This document shows, one piece after another, positions 1-64,000 of a stretch of 64,000 bases of DNA (positions are counted from its first letter, which is position 1; the number at the start of each line of letters is the position of its first letter). The notes beneath the pieces were generated by a model, which had not been told where the DNA came from, did not search any database, and worked only from the letters and a program-made list of their open reading frames with translations. The stretch lies in assembly GCA_028285585.1 (NCBI GenBank), contig JANQOU010000008.1, positions 116,298 through 180,297 on the forward strand. The letters are read 5' to 3'. This DNA is from Acidimicrobiia bacterium. Its GTDB lineage: Bacteria; Actinomycetota; Acidimicrobiia; Spongiisociales; ZC4RG35. A program made the position numbers and the translations under genes.

Positions 1-1972
1 GACCCTGAGTCGCAGCGCCGAGGTCTTGCCCTTCCACGAGAGCGGGGTTGATCGCGAACCCCACATCACCAACGGTGGCCAGATGGTTGACGTTGACGTA
101 GCCCGTATCCGGGTCGATCGAGACCTTCACACCCACAGCCCCAACCTCCCAGAAAGGAGGCAGCAGCTCGAGCTCACCTGCTCGTCTCACCAGGCCAACA
201 CCGGTGACTTCACCGGATCCGGCACCGAACCACTCCCGAATCACCTGGTCGTACGGCCAACTCCCAGTACCCGGAACCAGGATCATCCCTTCAGCAGACT
301 TGACCTCCGCCGCAGCCACTCCTGCGTTCTCGGCGGCCATCTCCTCGAGCTTGCTCAAGGCATCACGACAAGCTCTCATGATCGCCAGGCCGACCAGAAC
401 CGTTGTGCGAGAAGCTCCCGTAGTGCGTTCATATGGCGACGAGCCGGTGTCGGACTGAACCACCTTCACTCTCGCGATGTCGACACCCAGCTCTTGGGCA
501 GCGATCTGCGCCAGGACCGTGCGACTTCCCTGACCCATCTCCGTCGATCCACTCATCACCAAAACCGAGCCGTCGAAGAGGACTCTCACCTGTGCCGTTG
601 ACACCGGATATGCCCCGGCATCCGAGGCCGACACTCCGACGCCGGTTCCAGTGAACTCAGAATCCGGGGTATCCCATTCCAGCGCTTCGGAAACCATGTC
701 GAGATCCGAAGCGAGATCGGCATCGAGCCCTCGCTTGCCCGGAAGAATGGTGCCGCCGGGTGCAACCAGGTTCAGCTTCCTCAATTCGATCGGATCGATA
801 CCGAGTTTCTCCGCCGCCTGATCGAGGTTCATCTCGCCGGCCAGATTTCCTTGTGGCGCACCAAAGCCGCGATAGGACGAAGACGAGACCGTGTTGGTGA
901 AGACAGCACGACCCCTCACTCGTAGATTCGGGATGTTGTACGGGCCGAAGCAGCGGTTTGCACACTTGGCGAGAACCAATGTGCCGTTGTCGGTGTACGC
1001 CCCAGTGTCCATCACGATGTCGAAGTCACGAGCAGTGATGCGTCCTTCGGCATCGAAGGCCGAGCGCACGGTGATCACCGCTGAATCAGCCCTCGTCGTG
1101 AATATCGCCTCTTCGGCGTTGAGCGCGACCTTCACCGGGCGTCCGGTTGCCCATGCTCCAACAGCAGCCAGCGGCTCGACTTTGGTGTAGGACTTGGATC
1201 CGTAGCCACCCCCGAGAAGGGGTGATCGGACCCTGACCCGGCTGAGAGGCTCGCCAAAGATCCTTGCCAGGTCATCACGCACCATGAAAGGGTGTTGGGC
1301 GGTAGTGACCACATCGACGCCATCGTCGGTGACGCTTGCGAGGGCGTTGTAGGGCTCCATCGCGTATGCGTAGAGCTTGGGATATTGAGCAGTCGTCTCG
1401 ACGGTTGCCGCGGCCTCAGCGAAGGCAGATTCGACGTCTCCCCAACCGAGACTTACCTCGTGAGCGACGTTGTCCTCTCGTTCGTCCGTTATGGCCTCTT
1501 CGAACGCAGCGTCTCCAACGGGATAGGCGGTGGGATGGATGAGCGGTGCGTCGGGTTCCATTGCAGAAGCGACGTCTGCCAGCACTGGCAGATCGGTGTA
1601 CCGAACCACGACTGCGTCGGCTCCATCATGAGCGGCGTGGATGGTTTCGGCGACCACCAGGGCCACCGGCTCACCCATGTAGTTCGTCTTTTCGATCGCC
1701 ATGATCGGGTGATCAGCCACCAGATGGCCGTATCTCGGGAAGAGATCTGCGAGATCTTCCGAGGTCAGCACCGCGACGACTCCGGGCACCGCTAGCGCAT
1801 CGTCAGTGCCGATGCCATCGATGGCGGCATGGGCACGGGTGGAACGCACAGCAACACCGTGCAGCATGTCCGGCACTACGTGGTCCACTGCGTACCTTGC
1901 GGCACCGGTGACCTTGGATCTGCCGTCGGAACGTGGAAGCGAAGCGCCGATCGACTCGGACTGGCTATTCAC
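1..1972 (-). CDS. Molybdopterin-binding large subunit of a xanthine dehydrogenase / aldehyde oxidase / CoxL-family enzyme (partial; C-terminus lies beyond window start)
   Basis: Absent from ORF track: GTG start at 1972-1970 overlaps the TAG of the upstream gene and there is no stop before position 1. Hand translation of minus strand: VNSQSESIGASLPRSDGRSKVTGAARYAVDH...AYAMEPYNA...SYRGFGAPQG...GSTEMGQGSRT, typical family blocks. The + strand ORFs listed here are shadow ORFs. Confidence 0.85.
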   Translation of the reverse strand, partial: MNSQSESIGASLPRSDGRSKVTGAARYAVDHVVPDMLHGVAVRSTRAHAAIDGIGTDDALAVPGVVAVLTSEDLADLFPRYGHLVADHPIMAIEKTNYMGEPVALVVAETIHAAHDGADAVVVRYTDLPVLADVASAMEPDAPLIHPTAYPVGDAAFEEAITDEREDNVAHEVSLGWGDVESAFAEAAATVETTAQYPKLYAYAMEPYNALASVTDDGVDVVTTAQHPFMVRDDLARIFGEPLSRVRVRSPLLGGGYGSKSYTKVEPLAAVGAWATGRPVKVALNAEEAIFTTRADSAVITVRSAFDAEGRITARDFDIVMDTGAYTDNGTLVLAKCANRCFGPYNIPNLRVRGRAVFTNTVSSSSYRGFGAPQGNLAGEMNLDQAAEKLGIDPIELRKLNLVAPGGTILPGKRGLDADLASDLDMVSEALEWDTPDSEFTGTGVGVSASDAGAYPVSTAQVRVLFDGSVLVMSGSTEMGQGSRTVLAQIAAQELGVDIARVKVVQSDTGSSPYERTTGASRTTVLVGLAIMRACRDALSKLEEMAAENAGVAAAEVKSAEGMILVPGTGSWPYDQVIREWFGAGSGEVTGVGLVRRAGELELLPPFWEVGAVGVKVSIDPDTGYVNVNHLATVGDVGFAINPALVEGQDLGAATQG

Positions 1973-2441
1973 CGTCTGCCCTCTCTGCAGCCAGCTGCAC
2001 CGCCTCGATGATGGGTCGATAGCCGGTGCACCGGCAGATGTTTCCTTCCAGGTAGTGGGTGATCTCTTCGCTAGTTGGATGAGGGTTGCTCTCGAGAAGA
2101 GCGGTCGCCATCACCAAGAAGCCAGACGTGCAAAATCCACACTGGGCAGCGAATCTGTCGAGGAAAGCCTGTTGCAAGGCACTCAACTCATCACCGTCGG
2201 CCAGCCCTTCCACAGTCACCACGCTCTTGTTGTCCAGATCACTGGCCAGAGCAGTGCAGGCACTGACCGGCACACCGTCGACGAGGATGGAGCAGACACC
2301 GCACACCTCCATCTCACAGCTGGTTTTGGTACCGGTCAGTCCAAGCTCGTCGCGGATGAACTCGGCAGCGGTCCACCGAGACTGCACGGAACCGCTATAT
2401 GCGTAGCCGTTGACAACGGTGTTGATCTCAACTCTTGCCAT
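1965..2441 (-). CDS. (2Fe-2S)-binding small subunit of the molybdoenzyme
   Basis: Cysteine blocks CEMEVCGVCS and CGFCTSG...CRCTGY typical of CoxS/XDH small subunits; coupled to neighbours by overlapping start/stop. Confidence 0.9.
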   Translation of the reverse strand: MARVEINTVVNGYAYSGSVQSRWTAAEFIRDELGLTGTKTSCEMEVCGVCSILVDGVPVSACTALASDLDNKSVVTVEGLADGDELSALQQAFLDRFAAQCGFCTSGFLVMATALLESNPHPTSEEITHYLEGNICRCTGYRPIIEAVQLAAERADGE

Positions 2442-3241
2442 CAGTTGCGCTCAGCCAGTTGTGTCAATGCCCGCTCGATGGTGACGCCGGTGACTTGCCG
2501 CTTGTAACGAGCCGATCCCGAGATATCGGGTATGGGCTCGACCAACGAAGCCAGCTCGCGGGAGTCGACCGGATCGCCGCGCCTGACCTCTGTCACGAGG
2601 GTTCGCTCGCCGACCGCTCCGACCACAACCCGTCTAGAACCATCACTCATGTCAAGTGCGGCCACTCCCACGGTTGGTCTCTCCATGGTCTGGTACTTGA
2701 CATATGTCGCCTGCTCCACCCTGTCGATTGGGATCCTGATCTCGGTGAGGACTTCGTCTGGTTCTCGTGCGGAGAAGTAAGGACCGAGAATCAGATCGTC
2801 GAGATCGAGCTGCCTCGAACCGCGTGAAGAAACCAGGACCACCTGAGCATCGAGGGCTCGCAGGATCGTGATCACATCAGACTTGGGCTCGGCGAACACC
2901 AGATTGCCTGCCAGGGTCCCGCTGGCGCGAATTCGTGGATTCCCGACCTGGTGGAGCACCTCGGGCAGGATCGGCAGCCGCTCTTTGATCAGAGGATCCA
3001 CGGCCGCTTGGTGGTGGGTGACGCCACCTCCGATCACCAGTGTCCCGGAATCGAGCGAGATGCCGGCCAAGGTCGGTATCCGCTTCAGGTCGACCAGTAC
3101 CTCCGGCCGGATCACACGCATTCTCATAGCAAGCAGCAGCTCGGTTCCGCCACCGAGCGGCATGCTGTCGATCGACAGCTCAGCCAAGGCGTCGTCCAGC
3201 GTCTCCGCTCGGACCAGGTCGAATGCCGGAAGGACGCTCAT
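2441..3241 (-). CDS. FAD-binding (CoxM/XdhB-like) medium subunit
   Basis: PCMH-type FAD-binding signature (PLGGGTELL...), size and position between CoxG-like and 2Fe-2S subunits. Confidence 0.85.
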   Translation of the reverse strand: MSVLPAFDLVRAETLDDALAELSIDSMPLGGGTELLLAMRMRVIRPEVLVDLKRIPTLAGISLDSGTLVIGGGVTHHQAAVDPLIKERLPILPEVLHQVGNPRIRASGTLAGNLVFAEPKSDVITILRALDAQVVLVSSRGSRQLDLDDLILGPYFSAREPDEVLTEIRIPIDRVEQATYVKYQTMERPTVGVAALDMSDGSRRVVVGAVGERTLVTEVRRGDPVDSRELASLVEPIPDISGSARYKRQVTGVTIERALTQLAERN

Positions 3242-3690
3242 CCCAGATCGTGTCGCGCCGCCTCGGCGAACTCCTCCAGGAGCTTGGTTGCCTTCTGTCT
3301 GATCGTTGAGCTGCCCATCGTGGCGATGCGGCCGGTCACCTCGTAGTCGCCACGAATGTTGACCACGCTGCCGTCACCCGTCGGATCGATACTCAACGTT
3401 GCATCCACAGTGATCCTCGAACCTACCTGCCGGTCCTCGCCATCAGCCCGGATCGTGATGCTCCGCGGGCTCTCGAGATCGGTCACCAGAACGTCCAGAT
3501 CTGCCTTGAGGGTGAATGGTCCCATGCGATCTGCGAGTACAGCCGAATACCGGGCCAGATGTTCGACTTCCCGCACGTCACCCACTACGGATATCCACCC
3601 GGAGATCCGGTCGACGTCGGTGAGCACACCCCAGCACTGGTCACCAGAGCTCCCCACTGTCAAGGACTCCTCAAACCGCTCTGCTACCAC
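3238..3690 (-). CDS. SRPBCC / CoxG-family subunit
   Basis: 150 aa, first gene of the operon, sequence character of carbon monoxide dehydrogenase subunit G-like proteins; 4-nt overlap with next gene. Confidence 0.7.
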   Translation of the reverse strand: MVAERFEESLTVGSSGDQCWGVLTDVDRISGWISVVGDVREVEHLARYSAVLADRMGPFTLKADLDVLVTDLESPRSITIRADGEDRQVGSRITVDATLSIDPTGDGSVVNIRGDYEVTGRIATMGSSTIRQKATKLLEEFAEAARHDLG

Positions 3691-3713
3691 TTCACCTCAT
3701 GTTCTGGGATCTT

Positions 3714-3726
3714 GCATACTGTATTC
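3714..3726. promoter_or_regulatory. Operator-like site GCATACTGTATTC (GTATAC-type motif, copy 1)
   Basis: In divergent intergenic region between coxG-like gene (start 3690) and gntR (start 3836); matches 13-nt motif repeated at five other intergenic sites. Confidence 0.5.
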
Positions 3727-3786
3727 CGTCGCCAGAGTGATGTCGAACACACGGATCACAAGGCTGGGAGCAGATTGACTATCCAC

Positions 3787-3799
3787 GTATACTGCATGC
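3787..3799. promoter_or_regulatory. Operator-like site GTATACTGCATGC (copy 2)
   Basis: Same intergenic region, 37 nt upstream of gntR start. Confidence 0.5.
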
Positions 3800-3835
3800 A
3801 GACAATTCGCCGTCCCGCAACGAAAGCCAGAGTTC

Positions 3836-4528
3836 ATGAGTCAACGTGCCGCATCGTCGATGGAAGAGATAGTCCCAGTTGACCAGCAACTCGAACGCGC
3901 CCTGACCGTCACCGCCGAGGAAGCCGTCACTGCATCTTTGCGACGTGCCATCCGTGAGGGAGTTCTGGTGCCGGGTGAGCGACTCACGCAGTCCGAGATT
4001 GCCAGCCAACTAGGGGTGAGTCGCATTCCTCTTCGAGACGCCCTTCGTCGGCTGGAGGCTGAGTCTCTGGTCGAAATCGACGGCCACAAGGGAGCGAGGG
4101 TCACCGTATTGACCGTCGACGACATCGCTGAGCTGTATGAGATGAGGATTGCCCTCGAGGGTCTGTGCATGAAGTACGCGGTCACCAATCTCTCCGATGA
4201 GACCGCCGAACGACTGGCCAATCTCTCAACGTCGAGTGATGACGACTCACTGAGCCCCCGTGAAGCATTCAATCGACGACGCAGCTTCTACGACGAGCTC
4301 TACAGTCACGCTGGGCGGCCCCGAATGCACCGCACCATCATGCAGCTTCGAGACAACGTCGATCGGTACCACCTCCTCCGAGACCGCGAACATGCTCACA
4401 TGGCTCATCAGGAGTTATCTGAAGCGATCAGCGAACGCGATGGCGACCGGGCCTCCCGGGTATTGGTCGATCACATCTCTGAGTCGCGCGACGATCTGAT
4501 GGCGGAGCTGACCGCTGACGTCCAGTAA
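3836..4528 (+). CDS. GntR-family transcriptional regulator (FadR/FCD subfamily)
   Basis: N-terminal wHTH (LTQSEIASQLGVSRIPLRDALRRLEAESLV) plus helical FCD-like C-domain. Confidence 0.9.
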   Translation: MSQRAASSMEEIVPVDQQLERALTVTAEEAVTASLRRAIREGVLVPGERLTQSEIASQLGVSRIPLRDALRRLEAESLVEIDGHKGARVTVLTVDDIAELYEMRIALEGLCMKYAVTNLSDETAERLANLSTSSDDDSLSPREAFNRRRSFYDELYSHAGRPRMHRTIMQLRDNVDRYHLLRDREHAHMAHQELSEAISERDGDRASRVLVDHISESRDDLMAELTADVQ

Positions 4529-4666
4529 CACACTCACAACTCGACTCCAGGCCTCGTCGTGTGACTACACGAGCCATCCACATTGCTAGGCAGGCCCGTT
4601 GGCAGTTGCGCAAGAGTCGCTCCAGGGCAGGATTGATGCGGTGAAGATATTGCTGCAAGGGTATCT

Positions 4667-4679
4667 GTATACAGTATGC
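4667..4679. promoter_or_regulatory. Operator-like site GTATACAGTATGC (copy 3)
   Basis: About 30 nt upstream of the hydrolase start codon. Confidence 0.5.
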
Positions 4680-4709
4680 TGAATTGGACACCCCAAGAGA
4701 CATGAGGAT

Positions 4710-5624
4710 GTGATGAAAGAGAGCTTGGTCAGCTTCTTCAGTGAAGGTGAGTCGATAAGCGGCATCCTCAGGCTGCCGGACCAGGGCGAGGGCCCCTACC
4801 GGGGCATCGTGCAAGGCCCGGGATGGATGGGGCTCAAAGACGCCAAGTTGTACCTCCGCTATCACGAGGCTCTCACGGCTGCCGGCTTTGCAGTTCTCAT
4901 CTTCGACTATCGCGGCTTTGGCGACAGTGGAGGTCGGACCGATCTGTTGCTTCCGTCGATGCAACTCGAAGACCTGATCAACGCCGTCACCTACCTGAGT
5001 GGCCGCGACGACATCGACCCAGACAACATTGGAGTCTTCGGCTCTGGTGGCACAGGAGGCGGCAACGCGATCCTGTTGGCAGCACACGACCCCCGGGTCG
5101 GATGCGTCGTCTCTCAAGTACCCGTGGCCGACGGCGAGGATTGGCTCCACCGCATGCGCAGCGAGCACGAGTGGCTGTCATTCTTGGAGCGTCTCGAATC
5201 AGACCGAGCGAAGCGCGTTCAGACCGGTGAGAGTGAGATGGTGCACCCACGTGAGGAGATCATGGTGCCAACGCCCGAGAGACGGGCTGCCAACGTCAAG
5301 AAAGACGTCGATTCACGAACACCAACCTCGGTTCAACTGAGATCGGCCGAAGCCATCATCGCCTACAAGCCGATCAACGTGGTCGATCAGATCGCTCCGA
5401 GGGCTGTCTTGGTGATCGGCGTCGAAAACGACGCTGTCACGCCGACCGACCACGCCATCCAGTTGTATGAACGCGCTGGTGCACCGAAGCAGCTCATCCT
5501 CCAGCGTCACACAACCCACTACGCCGCCTACGAGCAGTACGGCGACGAGGTCGTGCCCAGCATCGTCGAATGGTTCGACCAACACCTCACCAACGGCTCC
5601 CTCGATATCAGGGAGACCTCCTAG
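4710..5624 (+). CDS. Alpha/beta-fold hydrolase
   Basis: Length and motifs of dienelactone-hydrolase/S15-like alpha/beta hydrolases (GWMGLKD..., FDYRGFGDSGG, GVFGSGGTGG). GTG 4710 or ATG 4713, AGGA upstream. Confidence 0.65.
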   Translation: MMKESLVSFFSEGESISGILRLPDQGEGPYRGIVQGPGWMGLKDAKLYLRYHEALTAAGFAVLIFDYRGFGDSGGRTDLLLPSMQLEDLINAVTYLSGRDDIDPDNIGVFGSGGTGGGNAILLAAHDPRVGCVVSQVPVADGEDWLHRMRSEHEWLSFLERLESDRAKRVQTGESEMVHPREEIMVPTPERRAANVKKDVDSRTPTSVQLRSAEAIIAYKPINVVDQIAPRAVLVIGVENDAVTPTDHAIQLYERAGAPKQLILQRHTTHYAAYEQYGDEVVPSIVEWFDQHLTNGSLDIRETS

Positions 5625-5629
5625 CCGGC

Positions 5630-6919
5630 CTACTCGGGCACTAGACCGCCACAGATGTCCAACGCGGTCAATGCGTAGATCTTCGCCCCGTCTACGAAGT
5701 CGTTCACATCGATGAAGCCAGTTCCTTGAACCGCCGCTCGACCACGGCTGGGCCCGAAGGTCAAAGAGGGGATGCCGACACGGTTGTAGACGTTGGTGTC
5801 ACGCCACATTCCGACCACAGCGTCTTCGGCGAACTCGGGCATGTCGTTCCCTCGCACCTCGCGGTGGGCCGTCCGGATCGAGCCCAGAAGCGGGTCTATG
5901 GCCTCCCGTGAGGCTTCGTAGCCGGCCTTGTGCATGATCAGCTCGACTTCCACCTCGAGACCACTGCCTTTGATCGCATTCGTCAGTGATCTCGTGACCG
6001 AACTGACGTCTTCACCAGGAAGCGTTCGCACATCGACGTATAGCGCTGCGTAGGTAGCGGACCGATTGGGTCGCCAGGGGATCCCGCCTCGGATAGCTCC
6101 CACCTGTGCTTTGGGCCGCATCATCCCGCATTCCGTCTGACGAGTCCGCTCCTGCTCAAAGGCAACGGCCCATGTCTCGATGAGCTCAACGACACTCGCG
6201 GCCCTGACGATGGCGCTGGGCTGTTCAGCAAGACTGTCGCCCCTGATCAGCCGAGGGGTGTACATGTTCCGGCCCCGCAACGTGATCTTGTAGTAGGCAG
6301 CACCACATTGAATCCATGACGCGGCGAAGTCGGTGGTTTCGGCAATGACTGCGTAGTCGGCCCGATACCCGTGGTCGACGAGATAAGTAGTCCCGAAGCC
6401 TTTGCCCTCGTAGCGAAGCCCTCGGTACTCGTCCACCGGAGCCGCGCCGGTCTCCCCCACCGCTGACTTGAGGAGCAAGTCCCCTTTCAGTTTGATCCCG
6501 GACTCGACGATGGCGCGACCGGCGATCATCTGCATGGCCATACAGCCACGGTCGTTCTGCACTGTGTGCCCGTAGATGAGGTCACCCTCCCGTCGAGCTC
6601 CGACGATGTTCGGGTCCGGTGCGTCCATCAAAGTGTCAAAGTCGGGGCCAGAGGCTTCAGTGTCGAGGTGAGCGTTGTATATGAGGGACTGCCCCGACCC
6701 GTCACCTGCGACCCGGCCGACCACACAAGCTCGGTCCTCGATGATCTCGACGAAGTCCGACTCCATGCCGTTACTCGAGTACCAGTCGTGAACCACGGAG
6801 GCCGTAGCTGCCTCATGCCCGAACGGACCGTAGGTGTTCCCAAGCAGGAGCATCAGCTCGGCAAGTTCCTCCTTGGCCGATTCGATTGAATCGAGAATGG
6901 AGGCGACCCGACGGCTCAT
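5630..6919 (-). CDS. M20-family metallopeptidase / amidohydrolase (ArgE/DapE-like)
   Basis: 429 aa with M20 blocks (YNAHLDTE..., GRGCMAMQ-type region, dimerisation insert). Confidence 0.75.
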   Translation of the reverse strand: MSRRVASILDSIESAKEELAELMLLLGNTYGPFGHEAATASVVHDWYSSNGMESDFVEIIEDRACVVGRVAGDGSGQSLIYNAHLDTEASGPDFDTLMDAPDPNIVGARREGDLIYGHTVQNDRGCMAMQMIAGRAIVESGIKLKGDLLLKSAVGETGAAPVDEYRGLRYEGKGFGTTYLVDHGYRADYAVIAETTDFAASWIQCGAAYYKITLRGRNMYTPRLIRGDSLAEQPSAIVRAASVVELIETWAVAFEQERTRQTECGMMRPKAQVGAIRGGIPWRPNRSATYAALYVDVRTLPGEDVSSVTRSLTNAIKGSGLEVEVELIMHKAGYEASREAIDPLLGSIRTAHREVRGNDMPEFAEDAVVGMWRDTNVYNRVGIPSLTFGPSRGRAAVQGTGFIDVNDFVDGAKIYALTALDICGGLVPE

Positions 6920-7857
6920 TGGACGAACGCCAGACGGTCACGCTGAGAAAGGACACGCTCCAGGTCCGCGCAGGTCAGCGGATCGTCTATCGAATGGTCG
7001 GAGTCTCGGGTAATCAACGCGTCGAAGACGAACTTCCGGACATCACGCCCGCTGAGACCGACAAGACCGCCGGCCAGACGCGACCGATCGTCAGCCGACA
7101 CGTTGGCCGAGATCTCTGTCAACGAGTCTTCCAGTATCGACTCGATCGTCGAGTGGTCCGGCAGCCCAAGATCGACGATGACATCGAGACGGCTCATGAA
7201 TGCTTCGTCTATGGCGTTGGGAAAGTTGGAGGTAGCGAAAATGACGATCCGATCGCCCATCGCCGCCAAATGATCGAGACCGTGCAAAGCGGCTTCGGTG
7301 GCACGGGCCACATCGACGGGATCGGTCCCTGAACTGGCCAGGTCACGGGCCATCGCAATGCTCTCTACTTCATCGATGAGAACCACCAGGGGCAGCCCCT
7401 TCTCGGCAAGTTCCGGTATCGCACGTTCGAGCAGATTCAGAGTGTTTCGCTGGCTATCGCCGAGCATTTGGCTGGGCAGACTGTGGGCATTCACGTCGGC
7501 GAAGAGAACCTCCTCACCGCCCTCGCTGGCGATCTTCTGGGCGAGACCTCGAACCAAACTCGACTTTCCGGTGCCAGGCGGACCGCGCAATAGCGCTATC
7601 CCATGCACAGGTAGGCCGACGATTGAGGTATCTCCCCGCCTGTTCAGGGCGAAACGCGTGTAGTTCGCCAGGCGCTCCTTGGTCGCCTTGGCTACGTAGA
7701 TGCGGTCCCAATACTCGGACCAATCCTCTCGTGGCAGCACCAGCCAATCGATGAAGCCATATCGATCCTGACGCGACCCCGTCTCGGGGATGTCAGGCAT
7801 CAGGACGGCCTTGATCGACATCAGGCCATTCGATGCTCTCGACATTGGGAGGAGCAT
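6916..7857 (-). CDS. AAA-family ATPase
   Basis: Walker A GPPGTGKS, Walker B VVLIDEVES, sensor region SNFPNAIDEAFMSR. Start uncertain (7857, 7821 or 7800; 7800 gives only an 8-nt overlap with upstream stop). Confidence 0.8.
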   Translation of the reverse strand: MLLPMSRASNGLMSIKAVLMPDIPETGSRQDRYGFIDWLVLPREDWSEYWDRIYVAKATKERLANYTRFALNRRGDTSIVGLPVHGIALLRGPPGTGKSSLVRGLAQKIASEGGEEVLFADVNAHSLPSQMLGDSQRNTLNLLERAIPELAEKGLPLVVLIDEVESIAMARDLASSGTDPVDVARATEAALHGLDHLAAMGDRIVIFATSNFPNAIDEAFMSRLDVIVDLGLPDHSTIESILEDSLTEISANVSADDRSRLAGGLVGLSGRDVRKFVFDALITRDSDHSIDDPLTCADLERVLSQRDRLAFVQ

Positions 7858-8836
7858 CGAGCTTCTCGGGCTCCTCGAAGAGGTTCAGCGGTGCGAGCAA
7901 CGCTCCCATCGCGAAGTAGAGCGTGTCGAAGTTGTGCACTCTGATGATCGACGACACGTCGGTCTCCGATGCGTTGAAGTGCTGATGCCATGCCCAGTGA
8001 TCGACGATCACCAGGTCGCCGGCCTTCCAGTCGACGCGCTCATCGTCGATGACGCTGTAGCCCTCGCCTTTGACGCAGTACAGCCATGCCTCGCCCCCAT
8101 GCCGGTGCTTCGACTGGTATAGCCCCGGAGCCAATTGGTGCATCACCGCCGTGATTCCGCCTGTCGTGTAACCGAGCGATGAATCGACGAGGAAGCCGCT
8201 CCTGGCTCCCCGTGGGGTCACCCGGAATGGGACGTCTTCGTACGGAGTGAGGATGCGCGTCTCTGACGCGGCAGTCTGCAGGTCAGACAGCCGGCTCACA
8301 CGACGCGAATAGGGGTCCGCGCCGAGCATCTGTGCCGCTGACAGGGCCCCGCCCTGCAGGTCCTCGAATGGCGTGTCTCCGCCATCTTCGATGGTTGCGA
8401 GCCCGAGCAACTCAACCAAAGGCTGAACACTGAAGGTGACATACCTTGCGGGCGTGGGACCCGATCCGCCATGACGATGCCACTGGCCTCCCGGGAGGTA
8501 GACCGTGTCCCACGGGCGCCAGTCGTAGCGGCGACCTTGCACCTCGGTCCAGCCAGTGCCCTCGATGATGAACATGATTGCGTCCCACGAGTGCCGGTGG
8601 ATGGTGGAAACGGTGTCGGGCTCGATCGAATGCAAGTTGGCGTCGAGATTCAGACTGGGGACGTCCCCATCGGCGCTCACCATCACACCCCTCTTCATGC
8701 GCCGGGGGGTGTCGACCATCTCGACAGACTCTTCGGTGATGATGGTCCGCTGGTTGTCCTTCCAGAACTGAAGCCAGTCGGAACGGCGAAGCTTCTGCAC
8801 CTCGTAGTGCGATGTGGTCGTTCTCGTTTTCGCCAT
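7793..8836 (-). CDS. Bicupin protein (gentisate 1,2-dioxygenase-like fold)
   Basis: Two cupin motifs (HRHSWDAIMFIIEG...WHRH and HRHGGEAWLYCVKG...WHQHFN). ATG at 8836 preferred over ORF-track 8944: GGAGG 7 nt upstream and no overlap with the MFS gene. Confidence 0.75.
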   Translation of the reverse strand: MAKTRTTTSHYEVQKLRRSDWLQFWKDNQRTIITEESVEMVDTPRRMKRGVMVSADGDVPSLNLDANLHSIEPDTVSTIHRHSWDAIMFIIEGTGWTEVQGRRYDWRPWDTVYLPGGQWHRHGGSGPTPARYVTFSVQPLVELLGLATIEDGGDTPFEDLQGGALSAAQMLGADPYSRRVSRLSDLQTAASETRILTPYEDVPFRVTPRGARSGFLVDSSLGYTTGGITAVMHQLAPGLYQSKHRHGGEAWLYCVKGEGYSVIDDERVDWKAGDLVIVDHWAWHQHFNASETDVSSIIRVHNFDTLYFAMGALLAPLNLFEEPEKLDAPPNVESIEWPDVDQGRPDA

Positions 8837-8871
8837 CCCGAACCTCCAGATTTGGCGCCGTCTCGTTGACG

Positions 8872-8884
8872 GTATACCGAATAC
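8872..8884. promoter_or_regulatory. Operator-like site GTATACCGAATAC (copy 4, weaker)
   Basis: Between MFS stop (8886) and bicupin start (8836); 10 of 13 positions match the motif. Confidence 0.35.
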
Positions 8885-8885
8885 C

Positions 8886-10097
8886 TTAGTCGGAAGGGAT
8901 CCGGCTTCGAGCCCGCCAGGCCAGGGGAAGGATGACAAGGACAAAGACGGTGGGAACGAGGATGAACATCGCTTGGAATCCGACCCAGGCAGCCACGAGA
9001 CCGCCCACCGCAGGACCGGCGATCCGCCCGGCGTCGTAACCAGCGCCGATCAAGGCGGCAGTGGCGCTGGCGCTCTCCGGCTCCGAGTGCTCCATTGCCT
9101 CGGACATCGTCCCCACTCGCAGCAGTCCCCGACTTGCGCCATTGGGCACCCACAACAAGAACTGAATCGGATAGATGGGAATCGAACCGATCAGACCGGT
9201 GGTAACCGCGTTGATCAGGTAGAGGGGGATGAAAGCCACGCCGAAAGCGACCCTCGTGAAGATCGCTGATGAGAAGAACCGGATCACGGCGGAGACAGCC
9301 GAACGCGAGCTGGCCAACAGCCCGATTTGGCCAAGCCTGAATCCAAGGGAAAGACCGAGCAGCTGGAAGAACGTGTTCAAGATCGCATTTGCGGTGTTGA
9401 GGTAGAAGCCTGTCAAAGCGGCCACCCAGGCCGTGAGAGGAGCGTCCTTGAACCTGCCGAGGTCGATCTTCCGGTTCGATCGATCCTGGCCGACCGGCAC
9501 GGCCGAGTCACGCAGCAGGGCAACGCCGATCAAGGCTGCAACTCCGAAGATTGCTGCGTGAACTCTCATGCCTGTTGCCGGGCCGAGAAGGCCACCGAGC
9601 ACCCCGGCCACCGCCGGCGCAAGGGTCCTACCGATCCCTTCGACACCCACATAGAACCCGATCACCGCCGTCGCCGTACGACGTCCTCGATCTTGAAGGA
9701 CGAGTGTGAGCAGAACTGTCGAAAGGATGCCCCAGCCGATCCCGTGGATGGCCATGAGGATTGTGAACACACCTATCGACGACGTGTATGTGATCGCAAC
9801 CAAGGCCGCCGTGCTGATCAGCGCGCTGAACCCCACTGTGAGCCTGACCACCGTGGTCTGAAAGCTGATTCCGACACCCAGTCGGGAGGCCAGCGCCGCG
9901 GCACCGAAAATCGACAGAGACAACCCAATCGCGCCCACAGCGGTTCCTTGCTCGGCGAGATACACGGGGGCGAGGAATCGAGCTCCACCCTCCCCGATGC
10001 TCAACGCCAGGATCATGGCGAGGAGCAGCGCACCTAGCCGGCCAAAGCCCCGCAGTTGCTCTCGAAGCTGATCCCAGCGGGTTGCCCGATCACTCAT
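8886..10097 (-). CDS. MFS transporter
   Basis: 403 aa, about 12 hydrophobic segments, MFS loop motifs. Confidence 0.8.
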   Translation of the reverse strand: MSDRATRWDQLREQLRGFGRLGALLLAMILALSIGEGGARFLAPVYLAEQGTAVGAIGLSLSIFGAAALASRLGVGISFQTTVVRLTVGFSALISTAALVAITYTSSIGVFTILMAIHGIGWGILSTVLLTLVLQDRGRRTATAVIGFYVGVEGIGRTLAPAVAGVLGGLLGPATGMRVHAAIFGVAALIGVALLRDSAVPVGQDRSNRKIDLGRFKDAPLTAWVAALTGFYLNTANAILNTFFQLLGLSLGFRLGQIGLLASSRSAVSAVIRFFSSAIFTRVAFGVAFIPLYLINAVTTGLIGSIPIYPIQFLLWVPNGASRGLLRVGTMSEAMEHSEPESASATAALIGAGYDAGRIAGPAVGGLVAAWVGFQAMFILVPTVFVLVILPLAWRARSRIPSD

Positions 10098-10151
10098 GGC
10101 CGTCGTCGCCTATCTGGCGAGACATGAGCGGATGGTGATGAAGGCTCTATG

Positions 10152-11147
10152 TCAGATGGGTTCTTCGTACCCGCTGTAGTCGGGCTCGATCACGGTGGGA
10201 TAGCGGTTGGGGATCGGTGTCCGCAGTGGATCATCCGGATTACCCAACGCGACATTCAGGAAGTTGTTTCGAACCAACAGGTACCGAGCTGGTTCGTGGC
10301 CCCTCGTGGTGTGCCGACGCCAGACGCCAAGAGGTGGGGTCAGCATGTCTCCCTCTCCCCACTCGATCAGATTCTCGTTGCCGTCCTCGTCCCAGACCCA
10401 GGTCCGGAAACGTCCGGACAATGCGTACAGAGCCTCCTCGGCCAGAGGCCGATGCGCTCGAGTTCGGCCACGACGCTCCATCTCGACGATGGAGAAGTCG
10501 AGCATGTAGTGACCGCCCATGCGATAGCGATTCATGTGAACCAGCTCGCCGTAGTCGGGTGCCGGGGCAAGCGGCTCGTTTGCCAGGTCGTGCAGCACAT
10601 TGGCGTCGATCCGCCCGTCCTCGAGCTCCTTGTGCCTGGTCCAATAGTCGGCCTCGTCGTCGTAGCGATCGTGGAATCTGAAGTCGTTCTCGTAGACGAA
10701 GTCCCGGCTGCCGAACAGTGTCCGCAACCAGCGAGTGTTCTTGAACGCCAACTGGAGGGTCGGGTTGTCGGGATCCCCGTTGAAGTGCTGATGCCAGGCG
10801 TTGGACGGGATGGAGATGATGTCCCCAGCCTTCCAGTCGACCCGCTGCACCTCTTTGTCGTCAGCCTGCTTCATCTCGGAATAGCCGTAGCCGTAGATGA
10901 CGAACAGAGCAGCCTCGTCGACATGACGGTGTCCCGGTTTGGTACCACCCGGCGCCATTTGAGAGAGATGAATGCCCAAGGTGGTGTTGCCGGCCAACTC
11001 ATCGAACGCTGCCGCCCGCGAGTTGCGCTTCGGCCGGGGGAAGAGGGGATGCTGCGCAAGATTGCGAGCCACGATGCCTTGCGGGAGTAGGAACTGCCGA
11101 CGCTCGTCGTATCGCATCCCGGGGGGAACAGGAGGGTGCTCACTCAT
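10152..11147 (-). CDS. Bicupin protein (paralogue with swapped cupin order)
   Basis: Cupin motifs GHRHVDEAALFVIYG...WHQHFN and AHRPLAEEALYALSG...WRRH. ATG 11147 preferred (GGAG upstream) over 11204. Confidence 0.75.
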   Translation of the reverse strand: MSEHPPVPPGMRYDERRQFLLPQGIVARNLAQHPLFPRPKRNSRAAAFDELAGNTTLGIHLSQMAPGGTKPGHRHVDEAALFVIYGYGYSEMKQADDKEVQRVDWKAGDIISIPSNAWHQHFNGDPDNPTLQLAFKNTRWLRTLFGSRDFVYENDFRFHDRYDDEADYWTRHKELEDGRIDANVLHDLANEPLAPAPDYGELVHMNRYRMGGHYMLDFSIVEMERRGRTRAHRPLAEEALYALSGRFRTWVWDEDGNENLIEWGEGDMLTPPLGVWRRHTTRGHEPARYLLVRNNFLNVALGNPDDPLRTPIPNRYPTVIEPDYSGYEEPI

Positions 11148-11182
11148 TTTCGTCACTCCAATCGGCCCACGTGCTTTGACTT

Positions 11183-11204
11183 GGTTACTGTATGCCGTAT
11201 ACAA
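11183..11204. promoter_or_regulatory. Operator-like site GGTTACTGTATGC + CGTATACAA (copy 5)
   Basis: Divergent intergenic region between bicupin (11147) and MFS (11258). Confidence 0.5.
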
Positions 11205-11257
11205 CCACTCTAGTACTGACCGCTACACCCTGTCGAGCGGGGATCGAGGGGACATTG

Positions 11258-12478
11258 ATGAGCGAGGACATCGAGAGCCAACGGAATGACACAGACCACT
11301 CTGCGACGTCGGACCAAAGAGGTTCGACTCCGCGGTGGTACTGGCTTGCCTACCTGACCGGAGGATTTGGTCTCGCCTTCAACGCTTCGATGACCTTTCT
11401 CCTTCCGCTGAGAGCATTCGACCTCGGCATCGACATAGCCCTCATAGGTCTTCTGCTGGGCACCAAGGGAGCGGTTGAGGCGTTTGTCTCGGTTCCGGTT
11501 GGCGGGATTGTGGATCGGATCGGGGCGCGTCGCTCCTTCATCATCGGGACACTGGTCTCGACTCTGCTGCTGACGCTGTATGCGGTAGCCACGTCTGTTG
11601 TTGCGCTGTTTGCGTTGCAGATCGCAGTGGGGATCTTCCGACCGATGGCCTGGGTCAGCTCACAGTCTTTCGTCGCCGGGCTTCGCACCGGTCCCGACCA
11701 AGCTCGCGATACGGGTCGTCTCAGCTTCTTCGCCACTGGATCGCAGATAGTTGCTCCACTTCTCGTCGGCTTCGTTGCGCAAGTGACCGACACCGGCACA
11801 GCCTTCTACGCCTTCGCCGCTTACTGCGCCGTGTTTGTGATTGTGGGATTGCTGGTACCCAAAGGCTCAGATTCCGGATCGAAGGTGTCGAAGAAGAGAC
11901 AAGGGCTCATGGCCGGCATCCGCCTGCTCGAGATCCGAGGGATCCGGGTGGTGATGTTCCTGACATTTGCCAGGCTTTGGACCACCACCGCGTTCGTAGC
12001 GTTCGTCCCCCTCTTGCTCGTATCAAACGGGACACCGGAGGGCTCGGCAGCGACCGTGGTTTCCGCCATGGCATTGATAGCCACCCTCATTTCTCCGACT
12101 TCGGGCCGCCTGGCCGAACGCATTCGAGTTGACGCCCTGGCGGCAATCGCATTGAGCTGCGGTGCAATCGGGCTCGCACTGGCACCTGTCTTCGACTCGA
12201 TCCCGGTCGCCTATACGGTCTCCTTCCTCGTCGGGATCGGCAACGGCCTGAGTCTCCCCACCCTCTTGGTGCTGGTGAGCAGGGCGGTTTCAAGTGAGAA
12301 CAGGGGCCTGGCGCTCGGGCTGCGAGCGGGAGTGAATCAGTTGGCGGCGGCGGTGGCCCCAATCTTGGTCGCATCGGTCATAGGGGTCTTCACTGTCGTG
12401 ACAGGTTTCCTGCTGGCAGCCGGGATTGGATTGGGCTTCGTTAGTTCGGCAGTGGTCACGGAGCGGCGGCGCCGATAG
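11258..12478 (+). CDS. MFS transporter
   Basis: About 12 TM segments. ATG 11258 preferred (GAGGGG upstream); the ORF-track start 11192 lies inside the operator-like site. Confidence 0.8.
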   Translation: MSEDIESQRNDTDHSATSDQRGSTPRWYWLAYLTGGFGLAFNASMTFLLPLRAFDLGIDIALIGLLLGTKGAVEAFVSVPVGGIVDRIGARRSFIIGTLVSTLLLTLYAVATSVVALFALQIAVGIFRPMAWVSSQSFVAGLRTGPDQARDTGRLSFFATGSQIVAPLLVGFVAQVTDTGTAFYAFAAYCAVFVIVGLLVPKGSDSGSKVSKKRQGLMAGIRLLEIRGIRVVMFLTFARLWTTTAFVAFVPLLLVSNGTPEGSAATVVSAMALIATLISPTSGRLAERIRVDALAAIALSCGAIGLALAPVFDSIPVAYTVSFLVGIGNGLSLPTLLVLVSRAVSSENRGLALGLRAGVNQLAAAVAPILVASVIGVFTVVTGFLLAAGIGLGFVSSAVVTERRRR

Positions 12479-14018
12479 CGCCACTCGGATAGAGACCTGA
12501 AACGATCTCGCCACGCAATCCCGGATAGCCGGCGAGGTACTCGGCCCGCTCGTTCTTGAGAGTCTCGACGATCGACAGGTACTCGGATTCGCGTCCAAGC
12601 TCTCGATATAGCAACCGCGGGTCGAGAAGTCTCGGGTCGCCGATGCCTGGCACACTCACAGCTCGGTCGTAACCGAAGTCGTCGTCACTCCTCCACTCGA
12701 TCCGACCAGAGACCAGGCCTTCGACGATGGCCGACGTGGCCGGTATGTCGACCTTCTTCGACCCTTCAACTTCTCTCTTGCCGCCGATTCGGCCGGTATT
12801 GAGCACATACACACCGACCTCCCAATCGAGCGATCTGAGAAGATCATCGAGTCGGTTGGCCTGCAACGCATCGTCGTCGAAGAAGAAGGGGTTCGTTCCT
12901 GGCACACGGAGGCTCTTGCCTCTTTCAGCTGTGCCACCCGCGGAGGTACCTGTCGTTTCGCCCAACATGAAGTAGGCCGCCACCTGCTCCTGGTCGAGAC
13001 GAGCGACAGCCGGAATGATGTGCTCACTGCGATTGAGCAGCAGGATGTGACGTAGCCGAGGTACCGAATCCAGGCGGTGATGATCGATCTTCGAGAGCGA
13101 AAACGTCCCCCGCCCGTTCCTGGTGTGCTCAGCGTTGAAGAAGTCGACCGCACCGTCAGGTTCGACGTGAACGTTTTCTAGCCAAGCGTCAGGATGGGCA
13201 ACTCCGCCAAAGATGGTGGGCTCAGCGTCGTGGCTCAGGCCGTAGGTCTTGGCGAAACAGCCGTTTTCTGTGGTGAGGATCTTCCCTCCGGGCAAGAGCC
13301 CGACGAAGTCGTCCTGAACCGGGAGCGAGTCGAGGTGCCGGGCAAACGTGGTGGTGGTCTTGCCCGTGCCGGAGAGACCAATGATGAGTACCGAGTGATC
13401 TTCACCGTCGGGCGTGGAGGAGGCTGGGATGACTTTCAACCCGGCGTGAAGACCGAGCCCGCCTCTCTGGTAGATGAGGTGGTTCCACATTCTCAGCCCA
13501 CCCATCTTTGACTCTCCGAAATAGTCCGACCCGAAGACCCTGGTAATGCCTCGGTCGAGGTCGACGATGATGAGACAGTCGTTGGGCTTGCCTTCCGCCT
13601 TGAGCGTCGGTGTGTAGATGACGGTGAGGTCCTCCGACCATGATTCATCTGGCGGGAAGTAGAGCTGGGTCTGCATCGCTGCGATGTTGGGCTGGGTCGC
13701 TTCGATGACAAGCCGACTGCCCACCCGATCCGGCCCCGGCGGGCCGATGAATCCCTCGACAACGATCACCTCGGAGCCACGCAGGTGCTCGTCCTGGCGT
13801 CGCGCCCAATCCGCTGCCTCGACAGAAGAGATCCGGTTCTGGTGTATCTCGACATCTGAGACGAAGAAAGTCGAACTGGCCAACCGAGAAGTGATTCGGG
13901 CCGTGTAGTTGAGGTTGTTGAACTGGGTTTGGGCCAGGTTCGGCATCACTGCCAAAGCTTGGTTACGGAACCAGTCCTGGTCGGGATTGGTGTGTTGGGT
14001 ACTCCAAGTCATTCGCAT
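12456..14018 (-). CDS. Divergent ATP-type PEP-carboxykinase-fold protein
   Basis: Kinase-1a block IIGLSGTGKTT, GSDYFGESKMGG and VLNTGRIGG resemble PckA, but the DDEHGW and GRSPKDK-type blocks are altered. Start at ATG 14018/14012; the 80-aa N-terminal extension in the ORF track overlaps the upstream gene and looks non-coding. Confidence 0.7.
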   Translation of the reverse strand: MRMTWSTQHTNPDQDWFRNQALAVMPNLAQTQFNNLNYTARITSRLASSTFFVSDVEIHQNRISSVEAADWARRQDEHLRGSEVIVVEGFIGPPGPDRVGSRLVIEATQPNIAAMQTQLYFPPDESWSEDLTVIYTPTLKAEGKPNDCLIIVDLDRGITRVFGSDYFGESKMGGLRMWNHLIYQRGGLGLHAGLKVIPASSTPDGEDHSVLIIGLSGTGKTTTTFARHLDSLPVQDDFVGLLPGGKILTTENGCFAKTYGLSHDAEPTIFGGVAHPDAWLENVHVEPDGAVDFFNAEHTRNGRGTFSLSKIDHHRLDSVPRLRHILLLNRSEHIIPAVARLDQEQVAAYFMLGETTGTSAGGTAERGKSLRVPGTNPFFFDDDALQANRLDDLLRSLDWEVGVYVLNTGRIGGKREVEGSKKVDIPATSAIVEGLVSGRIEWRSDDDFGYDRAVSVPGIGDPRLLDPRLLYRELGRESEYLSIVETLKNERAEYLAGYPGLRGEIVSGLYPSGAIGAAAP

Positions 14019-14027
14019 ACAGTATAC
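14015..14027. promoter_or_regulatory. Operator-like site GCATACAGTATAC (copy 6)
   Basis: Overlaps the start codon region of the PEPCK-like gene, in the 61-nt gap after the zincin-like gene. Confidence 0.45.
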
Positions 14028-14079
14028 AATGCAGAAGACGTCCCAGTGCGGACGGCTCGCAGATCCCACCTGGAGGACG

Positions 14080-14973
14080 TCAGAACTCCATCGACATCCC
14101 TTCGTAGATGTCGTCGTAGTAGAAGCCACCGCCTTCGTAGTCGAGGTTGTAGGCCCGTGATCCGTCCTCTGCCTCCGTGTAGATGAACGGTGACTTGTGG
14201 AGCCGTTCGTAGTGATAGCGACCCTCCGGGCCCGACTCGATCTCGGTGCCGCTCCCATAGAACATCAGGCCACCATCGGCCAAGACCTCATGCTGAGGAT
14301 CGATGTCCCGGTACTCATGACTGACGTTGAGCAGCTTGTGGCCAAGCTCATGTGCGATCGTCTTCCAAGAGTTCTCGGTTCGAGTCAGGTTGGTGATGGT
14401 GATCACCCCCCGGAGCGGGCGAGGGATGGTGTCACCGTGCATGTAGCCGGGGAAAGACAACCCTCCGGTCTCGATCACCTGCGGCTGATAGACCCGTCCT
14501 TCCACCACGGGCTCGTAGTAGTCCATGAACACGGCCTGGAGGGTGACGACATGGACCACGAGATCGCTTCCTGGCTCGTCACCGATCATCGACTCGAAAG
14601 CCTCCTGAGCCTCATCGGAGATCACTGCCGGATGCTGCTCAGCCTGCACGTACATGTTGGAGAACCGGCCCATCGGCAGGTCTCTCCCCCGCTTCGACGC
14701 CTTGATGGCGAAGTGCGAAGGCGAGAGCCAGCCGGTATCGAACTTCGTCAGCTTGAGCTGCACATCCGCTGCCGCAAAGACCTCCTTGGCCCGTGCGAAG
14801 CCTTCGAGAAGAAGCTCGACATTCACCGTCGAGTGGTGTCTCTCGTCGAGGTTGTTTGGGTAGTAGAGCGCGACATCGACAGTCTTCCGACCCGACACGA
14901 GATCGGCGTTGATGGCTTCCACGTCTACGTCAGGGTGGGCAGCCCACTTTCTGGTGGCGTCATCAGCGGCCAT
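14080..14973 (-). CDS. Zincin-like metallopeptidase-motif protein (HEXXH)
   Basis: IAHELGHKLLNVSHE motif near the C-terminus; no signal peptide seen; otherwise no family recognised. Confidence 0.5.
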   Translation of the reverse strand: MAADDATRKWAAHPDVDVEAINADLVSGRKTVDVALYYPNNLDERHHSTVNVELLLEGFARAKEVFAAADVQLKLTKFDTGWLSPSHFAIKASKRGRDLPMGRFSNMYVQAEQHPAVISDEAQEAFESMIGDEPGSDLVVHVVTLQAVFMDYYEPVVEGRVYQPQVIETGGLSFPGYMHGDTIPRPLRGVITITNLTRTENSWKTIAHELGHKLLNVSHEYRDIDPQHEVLADGGLMFYGSGTEIESGPEGRYHYERLHKSPFIYTEAEDGSRAYNLDYEGGGFYYDDIYEGMSMEF

Positions 14974-14975
14974 GG

Positions 14976-15524
14976 TTAGCCCGCTTCGACTGGATCCCGG
15001 CCCGCCACCTGGCGTGCGTACTGACGCGCCGCGTGATCGGGGTCAAGGTCCTTGTAATAGAAGGGCTCACCTTCGGCGGCCGCGTTCTCCATCATCACCT
15101 TCGCCTCGCCGATCCCTGCGGCCATCTCCTCGTATGACTCGGTGCCGGACTTGACGATCAGGATGACGGCCGGCTCGTCGAACGGCGTCTCGAAGCCTGT
15201 CGGCACGCCACCCGGGAAGTGGAAGAGATCGTTCTGGTTGATGACGGTTCGCACTTCCTCGCCGTCCTCGTGTGTGCAGAACACCCACCGCCCGGAGACG
15301 GTGTAGATGATGCTCTCGGTCTCGTGGGGATGGGCATCGCAGTACTGGCCAGGGTGCATGACGATGACGTGTGACCGGATCTTCTGGCCGGTCAAGAGGG
15401 GAACCATGGTGCCCTCCACGGTGTCGATGCCCGGCTGGTCATCGATATTGCGCAGAACCCGGCATTCGCCGATGGGCTCGAGATTGACGGGAGCGAGCCC
15501 GTTCGAGTTGCTTTCAGTACTCAT
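14976..15524 (-). CDS. Cupin-domain protein
   Basis: Single cupin: HPGQYCDAHPHETESIIYTVSG...FHFPGGVP. Confidence 0.7.
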   Translation of the reverse strand: MSTESNSNGLAPVNLEPIGECRVLRNIDDQPGIDTVEGTMVPLLTGQKIRSHVIVMHPGQYCDAHPHETESIIYTVSGRWVFCTHEDGEEVRTVINQNDLFHFPGGVPTGFETPFDEPAVILIVKSGTESYEEMAAGIGEAKVMMENAAAEGEPFYYKDLDPDHAARQYARQVAGRDPVEAG

Positions 15525-15535
15525 AATCTTTCCTT

Positions 15536-15994
15536 TCAGTTGTTGGTTGACACGTTTGGCGGGAACCCGACATCACCCACGCGGCCCATGACGTCGGGCG
15601 CGTCGATGACCACTCGACCTTTGTCGATGGCCTCCTGCTTGAGTGAGTCGAGGTTGATGTTCGGTGGTGGCGGCGAGAAGCTCAGGACGAACGTTGCGGG
15701 TGATTGGGTCCGGTTGGCGACACCAAACGGGGTCCCACGCGGGATGTGCAGAGCATCACCCGCTGACAAGGCGATCTCCTCCTCGCCGCACTCGGCCTGA
15801 AGCGAGCCCTCGACCATGAACAGCGACAGCTCAAACAGCTTCGCTTCCTCGGCATCAGGCGGCATCACACCACCCGCCGGGACATGTGCGACGTAGGTGA
15901 ACAGCTCTTCACCGGCCACGAGAGGGCGATAGAAGTACTCGTCGTCGGCGTGTTGGTAAGCCTCGACGTCGGTGAATCTGCGCTTCATTGACAA
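15536..15994 (-). CDS. Cupin-domain protein
   Basis: Single cupin-like barrel (HVPAGG...GDALHIPRGTPFG). Confidence 0.65.
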   Translation of the reverse strand: MSMKRRFTDVEAYQHADDEYFYRPLVAGEELFTYVAHVPAGGVMPPDAEEAKLFELSLFMVEGSLQAECGEEEIALSAGDALHIPRGTPFGVANRTQSPATFVLSFSPPPPNINLDSLKQEAIDKGRVVIDAPDVMGRVGDVGFPPNVSTNN

Positions 15995-16014
15995 CTCCTT
16001 TCAAAGATGAACAG

Positions 16015-16875
16015 CTAGAGGCGGGGGTTGATCCGCTCTTCCATCGCAAAGGCGATCAGAGCGAAGCCGAGAGAAGCGAGGAGGATCATGATCCCGGGCG
16101 GCAGCACCCACCACTTCCACGCAGGGGTCAGAAACGCACCCCTGGACTGCGCCCAGAACAGAATCGAGCCCCAGCTCTTCTGAATGGGATCCCCCAGACC
16201 GAGGAAGCTCAAGGCAGCCTCCAGAAGGATCGCTCCCGACACCGCCCGGACGAACGTGCCGGTGGCGAGCAACGCGGTTCGGGGAAGGACGTGACGCATG
16301 ATCGCCCACCTGTCAGGGGCACCCATCGTCTGTGAGGCCAGGACGTACTCGCGCGATCGAAGAGACAGCACCTGGGATCGGATGATCCGTGCCGGACCGG
16401 CCCAGATGAGGACGCCGATCACAACGATGGTGTTGATCAAGCTTCGCCCTAGGTAGGCCGCAAGCACGATCAGCAGCGGGAGAAACGGCAGGATCAACAC
16501 GACATCGACCGTCCTCATCAGGATGGCGCCCAGCCGCTTCGGGTAGTAGCCGGCCAAGACACCGACCGAAGTCCCGATGAGGAGGGCGACCAATGCTGCG
16601 ACCACGCCGACCGTCAGAGAGACCCTGCTCCCGAACACCAGCTCGCTGAACAAGTCCTGACCGACGTCGTTTGTGCCGAGCCAATGTGCTGCGCTTGGCG
16701 GCTGAAACGGCGTGCCCACGCGCTCGGTCGGGTCGTATGGAGCTATCCAGGGGGCGAAGACGGCCATGACGACCAGCAGCACCACGATGATCAGCCCGGT
16801 GAGGCCCAGCCGGTCCGCGACGGAAACTCGACGGCGTCTGCGCGTGGTGGGAATCGACTGCTCTGCGGCGCTCAT
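16015..16875 (-). CDS. ABC transporter permease (DppC/OppC type)
   Basis: Typical N-terminal OppC motif and EAA-loop region; 4-nt overlap with upstream permease. Confidence 0.9.
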   Translation of the reverse strand: MSAAEQSIPTTRRRRRVSVADRLGLTGLIIVVLLVVMAVFAPWIAPYDPTERVGTPFQPPSAAHWLGTNDVGQDLFSELVFGSRVSLTVGVVAALVALLIGTSVGVLAGYYPKRLGAILMRTVDVVLILPFLPLLIVLAAYLGRSLINTIVVIGVLIWAGPARIIRSQVLSLRSREYVLASQTMGAPDRWAIMRHVLPRTALLATGTFVRAVSGAILLEAALSFLGLGDPIQKSWGSILFWAQSRGAFLTPAWKWWVLPPGIMILLASLGFALIAFAMEERINPRL

Positions 16876-17843
16876 TCTTCCTGGCTCCGTGGGTCGAGAA
16901 TCGGGTAGATGATGTCGGCGAACAGGTTCGCCACCAGCACGGCGATCGTGATGACCAGGAATGCCGCCTGCATCACGGGGTAGTCACGGCCTGACACTGC
17001 CTCGAAAATGAGCCGGCCCAATCCTGGATAGGAGAAGACCGTCTCGATGATGACGGCACCGCCAAAAGAGAACGCGAACCTGATCGCCAGGAAAGTGACG
17101 ACAGGGGCCATCGCGTTGCGGGCCACATGACCAAACAAGACCCGGCGCTCCGAGGCGCCCTTGGCCCGGGCGGTTCTGATGAAGTCCTCCCCGAGCACCT
17201 CGAGCATCGCGTATCGCATCGTCAGATAGACACCCGGAATCGACAACACGGTGAGAGTGACTGTCGGGAGAACGGCGTGCTCGACTACATCTCCGACCTG
17301 AGCCCAACCGGTCAGATCTGACGCCGGGGTGACCGCGCCAAACGACGGCAGCCACCCGAGCTGGACGGAGAAGATCGAGATCAACAGCATCCCCAGCCAG
17401 AACGACGGCAGCGACTCGAGTGAGATCATCCCCGTTAGCAGGGTCAGATCGCTCTTCTTGCCCCGCCGCCACGCCGAGAAAGCGCCGACGATGATGCCGA
17501 CAACTGCCGACACCACCAGGGCAGCGCCGGTGATCAGCAGCGTCCAGGGGAGCCGCTCGGCGATGATCTCGCTGATGGGCCGGCTCGACCGATAGGAGAA
17601 CCCGAAGTCACCGGTCAGGATCGATTTCCAGTACTCGAAGTACTGGACGATCAGGGGCCGGTTCAGCCCAACCTGCTCGATCAGCTCGGCACGTTCGTCC
17701 GGCGTCATCAGGCCAACGTCGACACCCGCTATCAGTGCCAACGGGTTCCCCGGCATGATCCGGGGCAGCAGGAAATTCAGCGTGACGGCGACTCCAAAGA
17801 CCAGCACGTACTGGCCGAGTCTTCGCAGTCCGAGTCGTCTCAT
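16872..17843 (-). CDS. ABC transporter permease (DppB/OppB type)
   Basis: Family-typical sequence (LPRIMPGNP..., DFIRTARAKG). Confidence 0.9.
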   Translation of the reverse strand: MRRLGLRRLGQYVLVFGVAVTLNFLLPRIMPGNPLALIAGVDVGLMTPDERAELIEQVGLNRPLIVQYFEYWKSILTGDFGFSYRSSRPISEIIAERLPWTLLITGAALVVSAVVGIIVGAFSAWRRGKKSDLTLLTGMISLESLPSFWLGMLLISIFSVQLGWLPSFGAVTPASDLTGWAQVGDVVEHAVLPTVTLTVLSIPGVYLTMRYAMLEVLGEDFIRTARAKGASERRVLFGHVARNAMAPVVTFLAIRFAFSFGGAVIIETVFSYPGLGRLIFEAVSGRDYPVMQAAFLVITIAVLVANLFADIIYPILDPRSQEE

Positions 17844-17908
17844 CGGTCGTCTTCCGGTCTAGGAGGAGGGTGGGGATGCCCGAAGGCACCCCCACCAACT
17901 CTCGCCCT

Positions 17909-19603
17909 CTATGGACGAGCGCTCGCCGGCAGCAAGGACAGCTTGTTGACTATCCCCTGGCCTGCGATGAACTCCCAATCTGCGTAGACGTCGGAGTTGT
18001 ACACGTAGGCACCATCCGGGTACGCCAGCATGATGAACGGAAGGTTCTCCGCCATCAGTGCCTGGATGTCCCCGATGATGTCGGCCGCCACAGCGGAGTC
18101 GGCCTCCACCTGAAGCTGCGCCGACAAAGTGTTGATCTCCTCGTTGTCGAACCCGGTCAGGTTCAAGAAGCCAACACCCGGATCACCATGGACCAGCTGG
18201 GCAATCCGAATCGTGTTCGCCTGAACCGGTGCAGACCAGCCCCACATCGCCAGGTCGTAGTTGCGACCGTTGTTGATGTCGAAGCCAGGCCACACGGCCT
18301 CTTCCCAAGTCGCGGTCTCAACCGAGGCCACTGTCGCCTCGATTCCGACGTTCCCCAGCATCTCAGCCACCAGCTCGGCGAGCCTGAGCCGGAGAGAGTC
18401 GCTTGAGTTCACGATCAGCTCGAAAGACATCGGGCCATCGGCGAACTCGCGGATCCCGTCACCATCGGTGTCGGCATAGCCGGCTTCGTCCAGCAGGGCG
18501 TTCGCCGCATCGGGATCGAACACAGGCGTCACGTCGGGGTTGTAGACCGTCTTGCCGGGATGCACCCAACCGGGGCTGCCAACCGTCGCCGCACCGAGGA
18601 ACACGGTGTCGACCAGGTCCTGGCCGTCAATGGCCAGATCCATTGCCTGACGAACTGCAACGTCATCGAACGGAGCCTTCGTCACGTCGAAGTTGACCAT
18701 CTGCGTCGTGAACTCGGGGCCCTGCGAGATGTCAAGGGGATCTTGAGCGTCGAGCAGCTCGATCTGCTCAGGGCTGATCCTCTCGAAGATCACATCCACT
18801 TCGCCGGAGCGAATGGCGGCATTGGCACCCGCGTCGTCGGCAAAGACGACCACAACGAGCTCATCCACCGGAGACGCTCCGAGGAAGTAGTCCGAGTTCG
18901 CCTCGAACCGGTAGCTCTGATCAGGTGTGTAATCGACCAGTTTGAACGGGCCGGACCCGACGTTGGTAGCGATCTCGAAAGCGATGTCGCCCGGATTCTC
19001 GATGTCCTGCCACACGTGCTGCGGGATGATCGGGACGTCGGCCAGCGCCACCTGGTCGAACGCGGGGTTGGGCGCGCCCAGGCCGATGGTGACAGTGTTT
19101 CCGTCGACTGTGATTGACTCAACGCCTCTGAGATCACGGGAGAAGCGACCTGTCGCCCACTCGATGAAGTAGTCGTACGAGAACTTCACATCGTCGGCGG
19201 TCAGCGCCTCGCCGTCGTGCCAGGCAACGCCTTCCTTGATCTCGAGAACCCACTCTGTGAGGTCCGCGTTCGCCGTCACGCTGTCAGCCAGCCAGGGCTG
19301 AGGAATGCCATCGGAATCAATCTGCATGATCGAGTCGTACTGCATCATCAACAGGTTCCATCCGGGGAACCCGCTGATGTAGGTGTACGGGTTGATGGTG
19401 TCCTCGTCGCCCGTGATCGCCGCACGCACGGTCACCGGCTCAGCCGGCGGTGCGGTGGTGTCAGGCGACGGGCTGTCCGTCGTCTCCGTCCCACCACTGG
19501 TGTCCGGGACGGTCGTGCCCTCGGAGCCGGTGCCACTGCAAGCGCCGATCACCAGCGCAAACGCAACGGCCAGCACCCAGAGCCTGGATCGTCTGGTACT
19601 CAT
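17909..19603 (-). CDS. ABC transporter substrate-binding lipoprotein, family 5 (peptide/nickel/opine type)
   Basis: 564 aa, lipobox VIGACSG, family-5 SBP architecture. Confidence 0.85.
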   Translation of the reverse strand: MSTRRSRLWVLAVAFALVIGACSGTGSEGTTVPDTSGGTETTDSPSPDTTAPPAEPVTVRAAITGDEDTINPYTYISGFPGWNLLMMQYDSIMQIDSDGIPQPWLADSVTANADLTEWVLEIKEGVAWHDGEALTADDVKFSYDYFIEWATGRFSRDLRGVESITVDGNTVTIGLGAPNPAFDQVALADVPIIPQHVWQDIENPGDIAFEIATNVGSGPFKLVDYTPDQSYRFEANSDYFLGASPVDELVVVVFADDAGANAAIRSGEVDVIFERISPEQIELLDAQDPLDISQGPEFTTQMVNFDVTKAPFDDVAVRQAMDLAIDGQDLVDTVFLGAATVGSPGWVHPGKTVYNPDVTPVFDPDAANALLDEAGYADTDGDGIREFADGPMSFELIVNSSDSLRLRLAELVAEMLGNVGIEATVASVETATWEEAVWPGFDINNGRNYDLAMWGWSAPVQANTIRIAQLVHGDPGVGFLNLTGFDNEEINTLSAQLQVEADSAVAADIIGDIQALMAENLPFIMLAYPDGAYVYNSDVYADWEFIAGQGIVNKLSLLPASARP

Positions 19604-21753
19604 TCGTCTTCCTCCCTTTCATTGTTTTGTTGCTTTGGCTCACTCAACGACACCGACGACCAGGCCTCCGAACCCGCCTGGGGTTCTGACACCTGCCCGC
19701 CGGGGCCGTCGACGAGATGACAGGACACCCATCTGCGACTCTCGATCTCTCTCAACTGAGGCACCTCGACATCGCACAATCCGGGCACTGCAACGGGGCA
19801 CCGCGTGTTGAACCGGCAGCCGGCCGGAGGGTCGGCTGGGTCGGGAAGATCACCTACAAGAGGAGGAGCCAGTGCACCCCGGCCACTCGGGTCCGGATCG
19901 GGCACGGCGGCCAGAAGAGCTTTCGTGTAGGGGTGAAGAGGGTCGTCGTAGATGAGATCTCGCTTCGCTCTCTCCACGACCTGACCCAGATACATGACGG
20001 CGATCTCGTCGGAGATGTGACGAACCACCGCCAGGTCGTGAGCGATGAATATGAGCGCGATGCCACGCTCGTCCTGGGTCTCGCGCAGCAAGTTGATGAT
20101 CTGTGCCTGGACCGACACGTCCAGGGCCGACACCGGCTCGTCGCACACAATCACCTCGGGGTCGGCGGCCAGGGCGCGAGCAATGGCGATGCGCTGGCGC
20201 TGCCCACCACTGAACTCGTGAGGGTGCCGGGTAGCTGCGTCATCAGGCAGGCCAACCTGAGCCAGCAGCTTCAGAGAGGTGTCCAGCCGGTCTTCTGCAC
20301 TGCCGATCCCGTGGATCCGCATCGGCTCGCTGATGATGTCAGCCACCCGCATGCCAGGATTCATGGAAGAGAAGGGGTCCTGGAAGATCATCTGGATCTT
20401 CTGTCGATGAAGCCCGCGCGACGTGTCGAGCGGCTCGCCTCGAAGCTGAATCGCCGGCGCCACCGGCTCCACGAGCCCAACGAGGGCTCGCCCGAGCGTC
20501 GACTTCCCACATCCACTCTCACCGACCACGCCCAACGTTTGACCGTGCTTGATCTCGAGATCCACACCGTCGACAGCCCGGACGTACGAGTGCCTGTTCT
20601 TCCTGCTCTTGCGACGAGACGGGAAATGCACCTTCAAGTCGCTGATCGTCACCACGGTCTCAGAGGTCGACCCAGACTCGGTCAGCTCCGTCACATCCAT
20701 GGGCCAAAGATCTTCAGCCGACCCCATGCTCGACACGTGGAGGCAAGCTGAGGCATGTCCCGAGCCTCCCACCGGCTCGAGGTCCGGCAGGCTGCCAGTG
20801 CAGTCGCCTTCGGTCATCGGGCATCTGGCATGGAAAGGACAGCCGACGAGTTGCTCGAGTATCGGCGCAGGTGTGCCCGGTATCTCTGGCAGCTGAGCGT
20901 CGGTGGGGGTGTCGAGGCTGGGTATCGAGCGCAACAGCCCGGCCGTGTAAGGATGACTCGCCGCTGCGTAGACATCCGTTGAGTCACCGGTTTCCATCAC
21001 ACGACCGCCATACATCACAACAACACGATCGGCCAGCTCCGCAACCACCCCGAGATCGTGTGTGATCCACACCACGGCCATGCCCAACTCGTCTTTCAGC
21101 TCCTCGACGAGAGAGACGATCTGACGCTGGACCGTGACGTCCAGGGCAGTGGTCGGCTCATCGGCGATCAACAACTTGGGGTCACAGACCAGCGCCATGG
21201 CGATCATGGCCCGCTGACGCATGCCGCCGGAGAACTCGTGGGGATAGTCACGCGCCCGACGCTGAGCGTTGGGGATGCCAACCCGGTCGAGCAGATCGAC
21301 GGCGCGCTTCATCGCCTCTTTGCGATTGGTGTCCCGGTGAAGCCGGAACGCCTCCGCTATCTGCTTGCCTACAGGGTGGACCGGGTTCAAAGAAGACATG
21401 GGATCTTGGAAGACCATCCCAATGTCCCCGCCCCTGATAGCGCTGAACTCCCGCTTCGAGAGCCCAGAAAGCTCCTGCCCGTCGAATCGAATTGAGCCGC
21501 TGACGACAGCAGGCGGCGTGGGCACGAGCCCCATCACCGAGAGCATCGAGACGCTCTTGCCGGAGCCAGACTCCCCAACAAGGGCCAGCACCTCCCCGGC
21601 CCCGACTTCGAGGTCTATGCCGTTGACCGCCCAAACGTCGCGATCCGGCGTCTCGAAGCGCACTGCGAGATTGCTGATGTCGAGCAGTGGAGCGCGCACA
21701 GATCCGGCACCGCCGGTGCGATCGCTCGTCGAGTCCGGGTAGGTGATTGTCAC
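19600..21753 (-). CDS. Fused double ATPase of the ABC transporter (DppD-DppF type)
   Basis: Two Walker A (GESGSGKS, GESGCGKS), two LSGGQ-type signatures (FSGGMRQR, FSGGQRQR). GTG start overlaps CDF stop (GTGA). Confidence 0.9.
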   Translation of the reverse strand: MTITYPDSTSDRTGGAGSVRAPLLDISNLAVRFETPDRDVWAVNGIDLEVGAGEVLALVGESGSGKSVSMLSVMGLVPTPPAVVSGSIRFDGQELSGLSKREFSAIRGGDIGMVFQDPMSSLNPVHPVGKQIAEAFRLHRDTNRKEAMKRAVDLLDRVGIPNAQRRARDYPHEFSGGMRQRAMIAMALVCDPKLLIADEPTTALDVTVQRQIVSLVEELKDELGMAVVWITHDLGVVAELADRVVVMYGGRVMETGDSTDVYAAASHPYTAGLLRSIPSLDTPTDAQLPEIPGTPAPILEQLVGCPFHARCPMTEGDCTGSLPDLEPVGGSGHASACLHVSSMGSAEDLWPMDVTELTESGSTSETVVTISDLKVHFPSRRKSRKNRHSYVRAVDGVDLEIKHGQTLGVVGESGCGKSTLGRALVGLVEPVAPAIQLRGEPLDTSRGLHRQKIQMIFQDPFSSMNPGMRVADIISEPMRIHGIGSAEDRLDTSLKLLAQVGLPDDAATRHPHEFSGGQRQRIAIARALAADPEVIVCDEPVSALDVSVQAQIINLLRETQDERGIALIFIAHDLAVVRHISDEIAVMYLGQVVERAKRDLIYDDPLHPYTKALLAAVPDPDPSGRGALAPPLVGDLPDPADPPAGCRFNTRCPVAVPGLCDVEVPQLREIESRRWVSCHLVDGPGGQVSEPQAGSEAWSSVSLSEPKQQNNEREEDE

Positions 21754-23006
21754 GGCTTGGGGGGCGGTCGGTCGGATTCCAACATGGTCATCTGTCTAGT
21801 CACCGAGTGGTAATGCTCGAGACCATCGGGGTCGACATGGACCATGACATCCTCGAGCTGCCGTATCGAATCGAAGAGCTTCTGTGTCACAGCGTCTGCA
21901 ATCAGATGGCCCTCCGAGACACTCAGGTCCGGGTCAACCGTGACCTGGAGACTCGCATCGAGGCGATGACCGACCCACCGAACACGAACGCCTTCCACCG
22001 AACGAACGCCCTCCACGGAGGCAGCCGCGTTTTCGACGGCGTCAACCGTCTCGGGCTCGACACCGTCCATGAGACGGCGGAACACGCGTTGGGTGGCGTC
22101 CTTGAGCACGAACAGGATGGCCACTGTTATAAGAAGGCCGACGATGGGATCGGCCTGCGGGAAGCCCATCCACACCCCCAGTGCTCCGAACACGACAGCG
22201 AGAGAGGTCAGGCCGTCGGTCCGGGCGTGCTGGCCATCGGCGATCAAGGCAGCAGAATTGATCTGCCGCCCTACCCGAATCCGGTAGACAGCGACCAGTT
22301 CGTTGCCGATGAACCCGATCACTCCGGCCGCGGCGACCAAGCCAAGATTCTCGATCTCCTGTGGGTTGGCAAGTCGTTGGATGGACTCCCACCCGGCGAG
22401 GATCGCCGAAAACGCGATCATCAGCACGATGAACAGCCCAGAGAGATCCTCTGCCCGCCTATACCCGTAGGTGTAAGAGCGAGTGGCCAGTCTTCGGCCC
22501 AAAACGAAGGCGATCCACAACGGGATCGATGTCAGGGCGTCGGAGAAGTTGTGGATCGTGTCGGCAAGAAGGGCGACTGAGCCGGACAGGGCCACGATCA
22601 GCACCTGGAGGATCGCCGTCGCCATCAGGGCGACAAGGGAGATCTTGACAGCGCGTATGCCCTTGTCCGAGCTCTCGAGGGCCGAATCTATGGAGTCGGC
22701 TGCGTCGTGACTGTGCGGGTTGTAGAGAGACTTGAGCGCACCACGCAACCCTTTGGGATGGTCGTGGTCATGGTCATGGTCGTGATGATGACCATGGTCA
22801 TGGTCATGAGCATTCGAGCTGGCTGAGCCGCTCGTGTGCTCGCCGACAGCTCGGTCCGGCCGGGAGGTCTTCGGTTCCCGCGAGTTCGAGTCGTTCTGGG
22901 TCAAGTTCGGTATCCTCAGTTGACGGTGCCCTAGATATTTGGGAGCATATGTCAGATATATCAGAGGTGTCAACCTGATATGCCAAGTTTCAGCAGAATC
23001 CTTCAC
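21750..23006 (-). CDS. Cation diffusion facilitator (CDF) transporter with His/Asp-rich N-terminus
   Basis: CDF TM core and C-terminal domain; HDHDHGHHHDHDHDHDH tract. Start uncertain: TTG at 22904 with GAGGA 8 nt upstream would avoid overlap with the divergent gntR. Confidence 0.85.
   Translation of the reverse strand: MKDSAETWHIRLTPLIYLTYAPKYLGHRQLRIPNLTQNDSNSREPKTSRPDRAVGEHTSGSASSNAHDHDHGHHHDHDHDHDHPKGLRGALKSLYNPHSHDAADSIDSALESSDKGIRAVKISLVALMATAILQVLIVALSGSVALLADTIHNFSDALTSIPLWIAFVLGRRLATRSYTYGYRRAEDLSGLFIVLMIAFSAILAGWESIQRLANPQEIENLGLVAAAGVIGFIGNELVAVYRIRVGRQINSAALIADGQHARTDGLTSLAVVFGALGVWMGFPQADPIVGLLITVAILFVLKDATQRVFRRLMDGVEPETVDAVENAAASVEGVRSVEGVRVRWVGHRLDASLQVTVDPDLSVSEGHLIADAVTQKLFDSIRQLEDVMVHVDPDGLEHYHSVTRQMTMLESDRPPPKP
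22757..22810. repeat. Low-complexity catggt(c/g) repeat encoding the (HD)n tract
   Basis: atggtcgtggtcatggtcatggtcgtgatgatgaccatggtcatggtcatg, partly self-complementary. Confidence 0.8.
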
Positions 23007-23720
23007 GACGCTTCCGACGAAGCCCCTTCAGCTACAGGCAGGGCCTATCGAACCATCAAAGGTGAAATTCTCAAATGCGAGCTGCCGCCGGGTGCACAGA
23101 TATACGAAGGGGAAACGGCGGAACGCCTCGAGATGAGCAAGACCCCGGTACGTGAAGCGCTCGGCATGCTGGTCCACGAGGGGTTCGTGGAGGTTCGACC
23201 CAGACAGGGCTATCGGGTCGCCGACATCACAATCTCCGACGTGCAAGAGGTGTTCCAAATGAGACACCTCCTCGAGCCCGCCGCCGCAGAGCTGGCCGCC
23301 GAGCGAGCTTCCCCCGAACAGCTCCAGGAGCTGCGGTCCCTAGTGGAGGAGAACAGAGGCGACTCGTTCGACGAACGGGTTGCCTCGATCACCAGGTTCC
23401 ACGAGGTGCTGGCGGATGCCTCAGGCAACTACCGGCTGGCCGGAACCCTGAGGAATCTCCTGGAAGAGGTGCAGCGACTCCTCTACTTCGGCCTCGATCT
23501 TGGCGACATGATCAACATCCACGGTGCCGAGCACCGGGAACTGCTCGACGCCCTGCTCAAGGGAAACCATCACCTCGCCCGAGAGATAGCCACCCGTCAG
23601 GTCGAAGAAAGCCGTCTCCGGTTCTTCGAGGCCATCCTTCAATCCCTCACCGATGCGAACTCGATCGCCGGCAACATCGTCCTCCAGCCCCTCACCAACG
23701 GCCAAGCACCGGCCAACTGA
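22980..23720 (+). CDS. GntR-family transcriptional regulator (FCD subfamily)
   Basis: wHTH (ETAERLEMSKTPVREALGMLVHEGFV) plus FCD-like C-domain; divergent from CDF gene. Confidence 0.9.
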   Translation: MPSFSRILHDASDEAPSATGRAYRTIKGEILKCELPPGAQIYEGETAERLEMSKTPVREALGMLVHEGFVEVRPRQGYRVADITISDVQEVFQMRHLLEPAAAELAAERASPEQLQELRSLVEENRGDSFDERVASITRFHEVLADASGNYRLAGTLRNLLEEVQRLLYFGLDLGDMINIHGAEHRELLDALLKGNHHLAREIATRQVEESRLRFFEAILQSLTDANSIAGNIVLQPLTNGQAPAN

Positions 23721-23754
23721 CACTCAAGGGCCGAGTGGCCTAGAGCAGAGACCT

Positions 23755-24537
23755 TCAGTCGAAGATCTTGGCCGCCGAGGACTCCAGCTCCGCCACTCCA
23801 GCTCGCACCTCATCCTCCGACTGGCCGATCGCATGTACCGCCATCTGATACGGCGAGTCGGCAGAGATCTCCAGCGTCAACGTCCCCGGAGCAAAACTGG
23901 TGGCATTGGCATCGAAGAACGCGACTGATTCAACGCGCGTCTTGAGGTCACAAACGACGAGCGTCTCCTCGAGCTCGTCATCGGGCACCGTCAGCACCTG
24001 CTGTGCCATGCGCACGTTGGCACGCACCAAACTCAGGAGATATCGGACCAGCGACGCTACGGCTCCAAGCGGCCTGATGTGAGCCGTCTCACGAGCCGGA
24101 GCCAACAGAGCCAGCACAAACCCGATGCCAAGCCCGGCAACAACGTTGGCGAGGGAAAGGTCGCGCCACAAGACAACCCAGATCACGGCAGCCTCGAAGA
24201 CGAGGGACCAATTGCGCCTCTTTCCTGACACGGATTGCGGAGCGCCTTCCCCGGCGTCGAAGCTCGATGACACCGGGCTCAAGGCCCGCCCCAACAGATG
24301 ACCGGCTATCGGCGCAGTGAGGAACTGGAGGACTGCGACGAGTGCACCAGTTGCGGCCAGGCCCCAGGACCCTGAAGCGACTCCGGCACCGATCGCGATG
24401 AGGGCGAGGCCCAAGGAGGCGGGTTTTGCCGCGGCGTGAACTCGAGCCAGACCCGACGGAAGACGCACCAGGCCAAACCCGGCGATGAACGCCAGAGTGG
24501 CACCCAGCAGCATCAGGGCGGATCCCAAGAAAGTCAT
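23755..24537 (-). CDS. Mrp/Mnh antiporter subunit G fused to subunit E
   Basis: N-terminal ~110 aa resemble MnhG (GLVRLPSGLARVHAAAKPASLG...). C-terminal ~150 aa resemble MnhE (...SFAPGTLTLEI..., cf. family block TLTPGT). Confidence 0.75.
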   Translation of the reverse strand: MTFLGSALMLLGATLAFIAGFGLVRLPSGLARVHAAAKPASLGLALIAIGAGVASGSWGLAATGALVAVLQFLTAPIAGHLLGRALSPVSSSFDAGEGAPQSVSGKRRNWSLVFEAAVIWVVLWRDLSLANVVAGLGIGFVLALLAPARETAHIRPLGAVASLVRYLLSLVRANVRMAQQVLTVPDDELEETLVVCDLKTRVESVAFFDANATSFAPGTLTLEISADSPYQMAVHAIGQSEDEVRAGVAELESSAAKIFD

Positions 24538-24809
24538 GTCTCATCCCCGGAACGCCACTCGGCGTACCTGGCCACGGCCGCCGTGGCGACGAACGCAACC
24601 AAGCCAACGGCGATTAGCAGCGGTGTGAACACCTCGTCTCCGGTCCGGGCCCCGTAGGCAGCCATGCCGGACGCGATGGCCAGTAGAACAACGTCCAGGG
24701 CGTTGGCCCGGTCGGCCAGCGTTGGGCCGACGACCACGCGGAACAGCGCGGCCAGTGCGGCAAGCCCAACCATCACCTCAACCACGACGAGCACGACATC
24801 CACGGTCAT
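24534..24809 (-). CDS. mrpF: Mrp/Mnh antiporter subunit F
   Basis: 91 aa, three TM segments, MrpF-like (GPTLADRANALDV). Confidence 0.8.
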   Translation of the reverse strand: MTVDVVLVVVEVMVGLAALAALFRVVVGPTLADRANALDVVLLAIASGMAAYGARTGDEVFTPLLIAVGLVAFVATAAVARYAEWRSGDET

Positions 24810-26251
24810 CCACCTCCCGTTGCGGCAGCAAGCAAGGTCTGAGCCGCGTTTGAAGCGACATCGAACAGAGGCCGCGCGAACAGCGCAACGGCCAGACTCA
24901 GCAGAGCCATTGATCCGGTGACGAGACGCATGCCACGGCGAGCCCCCGGGCCGTCACCGACCTGATCCCCCCAGAAGACACCGGTCCAGATCTTCATCAT
25001 CGAGAAGAGGGTCAGAAGACTCACCAGGATGGCGACAGCAGCCACTCCGAATTGGTCTGTCGTGAGGCTTTCCTGGATCAATGCAAACTTGACCACGAAC
25101 CCACCCAGCGGTGGGACTCCGGCAAGACTGAGACCGAAGAGCGCAAATGCCGCGGCCAGCCAAGGACGTTTCCTCACGAGCCCGGAGCCTGCATCGAGGT
25201 CGGACCCGCCAACCTCGGCTTCGATCTCACCCGCGACCAGGAACAGGCCCGTCTTCACGATGATGTGATTCACCATGTAGGCGAGCCCTGCCGTGAGGCC
25301 AGCAAGAGTGAGCAGGCCGAGACCCATGATCATGTACCCGATCTGGCTGACGATGTGGAAGCTGAGAATTCGCTTGACATCGCGTTGAGCAAGGGCGCCG
25401 AGAACCCCAAAGAACATGGTGGCCGAGGCAACGGCAAGCAGCAACGGTTGGTCGGCATCGAACATCGTGGTTTGGGTTCGGTAGATGGCATAAACGCCCA
25501 CCTTGGTGAGAAGACCGGCGAAGAGGGCGGTCACTGGTGACGGGGCGGTCGGATACGAGTCCGGAAGCCACATGAAGAGAGGGAACAGGGCCGACTTGAT
25601 CCCGAAGACCACAATCGTCAGAGCAGAGAGCACTGGAAGAAGACCAGGGCTCTCGGTTCGCAACACCGCTGCGATCTGCCCCATCTCGAGAGTGCCCGAG
25701 GCGGCGTAGGCGAACGCTATGGCCACCAAGAACAGGACAGATGCGACGAGATTCACCACCACGTAGCTGATCGTCGATCTCACCTGACGAGTGCCGGATC
25801 TCACGGTCAGCAGCGTGTAGCTGGCGATCAGGGTCAACTCGAAGCCGACGAAGAGATTGAACAGATCGGTTGTGGAGAGCGAGAGCGCCACACCGGCGGT
25901 CAGGGCCAGGTACTTCGGGTGAAACCACCAGTCGAGGACATCCCTGCCCAACTGCGACATCGAGTAGAGCAGGACGGCGAGACCGACCAGCGTGGCGACG
26001 CTGAGCATCAACCCTGACATCCCGTCGACGAAGAGAGAGATCCCCACACCTTCCGGCCAGCCTCCGATCCGAGCGCTCAGAGGAGTGCCCGCATTCGCCT
26101 CGGCCAAAGCAAGCAGGGAGATGACAAAGACCGCTGTTACAGATGTGACTGCAATGGCTCGCTGCACGAAGAGCCTGCGATGAGCAACTGCTGAAATGGC
26201 TGCGCCTAGCAAAGGCACAGCCACCAGAAGGGGAAGCCATTGGCCACTCAC
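24806..26251 (-). CDS. mrpD: Mrp/Mnh antiporter subunit D (NuoN/NuoM-like)
   Basis: 481 aa proton-conducting membrane subunit family. Confidence 0.9.
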   Translation of the reverse strand: MSGQWLPLLVAVPLLGAAISAVAHRRLFVQRAIAVTSVTAVFVISLLALAEANAGTPLSARIGGWPEGVGISLFVDGMSGLMLSVATLVGLAVLLYSMSQLGRDVLDWWFHPKYLALTAGVALSLSTTDLFNLFVGFELTLIASYTLLTVRSGTRQVRSTISYVVVNLVASVLFLVAIAFAYAASGTLEMGQIAAVLRTESPGLLPVLSALTIVVFGIKSALFPLFMWLPDSYPTAPSPVTALFAGLLTKVGVYAIYRTQTTMFDADQPLLLAVASATMFFGVLGALAQRDVKRILSFHIVSQIGYMIMGLGLLTLAGLTAGLAYMVNHIIVKTGLFLVAGEIEAEVGGSDLDAGSGLVRKRPWLAAAFALFGLSLAGVPPLGGFVVKFALIQESLTTDQFGVAAVAILVSLLTLFSMMKIWTGVFWGDQVGDGPGARRGMRLVTGSMALLSLAVALFARPLFDVASNAAQTLLAAATGGG

Positions 26252-26610
26252 GATTGCTCCCCGCTTGACGCTGATGCGATGCGCCTGTCTTCGAAGTCGT
26301 CTTCGACGAAGTCATCTGACGTGGCGGCCCAAGTCCTCACCGCCAGGGCGAGGAGAAACGCCGTGACGGCAAAAGCTATGACGATCGCGGTCAAGATCAA
26401 GGCCTGCGGTAACGGGTCCGACACCGGGCCCTCGCGACCGTCGACAAGCGGTGCCGAGCCCAGTCGCGCCGAAGCGTTGAGCAGCATCAAGTTGACGCCA
26501 TGGGCCAACATCCCCAGACCCACGAGGACCCGGGTCAGGTTCCGTTGAAGCAGGAGGTAGGCACCCACGGCGAACAGAACTCCGATGGCCGTGACGAGCG
26601 CCAGGCTCAT
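26248..26610 (-). CDS. mrpC: Mrp/Mnh antiporter subunit C (NuoK-like)
   Basis: 120 aa, three TM segments, NuoK-like. Confidence 0.85.
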   Translation of the reverse strand: MSLALVTAIGVLFAVGAYLLLQRNLTRVLVGLGMLAHGVNLMLLNASARLGSAPLVDGREGPVSDPLPQALILTAIVIAFAVTAFLLALAVRTWAATSDDFVEDDFEDRRIASASSGEQS

Positions 26611-29261
26611 GTGGCTTCCATCCCTCTGATAGCGCCGGCCACCGACCCAAGCACCGTGATTGCCACGCCTGCATCGAAGAGCAGCGGAGTCACGAGCTTG
26701 ATCTCACCCAAAGGACCGCCATTGATGCTCCACGAGGCCGACGCCAAGAAAGCGTCTGCCCAAGCGAGCCCGCCGAGGCCGGTGACAACGGCAACAGCCA
26801 GTCCTATGCCGATGAGCATCGACGGCTCGACACGCAAGGCTCGCCGCACTCCAACTGCACCTGAAGACAGCCAGACGATCACCAGCCACCCACTCGCCAC
26901 AAGCCCCGCAGCGAACCCACCGCCGGGCTGGTTGTGCCCTGCAAGCAACAAGTACAAGGCAAAAACGAGAAGGAGTGGGTTGACGATCGCAGCGCCCCTG
27001 TCGAGTATCGGTGAGCGTCGGACGGCAAAGGCGCTGCCACCGACGATCTGACCCAAGGGCCTGACCAGAGCCATGACGCCAAGCGAGGCGATCCCCAACA
27101 CAGCTATCTCTCCCAACGTGTCCAAGGCGCGAAAGTCGACGAGCGTGACGTTCACCACGTTGGCACCCGCGGCTTCGGGGACGGACAGCGCGAGATGGGT
27201 GTCGGAGACCGGGCTCGGGCTGGCCGATCCCGGCACCAGGGCGACGACCACTGCGAATGCCCCTACCAGAACCGCCACCAGACCCTTCCAAGGCACGAAG
27301 ACCAGTCTCCCCGAGAACTGGAGGGGTAGGACGCGAAGCGCCAATGCGAACAAAGTGACCACAAGTGTCTCCACCAGCACCTGGGTGATCGCGACGTCCG
27401 GAGCCCCGGCCAGCGCGAACAGGGCTGACATCGCATAGCCAACCGCTCCCAACAGCAGGACCGCCGACATCCGCCGACGGACACGCAGCAACGCAAGCGA
27501 AGCTGCCACCAGGAAGACGACGATCACCCATTCGATGACCCCGCCGACAGGCGGCACCGGCAACGCTCCGTTCCTGACCAGAGCCGGGAGCGGGACAACA
27601 ACCGCCACCAGGAGAATCTGCCCCAGATAGACGGGAAGGGATCCATTTTGGATGATCGAGGTGACGCGCTCGGCCAGAAGCTGCATTCGCTCAATGCCCC
27701 GGTCAAACTGCTGCGCACTGCCCTGGGCAGGGTCAGGCCTCCGCAAGGACCACATGCCGAGGCCCAGTCCCAGCGCCAAGCCCAGCAACGACAGGCCGAA
27801 GGCCGGCACCAGACCCGGCCAGATGACGAGCTTTGGTGGGCTGGCCTGTCCGACGAGGGCCACAGCGGCGTCACCTTCGACACCAGCAAGGATTCCGGGG
27901 GCCAGACCGAGTGCGATGCCCGCGAGTGTCAGGACCAACACCGGCCCGAGAAGGCCCCGGTCTGAGCGCGGGCGTTCGCCGGCTCGTTTGTCGGCAAAGA
28001 GGGAAGCCGCGAAACGGACCGAATAGGCGACGGTCAACGCCGACAACAAGGCGACAAGCCAACCCGACAAAGAGGACTCACCCAGGTAAGCCTCGAGGGC
28101 CACTTCCTTCGACGCGAATCCCAACGTGAGCGGAACCGCGGCCATCGAAGCAACACCGGCCAAGACGGCGATCGCCACGAGGGGGCGGCTTCGCCCGACG
28201 TGACCGAGCTGACGGAGGTCCCGAGTCCCTTCCGAAACCTCGATGACGCCAACTGTGAGGAAGAGGGCCGACTTGTAGAGAGCGTGAGCCACCAAGACGG
28301 CAAGCCCGGCAACGACGAGTGTGGGCACTCCGGAGCCGACCGCAGCAAACATCAAGCCGAGTGCGCTCACCGTGCCGAAGGCGAGCAACAGCTTCAGATC
28401 GACCTGACGGAGCGCCTTCACCGCGCCGTAGAGCATCGTCACCAGGCCGACGGTGGTGACAACCGGCACCCACCAGCCCACGTCGCCTGCTCCTGGCCCC
28501 AACCTGCCGAGAAGGACGATCCCAGCCTTGACCATGGTCGCCGAGTGGAGAAATGCAGACGCCGGTGTAGGTGCTGCCATCGCCGCGGGCAGCCAGCCAC
28601 TGAAAGGGAACTGCGCAGACTTGGTCATGGCACCGATCAACACCAAGACCCACGCCGCGCCGCCTATTGGAGCAGCGGCGACTATCGACTCGATCGAGGT
28701 CGACCCAGCCTCTTCTGCCAAGAGAATCAGTCCGGCGAGCATGGCGAGACCCCCGGCTCCTGTGACGAGCGCTGCCTGTCGAGCTGACCTCCGCGCTGCC
28801 TCCGACTGATGCTGATGCCCGATCAGGAGGTACGAGGTGAAAGTGGTTGCCTCCCAGAAGATGAACAGGGTCAACACGTCTGAGCCGAGTACCAGCCCTG
28901 CCATCGACGCCGCAAAAGCAAGCGTCGTAGCAACGAAACGGCCGGTCCCCGCCTTGCCTCTCTGGTATCTGGCTGTGAATGCCAAGACGAACACGCCAAT
29001 CACGCCAATGATCACGAGGAACAAGGCACTGAAGGCGTCGAGCGTGAACTCAAACCCGAGCCCCAAGTCGGGGACCCACTGGAACCCGGCCTTTTGCTGG
29101 TCGAAATCGAACAGGGCGACGAGGGCAAAGCCCGAAACGGCAGCCGCAGCGAGCCATGCCGACCGGTGGGCGGTGCGCGGAGCTAAGCGCTCCCACACAA
29201 GAACGGCCGCTATCGCAGCGAGAACGACCAGGAAGACGACGGCGAGAGCTATGCCGAGCAT
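26607..29261 (-). CDS. mrpA: Mrp/Mnh antiporter subunit A with fused B domain
   Basis: 884 aa: NuoL-like N-terminal part plus MnhB-like C-terminal TM region (group-2 Mrp architecture). Confidence 0.9.
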   Translation of the reverse strand: MLGIALAVVFLVVLAAIAAVLVWERLAPRTAHRSAWLAAAAVSGFALVALFDFDQQKAGFQWVPDLGLGFEFTLDAFSALFLVIIGVIGVFVLAFTARYQRGKAGTGRFVATTLAFAASMAGLVLGSDVLTLFIFWEATTFTSYLLIGHQHQSEAARRSARQAALVTGAGGLAMLAGLILLAEEAGSTSIESIVAAAPIGGAAWVLVLIGAMTKSAQFPFSGWLPAAMAAPTPASAFLHSATMVKAGIVLLGRLGPGAGDVGWWVPVVTTVGLVTMLYGAVKALRQVDLKLLLAFGTVSALGLMFAAVGSGVPTLVVAGLAVLVAHALYKSALFLTVGVIEVSEGTRDLRQLGHVGRSRPLVAIAVLAGVASMAAVPLTLGFASKEVALEAYLGESSLSGWLVALLSALTVAYSVRFAASLFADKRAGERPRSDRGLLGPVLVLTLAGIALGLAPGILAGVEGDAAVALVGQASPPKLVIWPGLVPAFGLSLLGLALGLGLGMWSLRRPDPAQGSAQQFDRGIERMQLLAERVTSIIQNGSLPVYLGQILLVAVVVPLPALVRNGALPVPPVGGVIEWVIVVFLVAASLALLRVRRRMSAVLLLGAVGYAMSALFALAGAPDVAITQVLVETLVVTLFALALRVLPLQFSGRLVFVPWKGLVAVLVGAFAVVVALVPGSASPSPVSDTHLALSVPEAAGANVVNVTLVDFRALDTLGEIAVLGIASLGVMALVRPLGQIVGGSAFAVRRSPILDRGAAIVNPLLLVFALYLLLAGHNQPGGGFAAGLVASGWLVIVWLSSGAVGVRRALRVEPSMLIGIGLAVAVVTGLGGLAWADAFLASASWSINGGPLGEIKLVTPLLFDAGVAITVLGSVAGAIRGMEAT

Positions 29262-29325
29262 CGGGTGTGGCGGCGGGTCACCGCCGAATCATGCCACTGG
29301 ACACACTTTGCTTGGCCCCGTTGGG

Positions 29326-29631
29326 TCAGTCGTCGTTTTCCGTAGTCAGCGAAACGGCCACGGCGTCGAGAATTGCTCCCACGGCGAGATGGTCTTCCAG
29401 GGGATGGCGCAGGGGCTTGTCGGCATTCACTTCGTAGTGATTGCGCCTGCCGACTTTGGTGTGGGAGAGATAGCCGGCCGCCTCGAGTTCGGAGATGATC
29501 CTCTGTGCAGAGCGCTCCGTTATGCCGACCAGACTTGAGATGTCCCGAGTCAAGATGTCTGGATTCGCCGCAATGCAAAGCAGCACATGCGAGTGATTCG
29601 TCAGAAACGTCCAGTGTTGACTCATAGGCAC
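29326..29631 (-). CDS. Small winged-helix transcriptional regulator (ArsR/MarR-like)
   Basis: HTH TRDISSLVGITERSAQRIISELEAAGYL; directly upstream of mrpA on the same strand. GTG 29631 or ATG 29625. Confidence 0.75.
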   Translation of the reverse strand: MPMSQHWTFLTNHSHVLLCIAANPDILTRDISSLVGITERSAQRIISELEAAGYLSHTKVGRRNHYEVNADKPLRHPLEDHLAVGAILDAVAVSLTTENDD

Positions 29632-29679
29632 ACCCTAATTCGAAGTTCATATCGTGACTCGGAAAACACGAATCCAAAT

Positions 29680-30648
29680 TCAGTCAATCACCATCGACGG
29701 ATGGTCCCACGGTGGTGGCACCGGGCTCACAAACCAGGGCGGCTTGACCGCCAGCAGCGAGGCGTCGATGGTTGCGAGCACTCGTTCGGCAGTGTTGCCG
29801 ACGATCAGGCCGGCAATCCCCTTTCGGGCGACCGTCCCCATAACCACCACGGCCGGCTCCACCTTCTCAACGAGGGCGACCAAGGCCTCTTCCGGTCGGC
29901 CGTGACTCAGGTGAATCTCCGCCTCGGCAGCCAAAGGGACTTCGGCCAGAAGAGCATCAATCATCGAGTTGGCCGTGTCTTCGGTCTCACGCAGCAGGCC
30001 TTGCACCTGATCGCGGGGAATCTGAACCCTGCTGCCGAGCAAAAGAGATTCGCCAGGAAGACGCCACGCGTGCACCACATGACAGCGAACACCGAGACGC
30101 TCCGCCAGAGAGGTGCCCAACTCGAGGATGGTGCGATTGAGATCTCTCGACTCGGACTCGAGCTCAGGGCCGATCGCAACCATCACATCGCCCGACTGGT
30201 GCTCCTCGTCGACGACCCACACCGGAACCGGCGACTTTCTCATCAAGTGGGCAATCGTCGGATCGAGGCGGGCAGAAGCCTGGTCTCGTGGTTGTGAGCC
30301 GACCAGAACCATGTCGTGACCACCGTTGTAGACCTGATTGATGACCTCGACGAAGTCGACACCGCTGCGCACCACCACATCCGGCGTGGAGTACTCGAAG
30401 GTCTCCGCTGTTTGCCTCAGTCGCTCAGTCGCCGACTCGGCCAGCGCCCGTTCGAGAGCGTCGGTGGTCGACCGTGCACGGCCGAACAACCCGCCGGCCG
30501 ACTCCACCACATCCACGACGGTGACCGTGGCGTCGTTCTGACGCGCCAACTCGTCTGCCGTCTTGACCACGGCCTCGGCCGGCTTGTCCACAGGCAGATA
30601 GACGAGAAGACTCTGGAAACGCCTCATCGCGTCTCGACTCGAGACCAC
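29680..30648 (-). CDS. Tandem universal stress protein (two Usp domains)
   Basis: Two UspA-like halves, each ending with a G-x2-G-x9-G(S/T)-type block (VMGTVARKGIAGLIVGNTAERV). ATG at 30627 is a likely alternative start. Confidence 0.85.
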   Translation of the reverse strand: MVSSRDAMRRFQSLLVYLPVDKPAEAVVKTADELARQNDATVTVVDVVESAGGLFGRARSTTDALERALAESATERLRQTAETFEYSTPDVVVRSGVDFVEVINQVYNGGHDMVLVGSQPRDQASARLDPTIAHLMRKSPVPVWVVDEEHQSGDVMVAIGPELESESRDLNRTILELGTSLAERLGVRCHVVHAWRLPGESLLLGSRVQIPRDQVQGLLRETEDTANSMIDALLAEVPLAAEAEIHLSHGRPEEALVALVEKVEPAVVVMGTVARKGIAGLIVGNTAERVLATIDASLLAVKPPWFVSPVPPPWDHPSMVID

Positions 30649-30660
30649 ATATGCTTCATA

Positions 30661-30699
30661 TTACACGTTATTCATAACGTGCAATGTGAAACGTGTCAA
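30661..30699 (-). promoter_or_regulatory. Promoter-operator module A (TTGACA -17 nt- TATGAA with overlapping palindrome TTACACGTTAT-TC-ATAACGTGCAA)
   Basis: Read on minus strand: TTGACA(30699-30694), 17-nt spacer, TATGAA(30676-30671). Palindrome at 30661-30684. Upstream of usp. Confidence 0.6.
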
Positions 30700-30700
30700 G

Positions 30701-32611
30701 CTACGCGGAGAACACAAGGCGCATCTCCGCTTGTGACTCGTCATCGGCAACCAGGGTCAACTCGTCTCCGACCTGAAGGCGCGTTCGCCCGTCCACCAAC
30801 AGAGCCGCCCTGTCACGCCGAACCTCCATGAGCAGCACTCCCGGCGGGAGGCGAAGCCCAGCGACCGTCGCTCCGTCGAGATCTGGGTTGGCGACCGTCA
30901 CCTGCACGATCTCACGACCGCGGTTGTGCTCGAACAGCAGAGAGGTGGCGTTCGGAGTCAACACGGCCTGCGCCAGAAGCGCCACCACACCGGTCGTCGG
31001 ATGCACGTTGATGACACCATCGACAGCAATGTTCCCGTCGCTTGCTGCGGTGGTCGGCCTAGTCGCGAGCCGGCTCACCCCGTGCTTGTCCGCCGCGAAG
31101 CGGACGATCGAGGTGTTGGCATCGTCGTCCTCGAGCATGGCCACCACGCCCGACACCCTCTCCGAGAACAACTCGGCAAGATCCTCCTCGTCGACACCGG
31201 GAATCGTCACCTCGGTGCAGAACTCGTGAATCTCGACCTCAGATCGTTCGGAGTCCACCCGAACCACGATGACCTCATGATCTTCGGCAGCAAGGATCCT
31301 CGCCACTTCGATGGGTTGGTTGCCGGCCCCGAACACCAGCATCCGCCCGAGGTCGCCGGCGAACTCAGGCTCGTGAGACTCCCCCACGCCGCGCAGCGCA
31401 GACTTGAGGAACAGAGGGCCCGCGATCTCGTTGATGACGACAACCGAGATGATCAATGTTGCAAAGGCATCGCCCAGCGTTGGGAACTGGACCGCCACCT
31501 CCCTGGCCAGGCCTAGCGCAATGCCTGCCTGTGTGACGTAGGCCATCCATGAGTATCGGCGATGCCTGCGGGGCTCCGACCCGAATCGCCCGCCCAAGGA
31601 GGAGCCGACGCCAATGCCGATCAAGCGGACGAGGAACAACCCGAGCGCCACCGGTAGGACCGAGAGGAGAAGGTCGAGCTTCAGGCTGAGCCCGGTGACG
31701 GTGAAGAAGGCGACGTAGACCGAAGGGCCGACCTTGTGCAGCAGGTCTTCGAAGTTGACCCTCTGGGAGGAGTAGTTGGCGACGTAGAGCCCAGCGATCA
31801 ACGAGATGAGGAGAGGCTCGATGTAGACCTCGAAACCCACCAAGTCCGCGCTGGTCGCACGGATGTACCGAGCCAGCTCATAGACCCCAAAGCCAATCGC
31901 AAGCACGGCTGCCGCTTTCGCCGCGAGAGGGCCTCGCCGGGCAATGACCCATGCGATCAGCATGCCGACACTCACCCCGATCCCGAGAGCAGCGACGAGG
32001 TCAATCACCACCACACCGATGAATGCGATGTCCAAGCCGGCGTTCTCGAGCAACGGGGAGGCGAGCGACGTCACCACAGCGAACAGGACGATGATGGCGA
32101 CATCCATGAGGATCGTCACCCCCAGAACCGTCCTGGTGAAACGACCCCGAGCCTGGACGTCTTTGATCACGGCTATCACCGACGGCGGTGAGAGAGCGAG
32201 AAGCACGGCAGCGCCAAGCATGGCGAGGGCGATCCTCGGCCCCGATCCGAAGTCGGCGGTGAACGGGATCACGGGTGCCAACAGATAGATGGCCGTGGCC
32301 AGCACGAGGTAGCCGAACACCAGGATCCCACCGACCGTTGCTCCGATCGCCCTGCGCCGCGGCTTGAGCTCCCGCAGAAGGAGCTCGGCTCCGGCGACCA
32401 TCGCGATCACAGCGAGGGAAACCTCATCGACGAATCGGAGGTCCGTGGTCGCCGACGCGGGCAGCATCCGCAGCACGAAAGGCCCCGCGAGAGCGCCAGT
32501 GAGCAGGTACCCGGTGATTGTGGGGAGACGAGCACGCTTGAAGGCCTTGCCCACGAGGTACGAAGCAAGGCAGATCACCCCGAAGACAGCGAGCTCACGT
32601 CCGAATGTCAT
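30701..32611 (-). CDS. CPA2-family cation:proton antiporter with C-terminal RCK (TrkA-N / TrkA-C) domains
   Basis: About 12 TM Na+/H+ exchanger core, then Rossmann-like MLVFGAGNQPIEVARIL and TrkA-C-like tail. Confidence 0.85.
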   Translation of the reverse strand: MTFGRELAVFGVICLASYLVGKAFKRARLPTITGYLLTGALAGPFVLRMLPASATTDLRFVDEVSLAVIAMVAGAELLLRELKPRRRAIGATVGGILVFGYLVLATAIYLLAPVIPFTADFGSGPRIALAMLGAAVLLALSPPSVIAVIKDVQARGRFTRTVLGVTILMDVAIIVLFAVVTSLASPLLENAGLDIAFIGVVVIDLVAALGIGVSVGMLIAWVIARRGPLAAKAAAVLAIGFGVYELARYIRATSADLVGFEVYIEPLLISLIAGLYVANYSSQRVNFEDLLHKVGPSVYVAFFTVTGLSLKLDLLLSVLPVALGLFLVRLIGIGVGSSLGGRFGSEPRRHRRYSWMAYVTQAGIALGLAREVAVQFPTLGDAFATLIISVVVINEIAGPLFLKSALRGVGESHEPEFAGDLGRMLVFGAGNQPIEVARILAAEDHEVIVVRVDSERSEVEIHEFCTEVTIPGVDEEDLAELFSERVSGVVAMLEDDDANTSIVRFAADKHGVSRLATRPTTAASDGNIAVDGVINVHPTTGVVALLAQAVLTPNATSLLFEHNRGREIVQVTVANPDLDGATVAGLRLPPGVLLMEVRRDRAALLVDGRTRLQVGDELTLVADDESQAEMRLVFSA

Positions 32612-32636
32612 CGATGCGCCGGCCTATGGGTTCGGC

Positions 32637-32672
32637 GACAAAACTGGGAGCCCGGTCGTGGACCGGGCTCCC
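32637..32672 (-). terminator. Intrinsic-terminator-like hairpin inside the antiporter leader
   Basis: Perfect 12-bp stem GGGAGCCCGGTC / GACCGGGCTCCC, 3-nt loop, followed on minus strand by AGTTTTG; lies 26 nt upstream of the antiporter ATG. Confidence 0.55.
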
Positions 32673-32735
32673 TTGGTGAAGGACAAGCAGCTTCTGAGTT
32701 GGAGGAGTTGATGACGCACCTAGGGGACTCGTGCG

Positions 32736-32927
32736 TCAGCGTGCAGCTACCGCGTTTCGTTCAGGCACCTGCTCCCGATTCCTTCGGCGTAAGACCGAGA
32801 TATCTCTGGAGTCTGATCGGTCGGTGAGCAACCTGAGCCGTGCCGGGATCGGATTGAGCAGGCTGACCGTTTCCCCAACACTCGTTGCGGCGAGTGGCGG
32901 ATTCAGCAGGGACATGCGCTCTGACAT
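32736..32927 (-). CDS. Small leader ORF (63 aa) with internal SLLNP repeat
   Basis: AAGGAGG 8 nt upstream of ATG. SLLNP is encoded twice with different Ser codon families (TCC vs AGC) and a synonymous Leu change, arguing for peptide-level conservation. Confidence 0.5.
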   Translation of the reverse strand: MSERMSLLNPPLAATSVGETVSLLNPIPARLRLLTDRSDSRDISVLRRRNREQVPERNAVAAR

Positions 32928-32961
32928 CTTCTTGACCTCCTTTGGCTCTACATGACATTTG

Positions 32962-33000
32962 TTACACGATACTTATAACGTGTAATAGAGTTCGTGTCAA
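32962..33000 (-). promoter_or_regulatory. Promoter-operator module B (TTGACA -17 nt- TATAAG with palindrome TTACACGATAC-TT-ATAACGTGTAA)
   Basis: Same geometry as module A: -35 at 33000-32995, -10 at 32977-32972, palindrome 32962-32985. Upstream of the small ORF and antiporter. Confidence 0.6.
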
Positions 33001-33111
33001 GTGGTTTGTCGGTCAACAGGCTCATGAAGGGCGCGGATCTTCGTAACCCGACACCACAGCCCAAGGTCTTACTCACCACAGGATTCCCTCGCCACCAGGA
33101 GTGCCACACCA

Positions 33112-33681
33112 ATGACAACAGCAGTGATAGCCGGCCGCGCCCTTCCCAGCTCGCGTGCCATGTCCATCTTCCTCGTCGTGGTCGCTGCCGGCCTGACAGC
33201 CCTTGCGGCCCAGTGGCGCATCCAGCTCCCCTTCACTCCCGTCCCCATCACTGGCTCGACTTTCGCCGTGCTGCTCACCGGCGCCGCACTCGGTTGGCGT
33301 CTCGGTGGCCTCGGGCAGCTGCTCTACTTGGGGATCGGCGTGGCCGGTGTCCCGGTGTTCACAAACGGCACAGGGGGCGTCGAAGTCATCAGGGGTGCGA
33401 CTGGCGGGTACATCATCGGCTTCGTGCTCGCTGCTGCTGCCATCGGATGGCTTGCAGAGCGGCGGCAAGACCGGACCTTCTCAGGCATGTTCACCGCCTT
33501 CCTGGCTGGCTCGGCGATCATCTACATCTGCGGAGTGATCGGGCTCATGGGTGCCACCGGGTGGCCCGTGGCCCAAGCCGTGGAGAACGGTGTCGTGCCC
33601 TTCCTGCTCGGCGACCTGGTCAAGGCAGGGGCTGCCGGGCTGCTGCTCCCGACAGCCTGGCGCTTGCTGGCCAACGACTGA
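33112..33681 (+). CDS. bioY: Biotin transporter BioY
   Basis: 189 aa, BioY blocks (VPITGSTFAVLLTGAALG, GATGGYIIGF, PFLLGDLVKA). Confidence 0.9.
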   Translation: MTTAVIAGRALPSSRAMSIFLVVVAAGLTALAAQWRIQLPFTPVPITGSTFAVLLTGAALGWRLGGLGQLLYLGIGVAGVPVFTNGTGGVEVIRGATGGYIIGFVLAAAAIGWLAERRQDRTFSGMFTAFLAGSAIIYICGVIGLMGATGWPVAQAVENGVVPFLLGDLVKAGAAGLLLPTAWRLLAND

Positions 33682-33746
33682 GCGTTGAACATCTAGGTCT
33701 GGCAAGTCTCGGCTGATTCAACACGCCCGCTGATACGCCTAGGTAT

Positions 33747-33785
33747 CCACAACTTGGAGGCACTTTAGGCTGGAGCAAGTTGTGG
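33747..33785. terminator. Inverted repeat between convergent bioY and avidin-like genes
   Basis: CCACAACTTG ... CAAGTTGTGG, 10-bp arms, 19-nt spacer; no clear U-tract. Confidence 0.3.
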
Positions 33786-33798
33786 CGAACTCCCGCTT

Positions 33799-34233
33799 TT
33801 AAGCGTCCACAGGAGCCGGCGGAGAGGAGGCATGGCCGCGCTGTTGCGCCTTTTTGACTGCTTCCGGGGTTGGAGCAAGGCGCGTAAATATGTCCTGCCC
33901 GACCTTGGTCGCCTGCCAGTCGTCTTGTGGTGCCATCTCACTGACCAGGAACCAGAATGCTGAGATCTCCTCTGCTCCAGATTCGTCAATTTGGTACTGA
34001 CCTGCCCACGCCGTAGTCGAGTGCGCATTTCCGTACGAGTTGACCCAAGTCACAGCCCAAGCACAGGACTGGCCACCAGCTGCGGGAGCGGTGTTGAAAC
34101 GACCTACCAATTGGTAGAAGTCCTTGGCATCTCCAACAGCTGACGAGTATTGCCCGGACAACTGACCGTCAGAAGCGGCGATCCTCATCATCGACCCAAG
34201 CTCGTTATGCCAAACACCAGAAATATCAGCCAC
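33799..34233 (-). CDS. Avidin/streptavidin-family biotin-binding protein, no signal peptide
   Basis: Colinear with core streptavidin: WHNELGS, GQYSSAVGD, WAVTWVN, NAHSTTAWAGQY, FWFLVS, DDWQATKVGQDIFT. GTG start with GAGGTG upstream; in-frame TGA four codons upstream. Confidence 0.85.
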   Translation of the reverse strand: MADISGVWHNELGSMMRIAASDGQLSGQYSSAVGDAKDFYQLVGRFNTAPAAGGQSCAWAVTWVNSYGNAHSTTAWAGQYQIDESGAEEISAFWFLVSEMAPQDDWQATKVGQDIFTRLAPTPEAVKKAQQRGHASSPPAPVDA

Positions 34234-34270
34234 GTCAGCACCTCAACTCGCTAATTGATCTATCACATAG

Positions 34271-34298
34271 CTATTTGTACGTGAGGTCTCTTCACTTC
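34271..34298 (-). promoter_or_regulatory. Shared promoter-like motif GAAGTG-N14-ACAAATAG (copy upstream of avidin-like gene)
   Basis: Minus-strand reading; ACAAATAG ends 37 nt before the GTG start. Confidence 0.4.
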
Positions 34299-34505
34299 AT
34301 GTCGGTCAAGCCGAGTTGCGTACAAGATGTCGGCCAGGTTGCACCTAAACTGGGACAGGCCGGCCTCAGCGTCGATGAAAGGGGCGAGTCGACCGGCCTG
34401 TCCCATCCAGTTCTTTGTCCGGAGACAACTTCTTCTTTCGATGCAATAGATCGGCGACTCGAGACAAATAACTGGTTGGTTAGAACCGTCGATGAAGGGG
34501 GACCC

Positions 34506-35036
34506 ATGTTTGGCGTGCTCACGTCAATCGCACTCGTACTCTCCAGCACTGCTGCGCCAGCTGCCGACAGGCCCGCAACCCACGATGACGTTCACTGTGT
34601 CACCTTCGTTGTTGGGCAAGAAGAGGATGGCCAGCTGATCCTCACAGAGCCCGAATGCTTCAGGCATGAGGCTCATGCTCAGCTATGGGCTCTTGTTGGC
34701 TTGCAACAGCCAGCCTTCACCTTCAGCTCCTTTGGGAGCTTTGGCGGTGGCCTGACCGCCTTCTCTTCAATGACGCTCGGTAAGCACTACTCCGGATCCA
34801 ACGGCACGGGCTCATCGATCACAGTGGTGGGATCGTCGTGCACTGGCGGTTATTGGAACACATGGACATCGTGGGACAACAGAATCTCTTCGTCCTACAA
34901 CGGCTGCGCGAGGCTGCGGCACTATGACCTGCCCAACAAGGCCGGGACGAGCCAGAACACCTACGGCGCCGGCACGACCGACAACCTCACCTACATGAAC
35001 AACAGGACCGAGTCGATTTCGTATCACTCCAGCTAA
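34506..35036 (+). CDS. Secreted hypothetical protein
   Basis: ATG 34506 (GAAGGGGGA upstream) gives signal-like MFGVLTSIALVLSSTAAPAA. C-terminal Cys/Trp/Asn-rich domain (WDNRISSSYNGC...MNNRTESISY). The ORF-track TTG 34275 extension looks non-coding. Confidence 0.6.
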   Translation: MFGVLTSIALVLSSTAAPAADRPATHDDVHCVTFVVGQEEDGQLILTEPECFRHEAHAQLWALVGLQQPAFTFSSFGSFGGGLTAFSSMTLGKHYSGSNGTGSSITVVGSSCTGGYWNTWTSWDNRISSSYNGCARLRHYDLPNKAGTSQNTYGAGTTDNLTYMNNRTESISYHSS

Positions 35037-35145
35037 GTCGCATGAGTTCCACCTAGTCCCAAACCCGGAGGTTCACTCGGACAAGTCAGACGCCGACATC
35101 ATTCTCGCCTCGATCGATCGTCCGTCCGAATTCGGGGCCATCTTC

Positions 35146-35664
35146 TTGCGGCACTACGACCGCGTGTATGCCTACGCAGCGAGACGTACCGGACGCTCAG
35201 AATCCGAGGACATAGCAGCTGAGGTCTTCGTCACGGCCTTCAAGATCCGGCATCGCTACAACGCGAGCCACCCCAACTGCCTGGCCTGGTTGCTGGGCAT
35301 TGCCCGCAACACGGTCGGCGACAGACTTCGGGCAACAAAGCGACGTGACCGCATCTACCTTCGGCTACAGGGCGACACAACGCCACTCATGTCTGAAGAG
35401 GCGGATGGGCGTCTCCTCGCCGCTTCTCTGAGCAAGCCGCTGAACGATGCCTTGCGGAAGTTGTCGACGAACGATCGCGAAGCCTTCCTCCTATACGCCG
35501 TCGACCAGCTCACATACTCAGAGATCGCTGTGACACTTGGGGTTCCCCAAGGAACCGTGGGGTCGCGAATCACTCGCGCCAGGCGAAAGATCGGTCAAGT
35601 GATCCCCAACCTGCAACAAATCAGTGGGCGAATGGGAGACGACATGGAGGCAGGTGGTGCCTGA
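35146..35664 (+). CDS. ECF-type RNA polymerase sigma factor
   Basis: Region 2 (RHYDRVYAYAARRTG...EDIAAEVF) and region 4 HTH (LTYSEIAVTLGVPQGTVGSRITRARRKI). TTG start is the first canonical start; sigma-like sequence seems to continue upstream. Confidence 0.85.
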   Translation: MRHYDRVYAYAARRTGRSESEDIAAEVFVTAFKIRHRYNASHPNCLAWLLGIARNTVGDRLRATKRRDRIYLRLQGDTTPLMSEEADGRLLAASLSKPLNDALRKLSTNDREAFLLYAVDQLTYSEIAVTLGVPQGTVGSRITRARRKIGQVIPNLQQISGRMGDDMEAGGA

Positions 35665-36634
35665 GCGACAGCATCGCCTCGACCGCCTGATCCGGATCGT
35701 TGCCGGCACTCCCGTGGCCAGCCGCGCCGCACGCGATCAGGCCGAACGAGACCTTTCAGCGGCCATGAGCTCTCCACCTGTAGTTTCGCCACGCCGACCC
35801 ACCCTGCTGTTGGGGCTCTTGACACTGCTCGTGCTGGTGGTCGTTGTCTTCCTGGTTCAAGCTGCAAGCTTCAGCCCCGCCGCGGCCACCATCAATCAAC
35901 TCGCCGAAATCGCTGAACAAGTTGGGCCTGTTGAAGCCCGGGACGCTTCCTTCGTGTACACCAGGTCGACAACAGCCAGCCTGGTGGTGATACCCAAGGA
36001 AGGCCTTCGAGGTGTGTCGTACGACTCGGATCACCTCGTGTACGAAGAGCGAACGATCCGCGAGTCCTGGATAGGAACCGACGGCACGGTCCAGATCTCA
36101 ATCACAGTCCTCGACCCAATGTTTCTGTCCGACAACGACAGGGCCACCTACTACGCGGCCGGCATCAACGAGCAGGATCAAGTGGGAGAGACAGTCACCT
36201 CCACAATCAGCCAAGCAGAAGACGTCGTATGGCCGTCCGACCCCAACTCTCTCGACGAGGTCATCCGCCGGCATCTCGCTAACGAAAGCGACCTCCCACA
36301 GGCAGTGAAATACCTGAATATGGCTCTCGGCATAATCCGAGAGTCTCATGCCTCGCCAGACCTGCGAGCTGCGACGATGCGACTAGTGGGCACTCTCGAT
36401 GACCTCGAGCTCCTCGGAGTAGACGACGCCGGCACGGCCACGTTCTCAATCAGTTTCGTCGAGCAGGGAATCGACAAGACACAGACCTTCAGCCTCGACA
36501 CCTCCGGCTATGTCCGTCTAGAACGGACCACCAGGGTGGCGGATGATCCGACGTTCGGCATCCCCGCCCAAACTGTGGAGTCGCAGTGGATCTCAGAGCA
36601 ACCTCGCCTCGTGTCGACGCTCGACTCTCCGTAG
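35624..36634 (+). CDS. Single-pass membrane protein downstream of ECF sigma (putative anti-sigma factor)
   Basis: Overlaps sigma gene end (alternative GTG at 35657); one TM (LLLGLLTLLVLVVVVFLV); large extracytoplasmic domain; gene order typical of sigma/anti-sigma pairs. Confidence 0.6.
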   Translation: MGEWETTWRQVVPERQHRLDRLIRIVAGTPVASRAARDQAERDLSAAMSSPPVVSPRRPTLLLGLLTLLVLVVVVFLVQAASFSPAAATINQLAEIAEQVGPVEARDASFVYTRSTTASLVVIPKEGLRGVSYDSDHLVYEERTIRESWIGTDGTVQISITVLDPMFLSDNDRATYYAAGINEQDQVGETVTSTISQAEDVVWPSDPNSLDEVIRRHLANESDLPQAVKYLNMALGIIRESHASPDLRAATMRLVGTLDDLELLGVDDAGTATFSISFVEQGIDKTQTFSLDTSGYVRLERTTRVADDPTFGIPAQTVESQWISEQPRLVSTLDSP

Positions 36635-36654
36635 CGGCCACGAGTCGGCCAACC

Positions 36655-36682
36655 GAATAGAAGCCGAGGCTTGGACAAATAG
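36655..36682 (+). promoter_or_regulatory. Shared promoter-like motif GAATAG-N14-ACAAATAG (copy upstream of papain-fold gene)
   Basis: ACAAATAG ends 18 nt before the TTG start at 36701; GGAGGTGG lies between. Confidence 0.45.
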
Positions 36683-36700
36683 TCGGGTGGAGGTGGAACT

Positions 36701-37576
36701 TTGAGTGTCCAAGTTGCTCTCGACATTTTCAGCGGAAGACCCAACCCCACAGTCACCCTCGAAGGAAGGGAGGCGGCTTCTCTGCTCGAGCGAGCCCAGC
36801 CAACTGTCCGGATCGAACTAGACGAATCCCCTACACCTCCGCCAACTCTGGGTTACAGGGGAATCCTCATCGACCAAGACGAGACAGCTGACCTGCCGCG
36901 CCTGAGCCGCATTCGCGACAACCGCCTCTTTGGGGCCGGCCTCGCTCATCATGCGCGCGACGAGAGCCTCGAAGAATTCTTGATCAGCGACGAAGGCCCC
37001 TTTGCCCAAACCGAAACCGGGATTGAGGTGCTATCCGACCTCAGCGAGCTGCGAGACAAGGCTCTGACCACTGACTGGTCTGACTGGTCCTGGCTAGATG
37101 ACATCATCATCCCCCCATGGCCGGCTCCGTGTAAGTGCGGGCCGATCTATGAGCCGTCATGGTGGAACGTCCCAAGCCGCCAGCCTTATAACAACTGTTA
37201 CAACTATGCGACCAACTATCGGACCGACACCTTTGCGCAGCCTGGCCGAGCCAACGGAGCGATGTACAGCTCCCTCACCTGCAGGTCCGTTCAGCCGGCT
37301 GCAGTCGCCGACAAGCTCATCGAGTCACCTGACGCTGACAATCGGTGCCCTGAAGAGGGACACCTCGTCGCGCTTGTCGTCTGGCCTGGTGGGGACTACC
37401 ACTGGTATCGGAAGGGTGAGGACGGTTGGTGGACTCACAAGCCTGGCAGTACCGCCGTGACCAACCTGGACAACTCCGGAAAGAAAATCGTCGACCCGAG
37501 AACAGCCGACCGAGGCCCATACACTGAGTTCTGCACCTTCATGGTGGTCATGCATGGGCACATCAAGATCGGGTAA
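36701..37576 (+). CDS. Two-domain protein: N-terminal SGRPxP...LGYRG domain + C-terminal papain-fold (protein-glutaminase-like) Cys/His/Asp domain
   Basis: C-domain blocks YNNCYNYA, GHLVALVVW / GWWTHKPG and KKIVDPRTA recall protein-glutaminase DGCYARAH, WSYHVAILV, KRIIDPSLF. No signal peptide. Confidence 0.6.
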   Translation: MSVQVALDIFSGRPNPTVTLEGREAASLLERAQPTVRIELDESPTPPPTLGYRGILIDQDETADLPRLSRIRDNRLFGAGLAHHARDESLEEFLISDEGPFAQTETGIEVLSDLSELRDKALTTDWSDWSWLDDIIIPPWPAPCKCGPIYEPSWWNVPSRQPYNNCYNYATNYRTDTFAQPGRANGAMYSSLTCRSVQPAAVADKLIESPDADNRCPEEGHLVALVVWPGGDYHWYRKGEDGWWTHKPGSTAVTNLDNSGKKIVDPRTADRGPYTEFCTFMVVMHGHIKIG

Positions 37577-37901
37577 CTGGACAGCAACGGCCCACCTGCA
37601 CTCTGGCCGCCCGGACCCGGCTTGGACAGTCCCAGAACAGCAGGCTGTGGAACTCATCAATAAGTGGCAGGGTCTGCCTACGGCAGCCTCCTCGTCATCG
37701 CCGGGCAGCCAACTCGGCTATCGCGGAGTCAGTCTCGCGGGACCGGGCGAAGAGACATGGACTGCGGAACGAGGTGTGGTGACCAAGACACACAGCGGGG
37801 GCCACCGGAAGGATGCAGGACGGGAATGGGAACGTGCCCTGCTCGAGACTGCACCCCAAGGACTTCTTCCACCCGTCGATCTGTCGGACCGGTCAGCTTG
37901 A
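37554..37901 (+). CDS. Stand-alone paralogue of the N-terminal domain of the preceding protein
   Basis: HSGRPDPAWTV...SQLGYRGVSL...GHRKDAGREWERALL parallels FSGRPNPTVTL...PTLGYRGILI...HHARDESLEEFLI; overlaps upstream gene by 23 nt. Confidence 0.55.
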   Translation: MGTSRSGNWTATAHLHSGRPDPAWTVPEQQAVELINKWQGLPTAASSSSPGSQLGYRGVSLAGPGEETWTAERGVVTKTHSGGHRKDAGREWERALLETAPQGLLPPVDLSDRSA

Positions 37902-37956
37902 ACTGGGCACCTGGGCGACTGTCGGCAGCAACACACGCCAGCCGAAGCACACAAGG

Positions 37957-39006
37957 CTATTTGGTGCTGATTGTGTAGCCGTCTCCGGGTGTGGCGACAA
38001 CTGGTGTCGTCTCACCGTGAGGGACAACTTCGATAGGCGTCTTCTTCGACAGCGTCCCAGACACTTTGAACTCGATCCGAGTAGTGGTCCACAAAGAAAC
38101 AGTGACACTGCCCTTGCCGAATGACAATGTGCCTTCTGGCATCGGTAGATACGAGCCCTCTATGGCATACGTCGTCCCGGGAACGAGCGCCGTCGGCGCT
38201 GGCTCAGTCGATCCACCAGTCGTGTACACGCCAGTGATAGTTGGCGTCCGTTGGAGGACAGACTGAAGCCACGAGACCAACTGGTTGTAAGCCGGATTCG
38301 ACTCCGCTGAGTCCAGGTCTGTCGCATACTCGCGAATGAACGTGGGGGTGACAAAGAGGTACGTGTCCTTGTGGAGTTGCCACGTCGTGTGCACTGTCTC
38401 TTCCTTGAAGCAGGGGCCGATCTTCAAATACTGCTTGTTGATGTCGACGTCGGCGTAGACCACCAATGCACTGACTATTGGCATGCCGAGCAGGTACTCA
38501 CAGACGAAAACGATGTTGGCGACTTTGCTATCCACAGAGGAGTGGGACTCGCTGATCGCCAAACCCTCCCGGCCGAGAGAAGCCACCATGGCTGACGCAA
38601 AAGACATCTCGCCGGCACCTGTGGCCAACCCGAGTAGCGCCTCGATCATCTCCTTCGAGAAGTCCATCCCGAAGCTGCTGGACTTGTACGTGACGTCCTC
38701 TTCCGTCACGTGGACGAACAGGCCGGATCCACTGATGACGTTGTTGAGAGCCGTGTAGTTGTAGATCGAATAGGGCTTCTTGGTGACCGGGTTGATAGTC
38801 GTCGAGATCGCCTTGGTCATCGCAGCGAAGAAGACCGAAACCTCGGCAAAGATGTCTTGCACCGACTTCTCGATGGGCTCGTTCGAGTCGACAGTGCTGG
38901 AGATCATGATGTTGCCGGTCTCGTTGAAGATGTAGTACTTCGTTGCCTCGAGATTGTGCGGGTCTCGAGATGGGACCTTCAGTGGCGTGGACTTTGTTTC
39001 AGCCAT
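37957..39006 (-). CDS. Hypothetical 349-aa protein: unknown ~260-aa N-domain + C-terminal beta-sandwich-like tail
   Basis: AGGAG 7 nt upstream of ATG; no signal peptide or TM; no family recognised. The last ~90 aa (TITGVYTTGG...IEFKVSG...) look Ig/IPT-like. Confidence 0.6.
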   Translation of the reverse strand: MAETKSTPLKVPSRDPHNLEATKYYIFNETGNIMISSTVDSNEPIEKSVQDIFAEVSVFFAAMTKAISTTINPVTKKPYSIYNYTALNNVISGSGLFVHVTEEDVTYKSSSFGMDFSKEMIEALLGLATGAGEMSFASAMVASLGREGLAISESHSSVDSKVANIVFVCEYLLGMPIVSALVVYADVDINKQYLKIGPCFKEETVHTTWQLHKDTYLFVTPTFIREYATDLDSAESNPAYNQLVSWLQSVLQRTPTITGVYTTGGSTEPAPTALVPGTTYAIEGSYLPMPEGTLSFGKGSVTVSLWTTTRIEFKVSGTLSKKTPIEVVPHGETTPVVATPGDGYTISTK

Positions 39007-39077
39007 CGGATCACTCCTAGATCGCCCGTGTAGACCAATCGGGTGCCGATGCGCGTCGCAACCGGCTCCTCACTCTT

Positions 39078-39105
39078 CTATTTGTCTGCCGTCCCAAGAT
39101 CATTG
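39078..39105 (-). promoter_or_regulatory. Shared promoter-like motif CAATGA-N14-ACAAATAG (copy upstream of 349-aa gene)
   Basis: Minus-strand reading, about 70 nt upstream of ATG 39006. Confidence 0.35.
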
Positions 39106-39140
39106 CGACCTATGGAGAAGCTGGTGAGATGGAGGCACTG

Positions 39141-39392
39141 CTAACAGTCAGGCAAGTTGTCGAGATTGTTTGAGTGGGTGCCATCAGCGACGGTCTTCAG
39201 GTGCCCGTCAATGGTCACATACACCTCGGTGTGAGTCCCGGCCTCGTCCACGAAGTACTTGTGCAAACCACTCTTTATGTCGCTGACGGCATCTGCCTTC
39301 GATCTCGGCGACCACAACTCCCCCGTGTTGCACAGAGCTGTGATGTCACCATCTGGATCCTTGCCCGTCTGTCGTACTCGTCGCTCGGCCAT
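39141..39392 (-). CDS. DUF3892-domain protein
   Basis: 83 aa; GDITALCN...WSPRSKADAVSDIKSG...NNLDNLPDC matches my memory of DUF3892 proteins. Confidence 0.7.
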   Translation of the reverse strand: MAERRVRQTGKDPDGDITALCNTGELWSPRSKADAVSDIKSGLHKYFVDEAGTHTEVYVTIDGHLKTVADGTHSNNLDNLPDC

Positions 39393-39419
39393 GAGACACC
39401 TCCTCGTCGTCCCAAACTC

Positions 39420-39447
39420 CTATTTGTCGAGTGTCGAATCGCTATTC
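39420..39447 (-). promoter_or_regulatory. Shared promoter-like motif GAATAG-N14-ACAAATAG (copy upstream of DUF3892 gene)
   Basis: Minus-strand reading; ACAAATAG ends 27 nt before ATG 39392; GAGGAGG lies between. Confidence 0.45.
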
Positions 39448-39611
39448 ACCCAAGTGGCTTGGGGGCATCCAATGACACGCACATGCGACCACGGCCGCCG
39501 TCGCCTCCCTCTCGAGATCGAATAGGACTGCGGTCTCTGAGAGAACCTCCAGGAGCGAGGCCATACCCCAATTCCGGGTCTGGTGAGCAAGCGACAATTC
39601 GATGGCGTTCC

Positions 39612-40304
39612 CTAGTCGCAGGCGATCGCCCGGTCGATTCCTTCGAGCAGCAAATCGAGCCCGAACTCGAAGGAGTCACCGAAGTCGTACCCGGGCTTCA
39701 TCACATGCTCCTGACTGAGCTCAGCAACGTGCGGATATTCCGCCAGGAAGTCGCTCTGGTCCATCTCAGCAGCGATGTCCGCCATGTCCTTGTCCCCTGA
39801 CGGAAGGGTGGATTCTTCGAACGCGAAGCCGTAGACGAAGCTGTCCAGGATCGCGTAAGCGTGAGCAGTCAGCTCGATCGAAAGCCCTCCCCGGCGAAGA
39901 CAGCCGATCACAGCGTCGTGATGACCAAGATTGGCGGGACCGGGCACGGGCCTCGACTCCATGAGTGGTGCCGCCCAAGGATGCCGTCCCAAAGCAGCCC
40001 TCGCCGACAGGCAGCGCCTGCGAATTGCCGTCTTCCAGTCTTCGTCCTCAGATGGCAGCTCGATCTCACCGAACACCACTTCCACCATCCCGTCCACGAT
40101 CTCGTCCTTCGACGAGAGGTAGTGGTAGATGTTCATCGGGGCCACCCCGAGTGCGGTTGCCAGCTTGCGGATCGTGAAGTCCTCCATGCCGCTCACGTCC
40201 GCCAGATCCACTGCCGCTTTGAGGATGCGCTCCCTGGTCAGCTCCCTGGTCAGCTCCCTGCTCTTCTTCGTTCCTATCCCGGCTTTTCCTTGTCGAGTTG
40301 ACAT
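39612..40304 (-). CDS. TetR-family transcriptional regulator
   Basis: HTH FTIRKLATALGVAPMNIYHYLSSKDE plus TetR C-terminal domain. ATG 40304 preferred over 40334, which would run through the operator. Confidence 0.9.
   Translation of the reverse strand: MSTRQGKAGIGTKKSRELTRELTRERILKAAVDLADVSGMEDFTIRKLATALGVAPMNIYHYLSSKDEIVDGMVEVVFGEIELPSEDEDWKTAIRRRCLSARAALGRHPWAAPLMESRPVPGPANLGHHDAVIGCLRRGGLSIELTAHAYAILDSFVYGFAFEESTLPSGDKDMADIAAEMDQSDFLAEYPHVAELSQEHVMKPGYDFGDSFEFGLDLLLEGIDRAIACD
40231..40260. repeat. 12-nt tandem repeat (tccctggtcagc x2.5) inside tetR
   Basis: Encodes RELTRELTRE near the N-terminus. Confidence 0.85.
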
Positions 40305-40305
40305 A

Positions 40306-40320
40306 TCGTACTTAGTACGA
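40306..40320. promoter_or_regulatory. Perfect 15-bp palindrome TCGTACTTAGTACGA (TetR operator candidate 1)
   Basis: Immediately upstream of tetR start, in divergent region. Confidence 0.65.
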
Positions 40321-40338
40321 ATACGGTGTCGCAAGTAA

Positions 40339-40353
40339 TCGTACTAAGTACGA
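40339..40353. promoter_or_regulatory. Perfect 15-bp palindrome TCGTACTAAGTACGA (TetR operator candidate 2)
   Basis: 33 nt from copy 1; differs only at the central base. Confidence 0.65.
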
Positions 40354-40419
40354 ACATCCCTCGAGGAGAGACGAAATGAACATCATCACCACATCGGGAA
40401 AGACATCCGGAGCCCGGCG

Positions 40420-41160
40420 ATGACCGCCTCCACCACACACAAGGCCGCCGGGTCACTTCGGCCATACGCCGTGATTGCCGGGGTCGGGTACGTCCTCTTG
40501 TTCGTCTTGGGCGTGTTCGCCAACTTCTTCGTGCGAGAGAGCTTGATCGTGTCGGGTGACGCTGCGGCCACCGCCGCGAACATCACCGATTCGATCGGCC
40601 TGTTCCGGGCCGGGATGGTCGCCTTCGCCGCGATCTTGGTGATCGATGTCATCGTGGCTTGGGCTCTCTATGTGCTCTTCAAGCAGGCGAACGCCCACCT
40701 GTCACTGCTCACGGCCTGGTTCCGGATCGTCTACTCCGTGCTCCTCGGCGTGGCACTGGTCTTCTTCTTCCAAGCCCTCCAACTGCTCCAACACGATGCA
40801 TTCACAGACGTCTTCACCACGGATCAGCTGAACGCCCAGGCACTCGTGGCCCTTGACACCTTCAACTCGACGTGGCTGATCGGACTGCTCACATTTGGTG
40901 TGCATCTGGTACTGCTCGGCCTGCTTGTGGTCCGCAGCGGGATCACAAGCAGGACTCTCGCTGCCGTGCTGATGGTGTCGGGCGCGGCGTATGTGATCGA
41001 CACAGTCGCACACGTATTGCTCAGCAATTACAACGACTACGAGACCTTGTTCGTGACGATCGTCGCCATCCCATCGATTCTCGCTGAGGGCTGGTTCGCC
41101 CTGTGGCTGCTGCTTCGAGCCGGCCGGAGCCAGGACGGCGCCCACACGGAGCGGTCCTGA
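40420..41160 (+). CDS. DUF4386-family membrane protein
   Basis: 246 aa, about 6 TM, N-terminal pattern typical of DUF4386; divergent from tetR. Confidence 0.65.
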   Translation: MTASTTHKAAGSLRPYAVIAGVGYVLLFVLGVFANFFVRESLIVSGDAAATAANITDSIGLFRAGMVAFAAILVIDVIVAWALYVLFKQANAHLSLLTAWFRIVYSVLLGVALVFFFQALQLLQHDAFTDVFTTDQLNAQALVALDTFNSTWLIGLLTFGVHLVLLGLLVVRSGITSRTLAAVLMVSGAAYVIDTVAHVLLSNYNDYETLFVTIVAIPSILAEGWFALWLLLRAGRSQDGAHTERS

Positions 41161-41230
41161 AGGGCCCAGTCAGCATGCGTGGAGCGTCGAGACCGCGAAG
41201 ATGTTCACCTCCAAACGGAACGCGACAGCT

Positions 41231-42163
41231 TCAGTCCTTGGTTGCTCCGGTCAGCGAGCCGGTAATCACATACTTCTGAGCCAAGATGAAGACGATGGCC
41301 ACGGGGATGGCCAAGATCAGCGAAGCCAGTGCCACCTCCGGCCGCTTGATTGGTGTCGAACCCAGGAAGGTGGGCCTCAGCGCGCTCGTCGACTGAACAA
41401 GTGCATTGAGACCTACAGGAAGATTGATCGTGTCCGCGGAATTCAGCATCACGAACGGCAAAAAGAACCGATTCCAGTTCACCGTGAAATTCAGGAACGC
41501 GAGCAACCCGAGAAGAGGCTTGGAAAGAGGCAGCCCGACCTTCCTGAAGGCTTGCCAATGACTCGCGCCATCGATGGAAGCTGCCTCCAAAAGGCTCGGC
41601 GGGAGAGATCTCCTGTAGTAGATGTACGCAAGATATGTCCCGAACGGGAAGAAACCCATCGGCAAAATGACCGAAATGGGTGTGTTGAGGAGCCCAACAA
41701 AGTTCATTCCCAAGAAGAGCGGAAGTACCGTCGCCGAGACCGGAAGGATCATGGTCACAAGCGTCAGCGCGAGGATAGCGCGCTTCCCGGCGAAGTCCCG
41801 CGTGGCAAGTCCGTAGCCAGCGAGGATCGACGTACCGACTGCGATGACAAGAGCGGTTAGGGCATAAACAAGAGACCGAAGTGCCCAATCAAGAATGGCG
41901 CCGTCGTTGAAGCTGTAGAGATCAGTCCAGGTCTCCCCTAGTTGCTCCCATGAGCCCCACGCCAACGGCGCACGATCCAGAAGCTCATTGTCCGTCTTGC
42001 TGGGCGCTAGCACGAGCCAGATGACCGGCACTACCCAGAAGACGGCAAATATGGCCAGAACGATCCGTCGGACGATATTGGTGTGCCATGGCAGACGCTC
42101 CCCGATGGCAAGTCGAGGACCAGTCCTGTCCCCAAGGATGCGACGACGCGAAGACAAAGCCAT
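41231..42163 (-). CDS. Carbohydrate ABC transporter permease (MalG type)
   Basis: EAA-loop region LLEAASIDGASHWQAFRKVGLP. ATG 42163 overlaps upstream TAA by 1 nt; the longer ORF-track start overlaps the upstream permease. Confidence 0.85.
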   Translation of the reverse strand: MALSSRRRILGDRTGPRLAIGERLPWHTNIVRRIVLAIFAVFWVVPVIWLVLAPSKTDNELLDRAPLAWGSWEQLGETWTDLYSFNDGAILDWALRSLVYALTALVIAVGTSILAGYGLATRDFAGKRAILALTLVTMILPVSATVLPLFLGMNFVGLLNTPISVILPMGFFPFGTYLAYIYYRRSLPPSLLEAASIDGASHWQAFRKVGLPLSKPLLGLLAFLNFTVNWNRFFLPFVMLNSADTINLPVGLNALVQSTSALRPTFLGSTPIKRPEVALASLILAIPVAIVFILAQKYVITGSLTGATKD

Positions 42164-43086
42164 TACGTCCTGAACAAATCCGTGAAGCGGAGCACAATCG
42201 CGGCGGCAAGCAGCCCGACTATCAACATCGCGAGAGAGATCACAGCTGCCACGCCAAAGAGCCCGAGCTCGAACGCGAATGAAAAGGCGAGCTGGTTGGG
42301 AGACCAGGTCGGACTGATCGGGGCCACCGCTGCAGCTTTCAGGACTTGTGGTTCCGCGAACAGTTGAACATTGCCCGCAAAGACGATCACGAGCATGTAG
42401 ATGATGTATGGCTTGATCATCGGGACCTTGAGATGCCAAGCCAGTTGCCACGGCGATGCACCGTCAACCACAGAAGCCTCGATGAGTTCCTGAGGAACGG
42501 CGTTGAGCCCACCGTAGAAGATGGCAATCCAGGCACCGGCCCCGGCAAAGAAGCTGATGATCATGAAGATCGTCGGAAGGTTGCCCTGAGAAAGTGTGTT
42601 CACCACGCTCTCATTGCCGAGCATTCTCAACAGTGGGGCAAACGGACTGACGTTGGGGTCAAACATGAAGATGGTGAGTAGAACGGCTGGGACACCTGCA
42701 AGTGCCGCCGGGACGAAGTACAAGGTCCTCAAGACCGCAGCGCCCCGAGACCTGCGCATATGGAGAAGGACGGCCAGCAGCGTCACGAGAAAGACTCCAA
42801 GTGGCACCGACACGGCCAGGAATTTCGCAAGATTGAGCGTTACTTCACCGAGACGGAAGTCCGTGAACGCAATGCGAAAGTTCTCCAAACCCGCCTCGAA
42901 GAAACGAGGTGTTCCTTGATCGAACTCGGCAAACAGCAAGAAGACGGCGTACACGCCCGGGAATACGCCAAAGAGAACAAGGAGCACCAGATAAGAGCTC
43001 GTAAATGCAAGGCCGCTCAGATCCCGCGAGGTGCCCGCTTGTCGCCGATCGTTCGCAAATCCCTCGATTCGAGAAACTCGCCGCAT
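42163..43086 (-). CDS. Carbohydrate ABC transporter permease (MalF type)
   Basis: LIEASVVDGASPWQLAWHLKVP EAA loop, 6 TM. Confidence 0.85.
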   Translation of the reverse strand: MRRVSRIEGFANDRRQAGTSRDLSGLAFTSSYLVLLVLFGVFPGVYAVFLLFAEFDQGTPRFFEAGLENFRIAFTDFRLGEVTLNLAKFLAVSVPLGVFLVTLLAVLLHMRRSRGAAVLRTLYFVPAALAGVPAVLLTIFMFDPNVSPFAPLLRMLGNESVVNTLSQGNLPTIFMIISFFAGAGAWIAIFYGGLNAVPQELIEASVVDGASPWQLAWHLKVPMIKPYIIYMLVIVFAGNVQLFAEPQVLKAAAVAPISPTWSPNQLAFSFAFELGLFGVAAVISLAMLIVGLLAAAIVLRFTDLFRT

Positions 43087-43191
43087 CTCTTTCAGTATCC
43101 CATCTCGCAGAGGTTGCCGCCCAAGCTCCGACAGAGGTCGGTGCTCTCTGGGAAGAGAGCACCGACCTCTAGATGGACGCGACTGGTGTTG

Positions 43192-44595
43192 CTAACGGGC
43201 CGGCTCTGAGTCGATCAGCGCGTAGCCATTGAGCTCGGCAAGAGACCGAAGAGGCTCTTCGAGATCGCCAAAGACTTCCGCAACAGTGCTTCCAGACTGA
43301 ACCGGGCCGATGACAAGGTCCACAAACGTCCCGAGGTAGTCGTATCGGACGCTGCCCCAGGATGGATCCAGCAGATCGGCTGCCTCGGTCACAACCGACA
43401 CCACATCATTCGCGTAGAGCGGGTTGTCGTTGATGTTGCCTGCCCATGCCGGCGCCGCTGGTGCGTACGCCGGATAGCCACCTGCCACACCTTGGAAGAT
43501 GGGCGAGGTGGTCACCCACTCGACGAAGTGAGCTGCGGCTTCCGGGTGCCCAGTGTGCTGGGAGACAGCCCAAGCTGCGCCTCCGCGAGCACCGGTCCAA
43601 GCAACGTCCTCACCTTCCCAGAGGAGCGGAGGTGCTGCCCCAACCTGACCTTCGCCGGTTTGGTAATAGAGCCCATCCTCACGCCCTTGGAAAACGAACT
43701 CTCCGTACCAGTTCGCGGCCGGAAAGAGGAGCCACTCATCGTTCTGGATCTTCTCAACAAACGCTGGATCGAATGGCCCAACCTTCGAAAGCACGCCGAG
43801 TTCGATCAAGTTGTCTGCCATCTCGGTGACTCTCGTGCAACGCTGGTCGGCCAGATCAATGAAGACGCCACCCTCTCCGTCGAGAACCTGCACTGGGCAG
43901 CGCGACGGCCAGTAGTAGGTGTCGAGAGCCTGTTCGTCGCCGAAGGCGCCAATCAGGAATCCCGGATGGTCTGCGGCAACCTGCTCACCGAAGGCTTCGT
44001 ACTCTTGCCATGTGGTGGGAAGCTCGTACCCGAACTCTGCCATCTTCGGCGCGTTGTACCAGACCACCATGTGGGCGATGTCGTTACGAAGACAGAGCAC
44101 TCGGTCACCGTCCAAGCACGGGGCAATACCACCCGGATAGAAGCCGTCGACCACACCGTCGGAGAGATAGGGGGTCAGGTCGAGCGGATAGTCATGTTGC
44201 TCATCCGCCGCCCGCGCCAGGATCTCAGGCTCTGCGAACATCACGTCTGGCCATCCTTCACCAGCCGCGTTGAACAACAGAACCTGTGCTGGGAACTCGC
44301 CGCGGTCTACAAACTCGTACTCGATGTTGGCATCTGGAAATGTCTCCAGATAGAGCGTGACGGCCTTCTCACGCGGCGGATCGATCCACACCTTCAGCGG
44401 CTCATCAATCACCCACGGCTGATCTGAACCGCTCGGTTCTGAACCAGAATCCGTCGCCTGGGTCCCTTCACTCGATGTCGTTCCGGTTACCTCATCGACT
44501 GTCGTTGTCGTCTCAGCAACTCCGCCGCTACACGCAGCAGCGACGAGCGCAAGTACGAGAGCGACGATGATGAGACGGCTTGCTCGAATTGTCAT
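43192..44595 (-). CDS. Sugar ABC transporter substrate-binding lipoprotein (family 1)
   Basis: Lipobox LVAAACSG, 467 aa, family-1 SBP character. Confidence 0.8.
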   Translation of the reverse strand: MTIRASRLIIVALVLALVAAACSGGVAETTTTVDEVTGTTSSEGTQATDSGSEPSGSDQPWVIDEPLKVWIDPPREKAVTLYLETFPDANIEYEFVDRGEFPAQVLLFNAAGEGWPDVMFAEPEILARAADEQHDYPLDLTPYLSDGVVDGFYPGGIAPCLDGDRVLCLRNDIAHMVVWYNAPKMAEFGYELPTTWQEYEAFGEQVAADHPGFLIGAFGDEQALDTYYWPSRCPVQVLDGEGGVFIDLADQRCTRVTEMADNLIELGVLSKVGPFDPAFVEKIQNDEWLLFPAANWYGEFVFQGREDGLYYQTGEGQVGAAPPLLWEGEDVAWTGARGGAAWAVSQHTGHPEAAAHFVEWVTTSPIFQGVAGGYPAYAPAAPAWAGNINDNPLYANDVVSVVTEAADLLDPSWGSVRYDYLGTFVDLVIGPVQSGSTVAEVFGDLEEPLRSLAELNGYALIDSEPAR

Positions 44596-44668
44596 GTTGA
44601 CTTCCTCCCTAAGGATGCGGCCCGTTGGCTGCGCCTATTCATCAAGCACCTTCTCGGTATCTGAATTA

Positions 44669-44682
44669 GATATCGATTTTTC
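44669..44682. promoter_or_regulatory. LacI-type operator-like site GATATCGATTTTTC
   Basis: Upstream of the SBP/permease operon. Confidence 0.4.
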
Positions 44683-44724
44683 CAAGCTGGAACACCGCAC
44701 TCCGCAGCGCAACGCCCTATTCAG

Positions 44725-44736
44725 GAAATCGATATC
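44725..44736. promoter_or_regulatory. LacI-type operator-like site GAAATCGATATC
   Basis: Upstream of the SBP/permease operon. Confidence 0.45.
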
Positions 44737-44907
44737 TCGAATATAGGCGGTTGTCGCCCCTGATGTCAACGGGCTCTCTTTCGGACACGATCGGCGACCG
44801 GCAGGCAGAACTGCGACAGTCGGATCAGAGAAGTGGTCGCGACCCAATCTCACTGTATGAAGACCGCATGCGACGATCGCCGCAGCAGAGGCAGCTCTCG
44901 GATCTTG

Positions 44908-46971
44908 TCAGTGACGGAGCTCCGCGACGGCGTGCATTTCGACTGTCGGGAAATGGATAGTGAGCGAGCCGTCGGCTTCCGACTCGTGAGGCCGTTCGCG
45001 ACCCGACAGCGGGTCGACGACCGAAGTCACCTGGTGACCCAGCCTCACGGTGGCCTTGACGTCACTGACCGGAACAACATCGTCGATGATGACCGCCTCG
45101 CCGCGGGCCACGACCGTCGCGTAGAGGACGTGCACGAGAGTTCGAGACTGCTCAGGCTGGTGCAAGACGGTGACGCGCCCACCGGGCGGCAGATTGTGGA
45201 CGCTGATCGTTGGTTCCGGGTTGATCATCTCCACCAGACTCCAGATGAGCGAACGGTGGACCTCCGCCCCATGCCGGAGATACAACCGACCAAGGGGGTG
45301 GGCTGAAACCAAATGATCGTTGTATCGGTGTACAGCAGCAAACGAAGTCGGGTCGACAAGCGGCGGAGCATTCTGATGCGAGAAGTATTGGCCGTACGTC
45401 CGGTCAAAGAAGGCCTCATGAATCAGACCCAGAGAGTCAGCGCTCGGATGCAGCGTGTGTCGCCACCCTGGTTCGTAGTTGTAAGCGAGACCGGCACCAA
45501 GGTGCCCTAGCTCGCCACCAAAGGCAGTGAAGTCGCCGTCTGCGGTGCTGGGTTGGCTTGCCGTGATCCCGAGCAGGCTCGAAGCCAGGTCAGGCGGACA
45601 CTCCGAGAGGGCGTCACCGAGGGCCAGTATGCGCCCACCATCGGCGGCGTATCGAGCCAATGACTCATAGACATCGACACTCGTGGGGGCTGCTGCGAGC
45701 ACTACTGCTTGGTGCTCCGACGGGTCGAGGCGCGACGCCGGCACCACGACAAACTCGCGATGCTGCTCGAGAAGAGCCCGCGCCACACCCTGGTCATCGT
45801 CCTCTGAAACAGATACACAGAGCGCGAGATTGGATATTGGACGCGCTCCGTCGACGTGACCCCGCATCATCTCGACCGCTTGATAGGCAGAACCAACCAA
45901 CTCATAGGTCTGAGAATCCAGCACACCGTTCGGATGCAGCTGATCGCCCATGTTGCACCGAGCCCCGTTGGCAATCATCGCTCGGACTTCATATTCGAGC
46001 GCGCGTTGGGATTTGTATCCACCGAACTCGCCCCATGTTGTGTGGAACTTTCCACTGATCGCAAGGAGGTCGTACCCCAGCGTGTGGAAGTACCGGGCGC
46101 GCAGGGGAAGTTTGTCGTATCCACCCCATGTCGTTGGCAGGTCCTCCAAATCCAGGTGCGTGTTGAAGACGTGAAGGCCGGACGTGGCGGCGGGAGCGTG
46201 CTCATCGTTGCCATATATCCGCGTCGTGCCGTTGAATGACCCCCATCGGGATTCGCTTACGCCACCGGCGACCCGCAAGGCAGCAAGAGCGTTTGCCCAC
46301 CTTTCATTGCTGTACGCCAACGTTGCGACATCGTCGTCTCTGTCTATGCCCAGTTCAGCCATGCCGTCGCTGCAGGTCCGACAGAAACAAGGAGGGGCAA
46401 AGCAGATATCGAAGAAGAAGCCATCGGGTTCGTAGCGCTCGGCAATCTCTTCGACCTCGGCGACCATCGCATCAAGATACGGTCCCGAGGGACACAGGAA
46501 CTCCCAAGACACGATTGGCCGGGGGTCGCTTGGATCCGCGTCGGCGTCCATGTGGAAGAGCTGCGGAGCACCGTTCCGATCGAGACCAGCCCACTCAGGA
46601 TGTCTTCGCACATCTTCGGCCGACCATGCGATGGTGTAGTACGCCCCAACGATCAAGCCAGCTTCACGACAGGCCTCAACCTGCTGTCCAAACAGATCGA
46701 AGTCCAAACCCGGATGCACTTGTCCAAGCTCTGTCGGGTAGTACGACCAGCCGTGGTGACACTTTGCGAAGAGGTTGACATGATCAACGGCCGCATCCGT
46801 GAATGTGCCGGCGAACTCCGCCGCATTGAATTGGTCGCCGATACGGCCGGCCTCAGCGGGCGTGTGGAAGTCGAGGTGGATTTGCCTTTGGCCGATTCTC
46901 GGACGCGTGGTGAGCGCCAGACCATCCACACTCCAGGTACCGGAATCTGCTTGGGGGTGAGATGGTGTCAT
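44908..46971 (-). CDS. Putative glycoside hydrolase (GHL6 / beta-galactosidase-trimerisation-like)
   Basis: N-terminal TIM-barrel-like block QIHLDFHT...NLFAKCHHGWSYYPT...FFFDICF as I remember for the 'hypothetical glycosyl hydrolase 6' family. Confidence 0.55.
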   Translation of the reverse strand: MTPSHPQADSGTWSVDGLALTTRPRIGQRQIHLDFHTPAEAGRIGDQFNAAEFAGTFTDAAVDHVNLFAKCHHGWSYYPTELGQVHPGLDFDLFGQQVEACREAGLIVGAYYTIAWSAEDVRRHPEWAGLDRNGAPQLFHMDADADPSDPRPIVSWEFLCPSGPYLDAMVAEVEEIAERYEPDGFFFDICFAPPCFCRTCSDGMAELGIDRDDDVATLAYSNERWANALAALRVAGGVSESRWGSFNGTTRIYGNDEHAPAATSGLHVFNTHLDLEDLPTTWGGYDKLPLRARYFHTLGYDLLAISGKFHTTWGEFGGYKSQRALEYEVRAMIANGARCNMGDQLHPNGVLDSQTYELVGSAYQAVEMMRGHVDGARPISNLALCVSVSEDDDQGVARALLEQHREFVVVPASRLDPSEHQAVVLAAAPTSVDVYESLARYAADGGRILALGDALSECPPDLASSLLGITASQPSTADGDFTAFGGELGHLGAGLAYNYEPGWRHTLHPSADSLGLIHEAFFDRTYGQYFSHQNAPPLVDPTSFAAVHRYNDHLVSAHPLGRLYLRHGAEVHRSLIWSLVEMINPEPTISVHNLPPGGRVTVLHQPEQSRTLVHVLYATVVARGEAVIIDDVVPVSDVKATVRLGHQVTSVVDPLSGRERPHESEADGSLTIHFPTVEMHAVAELRH

Positions 46972-46996
46972 CGGCGGGTCGCTCCATAGCTATCGG

Positions 46997-47008
46997 GAAA
47001 TCGATTTC
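46997..47008. promoter_or_regulatory. LacI-type operator-like perfect palindrome GAAATCGATTTC
   Basis: 26 nt upstream of the hydrolase ATG. Confidence 0.55.
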
Positions 47009-47211
47009 ACACAATAGGACAGAATCGCGAAGGCTCCCAACCGCGAGACTTCGTCCAAACAAAGTCTGGACCGTTGAACCGGACCATCAAAGGCTGACGT
47101 CTATGATCCCTGCTTCGATTGCTACGCCATACCCTGCCAGACCGACCAGGACTTTCATGATGGGGCCCAGGCCTGGCAGAATTCTGCGGAACCTCGACTA
47201 TTGATACGCAA

Positions 47212-48201
47212 ATGACGACCATCCGCGATGTCGCAGCCCACGCAAACGTCTCACCGGCCACGGTCTCGAGAGTCATCAACGGGAGCAACGAGGTCAACCC
47301 GTCACTAGCCGCTCGAGTCTGGGACTCGGTGGCAGTCCTCGACTATCGGCCAAGTCGACTGGCCCGGTCCCTCAGATCGCAGAGATCCTTGGTGTGGGGT
47401 CTCATCATTTCGGACATCCGAAACCCGTTTTTCACCGACATGGCAAGGGGCGTCGAAGATGCAGCCGCCGACATGGGCTACTCGGTCGTTCTGTGCAACG
47501 CCGACGAGGACACCGCTAAGGAGCAGCGCTACATCGAGTTGATTCTCGATGAGCGAATGGCTGGTTGCATCATCACACCCGCGCACCTCGTTGATTCCAG
47601 CGTCCAACCATTGCTTGATGCCGACATACCCGTTGTGGCTGTTGACAGGGAGATCTCTGGCACCGCCACCGACCTGGTCCGGTTGGACAACCGGGAGGCC
47701 GCTGCGCACGCGACTCGGCACCTCCTCGAGCAGGGTTACGTGCGCGTGGCTTGCATTTCAGGACCTAAATCAACCACTACGGGCACAGACAGGGCCGCCG
47801 GATATCTCGAGGCACTCGAGGGTCGCGAGGCCCTCCTTCAATACGCAGACTTCAGGGTCGAAGGTGGATATCGAGCTGCGCAGTCCCTCCTCCGTCGAGC
47901 AGAGCCGCCCGACGCGATCGTTGTTGGCAACAACCTCATGACGATCGGGGCTCTACGAGCGATCTCGGACACTGGCCGGTCAACTCGAGACTTCGGCCTC
48001 ATAAGTTTCGACGAGCTGGCGTGGGCCGACCTGGTCGATCCCGCTCTGAGCACGATAGGCCAGCCAACATACGAAATTGGCAAGGCTGCGGCTGGCCTGC
48101 TGATGAAACGGATTCAGGGCTCGACTACTCCCCCCGAGATCCTCACGCTGGAGTCGGAAATGCACGTTCGAGAGTCCAGCATCAGGCGGCACCGCAGCTA
48201 A
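47212..48201 (+). CDS. LacI-family transcriptional regulator
   Basis: MTTIRDVAAHANVSPATVSRVING HTH and periplasmic-binding-like core. Confidence 0.9.
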   Translation: MTTIRDVAAHANVSPATVSRVINGSNEVNPSLAARVWDSVAVLDYRPSRLARSLRSQRSLVWGLIISDIRNPFFTDMARGVEDAAADMGYSVVLCNADEDTAKEQRYIELILDERMAGCIITPAHLVDSSVQPLLDADIPVVAVDREISGTATDLVRLDNREAAAHATRHLLEQGYVRVACISGPKSTTTGTDRAAGYLEALEGREALLQYADFRVEGGYRAAQSLLRRAEPPDAIVVGNNLMTIGALRAISDTGRSTRDFGLISFDELAWADLVDPALSTIGQPTYEIGKAAAGLLMKRIQGSTTPPEILTLESEMHVRESSIRRHRS

Positions 48202-48279
48202 AACTCTCGTCGAACGGTTCACCTGACCTGTCGCAGCAATCTCCATCGTTTGACACATCGAGCACGCTCGACGTAGCCT

Positions 48280-48291
48280 GAAACCGATTTC
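48280..48291. promoter_or_regulatory. LacI-type operator-like site GAAACCGATTTC
   Basis: Upstream of the isomerase-like gene. Confidence 0.5.
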
Positions 48292-48357
48292 TCAGATGCG
48301 GAGGATTAGATCCTGAACACCCCAGACCTTCCCCCAAAGACGAGGAATGTCCATCTC

Positions 48358-49938
48358 GTGGCCAGCGGCGACGCTCGAGAACCTGCGAACATTGCCGGCT
48401 GGCCTGCCCAACAGCGTCTGGAGGCTGCCATCACCAAGGCGGCAGCTGAGCGCGGGGTCATCGTGAAGCGGGCAACCGAGCCGGACATTGCGCGCGGACA
48501 CGGATTCATTTCGAGCCAGCGAGAAGGTCTGGACCTCTTTGCAAGGATCGATCCCGACGACGCCATAATCATGGCGGAGGCCATCTGGCAGTTCAGTCAC
48601 CATGTCCACGGAGGCCTACTCCATCACAAGGGACCGGTGCTGACAGTGGCAAACTGGAGCGGGCAGTGGCCGGGGCTCGTTGGCCTGCTCAACCTCAATG
48701 CATCCCTAGCCAAGTCGGGGCGCGAGTATTCGACCCTCTGGAGCGAGAACTTCGACGATGACTTCTTTCTCAGCGGCTTTCAAGAGTGGCTCGAAACCGG
48801 CACAATCACTCACGACTCGTCGCACGTGCGACCTTTCGACCCTGATCAAGCAAAGGGAAAGGGTGGCACCGTCGGACGTGAAGCCGGAGAAAGCCTCCTC
48901 CGCTCGAAGTCGATCATCGGTGTCCTCGACGAAGGCTGCATGGGAATGCACAACGCCATCCTCGACGATCACTTCCTGCACGAAATCGGCATCTTCAAGG
49001 AGCGGCTGAGTCAAACGGCCTTGATCGCAGAGATGGAGCGTGTGGCCGACGAAGATGCGACGGCGGCAAGAGTGTGGCTCGAGGACCGTGAGTTTGAGTT
49101 CGTCACCGGTGAGGATCCGGAGACATCGCTGACCGACGAGCAGATTCACGCGCAATTGAAGATGTACATTGCGACCGGGCGCATTGCCGACCGCTACAGC
49201 TGCGACGCCATAGGAATCCAATACCAACTCGGCATGATCGATGTGGCTCCAGCCTCAGATCTCGCCGAGGGCCTCCTCAACAACAGCGAACGGCCGCCAA
49301 TCCTCAGAGTGTCGGACGGCGAGGAGATACTCCCCGGACGCCCTATCCCCCACTTCAACGAGGTCGATGAGGGCATTGCAGTAGATCTAGTGGCCACAAG
49401 CAGGATCTGGCCCGCTCTCGGGCTCGATCCGTCGGCGACACTTCACGACGTGCGTTGGGGCGAGGACTTCGATCTGCCCGGAGGAACAGAATTCGTGTGG
49501 ACGTTCATGATCTCCGGATCCGTACCGGCATCACACATCGACGGGGGGTACGCCTCAGCGAAGTCATACCGCCAGCCACCTATGTATTTTCGGTCGGGCG
49601 GGGGGACACTCAGCGGAGTCTGCCGTCCTGGGCCGGTCGTTTGGAGCCGGGTGTATCAGCTCCCCGACGGACTCCATGCCGACATTGGACTTGCAACTGC
49701 CGTTGAGCTCCCAGAAGCCGAAACGGAGAGAAGGCTGAAAGAGACCACACCTGAGTGGCCGATCATGCACGCCACGCTTCACGGCGTGTCGCGAGATCAG
49801 TTCATGGCGCGGCACAAGTCCAATCATGTGACGGTCGCCTACGCAGACTCACAGGAGGCAGCCAAGACAGCGCTAGAGGCCAAGGCGGCTTTCTTCGACC
49901 GGATCGGCATCACAGTTCACCTCTGTGGAATAACCTGA
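48358..49938 (+). CDS. L-fucose/L-arabinose isomerase-family-like protein
   Basis: LVASGDAREPAN...ANWSGQWPGLVGLLNLNASL resemble that family. The frame is open back to 48310 and GGAGGA at 48300-48305 sits 7 nt before CTG 48313, so the true start may be non-canonical and upstream. Confidence 0.55.
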   Translation: MASGDAREPANIAGWPAQQRLEAAITKAAAERGVIVKRATEPDIARGHGFISSQREGLDLFARIDPDDAIIMAEAIWQFSHHVHGGLLHHKGPVLTVANWSGQWPGLVGLLNLNASLAKSGREYSTLWSENFDDDFFLSGFQEWLETGTITHDSSHVRPFDPDQAKGKGGTVGREAGESLLRSKSIIGVLDEGCMGMHNAILDDHFLHEIGIFKERLSQTALIAEMERVADEDATAARVWLEDREFEFVTGEDPETSLTDEQIHAQLKMYIATGRIADRYSCDAIGIQYQLGMIDVAPASDLAEGLLNNSERPPILRVSDGEEILPGRPIPHFNEVDEGIAVDLVATSRIWPALGLDPSATLHDVRWGEDFDLPGGTEFVWTFMISGSVPASHIDGGYASAKSYRQPPMYFRSGGGTLSGVCRPGPVVWSRVYQLPDGLHADIGLATAVELPEAETERRLKETTPEWPIMHATLHGVSRDQFMARHKSNHVTVAYADSQEAAKTALEAKAAFFDRIGITVHLCGIT

Positions 49939-50014
49939 CCACTAGCGGCCACGGAAAGGTGTGGTCGCTGTGCGCTCGAGTTCTCGCTCAAAACCCTCTT
50001 GACTCTCACGTAGC

Positions 50015-50530
50015 GTGAGGGCATACGGTGTCGGCATGATCGAAGTGACCACACCTACGAGCAGCCAGGAGAATCCTGAGCTGCTCGGACAGCACGAGGG
50101 ATGGGACGTGTACCCCATGCCTGTCTTCGTGACCATCAACACCCCCGACGTCTCTCGCATGGCCAGCTGGTTCCGTGACGCGCTCGGATTCGGCGTCATG
50201 TTCGTCGGGCCGGACTCCGGCGACGGCCCGACAATGGTCCACATGCGACGCATGAAGTACCAGGACGTCCTCATTGCCGCGGGCCTCGAGCACAACATCG
50301 ACCGAGACAGGTCGCTCACAGTCACCTTTCAGGCCATGACGGACACCGAAGTCGACCTCTTGGCTGACCGGGCCGCCGGCCACGGCGATGTCGAAGGCCC
50401 GTACGACACCCCTTGGAACACCCGAGAGGTGACAATGATCGACCCCGATGGGCACCATTTTGTCTTCACTGGCCGGCGCACCGATGCGCCTGTGGGGAGT
50501 CTCGACGAAGCGACCGGGATCGACCAGTGA
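50015..50530 (+). CDS. VOC (glyoxalase/bleomycin-resistance) family protein
   Basis: 171 aa, paired beta-alpha-beta-beta-beta module character (WFRDALGFGVMF...IDPDGHHFVF). Confidence 0.7.
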   Translation: MRAYGVGMIEVTTPTSSQENPELLGQHEGWDVYPMPVFVTINTPDVSRMASWFRDALGFGVMFVGPDSGDGPTMVHMRRMKYQDVLIAAGLEHNIDRDRSLTVTFQAMTDTEVDLLADRAAGHGDVEGPYDTPWNTREVTMIDPDGHHFVFTGRRTDAPVGSLDEATGIDQ

Positions 50531-51288
50531 CCCGGCTGCGAACCGTCGGTGAAGTGGCAGCCTTGGCCGGCACCACCGTCCGAGCATTGCACCACTACGA
50601 CGAGATCGGTCTCCTGGAGCCCTCTGTGCGTAGCGCCACCGGATACCGCCTCTACGCCGAGACTGACATCGTCCGACTCCACTCAATCATCCACTGGCGG
50701 TCGCTCGGGATCGGGTTGGAGGAGATCGCGGACCTGATCGACGCTCCGGATGTCGACCTCGCCGTCGGGCTCAAACGCCAGCTCGAGCGGATGAGAGACC
50801 ACGCCAAAGACCTGGAAACAATGATCGAAGCCGTCGAAGCAACCATCGCCTCGCTGGAGAAGGGAGATGACATGACCGATGATGCCGTCCACAGCATGTT
50901 CAACGGATTCGACCCAAGTCGTCACGACGAGGAGGCCGAACAGAAGTGGGGCGACACTTCGGCGTACCATGAGTCTCAGCGACGAGTGGCGAGCTACAAC
51001 GCAGACGATTGGCAGCGTTTTGCAGACGAGAACGGTGCCAACATCGAAGAGTTCGTGGCTCTGATGAGGGATGGTGTCGACCCCGGCGACGAGGCCGCAG
51101 CCGAAGCGGCCAGAACACACGGCGAGCTCATCGATCGCTGGTTCTACCCGCTCCAACCTGAAACCCACCTTGGCCTTGCGGATGCCTACGTCGCCGACCC
51201 TCGATTCGAGTCCACCTACGAAGCCATTGCACCCGGGCTGGCCCGGTACATCAGCAATGCGATACAAGCTCTCCACACTGCCGACTAA
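50527..51288 (+). CDS. MerR-family regulator with TipAS-like C-terminal domain
   Basis: VGEVAALAGTTVRALHHYDEIGLL HTH. GTG 50527 overlaps VOC stop (GTGA); the longer ORF-track start overlaps the VOC gene. Confidence 0.85.
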   Translation: MTRLRTVGEVAALAGTTVRALHHYDEIGLLEPSVRSATGYRLYAETDIVRLHSIIHWRSLGIGLEEIADLIDAPDVDLAVGLKRQLERMRDHAKDLETMIEAVEATIASLEKGDDMTDDAVHSMFNGFDPSRHDEEAEQKWGDTSAYHESQRRVASYNADDWQRFADENGANIEEFVALMRDGVDPGDEAAAEAARTHGELIDRWFYPLQPETHLGLADAYVADPRFESTYEAIAPGLARYISNAIQALHTAD

Positions 51289-51304
51289 TGCCAGACTTCA
51301 CTTC

Positions 51305-51616
51305 ATGACAGCTGACATCGAGATCCGTGGTCTTGGACCGACGACGACTCAGTCAGGGCCGGTGGCTGCGGTTCTCGACAGTGGCCAGCTACCCGCTGAC
51401 ACCACACATGTGACCGTCGTCGCCACCGACGGCTACCGGGCTTCAATACCGCTAGAGGTTCTTCGAGACGGCGGAGTGTTGTCTGTAGAAGACGACGCCT
51501 GGAGGCTCAAGGTCGTCGACGGCAACACCTTGTGCTGGAACGTCAAAGACGTCATCCGACTCGAGCCGACACACGGGAAAGCCGAAGACGACATCCCGGA
51601 GAACCCGAGTCACTAA
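51305..51616 (+). CDS. Small hypothetical protein (possible molybdopterin-oxidoreductase-like fragment)
   Basis: 103 aa from ATG 51305. VVATDGYRASIPL...LCWNVKDVIRLE faintly recalls the sulfite-oxidase-fold Mo domain. Confidence 0.4.
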   Translation: MTADIEIRGLGPTTTQSGPVAAVLDSGQLPADTTHVTVVATDGYRASIPLEVLRDGGVLSVEDDAWRLKVVDGNTLCWNVKDVIRLEPTHGKAEDDIPENPSH

Positions 51617-51691
51617 CCGTCCTCTCTGACATCGCACGTCCCGACCAGCTGGGCTTTTGGGTTCAGATCGGCGAGGCGGTAGAAGAGGACC

Positions 51692-52177
51692 ATGAAGAAC
51701 CGGATGCACCCACGCACAGCTGTGGTGACGGCAATAGCAGCTCTTCTTGTCCTCGCCGCATGCACTCCCGCAAAGACATCAGACTTACCGGAGATCACGG
51801 ACGCCAGGGTGGGCCAGCCGACAGGCCCGAACGCTGCCCTCTATCTCACCGCCCGTGGCTACGGCAAGGCCGACACTCTCATCTCGGCGGCCACCGACGC
51901 CGCTGAGACCGCGGAGATCCACCAGACGACCTCAAACGACGACGGGACAATGGGTATGCAACCCGTGGGCTCGTTGGAGCTGCCTGCAGACGGTGAACTT
52001 GTCCTCGAACCAGGCGGCTACCACATCATGCTGCTCGGTGCGGACCGTCAAGACGTCGGAGCCATCGTCAAAGTCACTCTCACATGGAGCCAAGCCGGTG
52101 AGCAGACGATTGAGGCGGTGGTTGTCGACCCGTCGGAAACCATGGGAGACATGGATCACTCACACGCGGATCACTGA
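51692..52177 (+). CDS. Copper chaperone PCu(A)C lipoprotein
   Basis: Lipobox LAACT. Met/His motif region (TMGMQPV...GGYHIMLLG) typical of PCuAC/DUF461. Confidence 0.85.
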   Translation: MKNRMHPRTAVVTAIAALLVLAACTPAKTSDLPEITDARVGQPTGPNAALYLTARGYGKADTLISAATDAAETAEIHQTTSNDDGTMGMQPVGSLELPADGELVLEPGGYHIMLLGADRQDVGAIVKVTLTWSQAGEQTIEAVVVDPSETMGDMDHSHADH

Positions 52178-52217
52178 GACATAGAGACGGACCAACCTTG
52201 GGGCTGATCCGTGCTGA

Positions 52218-52670
52218 CTAGCTGGACTCTCTCCAGTCAGGACGATCCGGCGCGTCAGGCTCCCAGGCGCGGATGAAGGTCGTGACCGCCTTGATCTGCT
52301 CCGACGTCAACGGGCCGCCGAAGTCGAGCGAGTAGGCGTTCATCTGGCTTCCCGGCACACCGACTGCGATCAAGCCTTGGATCTGGTCGTCGGTGGCCAG
52401 CTGAAGAAACTGCATCGAGTTGAGAGCTGGAGCGAGCCCGCCCTCACCGTTCAGGCCGTGGCAAGAAGCGCAGTTGAACTCCCAGATCGATGAGCCCTGC
52501 TCCTGTAGCGACTCGAGTTGCAACTCACGGGACTCTGCCCTCGCGCTCGGCTCGAACCATCGGTAGAAGGGGAAGACCAGGGCCATCAGAAGCATGAGGA
52601 CCAACCCGACGACCATGACCCTGTTGGTGGACCGGTTGAGCTCTTCGTCGGTCTGGTAGTCGTAACCCAT
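52218..52670 (-). CDS. Membrane-anchored monohaem cytochrome c
   Basis: N-terminal TM, CASCH haem site, distal Met region (GSQMNAY). ATG 52670 overlaps Rieske stop by 1 nt. Confidence 0.85.
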   Translation of the reverse strand: MGYDYQTDEELNRSTNRVMVVGLVLMLLMALVFPFYRWFEPSARAESRELQLESLQEQGSSIWEFNCASCHGLNGEGGLAPALNSMQFLQLATDDQIQGLIAVGVPGSQMNAYSLDFGGPLTSEQIKAVTTFIRAWEPDAPDRPDWRESS

Positions 52671-53185
52671 CAGGCTTCGTGCCCCGAGTCTGTGCAAGAC
52701 GGCCCGGTGGCCGGCTCGTCGGCAGTGATGACACCAGGGGCAGGTCCTTCGATAACCGCTCCAGTGTCGATGTAGATCAAACCGTCCTCTTCGCCGATCT
52801 CAATCGGGTATTCGTCCATCCCCCTCGGTGCCGGCCCGGACCGGTAGTCGCCGGCCCTGTTGAACGTGGTGCCATGACAAGGACACTCGAATTGGCTCGA
52901 TGTGTTGCAGAAGGGAACGCGACACCCGAGATGGGTGCATTTCTCTGAGAGGGCTTTGACCTGACCGTCGATCCGAACCAGGTAGGCGCGGGCTTGGGGC
53001 ACCTCTATCGCACCAGTCTCAGGGACCGCTTCGGGCGGCACCGTCCTCACCTTGCCGCCGAAACCCGATGCTTCGAGCGGTTGGAGAAGGTCCCACGACG
53101 TCCAGATTCCGGCGGCTCCGATGAGAGTGATGCCCGCCTTCCACATGCGGGTCAGGAAGTCACGCCGGTTCAACATGTCACTCAT
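52670..53185 (-). CDS. Rieske [2Fe-2S] subunit with Tat signal
   Basis: RRDFLTRMW Tat motif; CTHLGC...CPCHG cluster boxes. Confidence 0.9.
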   Translation of the reverse strand: MSDMLNRRDFLTRMWKAGITLIGAAGIWTSWDLLQPLEASGFGGKVRTVPPEAVPETGAIEVPQARAYLVRIDGQVKALSEKCTHLGCRVPFCNTSSQFECPCHGTTFNRAGDYRSGPAPRGMDEYPIEIGEEDGLIYIDTGAVIEGPAPGVITADEPATGPSCTDSGHEA

Positions 53186-53727
53186 AGCTCACCGTGCCAT
53201 TCCTCCCAGGGCCAGACCCAGGCCCAGTTGGGACCTCGGAAAGCGAATCCAATGATGGTCAAGACAATCCAGAGGACCATGAAGGCGGTGAAGGTGTACA
53301 CGGCCACCTTTCGGTACTTCGGGTCGTGGAACGCCGTTCGATCGATGTACGGGAGGGCGACGAGCCCGATGATGATGGCTCCGGGTACCAAGACCCCCGC
53401 CACCAGGGGGTGGAAGTGGGCGAGCAGCTCTTGGAGCGCGACGAAGTACCAGGGCGCCTTCTCGGGGTTCGGCGTCACCGTCGGGTTGGCAATCTCCTTG
53501 AGAGGAGCGTCGAAAAGGACCGCCAGCACAAGCACGAGCAACAAAACGGCCAGAGCGGCGACGGCGTGCCGGACGAGCAGATGGGGCCAGACCATTGCCA
53601 TCTCGTCATCGGCCGGCCTCTTCTCCTCGCCCGCCGCAGGCTTGCCCGGCACCACACCGAGAACTCTCTGGCCTTTGATCACCTTTGGATCCCCCGATCC
53701 AATTGTCACTGGCTGCTGGTCACTCAT
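53182..53727 (-). CDS. Cytochrome b C-terminal part (b6f subunit IV-like)
   Basis: PEKAPWYFVALQELL (PEWY-type motif), 3 TM. Confidence 0.85.
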   Translation of the reverse strand: MSDQQPVTIGSGDPKVIKGQRVLGVVPGKPAAGEEKRPADDEMAMVWPHLLVRHAVAALAVLLLVLVLAVLFDAPLKEIANPTVTPNPEKAPWYFVALQELLAHFHPLVAGVLVPGAIIIGLVALPYIDRTAFHDPKYRKVAVYTFTAFMVLWIVLTIIGFAFRGPNWAWVWPWEEWHGEL

Positions 53728-54448
53728 CGGGTGATCCTTCGCTGGTCAGCATCGAGTCTTTCCTCCATCTCCAAAGATGAACAGCGAGCGTGAGTACAAC
53801 GGCCGCCGGGAGCACGGCGACGTGCAAGACGTAGAAGCGGATGAGGGTCGACGAGCTGACTGTCGTGCCTCCGACCAGAATCTCCTGCACGGTGTCGCCG
53901 ATGTAGGGGACGTACCCGGCCATCGAGGTCCCGACAGTGATCGCCCAGTACGCCAGCTGATCCCAAGGAAGCAGGTAGCCGGTGAACGACAACAGGAGGG
54001 TGAGCACCAGCAGAACCACGCCAATGACCCAGTTGAACTCCTTTGGCGACTTGTAGGCACCGCGATAGAAGACCCTGGCCATGTGTGCCGCCACCGCGAT
54101 GACCATCAGGTGGGCCGACCACCGATGGACGTTCCTCACGTATTGACCGAACGCCACGTCCGTCTGGATCGTCTGTATGTCGGTGTAGGCCTGGGCCGGG
54201 GACGGCACATAGAAGAACATGAGGTAGATGCCTGAGGCGATCAGCGACCCGAACAGCACGGCTGAGGCCACACCGAGATACCACGAGTACCGGAACCCGA
54301 TCTCCCTCTTGGGGACTTTCACCGGGTAGATGTGGAGGAAGAAGTTCGACCAGTGCCCAGCTGCTCGATCGCGCGGCGTCTTCCGATCCGGGTTGCGGAC
54401 TATCGACTTGCCGACAGTCGACTTCTTGAAGCGATCGATAATTGTCAT
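53720..54448 (-). CDS. Cytochrome b N-terminal part (b6-like, dihaem)
   Basis: Four-helix core with His pairs (RNVHRWSAHLMVIAVAAHMARVF...). ATG 54448 overlaps upstream TGA (ATGA). Confidence 0.85.
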   Translation of the reverse strand: MTIIDRFKKSTVGKSIVRNPDRKTPRDRAAGHWSNFFLHIYPVKVPKREIGFRYSWYLGVASAVLFGSLIASGIYLMFFYVPSPAQAYTDIQTIQTDVAFGQYVRNVHRWSAHLMVIAVAAHMARVFYRGAYKSPKEFNWVIGVVLLVLTLLLSFTGYLLPWDQLAYWAITVGTSMAGYVPYIGDTVQEILVGGTTVSSSTLIRFYVLHVAVLPAAVVLTLAVHLWRWRKDSMLTSEGSPDE

Positions 54449-56223
54449 GCCGGAACTCCCACACCAGTCCAGACACCCATGCTGAGGGCGTCGGTCGGAC
54501 ACCTTTCAATGCACAAGGCACACCTGATACAGCGCTCCTCGTCCAAGAGAAGAGCTGTGCTGCCACGCGCCGTCACGTCGACCCGCTCTGCCGGGACCAG
54601 CGAGATGACATCCACCGGGCAAACGTCCGAGCAGAGAGCGCAGAGGACGCACTTCTGGACATCGAGGAGGATGTTGCCGAAGCAACGCAAGCAGCGGCTC
54701 GCCTCGAGTCGAGCCATCTCCTCGGTGAACCCCGTATCAACTTCGGCTAGGCCGATACGCCGCCCGGTGTCGAGGGTTGGGACATCGACTCTGTCGTAAC
54801 GGTCGTAGGTGTCGTCGAAACGGTGGAAGTCGGGCACGACCTCCATGTGCCCACGGGTTCGATCTGGCACTTCGCCACCGAAATGCCGGTGAATGTCTTC
54901 GGCAGACCTTCGGCCGTCGGCGATGGCGTCGATCAAGGTCCGGGGGCCCTTGGCTGCATCTCCGCCCGACCAGATGCTCTCGATCGAGGATCTACCCGTC
55001 TCGGGGTCTATCTGAATGGTCCTCCTCGGCGAGATGTCAGGGCCGTCGGGACCCAAGGCGTCGAGATCGATTGCCTGTCCGATGGCCAAGATGACTGTGT
55101 CTGCATCGAGGACGCTTCTGTCCTCCTGGTCGAACTCGGGGGCGAAACGGCCTTCGGAGTCGAACACCGAGAGCACCCCTATCGTCTCCAAGCCGGTCAC
55201 CGTGTTTGTCTCGCCGGTGACGATTCTCGCCGGGCCTCGGCGGTGGACGAACTTGATCCCTTCCTTCTCGGCCTCTTCGATCTCAAACTCATGCGCAGGC
55301 ATCTCCTTGCGGTTCTCCAGGGAGATCACCGTGATGTCGCGAGCTCCGGCACGGGCCGCGGTTCGGGCCGCATCGAAGGCGACTTGGAGAGATGGGCCCT
55401 CATCGTCGTGAACACCTCTGTCGGCGGCAGCCGAGTACTCGTCGGCCCTCAAGGCTGTTCTGGCAGCGTCCATGGCGACGTCTCCGCCACCGATGACGAC
55501 AACTCGCTCGCCGACTTCCACCTCGAAGCCACGGTTCATGTTGATGAGAAACTCGATGGCGCGGAACACACCGTCGGCCTCGTTGCCTTCGATGTCGAGG
55601 CCCCGCCCCAGCGTGGCGCCGATCGCCAGGAACAGAGCGTCATGACGCTCGCGTAGCTCACCGAGAGAGACGTCATGTCCCAGACGCGTGTCGTACTCGA
55701 CTTCAACGCCGAGGCTGAGAATGGCGTCGACGTCGCGCTGCAGGACGTCTCTATCAAGCCGATACTCCGGGATCCCCAGCCACATCGCCCCGCCCAGCTT
55801 GTCCGTGGCCTCATACACGGTGACCTGATACCCCCACTTGCGCAGGTCATGAGCGGCAGCCAAGCCCGCGGGACCGCCGCCGACGATGCCGACGCTTTCT
55901 GCCCTTTCGACTGGAGGAGGGGAGGCCACCGTCTTCCAGGCCTCGCCGTCGACTTCCGTCCCGTACTTCTCCGTCACGAAGCGCTTCAGCGCTCGAATTG
56001 CTATCGGCTTGTCGATCTCGCCGCGCCGACAGGCGTCTTCACAGGGCGCGGCACAGACACGGCCGCAGACCGAGGCGAAAGGGTTGGGGAGACGGGCGGT
56101 CATGTAGGCCAACTCGTCGTTGCCGTCTGCGATGGCAGCCACATACATGCCCGCGTTGGTGTGGACTGGGCAGGCAGCGAGACACGGGATATTCTGGTCG
56201 TAGAAGTGGAGATCCCAGCTCAT
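54445..56223 (-). CDS. GltD-like FAD/NAD(P)-binding oxidoreductase with N-terminal Fe-S site and two C-terminal ferredoxin-type [4Fe-4S] motifs
   Basis: PCLAACPVHTN...CGRVCAAPCEDACRRG, dinucleotide fold IVGGGPAGLAAAHDL and VVVIGGGDVAMD, C-terminal CVLCALCSDVCP and CIRCALCIERCP. ATG 56223 overlaps upstream TGA. Confidence 0.85.
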   Translation of the reverse strand: MSWDLHFYDQNIPCLAACPVHTNAGMYVAAIADGNDELAYMTARLPNPFASVCGRVCAAPCEDACRRGEIDKPIAIRALKRFVTEKYGTEVDGEAWKTVASPPPVERAESVGIVGGGPAGLAAAHDLRKWGYQVTVYEATDKLGGAMWLGIPEYRLDRDVLQRDVDAILSLGVEVEYDTRLGHDVSLGELRERHDALFLAIGATLGRGLDIEGNEADGVFRAIEFLINMNRGFEVEVGERVVVIGGGDVAMDAARTALRADEYSAAADRGVHDDEGPSLQVAFDAARTAARAGARDITVISLENRKEMPAHEFEIEEAEKEGIKFVHRRGPARIVTGETNTVTGLETIGVLSVFDSEGRFAPEFDQEDRSVLDADTVILAIGQAIDLDALGPDGPDISPRRTIQIDPETGRSSIESIWSGGDAAKGPRTLIDAIADGRRSAEDIHRHFGGEVPDRTRGHMEVVPDFHRFDDTYDRYDRVDVPTLDTGRRIGLAEVDTGFTEEMARLEASRCLRCFGNILLDVQKCVLCALCSDVCPVDVISLVPAERVDVTARGSTALLLDEERCIRCALCIERCPTDALSMGVWTGVGVPA

Positions 56224-57068
56224 ATCCGCTTCTCCCGCTGGAACCACCACAAGCCCAGGATGCCGATGCCCAGGGCACCGGCCCAGACGGCTGTCGTAAC
56301 GAAGTCTTGGACGCCTCTCGGCAGCCGGGTCATCACCTCTGTGGACAGCAGAAGTGAAGGCAGGAAGACAGTGGTTGCGGCGAAGTACACCACTATGAGC
56401 CCGCCCTTCAGAGCCGCATCGAGCCGATTCGGGCTCCTGCGATCGATGACTCCGATGATCCGCGGCGCGAGGACCCAGAGGGCGATCCCGATCGCGATGA
56501 GATAGGCAACGGAACTGAAGGTCCCGACCACCGCAGGAAGCGTGGTCCCGGCTACGGGGCCTGCGCTCTCCGGCGCGGGTGGCGTGCCGCCGGGGACAAC
56601 GAGGTCGTTCTGGAGGAAAGCGATGACTGCGTCGACCTGGTCGTCGTCGAGTGTGCCGAACGAGGGCATGACAGCGTCATAGGTCTCGCCGTTGACTTCG
56701 ATGGGACCGGATAGGCCATTCTGGATGACCTCTCGCAGGTAGTCGGTGTCGTCGATGCGCGGGTTGCCCTTCAAAGGTGGAAAGGCACCCGAGAGGCCGA
56801 GGCCGCTGGGCTGATGACAGGAGGAGCAATTGTTTGTGTAGACCTGCTGACCCTGTGCTAGTTGCTCCGTGTTCTGGTCATCGCCGGACTGCGCCAAGCC
56901 GGTGACCGGTATCAGAAGAAAGGCGATGAATGCGACCACAAGCACCAAGGTGCCCGTGCGGGGGCTCCTCCACTTGTCATCCGCTCTCGCGGCGTCCACC
57001 CGGACCTCCTGTGATCGCGTCGAATCCACAAGATGGACCCGTCCCCTCCATGGTCTACGAGGAGACAC
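56220..57068 (-). CDS. Monohaem cytochrome c with C-terminal multi-TM domain
   Basis: Signal/anchor, CSSCH, Met region (DAVMPSF), then about 3 hydrophobic helices. Start position uncertain. Confidence 0.8.
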   Translation of the reverse strand: MSPRRPWRGRVHLVDSTRSQEVRVDAARADDKWRSPRTGTLVLVVAFIAFLLIPVTGLAQSGDDQNTEQLAQGQQVYTNNCSSCHQPSGLGLSGAFPPLKGNPRIDDTDYLREVIQNGLSGPIEVNGETYDAVMPSFGTLDDDQVDAVIAFLQNDLVVPGGTPPAPESAGPVAGTTLPAVVGTFSSVAYLIAIGIALWVLAPRIIGVIDRRSPNRLDAALKGGLIVVYFAATTVFLPSLLLSTEVMTRLPRGVQDFVTTAVWAGALGIGILGLWWFQREKRI

Positions 57069-57172
57069 TTCAATCGGAAGGGCCTTTTGGCCCTATTGGC
57101 TCGCAACATCCGTCAGCAACCTTGCACAGGACAGGTTGAGAAGATGGGAGTTTCGTGACGACCGAGTCGGAA

Positions 57173-57307
57173 ATGGCGCCTAGCTCCGAGCAGGAGCACT
57201 TCAAGCCGGTGGGGACGGTGTTCATCCTCGCCGCTTTCGTGCTCACCATCATCCTGCTGTGGGGCTCGGTCTACTTGATTCTGTTGAGTCGGGGCGCAAC
57301 CGGATGA
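57173..57307 (+). CDS. cbaD: ba3-type cytochrome c oxidase subunit IIa (not in ORF track)
   Basis: Hand translation MAPSSEQEHFKPVGTVFILAAFVLTIILLWGSVYLILLSRGATG; pattern KP.G...TI..W..VY....RG as in Thermus CbaD. TGA overlaps subunit II ATG (ATGA). Alternative GTG start at 57155. Confidence 0.65.
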   Translation: MAPSSEQEHFKPVGTVFILAAFVLTIILLWGSVYLILLSRGATG

Positions 57308-57834
57308 GCCCGACCTCAGAGAAGACCAAGGAGTCGATGGGGGTCGACCCGTTCGAGCGCAACTGGATGATCTTCAGCATCGGCATGCTGGTGGTGTTCT
57401 TCACACTGGTCACGGTGGCCGGATTCGCTCTCGGCTTCCAGGTGCCCGGAGTGGAGACGAAGGTGGACCCTCGAACCGTCACCGTTGACCCTGCCTCACC
57501 TTTCTCAGAGCCGGGCCTCAGAAAAGTGTCGGAAGGCAATTACGAGGCGTATGTCGTGGCCCGGACTTTCAGCTACGAGCCCCGCGAGATAGAAGTCCCG
57601 GTGGGCTCAAAAGTGACGATCTACGTGACCAGCCCCGATGTTCAGCACGGCTTCAAGGTGCAGGACACCAACATCAACATGCAGATCGTCCCCGGGCAGG
57701 TGTCGAAGCTCGAGTACACCTTCGATCGGGTTGGGGAGTTTCCGTACATCTGCACCGAGTTCTGCGGGATCGGGCACGCCGCAATGTTCGGAGTGGTCAA
57801 GGTCGTACAGCCCGGTGAAGGAGGTGACCAGTGA
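57304..57834 (+). CDS. cbaB: ba3-type cytochrome c oxidase subunit II (CuA)
   Basis: One TM plus cupredoxin; CuA site HGF...CTEFCGIGHAAM. ATG 57304 preferred over GTG 57259. Confidence 0.9.
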   Translation: MSPTSEKTKESMGVDPFERNWMIFSIGMLVVFFTLVTVAGFALGFQVPGVETKVDPRTVTVDPASPFSEPGLRKVSEGNYEAYVVARTFSYEPREIEVPVGSKVTIYVTSPDVQHGFKVQDTNINMQIVPGQVSKLEYTFDRVGEFPYICTEFCGIGHAAMFGVVKVVQPGEGGDQ

Positions 57835-59495
57835 CGGTCTCCGACGTGAAGGTGGGCTATGAGCTGACGACGAAGGAGAAGCGGTTCATCGGATGGCACA
57901 TCCTGGTTGCCGTCCTCGCTCTCCTGATAGGCAGCCTCATGGGGCCGCTTCAATCGTTCGAGTTCTCAGGGCTGAACCTCTATCGATACCTGGAGCCCAT
58001 CCTTCAGGACTACTACCAGGGCCTCACGCTGCACGGAGTCCTCAACGCTCTCGTCTGGACGACCTTCTTCATCGTCGGGTTCACGAACCTGACGACCATC
58101 AAGGGACTGGGCCGACCGCTGTCTCACCCGCTGGTGAACAAGATCGGCTTCTGGACGATGCTGACCGGGCTGGTGATGACAGCCGTGCCTCTGCTGCTGG
58201 GCGAAGCCACGGTGCTCTACACCTTCTACCCGCCACTCGAAGCCAGCTGGGCGTTCTATCTGGGATTGACCCTCGTCGTAGTCGGAAGCTGGATCGAGGG
58301 GTACGGGTTCTTCCTCACCTACCGCGGCTGGCGCAAGGACAACCCCGGCGTGCGGTCACCGTTCATCGCCTTCGCCGGCGTCCTCAACATGGCCATGTGG
58401 CAGATCGCCACGCTCGGCATAGCGGTCGAGATCCTGACCATGCTCCTCCCCTGGTCGGTCGGGCTCATCGATGCCACCGATCCTGAGCTGGCCCGGACCT
58501 ATTTCTGGTTCACCGGGCACCCTCTTGTCTACTTCTGGCTGCTGCCGGCATACATCTCCTGGTACGCGATGCTGCCCAAGCAGGCCGGGGGCAAGCTGTT
58601 CAGCGACTCGCTGGCGCGGCTCGCGTTCTGGCTGTTCCTGCTGGTCTCGATTCCCGTCGGGTTCCACCATCAGTTCGTCGATCCCGGAATCCCGGAAGGC
58701 TGGAAGTGGATACATGCGGGGCTCACCTACGCAGTGTTCTTCCCATCGATGCTGACTGCGTTCACGGTCATTGCCTCGCTCGAGCACGCTGCCAAGCAGC
58801 GCGGCGGCAAAGGGCTGGTCGGGTGGATTCGCGCCTTGCCGTGGTCGGATCCGTCGGTGTCGGCACAGCTTCTCGCCGGGATTCTGTTCATGTTTGGCGG
58901 CATCGGGGGGCTGGTCAACGCCAGCTACAACATCAACACCGTCATCCACAACACGGCTTGGGTGCCGGGGCACTTCCACCTCACCGTCGCCACAGCGGTG
59001 ACACTCTCGTTCATTGGCATCAGCTACTGGCTGGTCCCACATCTCTCCGGGAGGAAGCTGTGGAAGCCCAAATGGGCCGTGATTCAGACGTGGACGTGGT
59101 TCGTGGGAATGATCATCTTCTCCAATGCGATGCACGTCCTTGGCCTGCTCGGAGCGCCGCGGCGGACCCCGTTGGGGCAAGCTCCGTACGTTCCCGAGGA
59201 GTGGGCCGGCCACCTTCTCCGGGTGAGCATCGGTGGCGGCATCCTCTTCATCGCCGTGATCATGTACGTCTGGACCATGTACAAGACGGTTCGCGGCCCG
59301 AAGGTCGACCCCTCCGAGGTTCCCGAAGTGCCGATCGCCGAATCGATGCGTCATCCACAGCTCACCCCGGCCTGGCTCGATACCTTCAAGCCTTGGCTCA
59401 TCGGAGCGATCGTGCTGATCCTGGTGGCCTACGGCCCACAGCTGTTCGAGCAGATCTCAAACATCTCTCTGAACTCACCCGGCATCGGTCCGTAG
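57831..59495 (+). CDS. cbaA: ba3-type (B-family) cytochrome c oxidase subunit I
   Basis: YFWFTGHPLVYFWLLPAY and other haem-copper oxidase blocks closely resembling Thermus ba3 subunit I. Confidence 0.9.
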   Translation: MTVSDVKVGYELTTKEKRFIGWHILVAVLALLIGSLMGPLQSFEFSGLNLYRYLEPILQDYYQGLTLHGVLNALVWTTFFIVGFTNLTTIKGLGRPLSHPLVNKIGFWTMLTGLVMTAVPLLLGEATVLYTFYPPLEASWAFYLGLTLVVVGSWIEGYGFFLTYRGWRKDNPGVRSPFIAFAGVLNMAMWQIATLGIAVEILTMLLPWSVGLIDATDPELARTYFWFTGHPLVYFWLLPAYISWYAMLPKQAGGKLFSDSLARLAFWLFLLVSIPVGFHHQFVDPGIPEGWKWIHAGLTYAVFFPSMLTAFTVIASLEHAAKQRGGKGLVGWIRALPWSDPSVSAQLLAGILFMFGGIGGLVNASYNINTVIHNTAWVPGHFHLTVATAVTLSFIGISYWLVPHLSGRKLWKPKWAVIQTWTWFVGMIIFSNAMHVLGLLGAPRRTPLGQAPYVPEEWAGHLLRVSIGGGILFIAVIMYVWTMYKTVRGPKVDPSEVPEVPIAESMRHPQLTPAWLDTFKPWLIGAIVLILVAYGPQLFEQISNISLNSPGIGP

Positions 59496-59502
59496 ACGGC
59501 AG

Positions 59503-61665
59503 ATGGACGGCGGCGGCGAGGCGAGAGACCCCGCCAAGCATCCCTACATCGATGGACTGGCCCGTGTCACGTTTGCCGCGGAGTCACCGGTGCGGCGGTT
59601 GGTCGGGTCCGGCCGGCTCAACCCGCTTCCGCATGCCGGGACCATCAGCGTGGTCCTCTTCATCATCGTGGTGATCACCGGGGTCTACATCACCCTGTTC
59701 TTCGAATTCGGCTTCGAGGCCTCGCATCGTTCGGTGGAGAGGCTGACGTCGCATCCGATTCAACGGTTCATGCGGAGCCTGCACCGGTACTCGTCAGCCG
59801 CACTCGTGCTGACGACAGTCGTTCATGGCTGGAGGATCTTCGTCGCGTCGCGATTCAATGGGCCACGGCGTTGGCGATGGTTGACCGGCCTCAGCGCCCT
59901 TCTGGTCGTCTTCCTGGCCGGTGTGACCGGCTACTGGCTGCTTTGGGACGAACGGGCCCAGCTTCTCAACGAGGCGACTGCCTCTGTGTTCGACGACCTG
60001 GGGCTGGACACGGTCGTCGTCAGCTCTGTCCTCACCGCCGATGGCAGTGGCTGGCAGGTCTTGTTGCTGATCTGGTTCGTCCACCTGCTCACCACCGCCG
60101 TGATCGGATGGTTCCTATGGAGGCACCTCCGCCGGACAAGTCTGCCGTGGCTGCCACCTCGTCTGTGGACCTGGCTGATGGTCGGTGCGCTGGGGCTCGT
60201 GTCGATCGCGTTTCCGGCAGAGCTCCTTCGGATCGCAGATCCTTCGAATCTCGTCGACAGCGTGCCGGTCGACCCCTTCTTCCTGTTCTTGCTTCCAGGC
60301 CTTGCCGCTCTCCCCGGGCCGCTGGTGTTGGCAGTGTTCGGATCGATCTCGGCTTTCGTGGCTGGCCTCCCGTGGCTGCTGGCACGCGGCAAGTCCCAGG
60401 TGGTGACAATCGACGCCAACCTGTGCACCGGATGCGAACTGTGTGTTGTCGACTGTCCTTATCGCGCCCTTCAGATGATCTCGCTAGGCGAGCGAGTGAT
60501 CGCCGAGGTCGACCCGGCGTTGTGTGTCGCCTGCGGCATCTGCATCGGATCATGCGTCTTCGACGCCATCGACCTTCCCGGTGCCACACTCCCCCAAGCC
60601 GCCGACATCGCAGGCCGCGATGTGGTGGTCACCTGTGAGCGGCACCGGCAGCTGAGCGGAGTGAATGATCGCTACGTTCTCACCGTCCGCTGCGCGGGTG
60701 TGGTGAGTCCAACAGCGCTCACGAGGCTCCTCAAGAAGGGTGCCCGGTCGGTGCAGGTCGTCGGCTGCCCGCCAGCGGACTGTGCGTTTGGAGTCGGCAA
60801 TCAACTGGCCGAGGAGCGGATGTCAGGTGAGCGCCGTCCCCATGTGCCGCGGGGCTCTGCCGCCATGATCAGCCGCGACTTCGTGGCGCCTACCGCACTC
60901 GAGCACGCCATTGCAACGCCCGGGACCCACCTATCGGCCGACCCCCACGACATCCCCAGAAATCGAGTGCGGATCGGCATGACCGGTGCGATCGTGCTCG
61001 GCTCAATGCTCCTGGTCGGTCTTGCCACGACCATCGCCCTGACCGTCAACCGGCCGGAGGCCGCGGTCCTCGTCGTGGTCCACCACAAACCCGGAGCGGA
61101 GATCGCCGGCACCGGTGTGACCAGTGGATCTGTCGGCACACCCACGGTCCTCAGGACCGCCATCGGAGCTGCGCAGCCCACGGAAGAGCAGATCGGAGAC
61201 GGCGGTGTGGCGTCTGCCGTCGTCGAGTTGGCAGCTGACGCCGGGGAGACCCACCTGCTGATCGAACTGCTGGAGGGCGGAGACAGGACCGTCATCCAGG
61301 ATGGCAGCGTGCAGCTTGCTGCCGGTCGGCGCCTCGTGGTGATTGTGGAGGACGAGGTCAATGTGGACGCCGAGCTGGGCCGCCAGATCTTCGAGTCCTC
61401 CAAGGCAGGCTGCACCGTTTGCCACTCCGTCGACCCCGGCGTCGAGTTGGTTGGCCCGAACCTGTCAGATATGGGGACCGTGGCTGCGAGCAGAGCCCCC
61501 GGGTTGTCGGCCGAGGAGTATCTCTTGGAGTCGATCGTGGATCCGGACGCCTTCTTGGTCGACGGCTACCGGTCCGGGCAGATGCTGGATATCTATGAGG
61601 AGACTCTCACGAGTAGGGAAATCGAAGCACTAGTTGCATACTTGCAATCGCTGGAGGTCGAATGA
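59503..61665 (+). CDS. Multidomain fusion: dihaem cytochrome b domain + 2x[4Fe-4S] ferredoxin + MvhD/FlpD-like domain + TM + monohaem cytochrome c
   Basis: His94/His108 and His194/His208 each 14 residues apart in TM helices. Also CTGCELCVVDC and CVACGICIGSC; VVVTCERH...VRCAG...VVGCPPADCAFGVGNQLAEER; TM at residues 493-515; CTVCH with downstream Met. Starts 7 nt after the cbaA stop. Confidence 0.8.
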   Translation: MDGGGEARDPAKHPYIDGLARVTFAAESPVRRLVGSGRLNPLPHAGTISVVLFIIVVITGVYITLFFEFGFEASHRSVERLTSHPIQRFMRSLHRYSSAALVLTTVVHGWRIFVASRFNGPRRWRWLTGLSALLVVFLAGVTGYWLLWDERAQLLNEATASVFDDLGLDTVVVSSVLTADGSGWQVLLLIWFVHLLTTAVIGWFLWRHLRRTSLPWLPPRLWTWLMVGALGLVSIAFPAELLRIADPSNLVDSVPVDPFFLFLLPGLAALPGPLVLAVFGSISAFVAGLPWLLARGKSQVVTIDANLCTGCELCVVDCPYRALQMISLGERVIAEVDPALCVACGICIGSCVFDAIDLPGATLPQAADIAGRDVVVTCERHRQLSGVNDRYVLTVRCAGVVSPTALTRLLKKGARSVQVVGCPPADCAFGVGNQLAEERMSGERRPHVPRGSAAMISRDFVAPTALEHAIATPGTHLSADPHDIPRNRVRIGMTGAIVLGSMLLVGLATTIALTVNRPEAAVLVVVHHKPGAEIAGTGVTSGSVGTPTVLRTAIGAAQPTEEQIGDGGVASAVVELAADAGETHLLIELLEGGDRTVIQDGSVQLAAGRRLVVIVEDEVNVDAELGRQIFESSKAGCTVCHSVDPGVELVGPNLSDMGTVAASRAPGLSAEEYLLESIVDPDAFLVDGYRSGQMLDIYEETLTSREIEALVAYLQSLEVE

Positions 61666-61706
61666 CGAAAGACGATCGGATACCGGACGTGACGCCCGGG
61701 CCTGAG

Positions 61707-62102
61707 TCAAGGATCGGGGAAGATCTCCTCAGTGCCAGGCTGGTCGACGCCGTCGATGGTCCTGGTGCCAAGGAGCCGACCGTCGTCCATGATCTCGTAT
61801 CGAGCAGTGCCGGTGGAGACGCCACGGGAACCGTCAGCGATCACCCAGTCGACTTCGAGGAAGTCACCTTCGACTCGTCCCTCGCCGCGAATAATCGCAC
61901 CGGTGACCACCCACTCCATGACGACCTCGCCGGCAGCGTCGCCAGCCGTGATCGAGAGACGTCCGGTGTACTCAGCACCGACCGGGTCGACGCCGTTGAC
62001 GACATACGTACCGAGGATTCCGGGGCCTTGCTCGAGCTGGGCTCCGGGGAGACAACCCGCGAGAAGAACGGCGAAGAGAGTGAAGACGAGCGCCCTGACC
62101 AT
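61707..62102 (-). CDS. Hypothetical lipoprotein
   Basis: Lipobox LLAGC, coherent 131-aa sequence; the antisense + strand ORF here looks like a shadow extension. Confidence 0.6.
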   Translation of the reverse strand: MVRALVFTLFAVLLAGCLPGAQLEQGPGILGTYVVNGVDPVGAEYTGRLSITAGDAAGEVVMEWVVTGAIIRGEGRVEGDFLEVDWVIADGSRGVSTGTARYEIMDDGRLLGTRTIDGVDQPGTEEIFPDP

Positions 62103-62123
62103 GACGACGAGTCTACGACTGGG

Positions 62124-62780
62124 ATGCGGCCTCTCTTCAAGTGGCTGATCGGGTTCGGGCTTGTCGTCGTGCTGTCAGTGATGGCGTTTGCGATCTTCGA
62201 GCCAGTGCAGGTCCTCCCCCGGCTTCGCATCGGCCCTGGTTTCGCTCTGGTCGACCAGTCGGGCATGTCGCTCACCTCTGAGGATGGGCGCGGTGCGGTG
62301 ACCCTCTACACCTTTCTTCCCAGCGACTGCCTCGATGACTGCTCGTCCGTGAACGAGACGATGGCACAAGTCGGCGAGCGGGTGGCCTCACTGGATCTCG
62401 GGGACGCCGAATTCCGGCGGGTGACCGTGGCTCTCGACACCGACGAACCATCCGCACTGACCGCAGCAGCCGAGGCATCAGGAGCAGACGGCACGAGTTG
62501 GCGGTGGATCGGTGGGGACAATGAGACCTTGCGAACCGTGGTCGGCGAGGGGTTCGGCGTGTACTTCGAGGACACCGAGGACGGGGTGGCCTTCGACCCG
62601 GTCTACATAGTCGTGGATGGCAACGGGCTCGTTCGCGGTGACTACCGATACTCGACTCTCGCCTCCGATGCCGATCGGCTCACCAGGCACATCTCAATCC
62701 TCGCCGAGGAGTTGAGAAACGCGTCCGGTGCGGCTTCTCTCGTCTATGAGGCCGCCCACGTCTTTCTCTGTTACCCATGA
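62124..62780 (+). CDS. SCO1/SenC-like thioredoxin-fold protein (divergent)
   Basis: ATG 62124 gives TM anchor + FLPSDCLDDC (CxxxC). The 154-aa N-terminal extension in the ORF track is antisense to the lipoprotein gene. Confidence 0.65.
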   Translation: MRPLFKWLIGFGLVVVLSVMAFAIFEPVQVLPRLRIGPGFALVDQSGMSLTSEDGRGAVTLYTFLPSDCLDDCSSVNETMAQVGERVASLDLGDAEFRRVTVALDTDEPSALTAAAEASGADGTSWRWIGGDNETLRTVVGEGFGVYFEDTEDGVAFDPVYIVVDGNGLVRGDYRYSTLASDADRLTRHISILAEELRNASGAASLVYEAAHVFLCYP

Positions 62781-63418
62781 GCATCGACACTGCTCCTAAG
62801 CCAGTCCGCGAACCGCGACCTCGGCGATGGGCCTTGCCCGTGCTGGGCGCTGCGCTGGGTGTAGTGCTGGCTATCGCCGTGCTCTCCGTGTTTCGCCCTC
62901 ACGTGTTCTCAGGTGTCGTGTTGCAATCTTCGGATCCGGCACCATCCATGGAGCCCCTGGCCTATACCGACGGGGAGCCCGTGGACATAGCCGCACTCCA
63001 GGGCAACGTGGTGTTCGTCCACTTCGGCTTCACCTACTGCCCGGATGTCTGCCCGTTGACGATGGCCACCGTGAGCAGGGCGATCGACTCGTTGGAGCCC
63101 GACGACGCGCAGAGAGTCGAAACCATCATGGTGACGGTCGACCCGCACCGTGACTCGCCGGCAGCTCTCAACGACTACCTGGCGAACTTCGACGCCCGAT
63201 TCCGCGGAGTGTGGGGCGAAGAGGGCGATGTCCGTTCGGTAGCGACCCGGTACGGCGTCACTTTCGAGTACGGCGAAGAAAACGCCGACGGGCAGTACGA
63301 CGTCATCCACACTGCCTCACTGATGGTCATCGACCCCGACGGTGCTCTTCGCATCGTCTATCCGTTCGGAGTCACTCCCGAAGAGTTGAGCGCAGACCTC
63401 CGGCAGCTGCTGAACTGA
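62777..63418 (+). CDS. SCO1/SenC family copper chaperone
   Basis: TM anchor, FVHFGFTYCPDVCP (CxxxC), downstream conserved His (VIHTAS). Confidence 0.9.
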   Translation: MSIDTAPKPVREPRPRRWALPVLGAALGVVLAIAVLSVFRPHVFSGVVLQSSDPAPSMEPLAYTDGEPVDIAALQGNVVFVHFGFTYCPDVCPLTMATVSRAIDSLEPDDAQRVETIMVTVDPHRDSPAALNDYLANFDARFRGVWGEEGDVRSVATRYGVTFEYGEENADGQYDVIHTASLMVIDPDGALRIVYPFGVTPEELSADLRQLLN

Positions 63419-63469
63419 GGCGAGTAACGCAGCACCGTTGACGACGTCCGAACCGGACCTGGCCAAGGC

Positions 63470-63787
63470 CTAAGAAACGGCCTCACCTCGAGAGTGAGGG
63501 CGAATCCGGCGGACCTCATCGCCCTCGTCCTGTTGGGCGTAGTACAGGTCCCATCGCATTTGACCGTTCATCCAGAAGCCACTCGAAGTGCCAAAGTACT
63601 GCGAGAGTCGCAATGCGGTGCTCGGTGTCATCCCGCGGCGCCCGTTGACGATCTCGTTGACCCTCTGATACGGCACACCAATGCCATTCGCCAGCTCCCG
63701 CTGAGTTATCCCCAAGGGTATGAGGAACTCTTCAAGCAACATCTCACCTGGGTGAGTAGGGACTCGGTTGGCAGGAACACGGACCAT
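63470..63787 (-). CDS. higA: HigA-family antitoxin (XRE HTH)
   Basis: HPGEMLLEEFL...GITQRELANGIGVPYQRVNEIVNGRRGMT typical HigA. Confidence 0.85.
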   Translation of the reverse strand: MVRVPANRVPTHPGEMLLEEFLIPLGITQRELANGIGVPYQRVNEIVNGRRGMTPSTALRLSQYFGTSSGFWMNGQMRWDLYYAQQDEGDEVRRIRPHSRGEAVS

Positions 63788-63795
63788 GTTTCTCC

Positions 63796-64000
63796 TCAGT
63801 GATAGTCGACCACTTCAACATCGACCGGACCCGAATCCGTCCAATAGAAACAGATCCGATACTGAACATTGATCCGAATGCTGTGCTGACCGCTGCGATC
63901 TCCCCGAAGGGCCTCCAGTTGGTTCCCAGGAGGTACCCGCAAGTCATCGAAGATCTCGGCCTGATCGAGCGCATCGAGCTTCCTCGCAGTCACCTTCCAC
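63796..64000 (-). CDS. higB: HigB/RelE-type toxin (5' end beyond window end)
   Basis: ...NQLEALRGDRSGQHSIRINVQYRICFYWTDSGPVDVEVVDYH is a typical HigB C-terminus; the frame is open to the window edge. Confidence 0.75.
   Translation of the reverse strand, partial: WKVTARKLDALDQAEIFDDLRVPPGNQLEALRGDRSGQHSIRINVQYRICFYWTDSGPVDVEVVDYH

Follow-up and report, generated by a model that had tools for sequence, protein, structure and literature searches.

A cytochrome b-ferredoxin-MvhD-cytochrome c fusion protein encoded behind a ba3 oxidase in Acidimicrobiia: a candidate redox partner of B-type haem-copper enzymes

When examining a 64,000-nucleotide stretch of an Acidimicrobiia genome (contig JANQOU010000008.1; hereafter the window), we found directly behind the genes of a ba3-type oxidase a gene whose product is one polypeptide with predicted ligands for six redox centres. 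Along the chain these would be an outer haem b, an inner haem b, two [4Fe-4S] clusters, an MvhD-type [2Fe-2S] cluster and a haem c. At the loci examined, members of this fusion family always lie beside a B-type haem-copper enzyme, ba3 here and eNOR-type elsewhere. Our preferred reading, which is tentative (probability of about 0.4), is that the protein would serve the ba3 oxidase as its dedicated redox partner, probably as one of its subunits, and form a transmembrane electron wire.

The sequence-only reading had described a 720-residue open reading frame starting 7 nt after the cbaA stop as the fourth gene of the operon. The ORF list and the letters at the junctions agree: the frame is intact, the cbaA stop TAG occupies 59493-59495, the fusion ATG follows after 7 nt at 59503, and the fusion TGA shares letters with the start codon of the gene behind it, in an ATGA (61662-61665). 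The place as fourth gene also holds, with a 50-residue, single-TM cbaD-like ORF (57155-57307) preceding cbaB. Both genes downstream start overlapping the preceding stop and are conserved after the fusion gene in relatives, and no terminator-like site was found at the gene junctions of the operon. The protein reads, in order, cytochrome b (six TM helices), two [4Fe-4S] motifs, an MvhD-like domain, a seventh TM helix, a beta-sandwich and cytochrome c, and its AF2 model has a pLDDT of 79.9 and a pTM of 0.71. All coordinates are given in Table 1.

Table 1. Positions in the window of the fusion gene, its domains, its operon and the neighbouring genes.
Feature	Position	Strand	Evidence
Fusion gene (720 aa)	59503..61665	+	ORF list, Pfam, 413 homologues, AF2 model
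Cytochrome b four-helix bundle, aa 44-210	59632..60132	+	Pfam, NCBIfam, invariant His
Two further TM helices, aa 220-292	60160..60378	+	Foldseek, hhalign
2x[4Fe-4S] ferredoxin domain, aa 300-358, predicted cytoplasmic	60400..60576	+	Pfam, PDB matches
MvhD/FlpD-like domain, aa 372-445, predicted cytoplasmic	60616..60837	+	Pfam, phmmer, NCBIfam
Seventh TM helix, aa 488-517, chain back to outer face	60964..61053	+	Hydropathy, models
Beta-sandwich, aa 519-617, predicted outer face	61057..61353	+	AF2, Foldseek
Class I cytochrome c domain, aa 620-720	61360..61662	+	Pfam, PDB matches
cbaD-like 50-aa peptide, single TM	57155-57307	+	Small-ORF list
cbaB with CuA site	57259/57304-57834	+	Pfam COX2
cbaA	57831-59495	+	Pfam COX1
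372-aa protein: acidic N-terminus, TM, SCO-like domain	61662-62780	+	Pfam SCO1-SenC 38 bits
SCO1/SenC	62777-63418	+	Pfam SCO1-SenC 127 bits
PCu(A)C copper chaperone, flanks cluster	51692..52177	+	Pfam PCuAC 90 bits
Divergent Rieske/cytochrome b6 operon	52218..57068	-	Pfam
Cytochrome c with C-terminal TMs	56220-57068	-	Pfam
GltD-like Fe-S/FAD/NAD(P) protein	54445-56250	-	Pfam
Cytochrome b6	53720-54502	-	Pfam
Subunit IV with APWY	53182-53727	-	Pfam
Rieske	52670-53185	-	Pfam
Cytochrome c of divergent operon	52218-52697	-	Pfam

The four domain calls made from the letters (Cytochrome_B, Fer4, FlpD/MvhD and Cytochrom_C) all exceed the Pfam gathering cut-offs (GA), and the motifs claimed with them (two His pairs, two CxxCxxCxxxC and a CxxCH) are all present and invariant across 35 homologues with 44-76% identity. 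Down to 22-37% identity no change is seen in the b-haem His, in the eight ferredoxin Cys or in three MvhD Cys, which marks the cytoplasmic module as essential. Homologues numbered 413, from independent sources (NCBI, JGI, ENA and Logan assemblies); among the best 120 of the 413, most are full-length (670-790 aa) with the same Pfam domains, and the core architecture is common to about 315 clusters at 50% identity. That separate genes were joined by annotation or assembly is refuted by the uninterrupted ORF, the 413 homologues and the 34 genome loci that carry the fusion, and we regard such an artefact as practically out of the question.

The cytochrome b core matches Pfam Cytochrome_B (PF00033; residues 44-150, 37.0 bits against a GA of 27.2) and the NCBIfam models cytb_ExtP (69.6 bits) and cyt b6 (60.4 bits), both under the equivalog cut-offs, and Foldseek matches the fusion model to cytochrome b chains with a probability of 1.00. 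The His residues of H94/H108 and of H194/H208 are 14 residues apart within each pair; with the sides assigned by analogy to the established bc1/b6f topology, H94 and H194 would ligate the outer haem and H108 and H208 the inner one. The two extra TM helices look like equivalents of helices E and F of long cytochrome b or subunit IV. Foldseek aligns 290-360 columns, running through about 300 residues, to full-length cytochrome b (e.g., 8q1b_C, rmsd 4.5), and D257-P258-F259-F260 (nt 60271-60282) occupies the position of the Qo (PEWY) motif; hhalign against subunit IV pairs DPFF with APWY, weakly (P=0.03, probability 1.6%), and no match to Pfam Cytochrom_B_C was found in the fusion protein. P255, D257, P258 and F259 are invariant among close homologues, and the wider family has the consensus DxFY at this motif, the Trp of the Qo motif being replaced by Phe (as in the window protein), Leu or Ile. 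The cd-loop motif TGYWLLWD is conserved, with G143 and D149 invariant family-wide.

In the ferredoxin domain, Pfam Fer4 matches in two stretches (residues 301-357, 33.6 bits against a GA of 21.1), Fer4_7 reaches 28.4 bits and Fer4_6 is among the further matches. Its motifs are C308xxC311xxC314xxxC318 and C341xxC344xxC347xxxC351, with all eight Cys invariant family-wide, and its PDB matches are FwdF, MvhB and the HdrA C-terminal ferredoxin domain. The adjoining domain matches Pfam FlpD/MvhD (PF02662; residues 392-441, 41.0 bits against a GA of 22.3) at profile positions 30-79 of 123. C378, C397, C422 and C427, which are invariant in the 35 homologues, are presumed to form the [2Fe-2S] site. The three MvhD chains compared by phmmer (9sfi_K, 9sw2_D and 5odc_D) all have Cys opposite C397 and opposite C427; opposite C422, two of them (9sw2_D, 5odc_D) have Cys and 9sfi_K has a residue printed as X. 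An NCBIfam match covers the HdrA2 C-terminal Fer4+MvhD region (572-728). We found neither hydrogenase nor Hdr genes in the annotated 43-64 kb part of the window, where the genes are respiratory, copper-chaperone, sugar-utilisation and regulator genes.

As the sequence-only reading had supposed, hydropathy and charge bias put the Fe-S/MvhD module inside and the cytochrome c outside. K+R against D+E is +4/0, +4/0 and +2/0 in the cytoplasmic loops and +1/-7 and 0/-3 in the outer loops, and the module is therefore predicted to be cytoplasmic, with haem c on the outer face. The seventh TM helix has a hydropathy peak of 2.23 at residues 497-515 and is a helix at 488-508 in the AF2 model and at H2-30 in the model of the C-terminal part. 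Between it and the cytochrome c domain lies a beta-sandwich of about 100 residues, with strands at block pLDDT 82-93 (AF2), which is kept in all family members. Foldseek relates it to generic Ig/CBM20/FN3-like folds only (best E 3e-3); no conserved metal ligands were found in it, and H527/H528 are not conserved beyond the close clade.

The cytochrome c domain matches Pfam Cytochrom_C (residues 624-717, 25.3 bits against a GA of 21.3), and its haem ligands C637xxC640H641 and axial M694 are invariant in the 35 homologues. Its best PDB match is the dihaem protein 7zs1 (E 8e-17), followed by 1w2l (99 aa, E 9e-8), deposited as a cytochrome oxidase subunit II, which we take to be from the caa3 oxidase of Rhodothermus marinus, where it forms the cytochrome c domain. 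In the fusion family such a domain was seen only in Acidimicrobiia and Anaerolineales members, the subgroup of the window protein; none was found in the Proteobacteria, Nitrospirota and Nitrospinota members checked, and L030, L031 and L032 lack it, as do most distant relatives. The conserved core function therefore cannot depend on this domain, which by its distribution would be a lineage-specific addition. Acidimicrobiia and Anaerolineales are generally regarded as single-membrane organisms, so the tethered domain could replace the soluble cytochrome c of double-membrane bacteria.

The partner oxidase is by sequence a B-family (ba3) haem-copper oxygen reductase, with residue roles taken from established knowledge of ba3 enzymes: CbaA aligns to Thermus thermophilus ba3 subunit I with an E of 1e-142 and has the active-site GHPLVY, and the CuA motif of CbaB, CxExCGxxHxxM, reads CTEFCGIGHAAM straight from the sequence. 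The statement of the sequence-only reading that no Rieske protein belongs to the unit is correct for the cbaDBA-fusion-SCO operon itself, where neither the ORF list nor Pfam gave a Rieske gene, but a full Rieske/cytochrome b6 operon adjoins it divergently. Of the 31 window-like loci, 17-18 have this operon together with the ba3-fusion operon; they belong to two phyla (Acidimicrobiia and Anaerolineales members) and show two different arrangements. With Rieske, cytochrome b6, subunit IV, GltD-like and cytochrome c genes adjoining and co-conserved, the ba3 oxidase is not left without a Rieske-dependent route. At the distant, eNOR-type loci, Rieske/cytochrome b genes adjoin the fusion gene in only 3 of 84.

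The linkage to ba3 genes that the sequence-only reading had proposed is conserved, and it reaches further than ba3. At all 79 of the loci whose upstream flank reaches 4.5 kb or more, a COX1 gene lies on the same strand no more than 4.5 kb upstream of the fusion gene, and these loci span Acidimicrobiia, Anaerolineales, Alpha-, Gamma- and Deltaproteobacteria, Nitrospirota, Nitrospinota and Polyangiaceae. The upstream enzyme is a true ba3-type oxidase (GHPLVY) in Acidimicrobiia and Anaerolineales and, in Proteobacteria, Nitrospirota and Nitrospinota, of the eNOR type, with the active-site Tyr changed to Gln. The eNOR family has been described (PMC11214002) and Gln is its signature (PMC8756737); the upstream COX1 of L032-L118 reads GH[SQ]SQQ[IV]N, and this Gln signature is not in CbaA of the window. 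The gene order in the eNOR-type operons is COX2, COX1, UbiA-family haem O synthase, SCO and fusion gene. A NuoF-like gene (Complex1_51K + SLBB + NADH_4Fe-4S) lies between two fusion paralogues at 15 loci, and most proteobacterial operons do not encode a flavoprotein partner. Cultured carriers are Thioalkalivibrio denitrificans (L068) and Magnetospirillum magneticum AMB-1, for which a cytochrome b with the same domains has been reported (PMC4122944). We found no paper reporting an operon link of this fusion family to haem-copper enzymes.

This setting bears on two readings in which the protein would not feed the oxidase directly. One makes it the membrane anchor of a cytoplasmic, menaquinone-reducing dehydrogenase, like dihaem succinate:menaquinone reductase or HdrDE-type enzymes: the Fe-S wire would pass electrons through the b haems to a Q site, the quinol would be used by the adjoining Rieske/cytochrome b complex, and the fused cytochrome c would be a mere tethered shuttle from that complex to ba3. 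A cytoplasmic Fe-S wire with a dihaem b is a standard design that has been argued for the ancestral cytochrome b (PMC5600118), some loci have the NuoF-like partner, and on this reading the cluster in the window would code for every step between NAD(P)H and O2. We nevertheless consider it improbable, since it leaves unexplained both the haem-copper operon setting at 79 of 79 informative loci, as against 3 of 84 eNOR-type loci with an adjoining Rieske/cytochrome b, and the outer-face beta-sandwich present in all members.

About as improbable, and if anything a shade more so, is a biogenesis or maintenance factor for B-type haem-copper enzymes, such as a transmembrane reductase that would provide the electrons to reduce Cu(II) to Cu(I), for SCO/PCuAC-dependent CuA assembly or for haem A/As formation. 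In outline the protein would resemble CcoG/FixG, CcoG having TM helices, 2x[4Fe-4S] and a C-terminal Ig-like domain, and its own outer domain is a cofactor-less Ig-like sandwich. In the eNOR-type operons it comes behind the haem O synthase and SCO genes, and in the window two SCO genes follow it, with a PCuAC gene nearby. No FixG/CcoG or FixG_C family appears, however, among the Pfam/NCBIfam matches at E<=1, and the bc-type dihaem core with Qo-like elements, the paralogue pairs with an NADH module and the fused cytochrome c with its subunit II relative 1w2l all look respiratory.

For the transmembrane wire, the reading that we prefer, electrons would enter at the cytoplasmic MvhD/[4Fe-4S] module from a flavoprotein or ferredoxin, the candidate donors being the neighbouring GltD-like NAD(P) protein here and the NuoF-like NADH module in relatives. 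The inner and then the outer b haem would carry them across the membrane, and the tethered cytochrome c would hand them on to CuA of CbaB. Such a route to O2 would need no Rieske protein and would bypass the quinone pool; exchange with menaquinol may also be possible at the retained Qo-like pocket (TGYWLLWD, DPFF). The logic is analogous to that of NADPH-oxidase or MsrQ-type dihaem electron exporters. Support comes from the domains with their ligands, the topology, the AF2 model with its Foldseek matches to full-length cytochrome b, the 7-nt and overlapping gene junctions free of terminator-like sites, the COX1 linkage in 79 of 79, the invariance of the module ligands in distant relatives, the NuoF-like gene at 15 loci, the match of the c domain to an oxidase subunit II chain, 1w2l, and the restriction of that domain to Acidimicrobiia and Anaerolineales members. 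Against the wire, bc1 complexes are built so that the outer b haem does not pass electrons straight to the c haem, most proteobacterial operons lack the flavoprotein gene for a cytoplasmic donor, the fusion in eNOR-type operons follows two biogenesis genes, and the adjoining Rieske/cytochrome b complex with its two membrane-anchored cytochromes c could serve ba3 alone. The interpretation given in the sequence-only reading stands in part: its domains, topology, single gene and ba3 linkage hold, its Rieske-independent route to cytochrome c stays a proposal, and it is corrected by the adjoining Rieske operon, the optional c domain and a prior mention of the architecture.

The conserved Qo-like elements also count against the wire, as pure export does not need them, and they fit better a quinol-oxidising rival that we consider unlikely but worth serious weight. 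In it, a Rieske-less bifurcating module would oxidise menaquinol at the Qo-like pocket beside the outer b haem; one electron would go through cytochrome c and CuA to O2 (NO in the eNOR operons), the other inward from outer to inner b haem, [4Fe-4S] and MvhD to ferredoxin, or through a flavoprotein to NAD(P)+, so that a strong oxidant would drive the making of a low-potential reductant. The TGYWLLWD loop (G143 and D149 family-wide) is conserved, as is the Asp in the place of the Qo motif, the protein keeps counterparts of helices E and F, and NuoF-like and GltD-like partners occur at the loci, proteins of these kinds being the flavoproteins of flavin-based bifurcating enzymes. The same logic has been proposed for anammox Rieske/cytochrome b complexes with an NAD(P) oxidoreductase (PMC12954380, PMC5600118), and a Rieske/NAD(P) complex of that type is encoded next door and co-conserved. 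However, the core family without the c domain has no Rieske or other high-potential first acceptor, the Trp replaced in the family is the most conserved Qo residue, helices E/F resemble subunit IV weakly at the profile level (P=0.03), the inward flow opposes the membrane potential, and no system is known in which Qo-type bifurcation has been demonstrated to reach NAD(P)+ or ferredoxin. That fusion and oxidase or NO reductase together would make up a Rieske-independent Qo-type bifurcating machine, splitting menaquinol oxidation between the very high-potential haem-copper enzyme and the Fe-S/MvhD chain, we rate as unlikely.

If the protein is a true partner, the ba3 oxidases of Acidimicrobiia and Anaerolineales and the recently defined eNOR of many Proteobacteria, Nitrospirota and Nitrospinota would have an unrecognised conserved redox subunit reaching the cytoplasm, which would change electron-supply schemes, energy-yield estimates and models of aerobic denitrification and N2O production. 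The debated idea that a bc-type cytochrome b can pass electrons to cytoplasmic Fe-S/flavin centres has so far been proposed only for hard-to-handle anammox complexes, and the fusion offers a second, simpler test system (one polypeptide, no Rieske). Were bifurcation true, aerobes and aerobic denitrifiers would make low-potential reductant straight from quinol, among them Nitrospirota/Nitrospinota-type organisms with the fusion-NuoF-fusion triad.

It still holds, as the sequence-only reading had it, that no characterised enzyme has this architecture, but the architecture itself was noted in 2014. Kao & Hunte (PMC4122944) gave the name "PDWF-FeS" to an uncharacterised clade in which 4Fe-4S and MvhD domains are joined to cytochrome b and which probably overlaps the "subfamily H" large cytochrome b proteins of Dibrova et al. 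2017 (PMC5600118), and Table A3 of PMC8756737 lists an uncharacterised Chloroflexi protein with cytochrome b6, Fe-S, FlpD and cytochrome c domains. In both the clade and the window protein, cytochrome b is joined to 4Fe-4S and MvhD without a Rieske gene in the cluster, and the window protein seems to share with the clade the C-terminal part of cytochrome b and its Qo-type motif; the motif at the Qo position is DGWY in L032, and a Magnetospirillum MAG homologue was recovered as L117. The window protein differs in having DPFF instead of PDWF, an additional C-terminal cytochrome c and a place beside a true O2-reducing ba3 oxidase in Acidimicrobiia; those papers draw no link to a haem-copper operon.

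The divergent operon of the window (cytochrome b6, subunit IV with APWY, Rieske, GltD-like protein and cytochromes c) is of the type of the anammox complexes Kuste4569-74 and Kustd1480-85, in which the inner haem of a bc-type cytochrome b is likewise proposed to feed a cytoplasmic Fe-S chain and not a Qi site (PMC12954380, PMC5600118). The fusion differs from these in that its operon encodes no Rieske partner and the protein itself lacks a flavin or NAD(P) domain; its cluster is of the MvhD type, and Fe-S chain and cytochrome b are held in one polypeptide.

With HdrA2/MvhD of Mvh-Hdr the fusion shares the order of 2x[4Fe-4S] and then MvhD, as in HdrA2 572-728, and the aligned MvhD Cys. In solved Mvh-Hdr complexes, the ferredoxin and MvhD module is an electron adaptor from a donor enzyme to a flavoprotein; in the fusion it sits on a membrane cytochrome b in an aerobic respiratory operon. 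A cytoplasmic donor module, a pair of stacked b haems or Fe-S clusters on the cytoplasmic side, and an outer acceptor serving a periplasm-facing terminal enzyme are also the logic of NADPH oxidase/FRD, MsrQ and NapH/NosH/CcoG, but here the folds are unrelated, with no Pfam or NCBIfam match to these families, and the likeness is one of analogy, not homology. Finally, caa3 oxidases (1w2l) and T. thermophilus ba3 with its soluble c552 likewise have a class I cytochrome c beside CuA as the immediate donor; in the window, unlike in caa3, the c domain is carried not on subunit II but, through a beta-sandwich spacer, on a separate seven-TM redox protein.

The ORF of the fusion gene is uninterrupted over 720 codons in the six-frame ORF list, and its ATG is preceded by 7 bases (acggcag) after the cbaA stop TAG at 59493-59495, which bears out the border proposed from the sequence alone. 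A frameshift artefact joining separate genes was excluded by this single ORF, by 413 homologues in the protein search, and by 34 genome loci carrying the fusion. The operon has the order cbaD-like, cbaB, cbaA, fusion gene, SCO-like, SCO, and all its junctions are of at most 7 nt or overlapping; the fusion stop TGA and the ATG of the next ORF overlap as ATGA (61662-61665). A scan found no terminator-like hairpins at the gene junctions, with a few at chance level inside cbaB/cbaD, and no promoter-like site in the operon region. The cbaD-like ORF probably encodes subunit IIa (CbaD). Its stop overlaps an ATG internal to the cbaB ORF, and cbaB itself probably begins at 57304, not at the GTG at 57259. 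The SCO-like gene is directly followed by a canonical SCO (CPDVC); in Acidimicrobiia loci this pair is conserved 3' of the fusion gene, and in Anaerolineales loci it lies upstream of COX2. Immediately past the operon, an HTH_3 (Xre-type) gene comes directly after a 65-aa ORF, and the two look like a HigB/HigA-type toxin-antitoxin module.

Coordinates of the fusion gene, its neighbors, and related arrangements in other genomes
Feature	Sequence	Position	Strand	Description
Sugar-utilization genes	window	43192-51288		Solute-binding protein, GHL6/fucosidase-like, LacI regulator, fucose-isomerase-like; also a MerR/TipAS regulator
PCu(A)C copper chaperone gene	window	51692-52177	+	At far end of Rieske/cyt b operon
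Rieske/cyt b6/subunit IV operon	window	52218-57068	-	Includes GltD-like Fe-S/FAD/NAD(P) protein (601 aa) and two cytochromes c with membrane anchors
cbaD-like ORF	window	57155-57307	+	50 aa, single TM helix, 5' of cbaB; MTTESEMAPSSEQEHFKPVGTVFILAAFVLTIILLWGSVYLILLSRGATG
Fusion gene	window	59503-61665	+	720 aa
SCO-like gene	window	61662-62780	+	3' of fusion gene; ~150 acidic low-complexity residues, one TM helix, divergent SCO1/SenC domain with CLDDC
HTH_3 (Xre-type) gene	window	63470-63787	-	
65-aa ORF	window	63796-63993	-	
Paralogue-NuoF-like-paralogue triad	L037 (also L039-L053)	4617-10121		Nitrospirota, Nitrospinota, Thermodesulfovibrionia
Tandem cyt b-FeS-MvhD paralogues	L068, Thioalkalivibrio denitrificans ALJD	10148-14300		After eNOR-type COX2-COX1-UbiA-SCO

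The four domains assigned by the sequence-only reading all scored above the Pfam curated cutoffs: Cytochrome_B (37.0 bits, cutoff of 27.2), Fer4 (33.6 bits, 21.1), FlpD/MvhD (41.0 bits, 22.3), and Cytochrom_C (25.3 bits, 21.3). The top NCBIfam matches, to b-type cytochrome ExtP, cytochrome b6, and the C-terminal Fer4+MvhD part of HdrA2, were far under the equivalog cutoffs, indicating domain-level resemblance only. Across 35 aligned homologues (44-76% identity), the b-haem ligands (H94, H108, H194, and H208), the eight ferredoxin cysteines, C378, C397, C422, and C427 of the MvhD domain, and the cytochrome c ligands (C637, C640, H641, and M694) were invariant, and the protein thus has the ligand sets for a chain of six cofactors. 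C397 and C427 align to cysteines in the MvhD chains 9sfi_K, 9sw2_D, and 5odc_D, and C422 to cysteines in the last two. The nearest solved relatives of the c domain are the dihaem protein 7zs1 (E value of 8e-17) and 1w2l (9e-8), whose 99 residues were deposited as cytochrome oxidase subunit II and which we take to be the cytochrome c domain of caa3 oxidase from Rhodothermus marinus. H44, H84, H476, and H528, which could have formed pairs, one per membrane face, were rejected as extra haem sites: they are invariant or nearly so in Acidimicrobiia and unconserved in Anaerolineales or Proteobacteria.

Hydropathy analysis showed six N-terminal helices, a seventh (TM7) at about 488-517, and no further ones. 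The loops at 112-128, 206-222, and 290-300 have K+R/D+E counts of 4/0, 4/0, and 2/0, and those at 147-185 and 244-262 have counts of 1/7 and 0/3. This bias agrees with the positive-inside rule and places the N terminus, the loops after helices B, D, and F, and the Fe-S/MvhD module (about 300-470) in the cytoplasm and the segment after TM7 outside, so the proposed topology, with the cytochrome c external, held. An alignment-based AF2 model had a mean pLDDT of 79.9 and a pTM of 0.71. Foldseek matched it to full-length cytochromes b in the PDB (actinobacterial QcrB and mitochondrial cyt b) with alignments of 290-360 columns, which identifies two helices previously listed only as further TM helices as E and F of a long cytochrome b. 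Between TM7 and the cytochrome c, the model contains a seven-strand beta-sandwich that had gone unmentioned (separate model, pLDDT of 83). Its matches among solved folds are generic Ig/CBM20/FN3 (best E value of 3e-3), no cupredoxin or PCuAC is found among the best 50 matches listed, and it has no conserved metal ligands. A relationship to CcoG/FixG was rejected, as there was no Pfam/NCBIfam profile match and the beta-sandwich gave only these generic folds.

In a profile-profile comparison, residues 212-300 weakly matched the subunit IV family of the neighboring operon (P=0.03), with D257-P258-F259-F260 against the APWY Qo motif; this is only suggestive of homology between helices E/F and subunit IV. 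The family-wide consensus at this position is DxFY. The cd-loop TGYWLLWD resembles TGYLLPWDQ of the window's own cyt b6, and G143 and D149 are still invariant at 22-37% identity. Together, the cd-loop and the Qo-position residues suggest that a Qo-like pocket is plausibly kept in altered form, in which Phe stands in place of the usual Trp.

The neighboring operon encodes, in order, a cytochrome c, the GltD-like protein, cyt b6, subunit IV, the Rieske protein, and a second cytochrome c. In subunit IV, APWY stands where PEWY is usual, and cyt b6 reads WYLGV versus WCMGG in haem-ci-binding relatives and therefore lacks the ci-binding Cys. This operon adjoins the fusion operon in the window and in 17-18 of the 31 window-like loci, divergent upstream in Acidimicrobiia and on the same strand downstream in Anaerolineales; it is absent from about 7.7 kb upstream in L001-L003. 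With the PCu(A)C gene at one end, CuA-assembly genes bracket a respiratory island of about 12 kb. The sugar-utilization and MerR/TipAS regulator genes upstream of the island are unrelated to the fusion finding. With its Rieske/cyt b complex plus NAD(P) oxidoreductase, the Rieske operon of this aerobic actinobacterium is of a type discussed for anammox bacteria, whose complexes have been proposed to reduce NAD(P)+ with electrons from quinol (PMC5600118, PMC12954380). The fusion protein might itself oxidize quinol at its Qo-like pocket and send one electron to the oxidase while the second moves inward into the Fe-S chain, a scheme that would make use of the conserved pocket elements and echo the anammox proposal. 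However, the core family lacks a high-potential first acceptor and this bifurcation lacks experimental precedent, and we consider it rather unlikely, though the main rival.

To follow the family through other genomes, the window protein served as query for 34 loci and the distant member P0213 for 80, and four contigs encoding P0209, P0252, P0213, and P0226 were added; the loci were screened by tblastn with the window and L032/L037/L038 proteins. Upstream flank of 4.5 kb or more was available for 79 loci, and in 79/79 of them a same-strand COX1 gene precedes the fusion gene by no more than 4.5 kb (the short contigs L035 and L036 give no upstream context), which confirms the expected linkage to oxidase genes in relatives. 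The typical order in Acidimicrobiia is COX2, COX1, fusion, SCO-like, SCO; in Proteobacteria and others it is COX2, COX1, (UbiA haem O synthase), SCO, fusion. This position after haem O synthase and SCO speaks for a biogenesis factor, a role we nevertheless regard as distinctly improbable. The window CbaA matches Thermus thermophilus ba3 subunit I with an E value of 1e-142, and subunit I of the window-like loci L001-L030 has GHPLVYFW with the His-Tyr pair present. In the distant loci L032-L118, all upstream COX1 proteins have GH[SQ]SQQ[IV]N, in which Gln takes the place of the active-site Tyr; this exchange is described as the signature of eNOR (PMC8756737), a B-family relative shown to be an NO reductase (PMC11214002). 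The fusion family is thus a constant companion of B-type haem-copper enzymes, of Tyr or Gln type, in at least six phylum-level groups. Its partners reduce O2 or NO, presumably NO for the Gln type. Many of the distant loci also have a second COX1-like gene downstream, with GHxLQF, and deltaproteobacterial and Polyangiaceae loci have an extra, weakly COX1-like 490-aa gene upstream of COX2.

The 413 homologues came from a search of 5.8 billion proteins. The best 120 of them have the same domain set, are mostly full-length (many of 700-790 aa) and mostly from Acidimicrobiia MAGs, and bear generic names such as "hydrogenase iron-sulfur subunit" or "cytochrome b N-terminal domain-containing protein." An exhaustive search of 50%-identity representatives gave 315 clusters at an E value of ≤1e-30 and 1186 at ≤1e-10; among the matches listed, many 620-750-aa proteins align only over about 35-450 (cyt b + Fer4 + MvhD). 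CxxCH is present in 3/24 diverse representatives, the three nearest to the window protein, and the c domain, absent even from the Chloroflexi loci L030 and L031, is thus an addition in the window's subgroup. Among the members checked, it was seen only in Acidimicrobiia and Anaerolineales. These lineages are generally regarded as single-membrane bacteria and would therefore be without soluble periplasmic cytochrome c.

In Nitrospirota/Nitrospinota-type loci, two fusion paralogues flank a NuoF-like gene (Complex1_51K, SLBB, and NADH_4Fe-4S), and the triad lies between an eNOR-type operon and a second COX1-like/UbiA/SCO set. This arrangement points to docking of an NADH-binding flavoprotein on the MvhD/Fe-S module and to a dimeric cyt b part. 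The tandem paralogues of T. denitrificans occur in a cultured organism, a possible experimental system. Magnetospirillum magneticum AMB-1 is likewise reported to have a cyt b of this kind (PMC4122944).

We infer that the fusion protein is a dedicated redox partner of the oxidase, a wire across the membrane. In our favored reading (probability of roughly 0.4), the MvhD and [4Fe-4S] centers would take up electrons on the cytoplasmic side and hand them to the two b haems, from which the tethered cytochrome c would deliver them to CuA. We favor it because the cytoplasmic module is conserved as strongly as the haem ligands, an NADH module recurs as a neighbor, the c domain has 1w2l as a solved relative and was seen only in the two groups named, and every step would be thermodynamically downhill. 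The protein could alternatively anchor a quinone-reducing dehydrogenase, which seems improbable. The sequence-only reading, which proposed a possible Rieske-independent route to the ba3 oxidase, is partly supported, in that the architecture, topology, and linkage stand; it had missed the Rieske-dependent route next door and prior sightings of the architecture.

The PDWF-FeS clade had been named, and the absence of a Rieske gene from its cluster remarked on, by Kao and Hunte (PMC4122944), and a Chloroflexi protein with cyt b6, DMSOR-beta-like, FlpD, and "C1" cytochrome c domains was listed as an isolated case (PMC8756737, Table A3). The association of the fusion with haem-copper operons is unmentioned in these two papers, in PMC5600118, and in the eNOR paper PMC11214002. 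Searches on ba3 with Acidimicrobiia and on MvhD/FlpD with eNOR or haem-copper enzymes found no paper on it, although coverage was incomplete and such absence is not proof. The fusion protein belongs to the families of its individual domains. Since no cognate Rieske protein goes with it, it does not count as a Rieske/cyt b complex; it is not a subunit of a hydrogenase or Hdr, and it is unlike CcoG by profile. The cytochrome c-bearing, ba3-linked form is a variant of a noticed but uncharacterized kind, and the link of the whole family to B-family and eNOR operons seems not to have been reported before.
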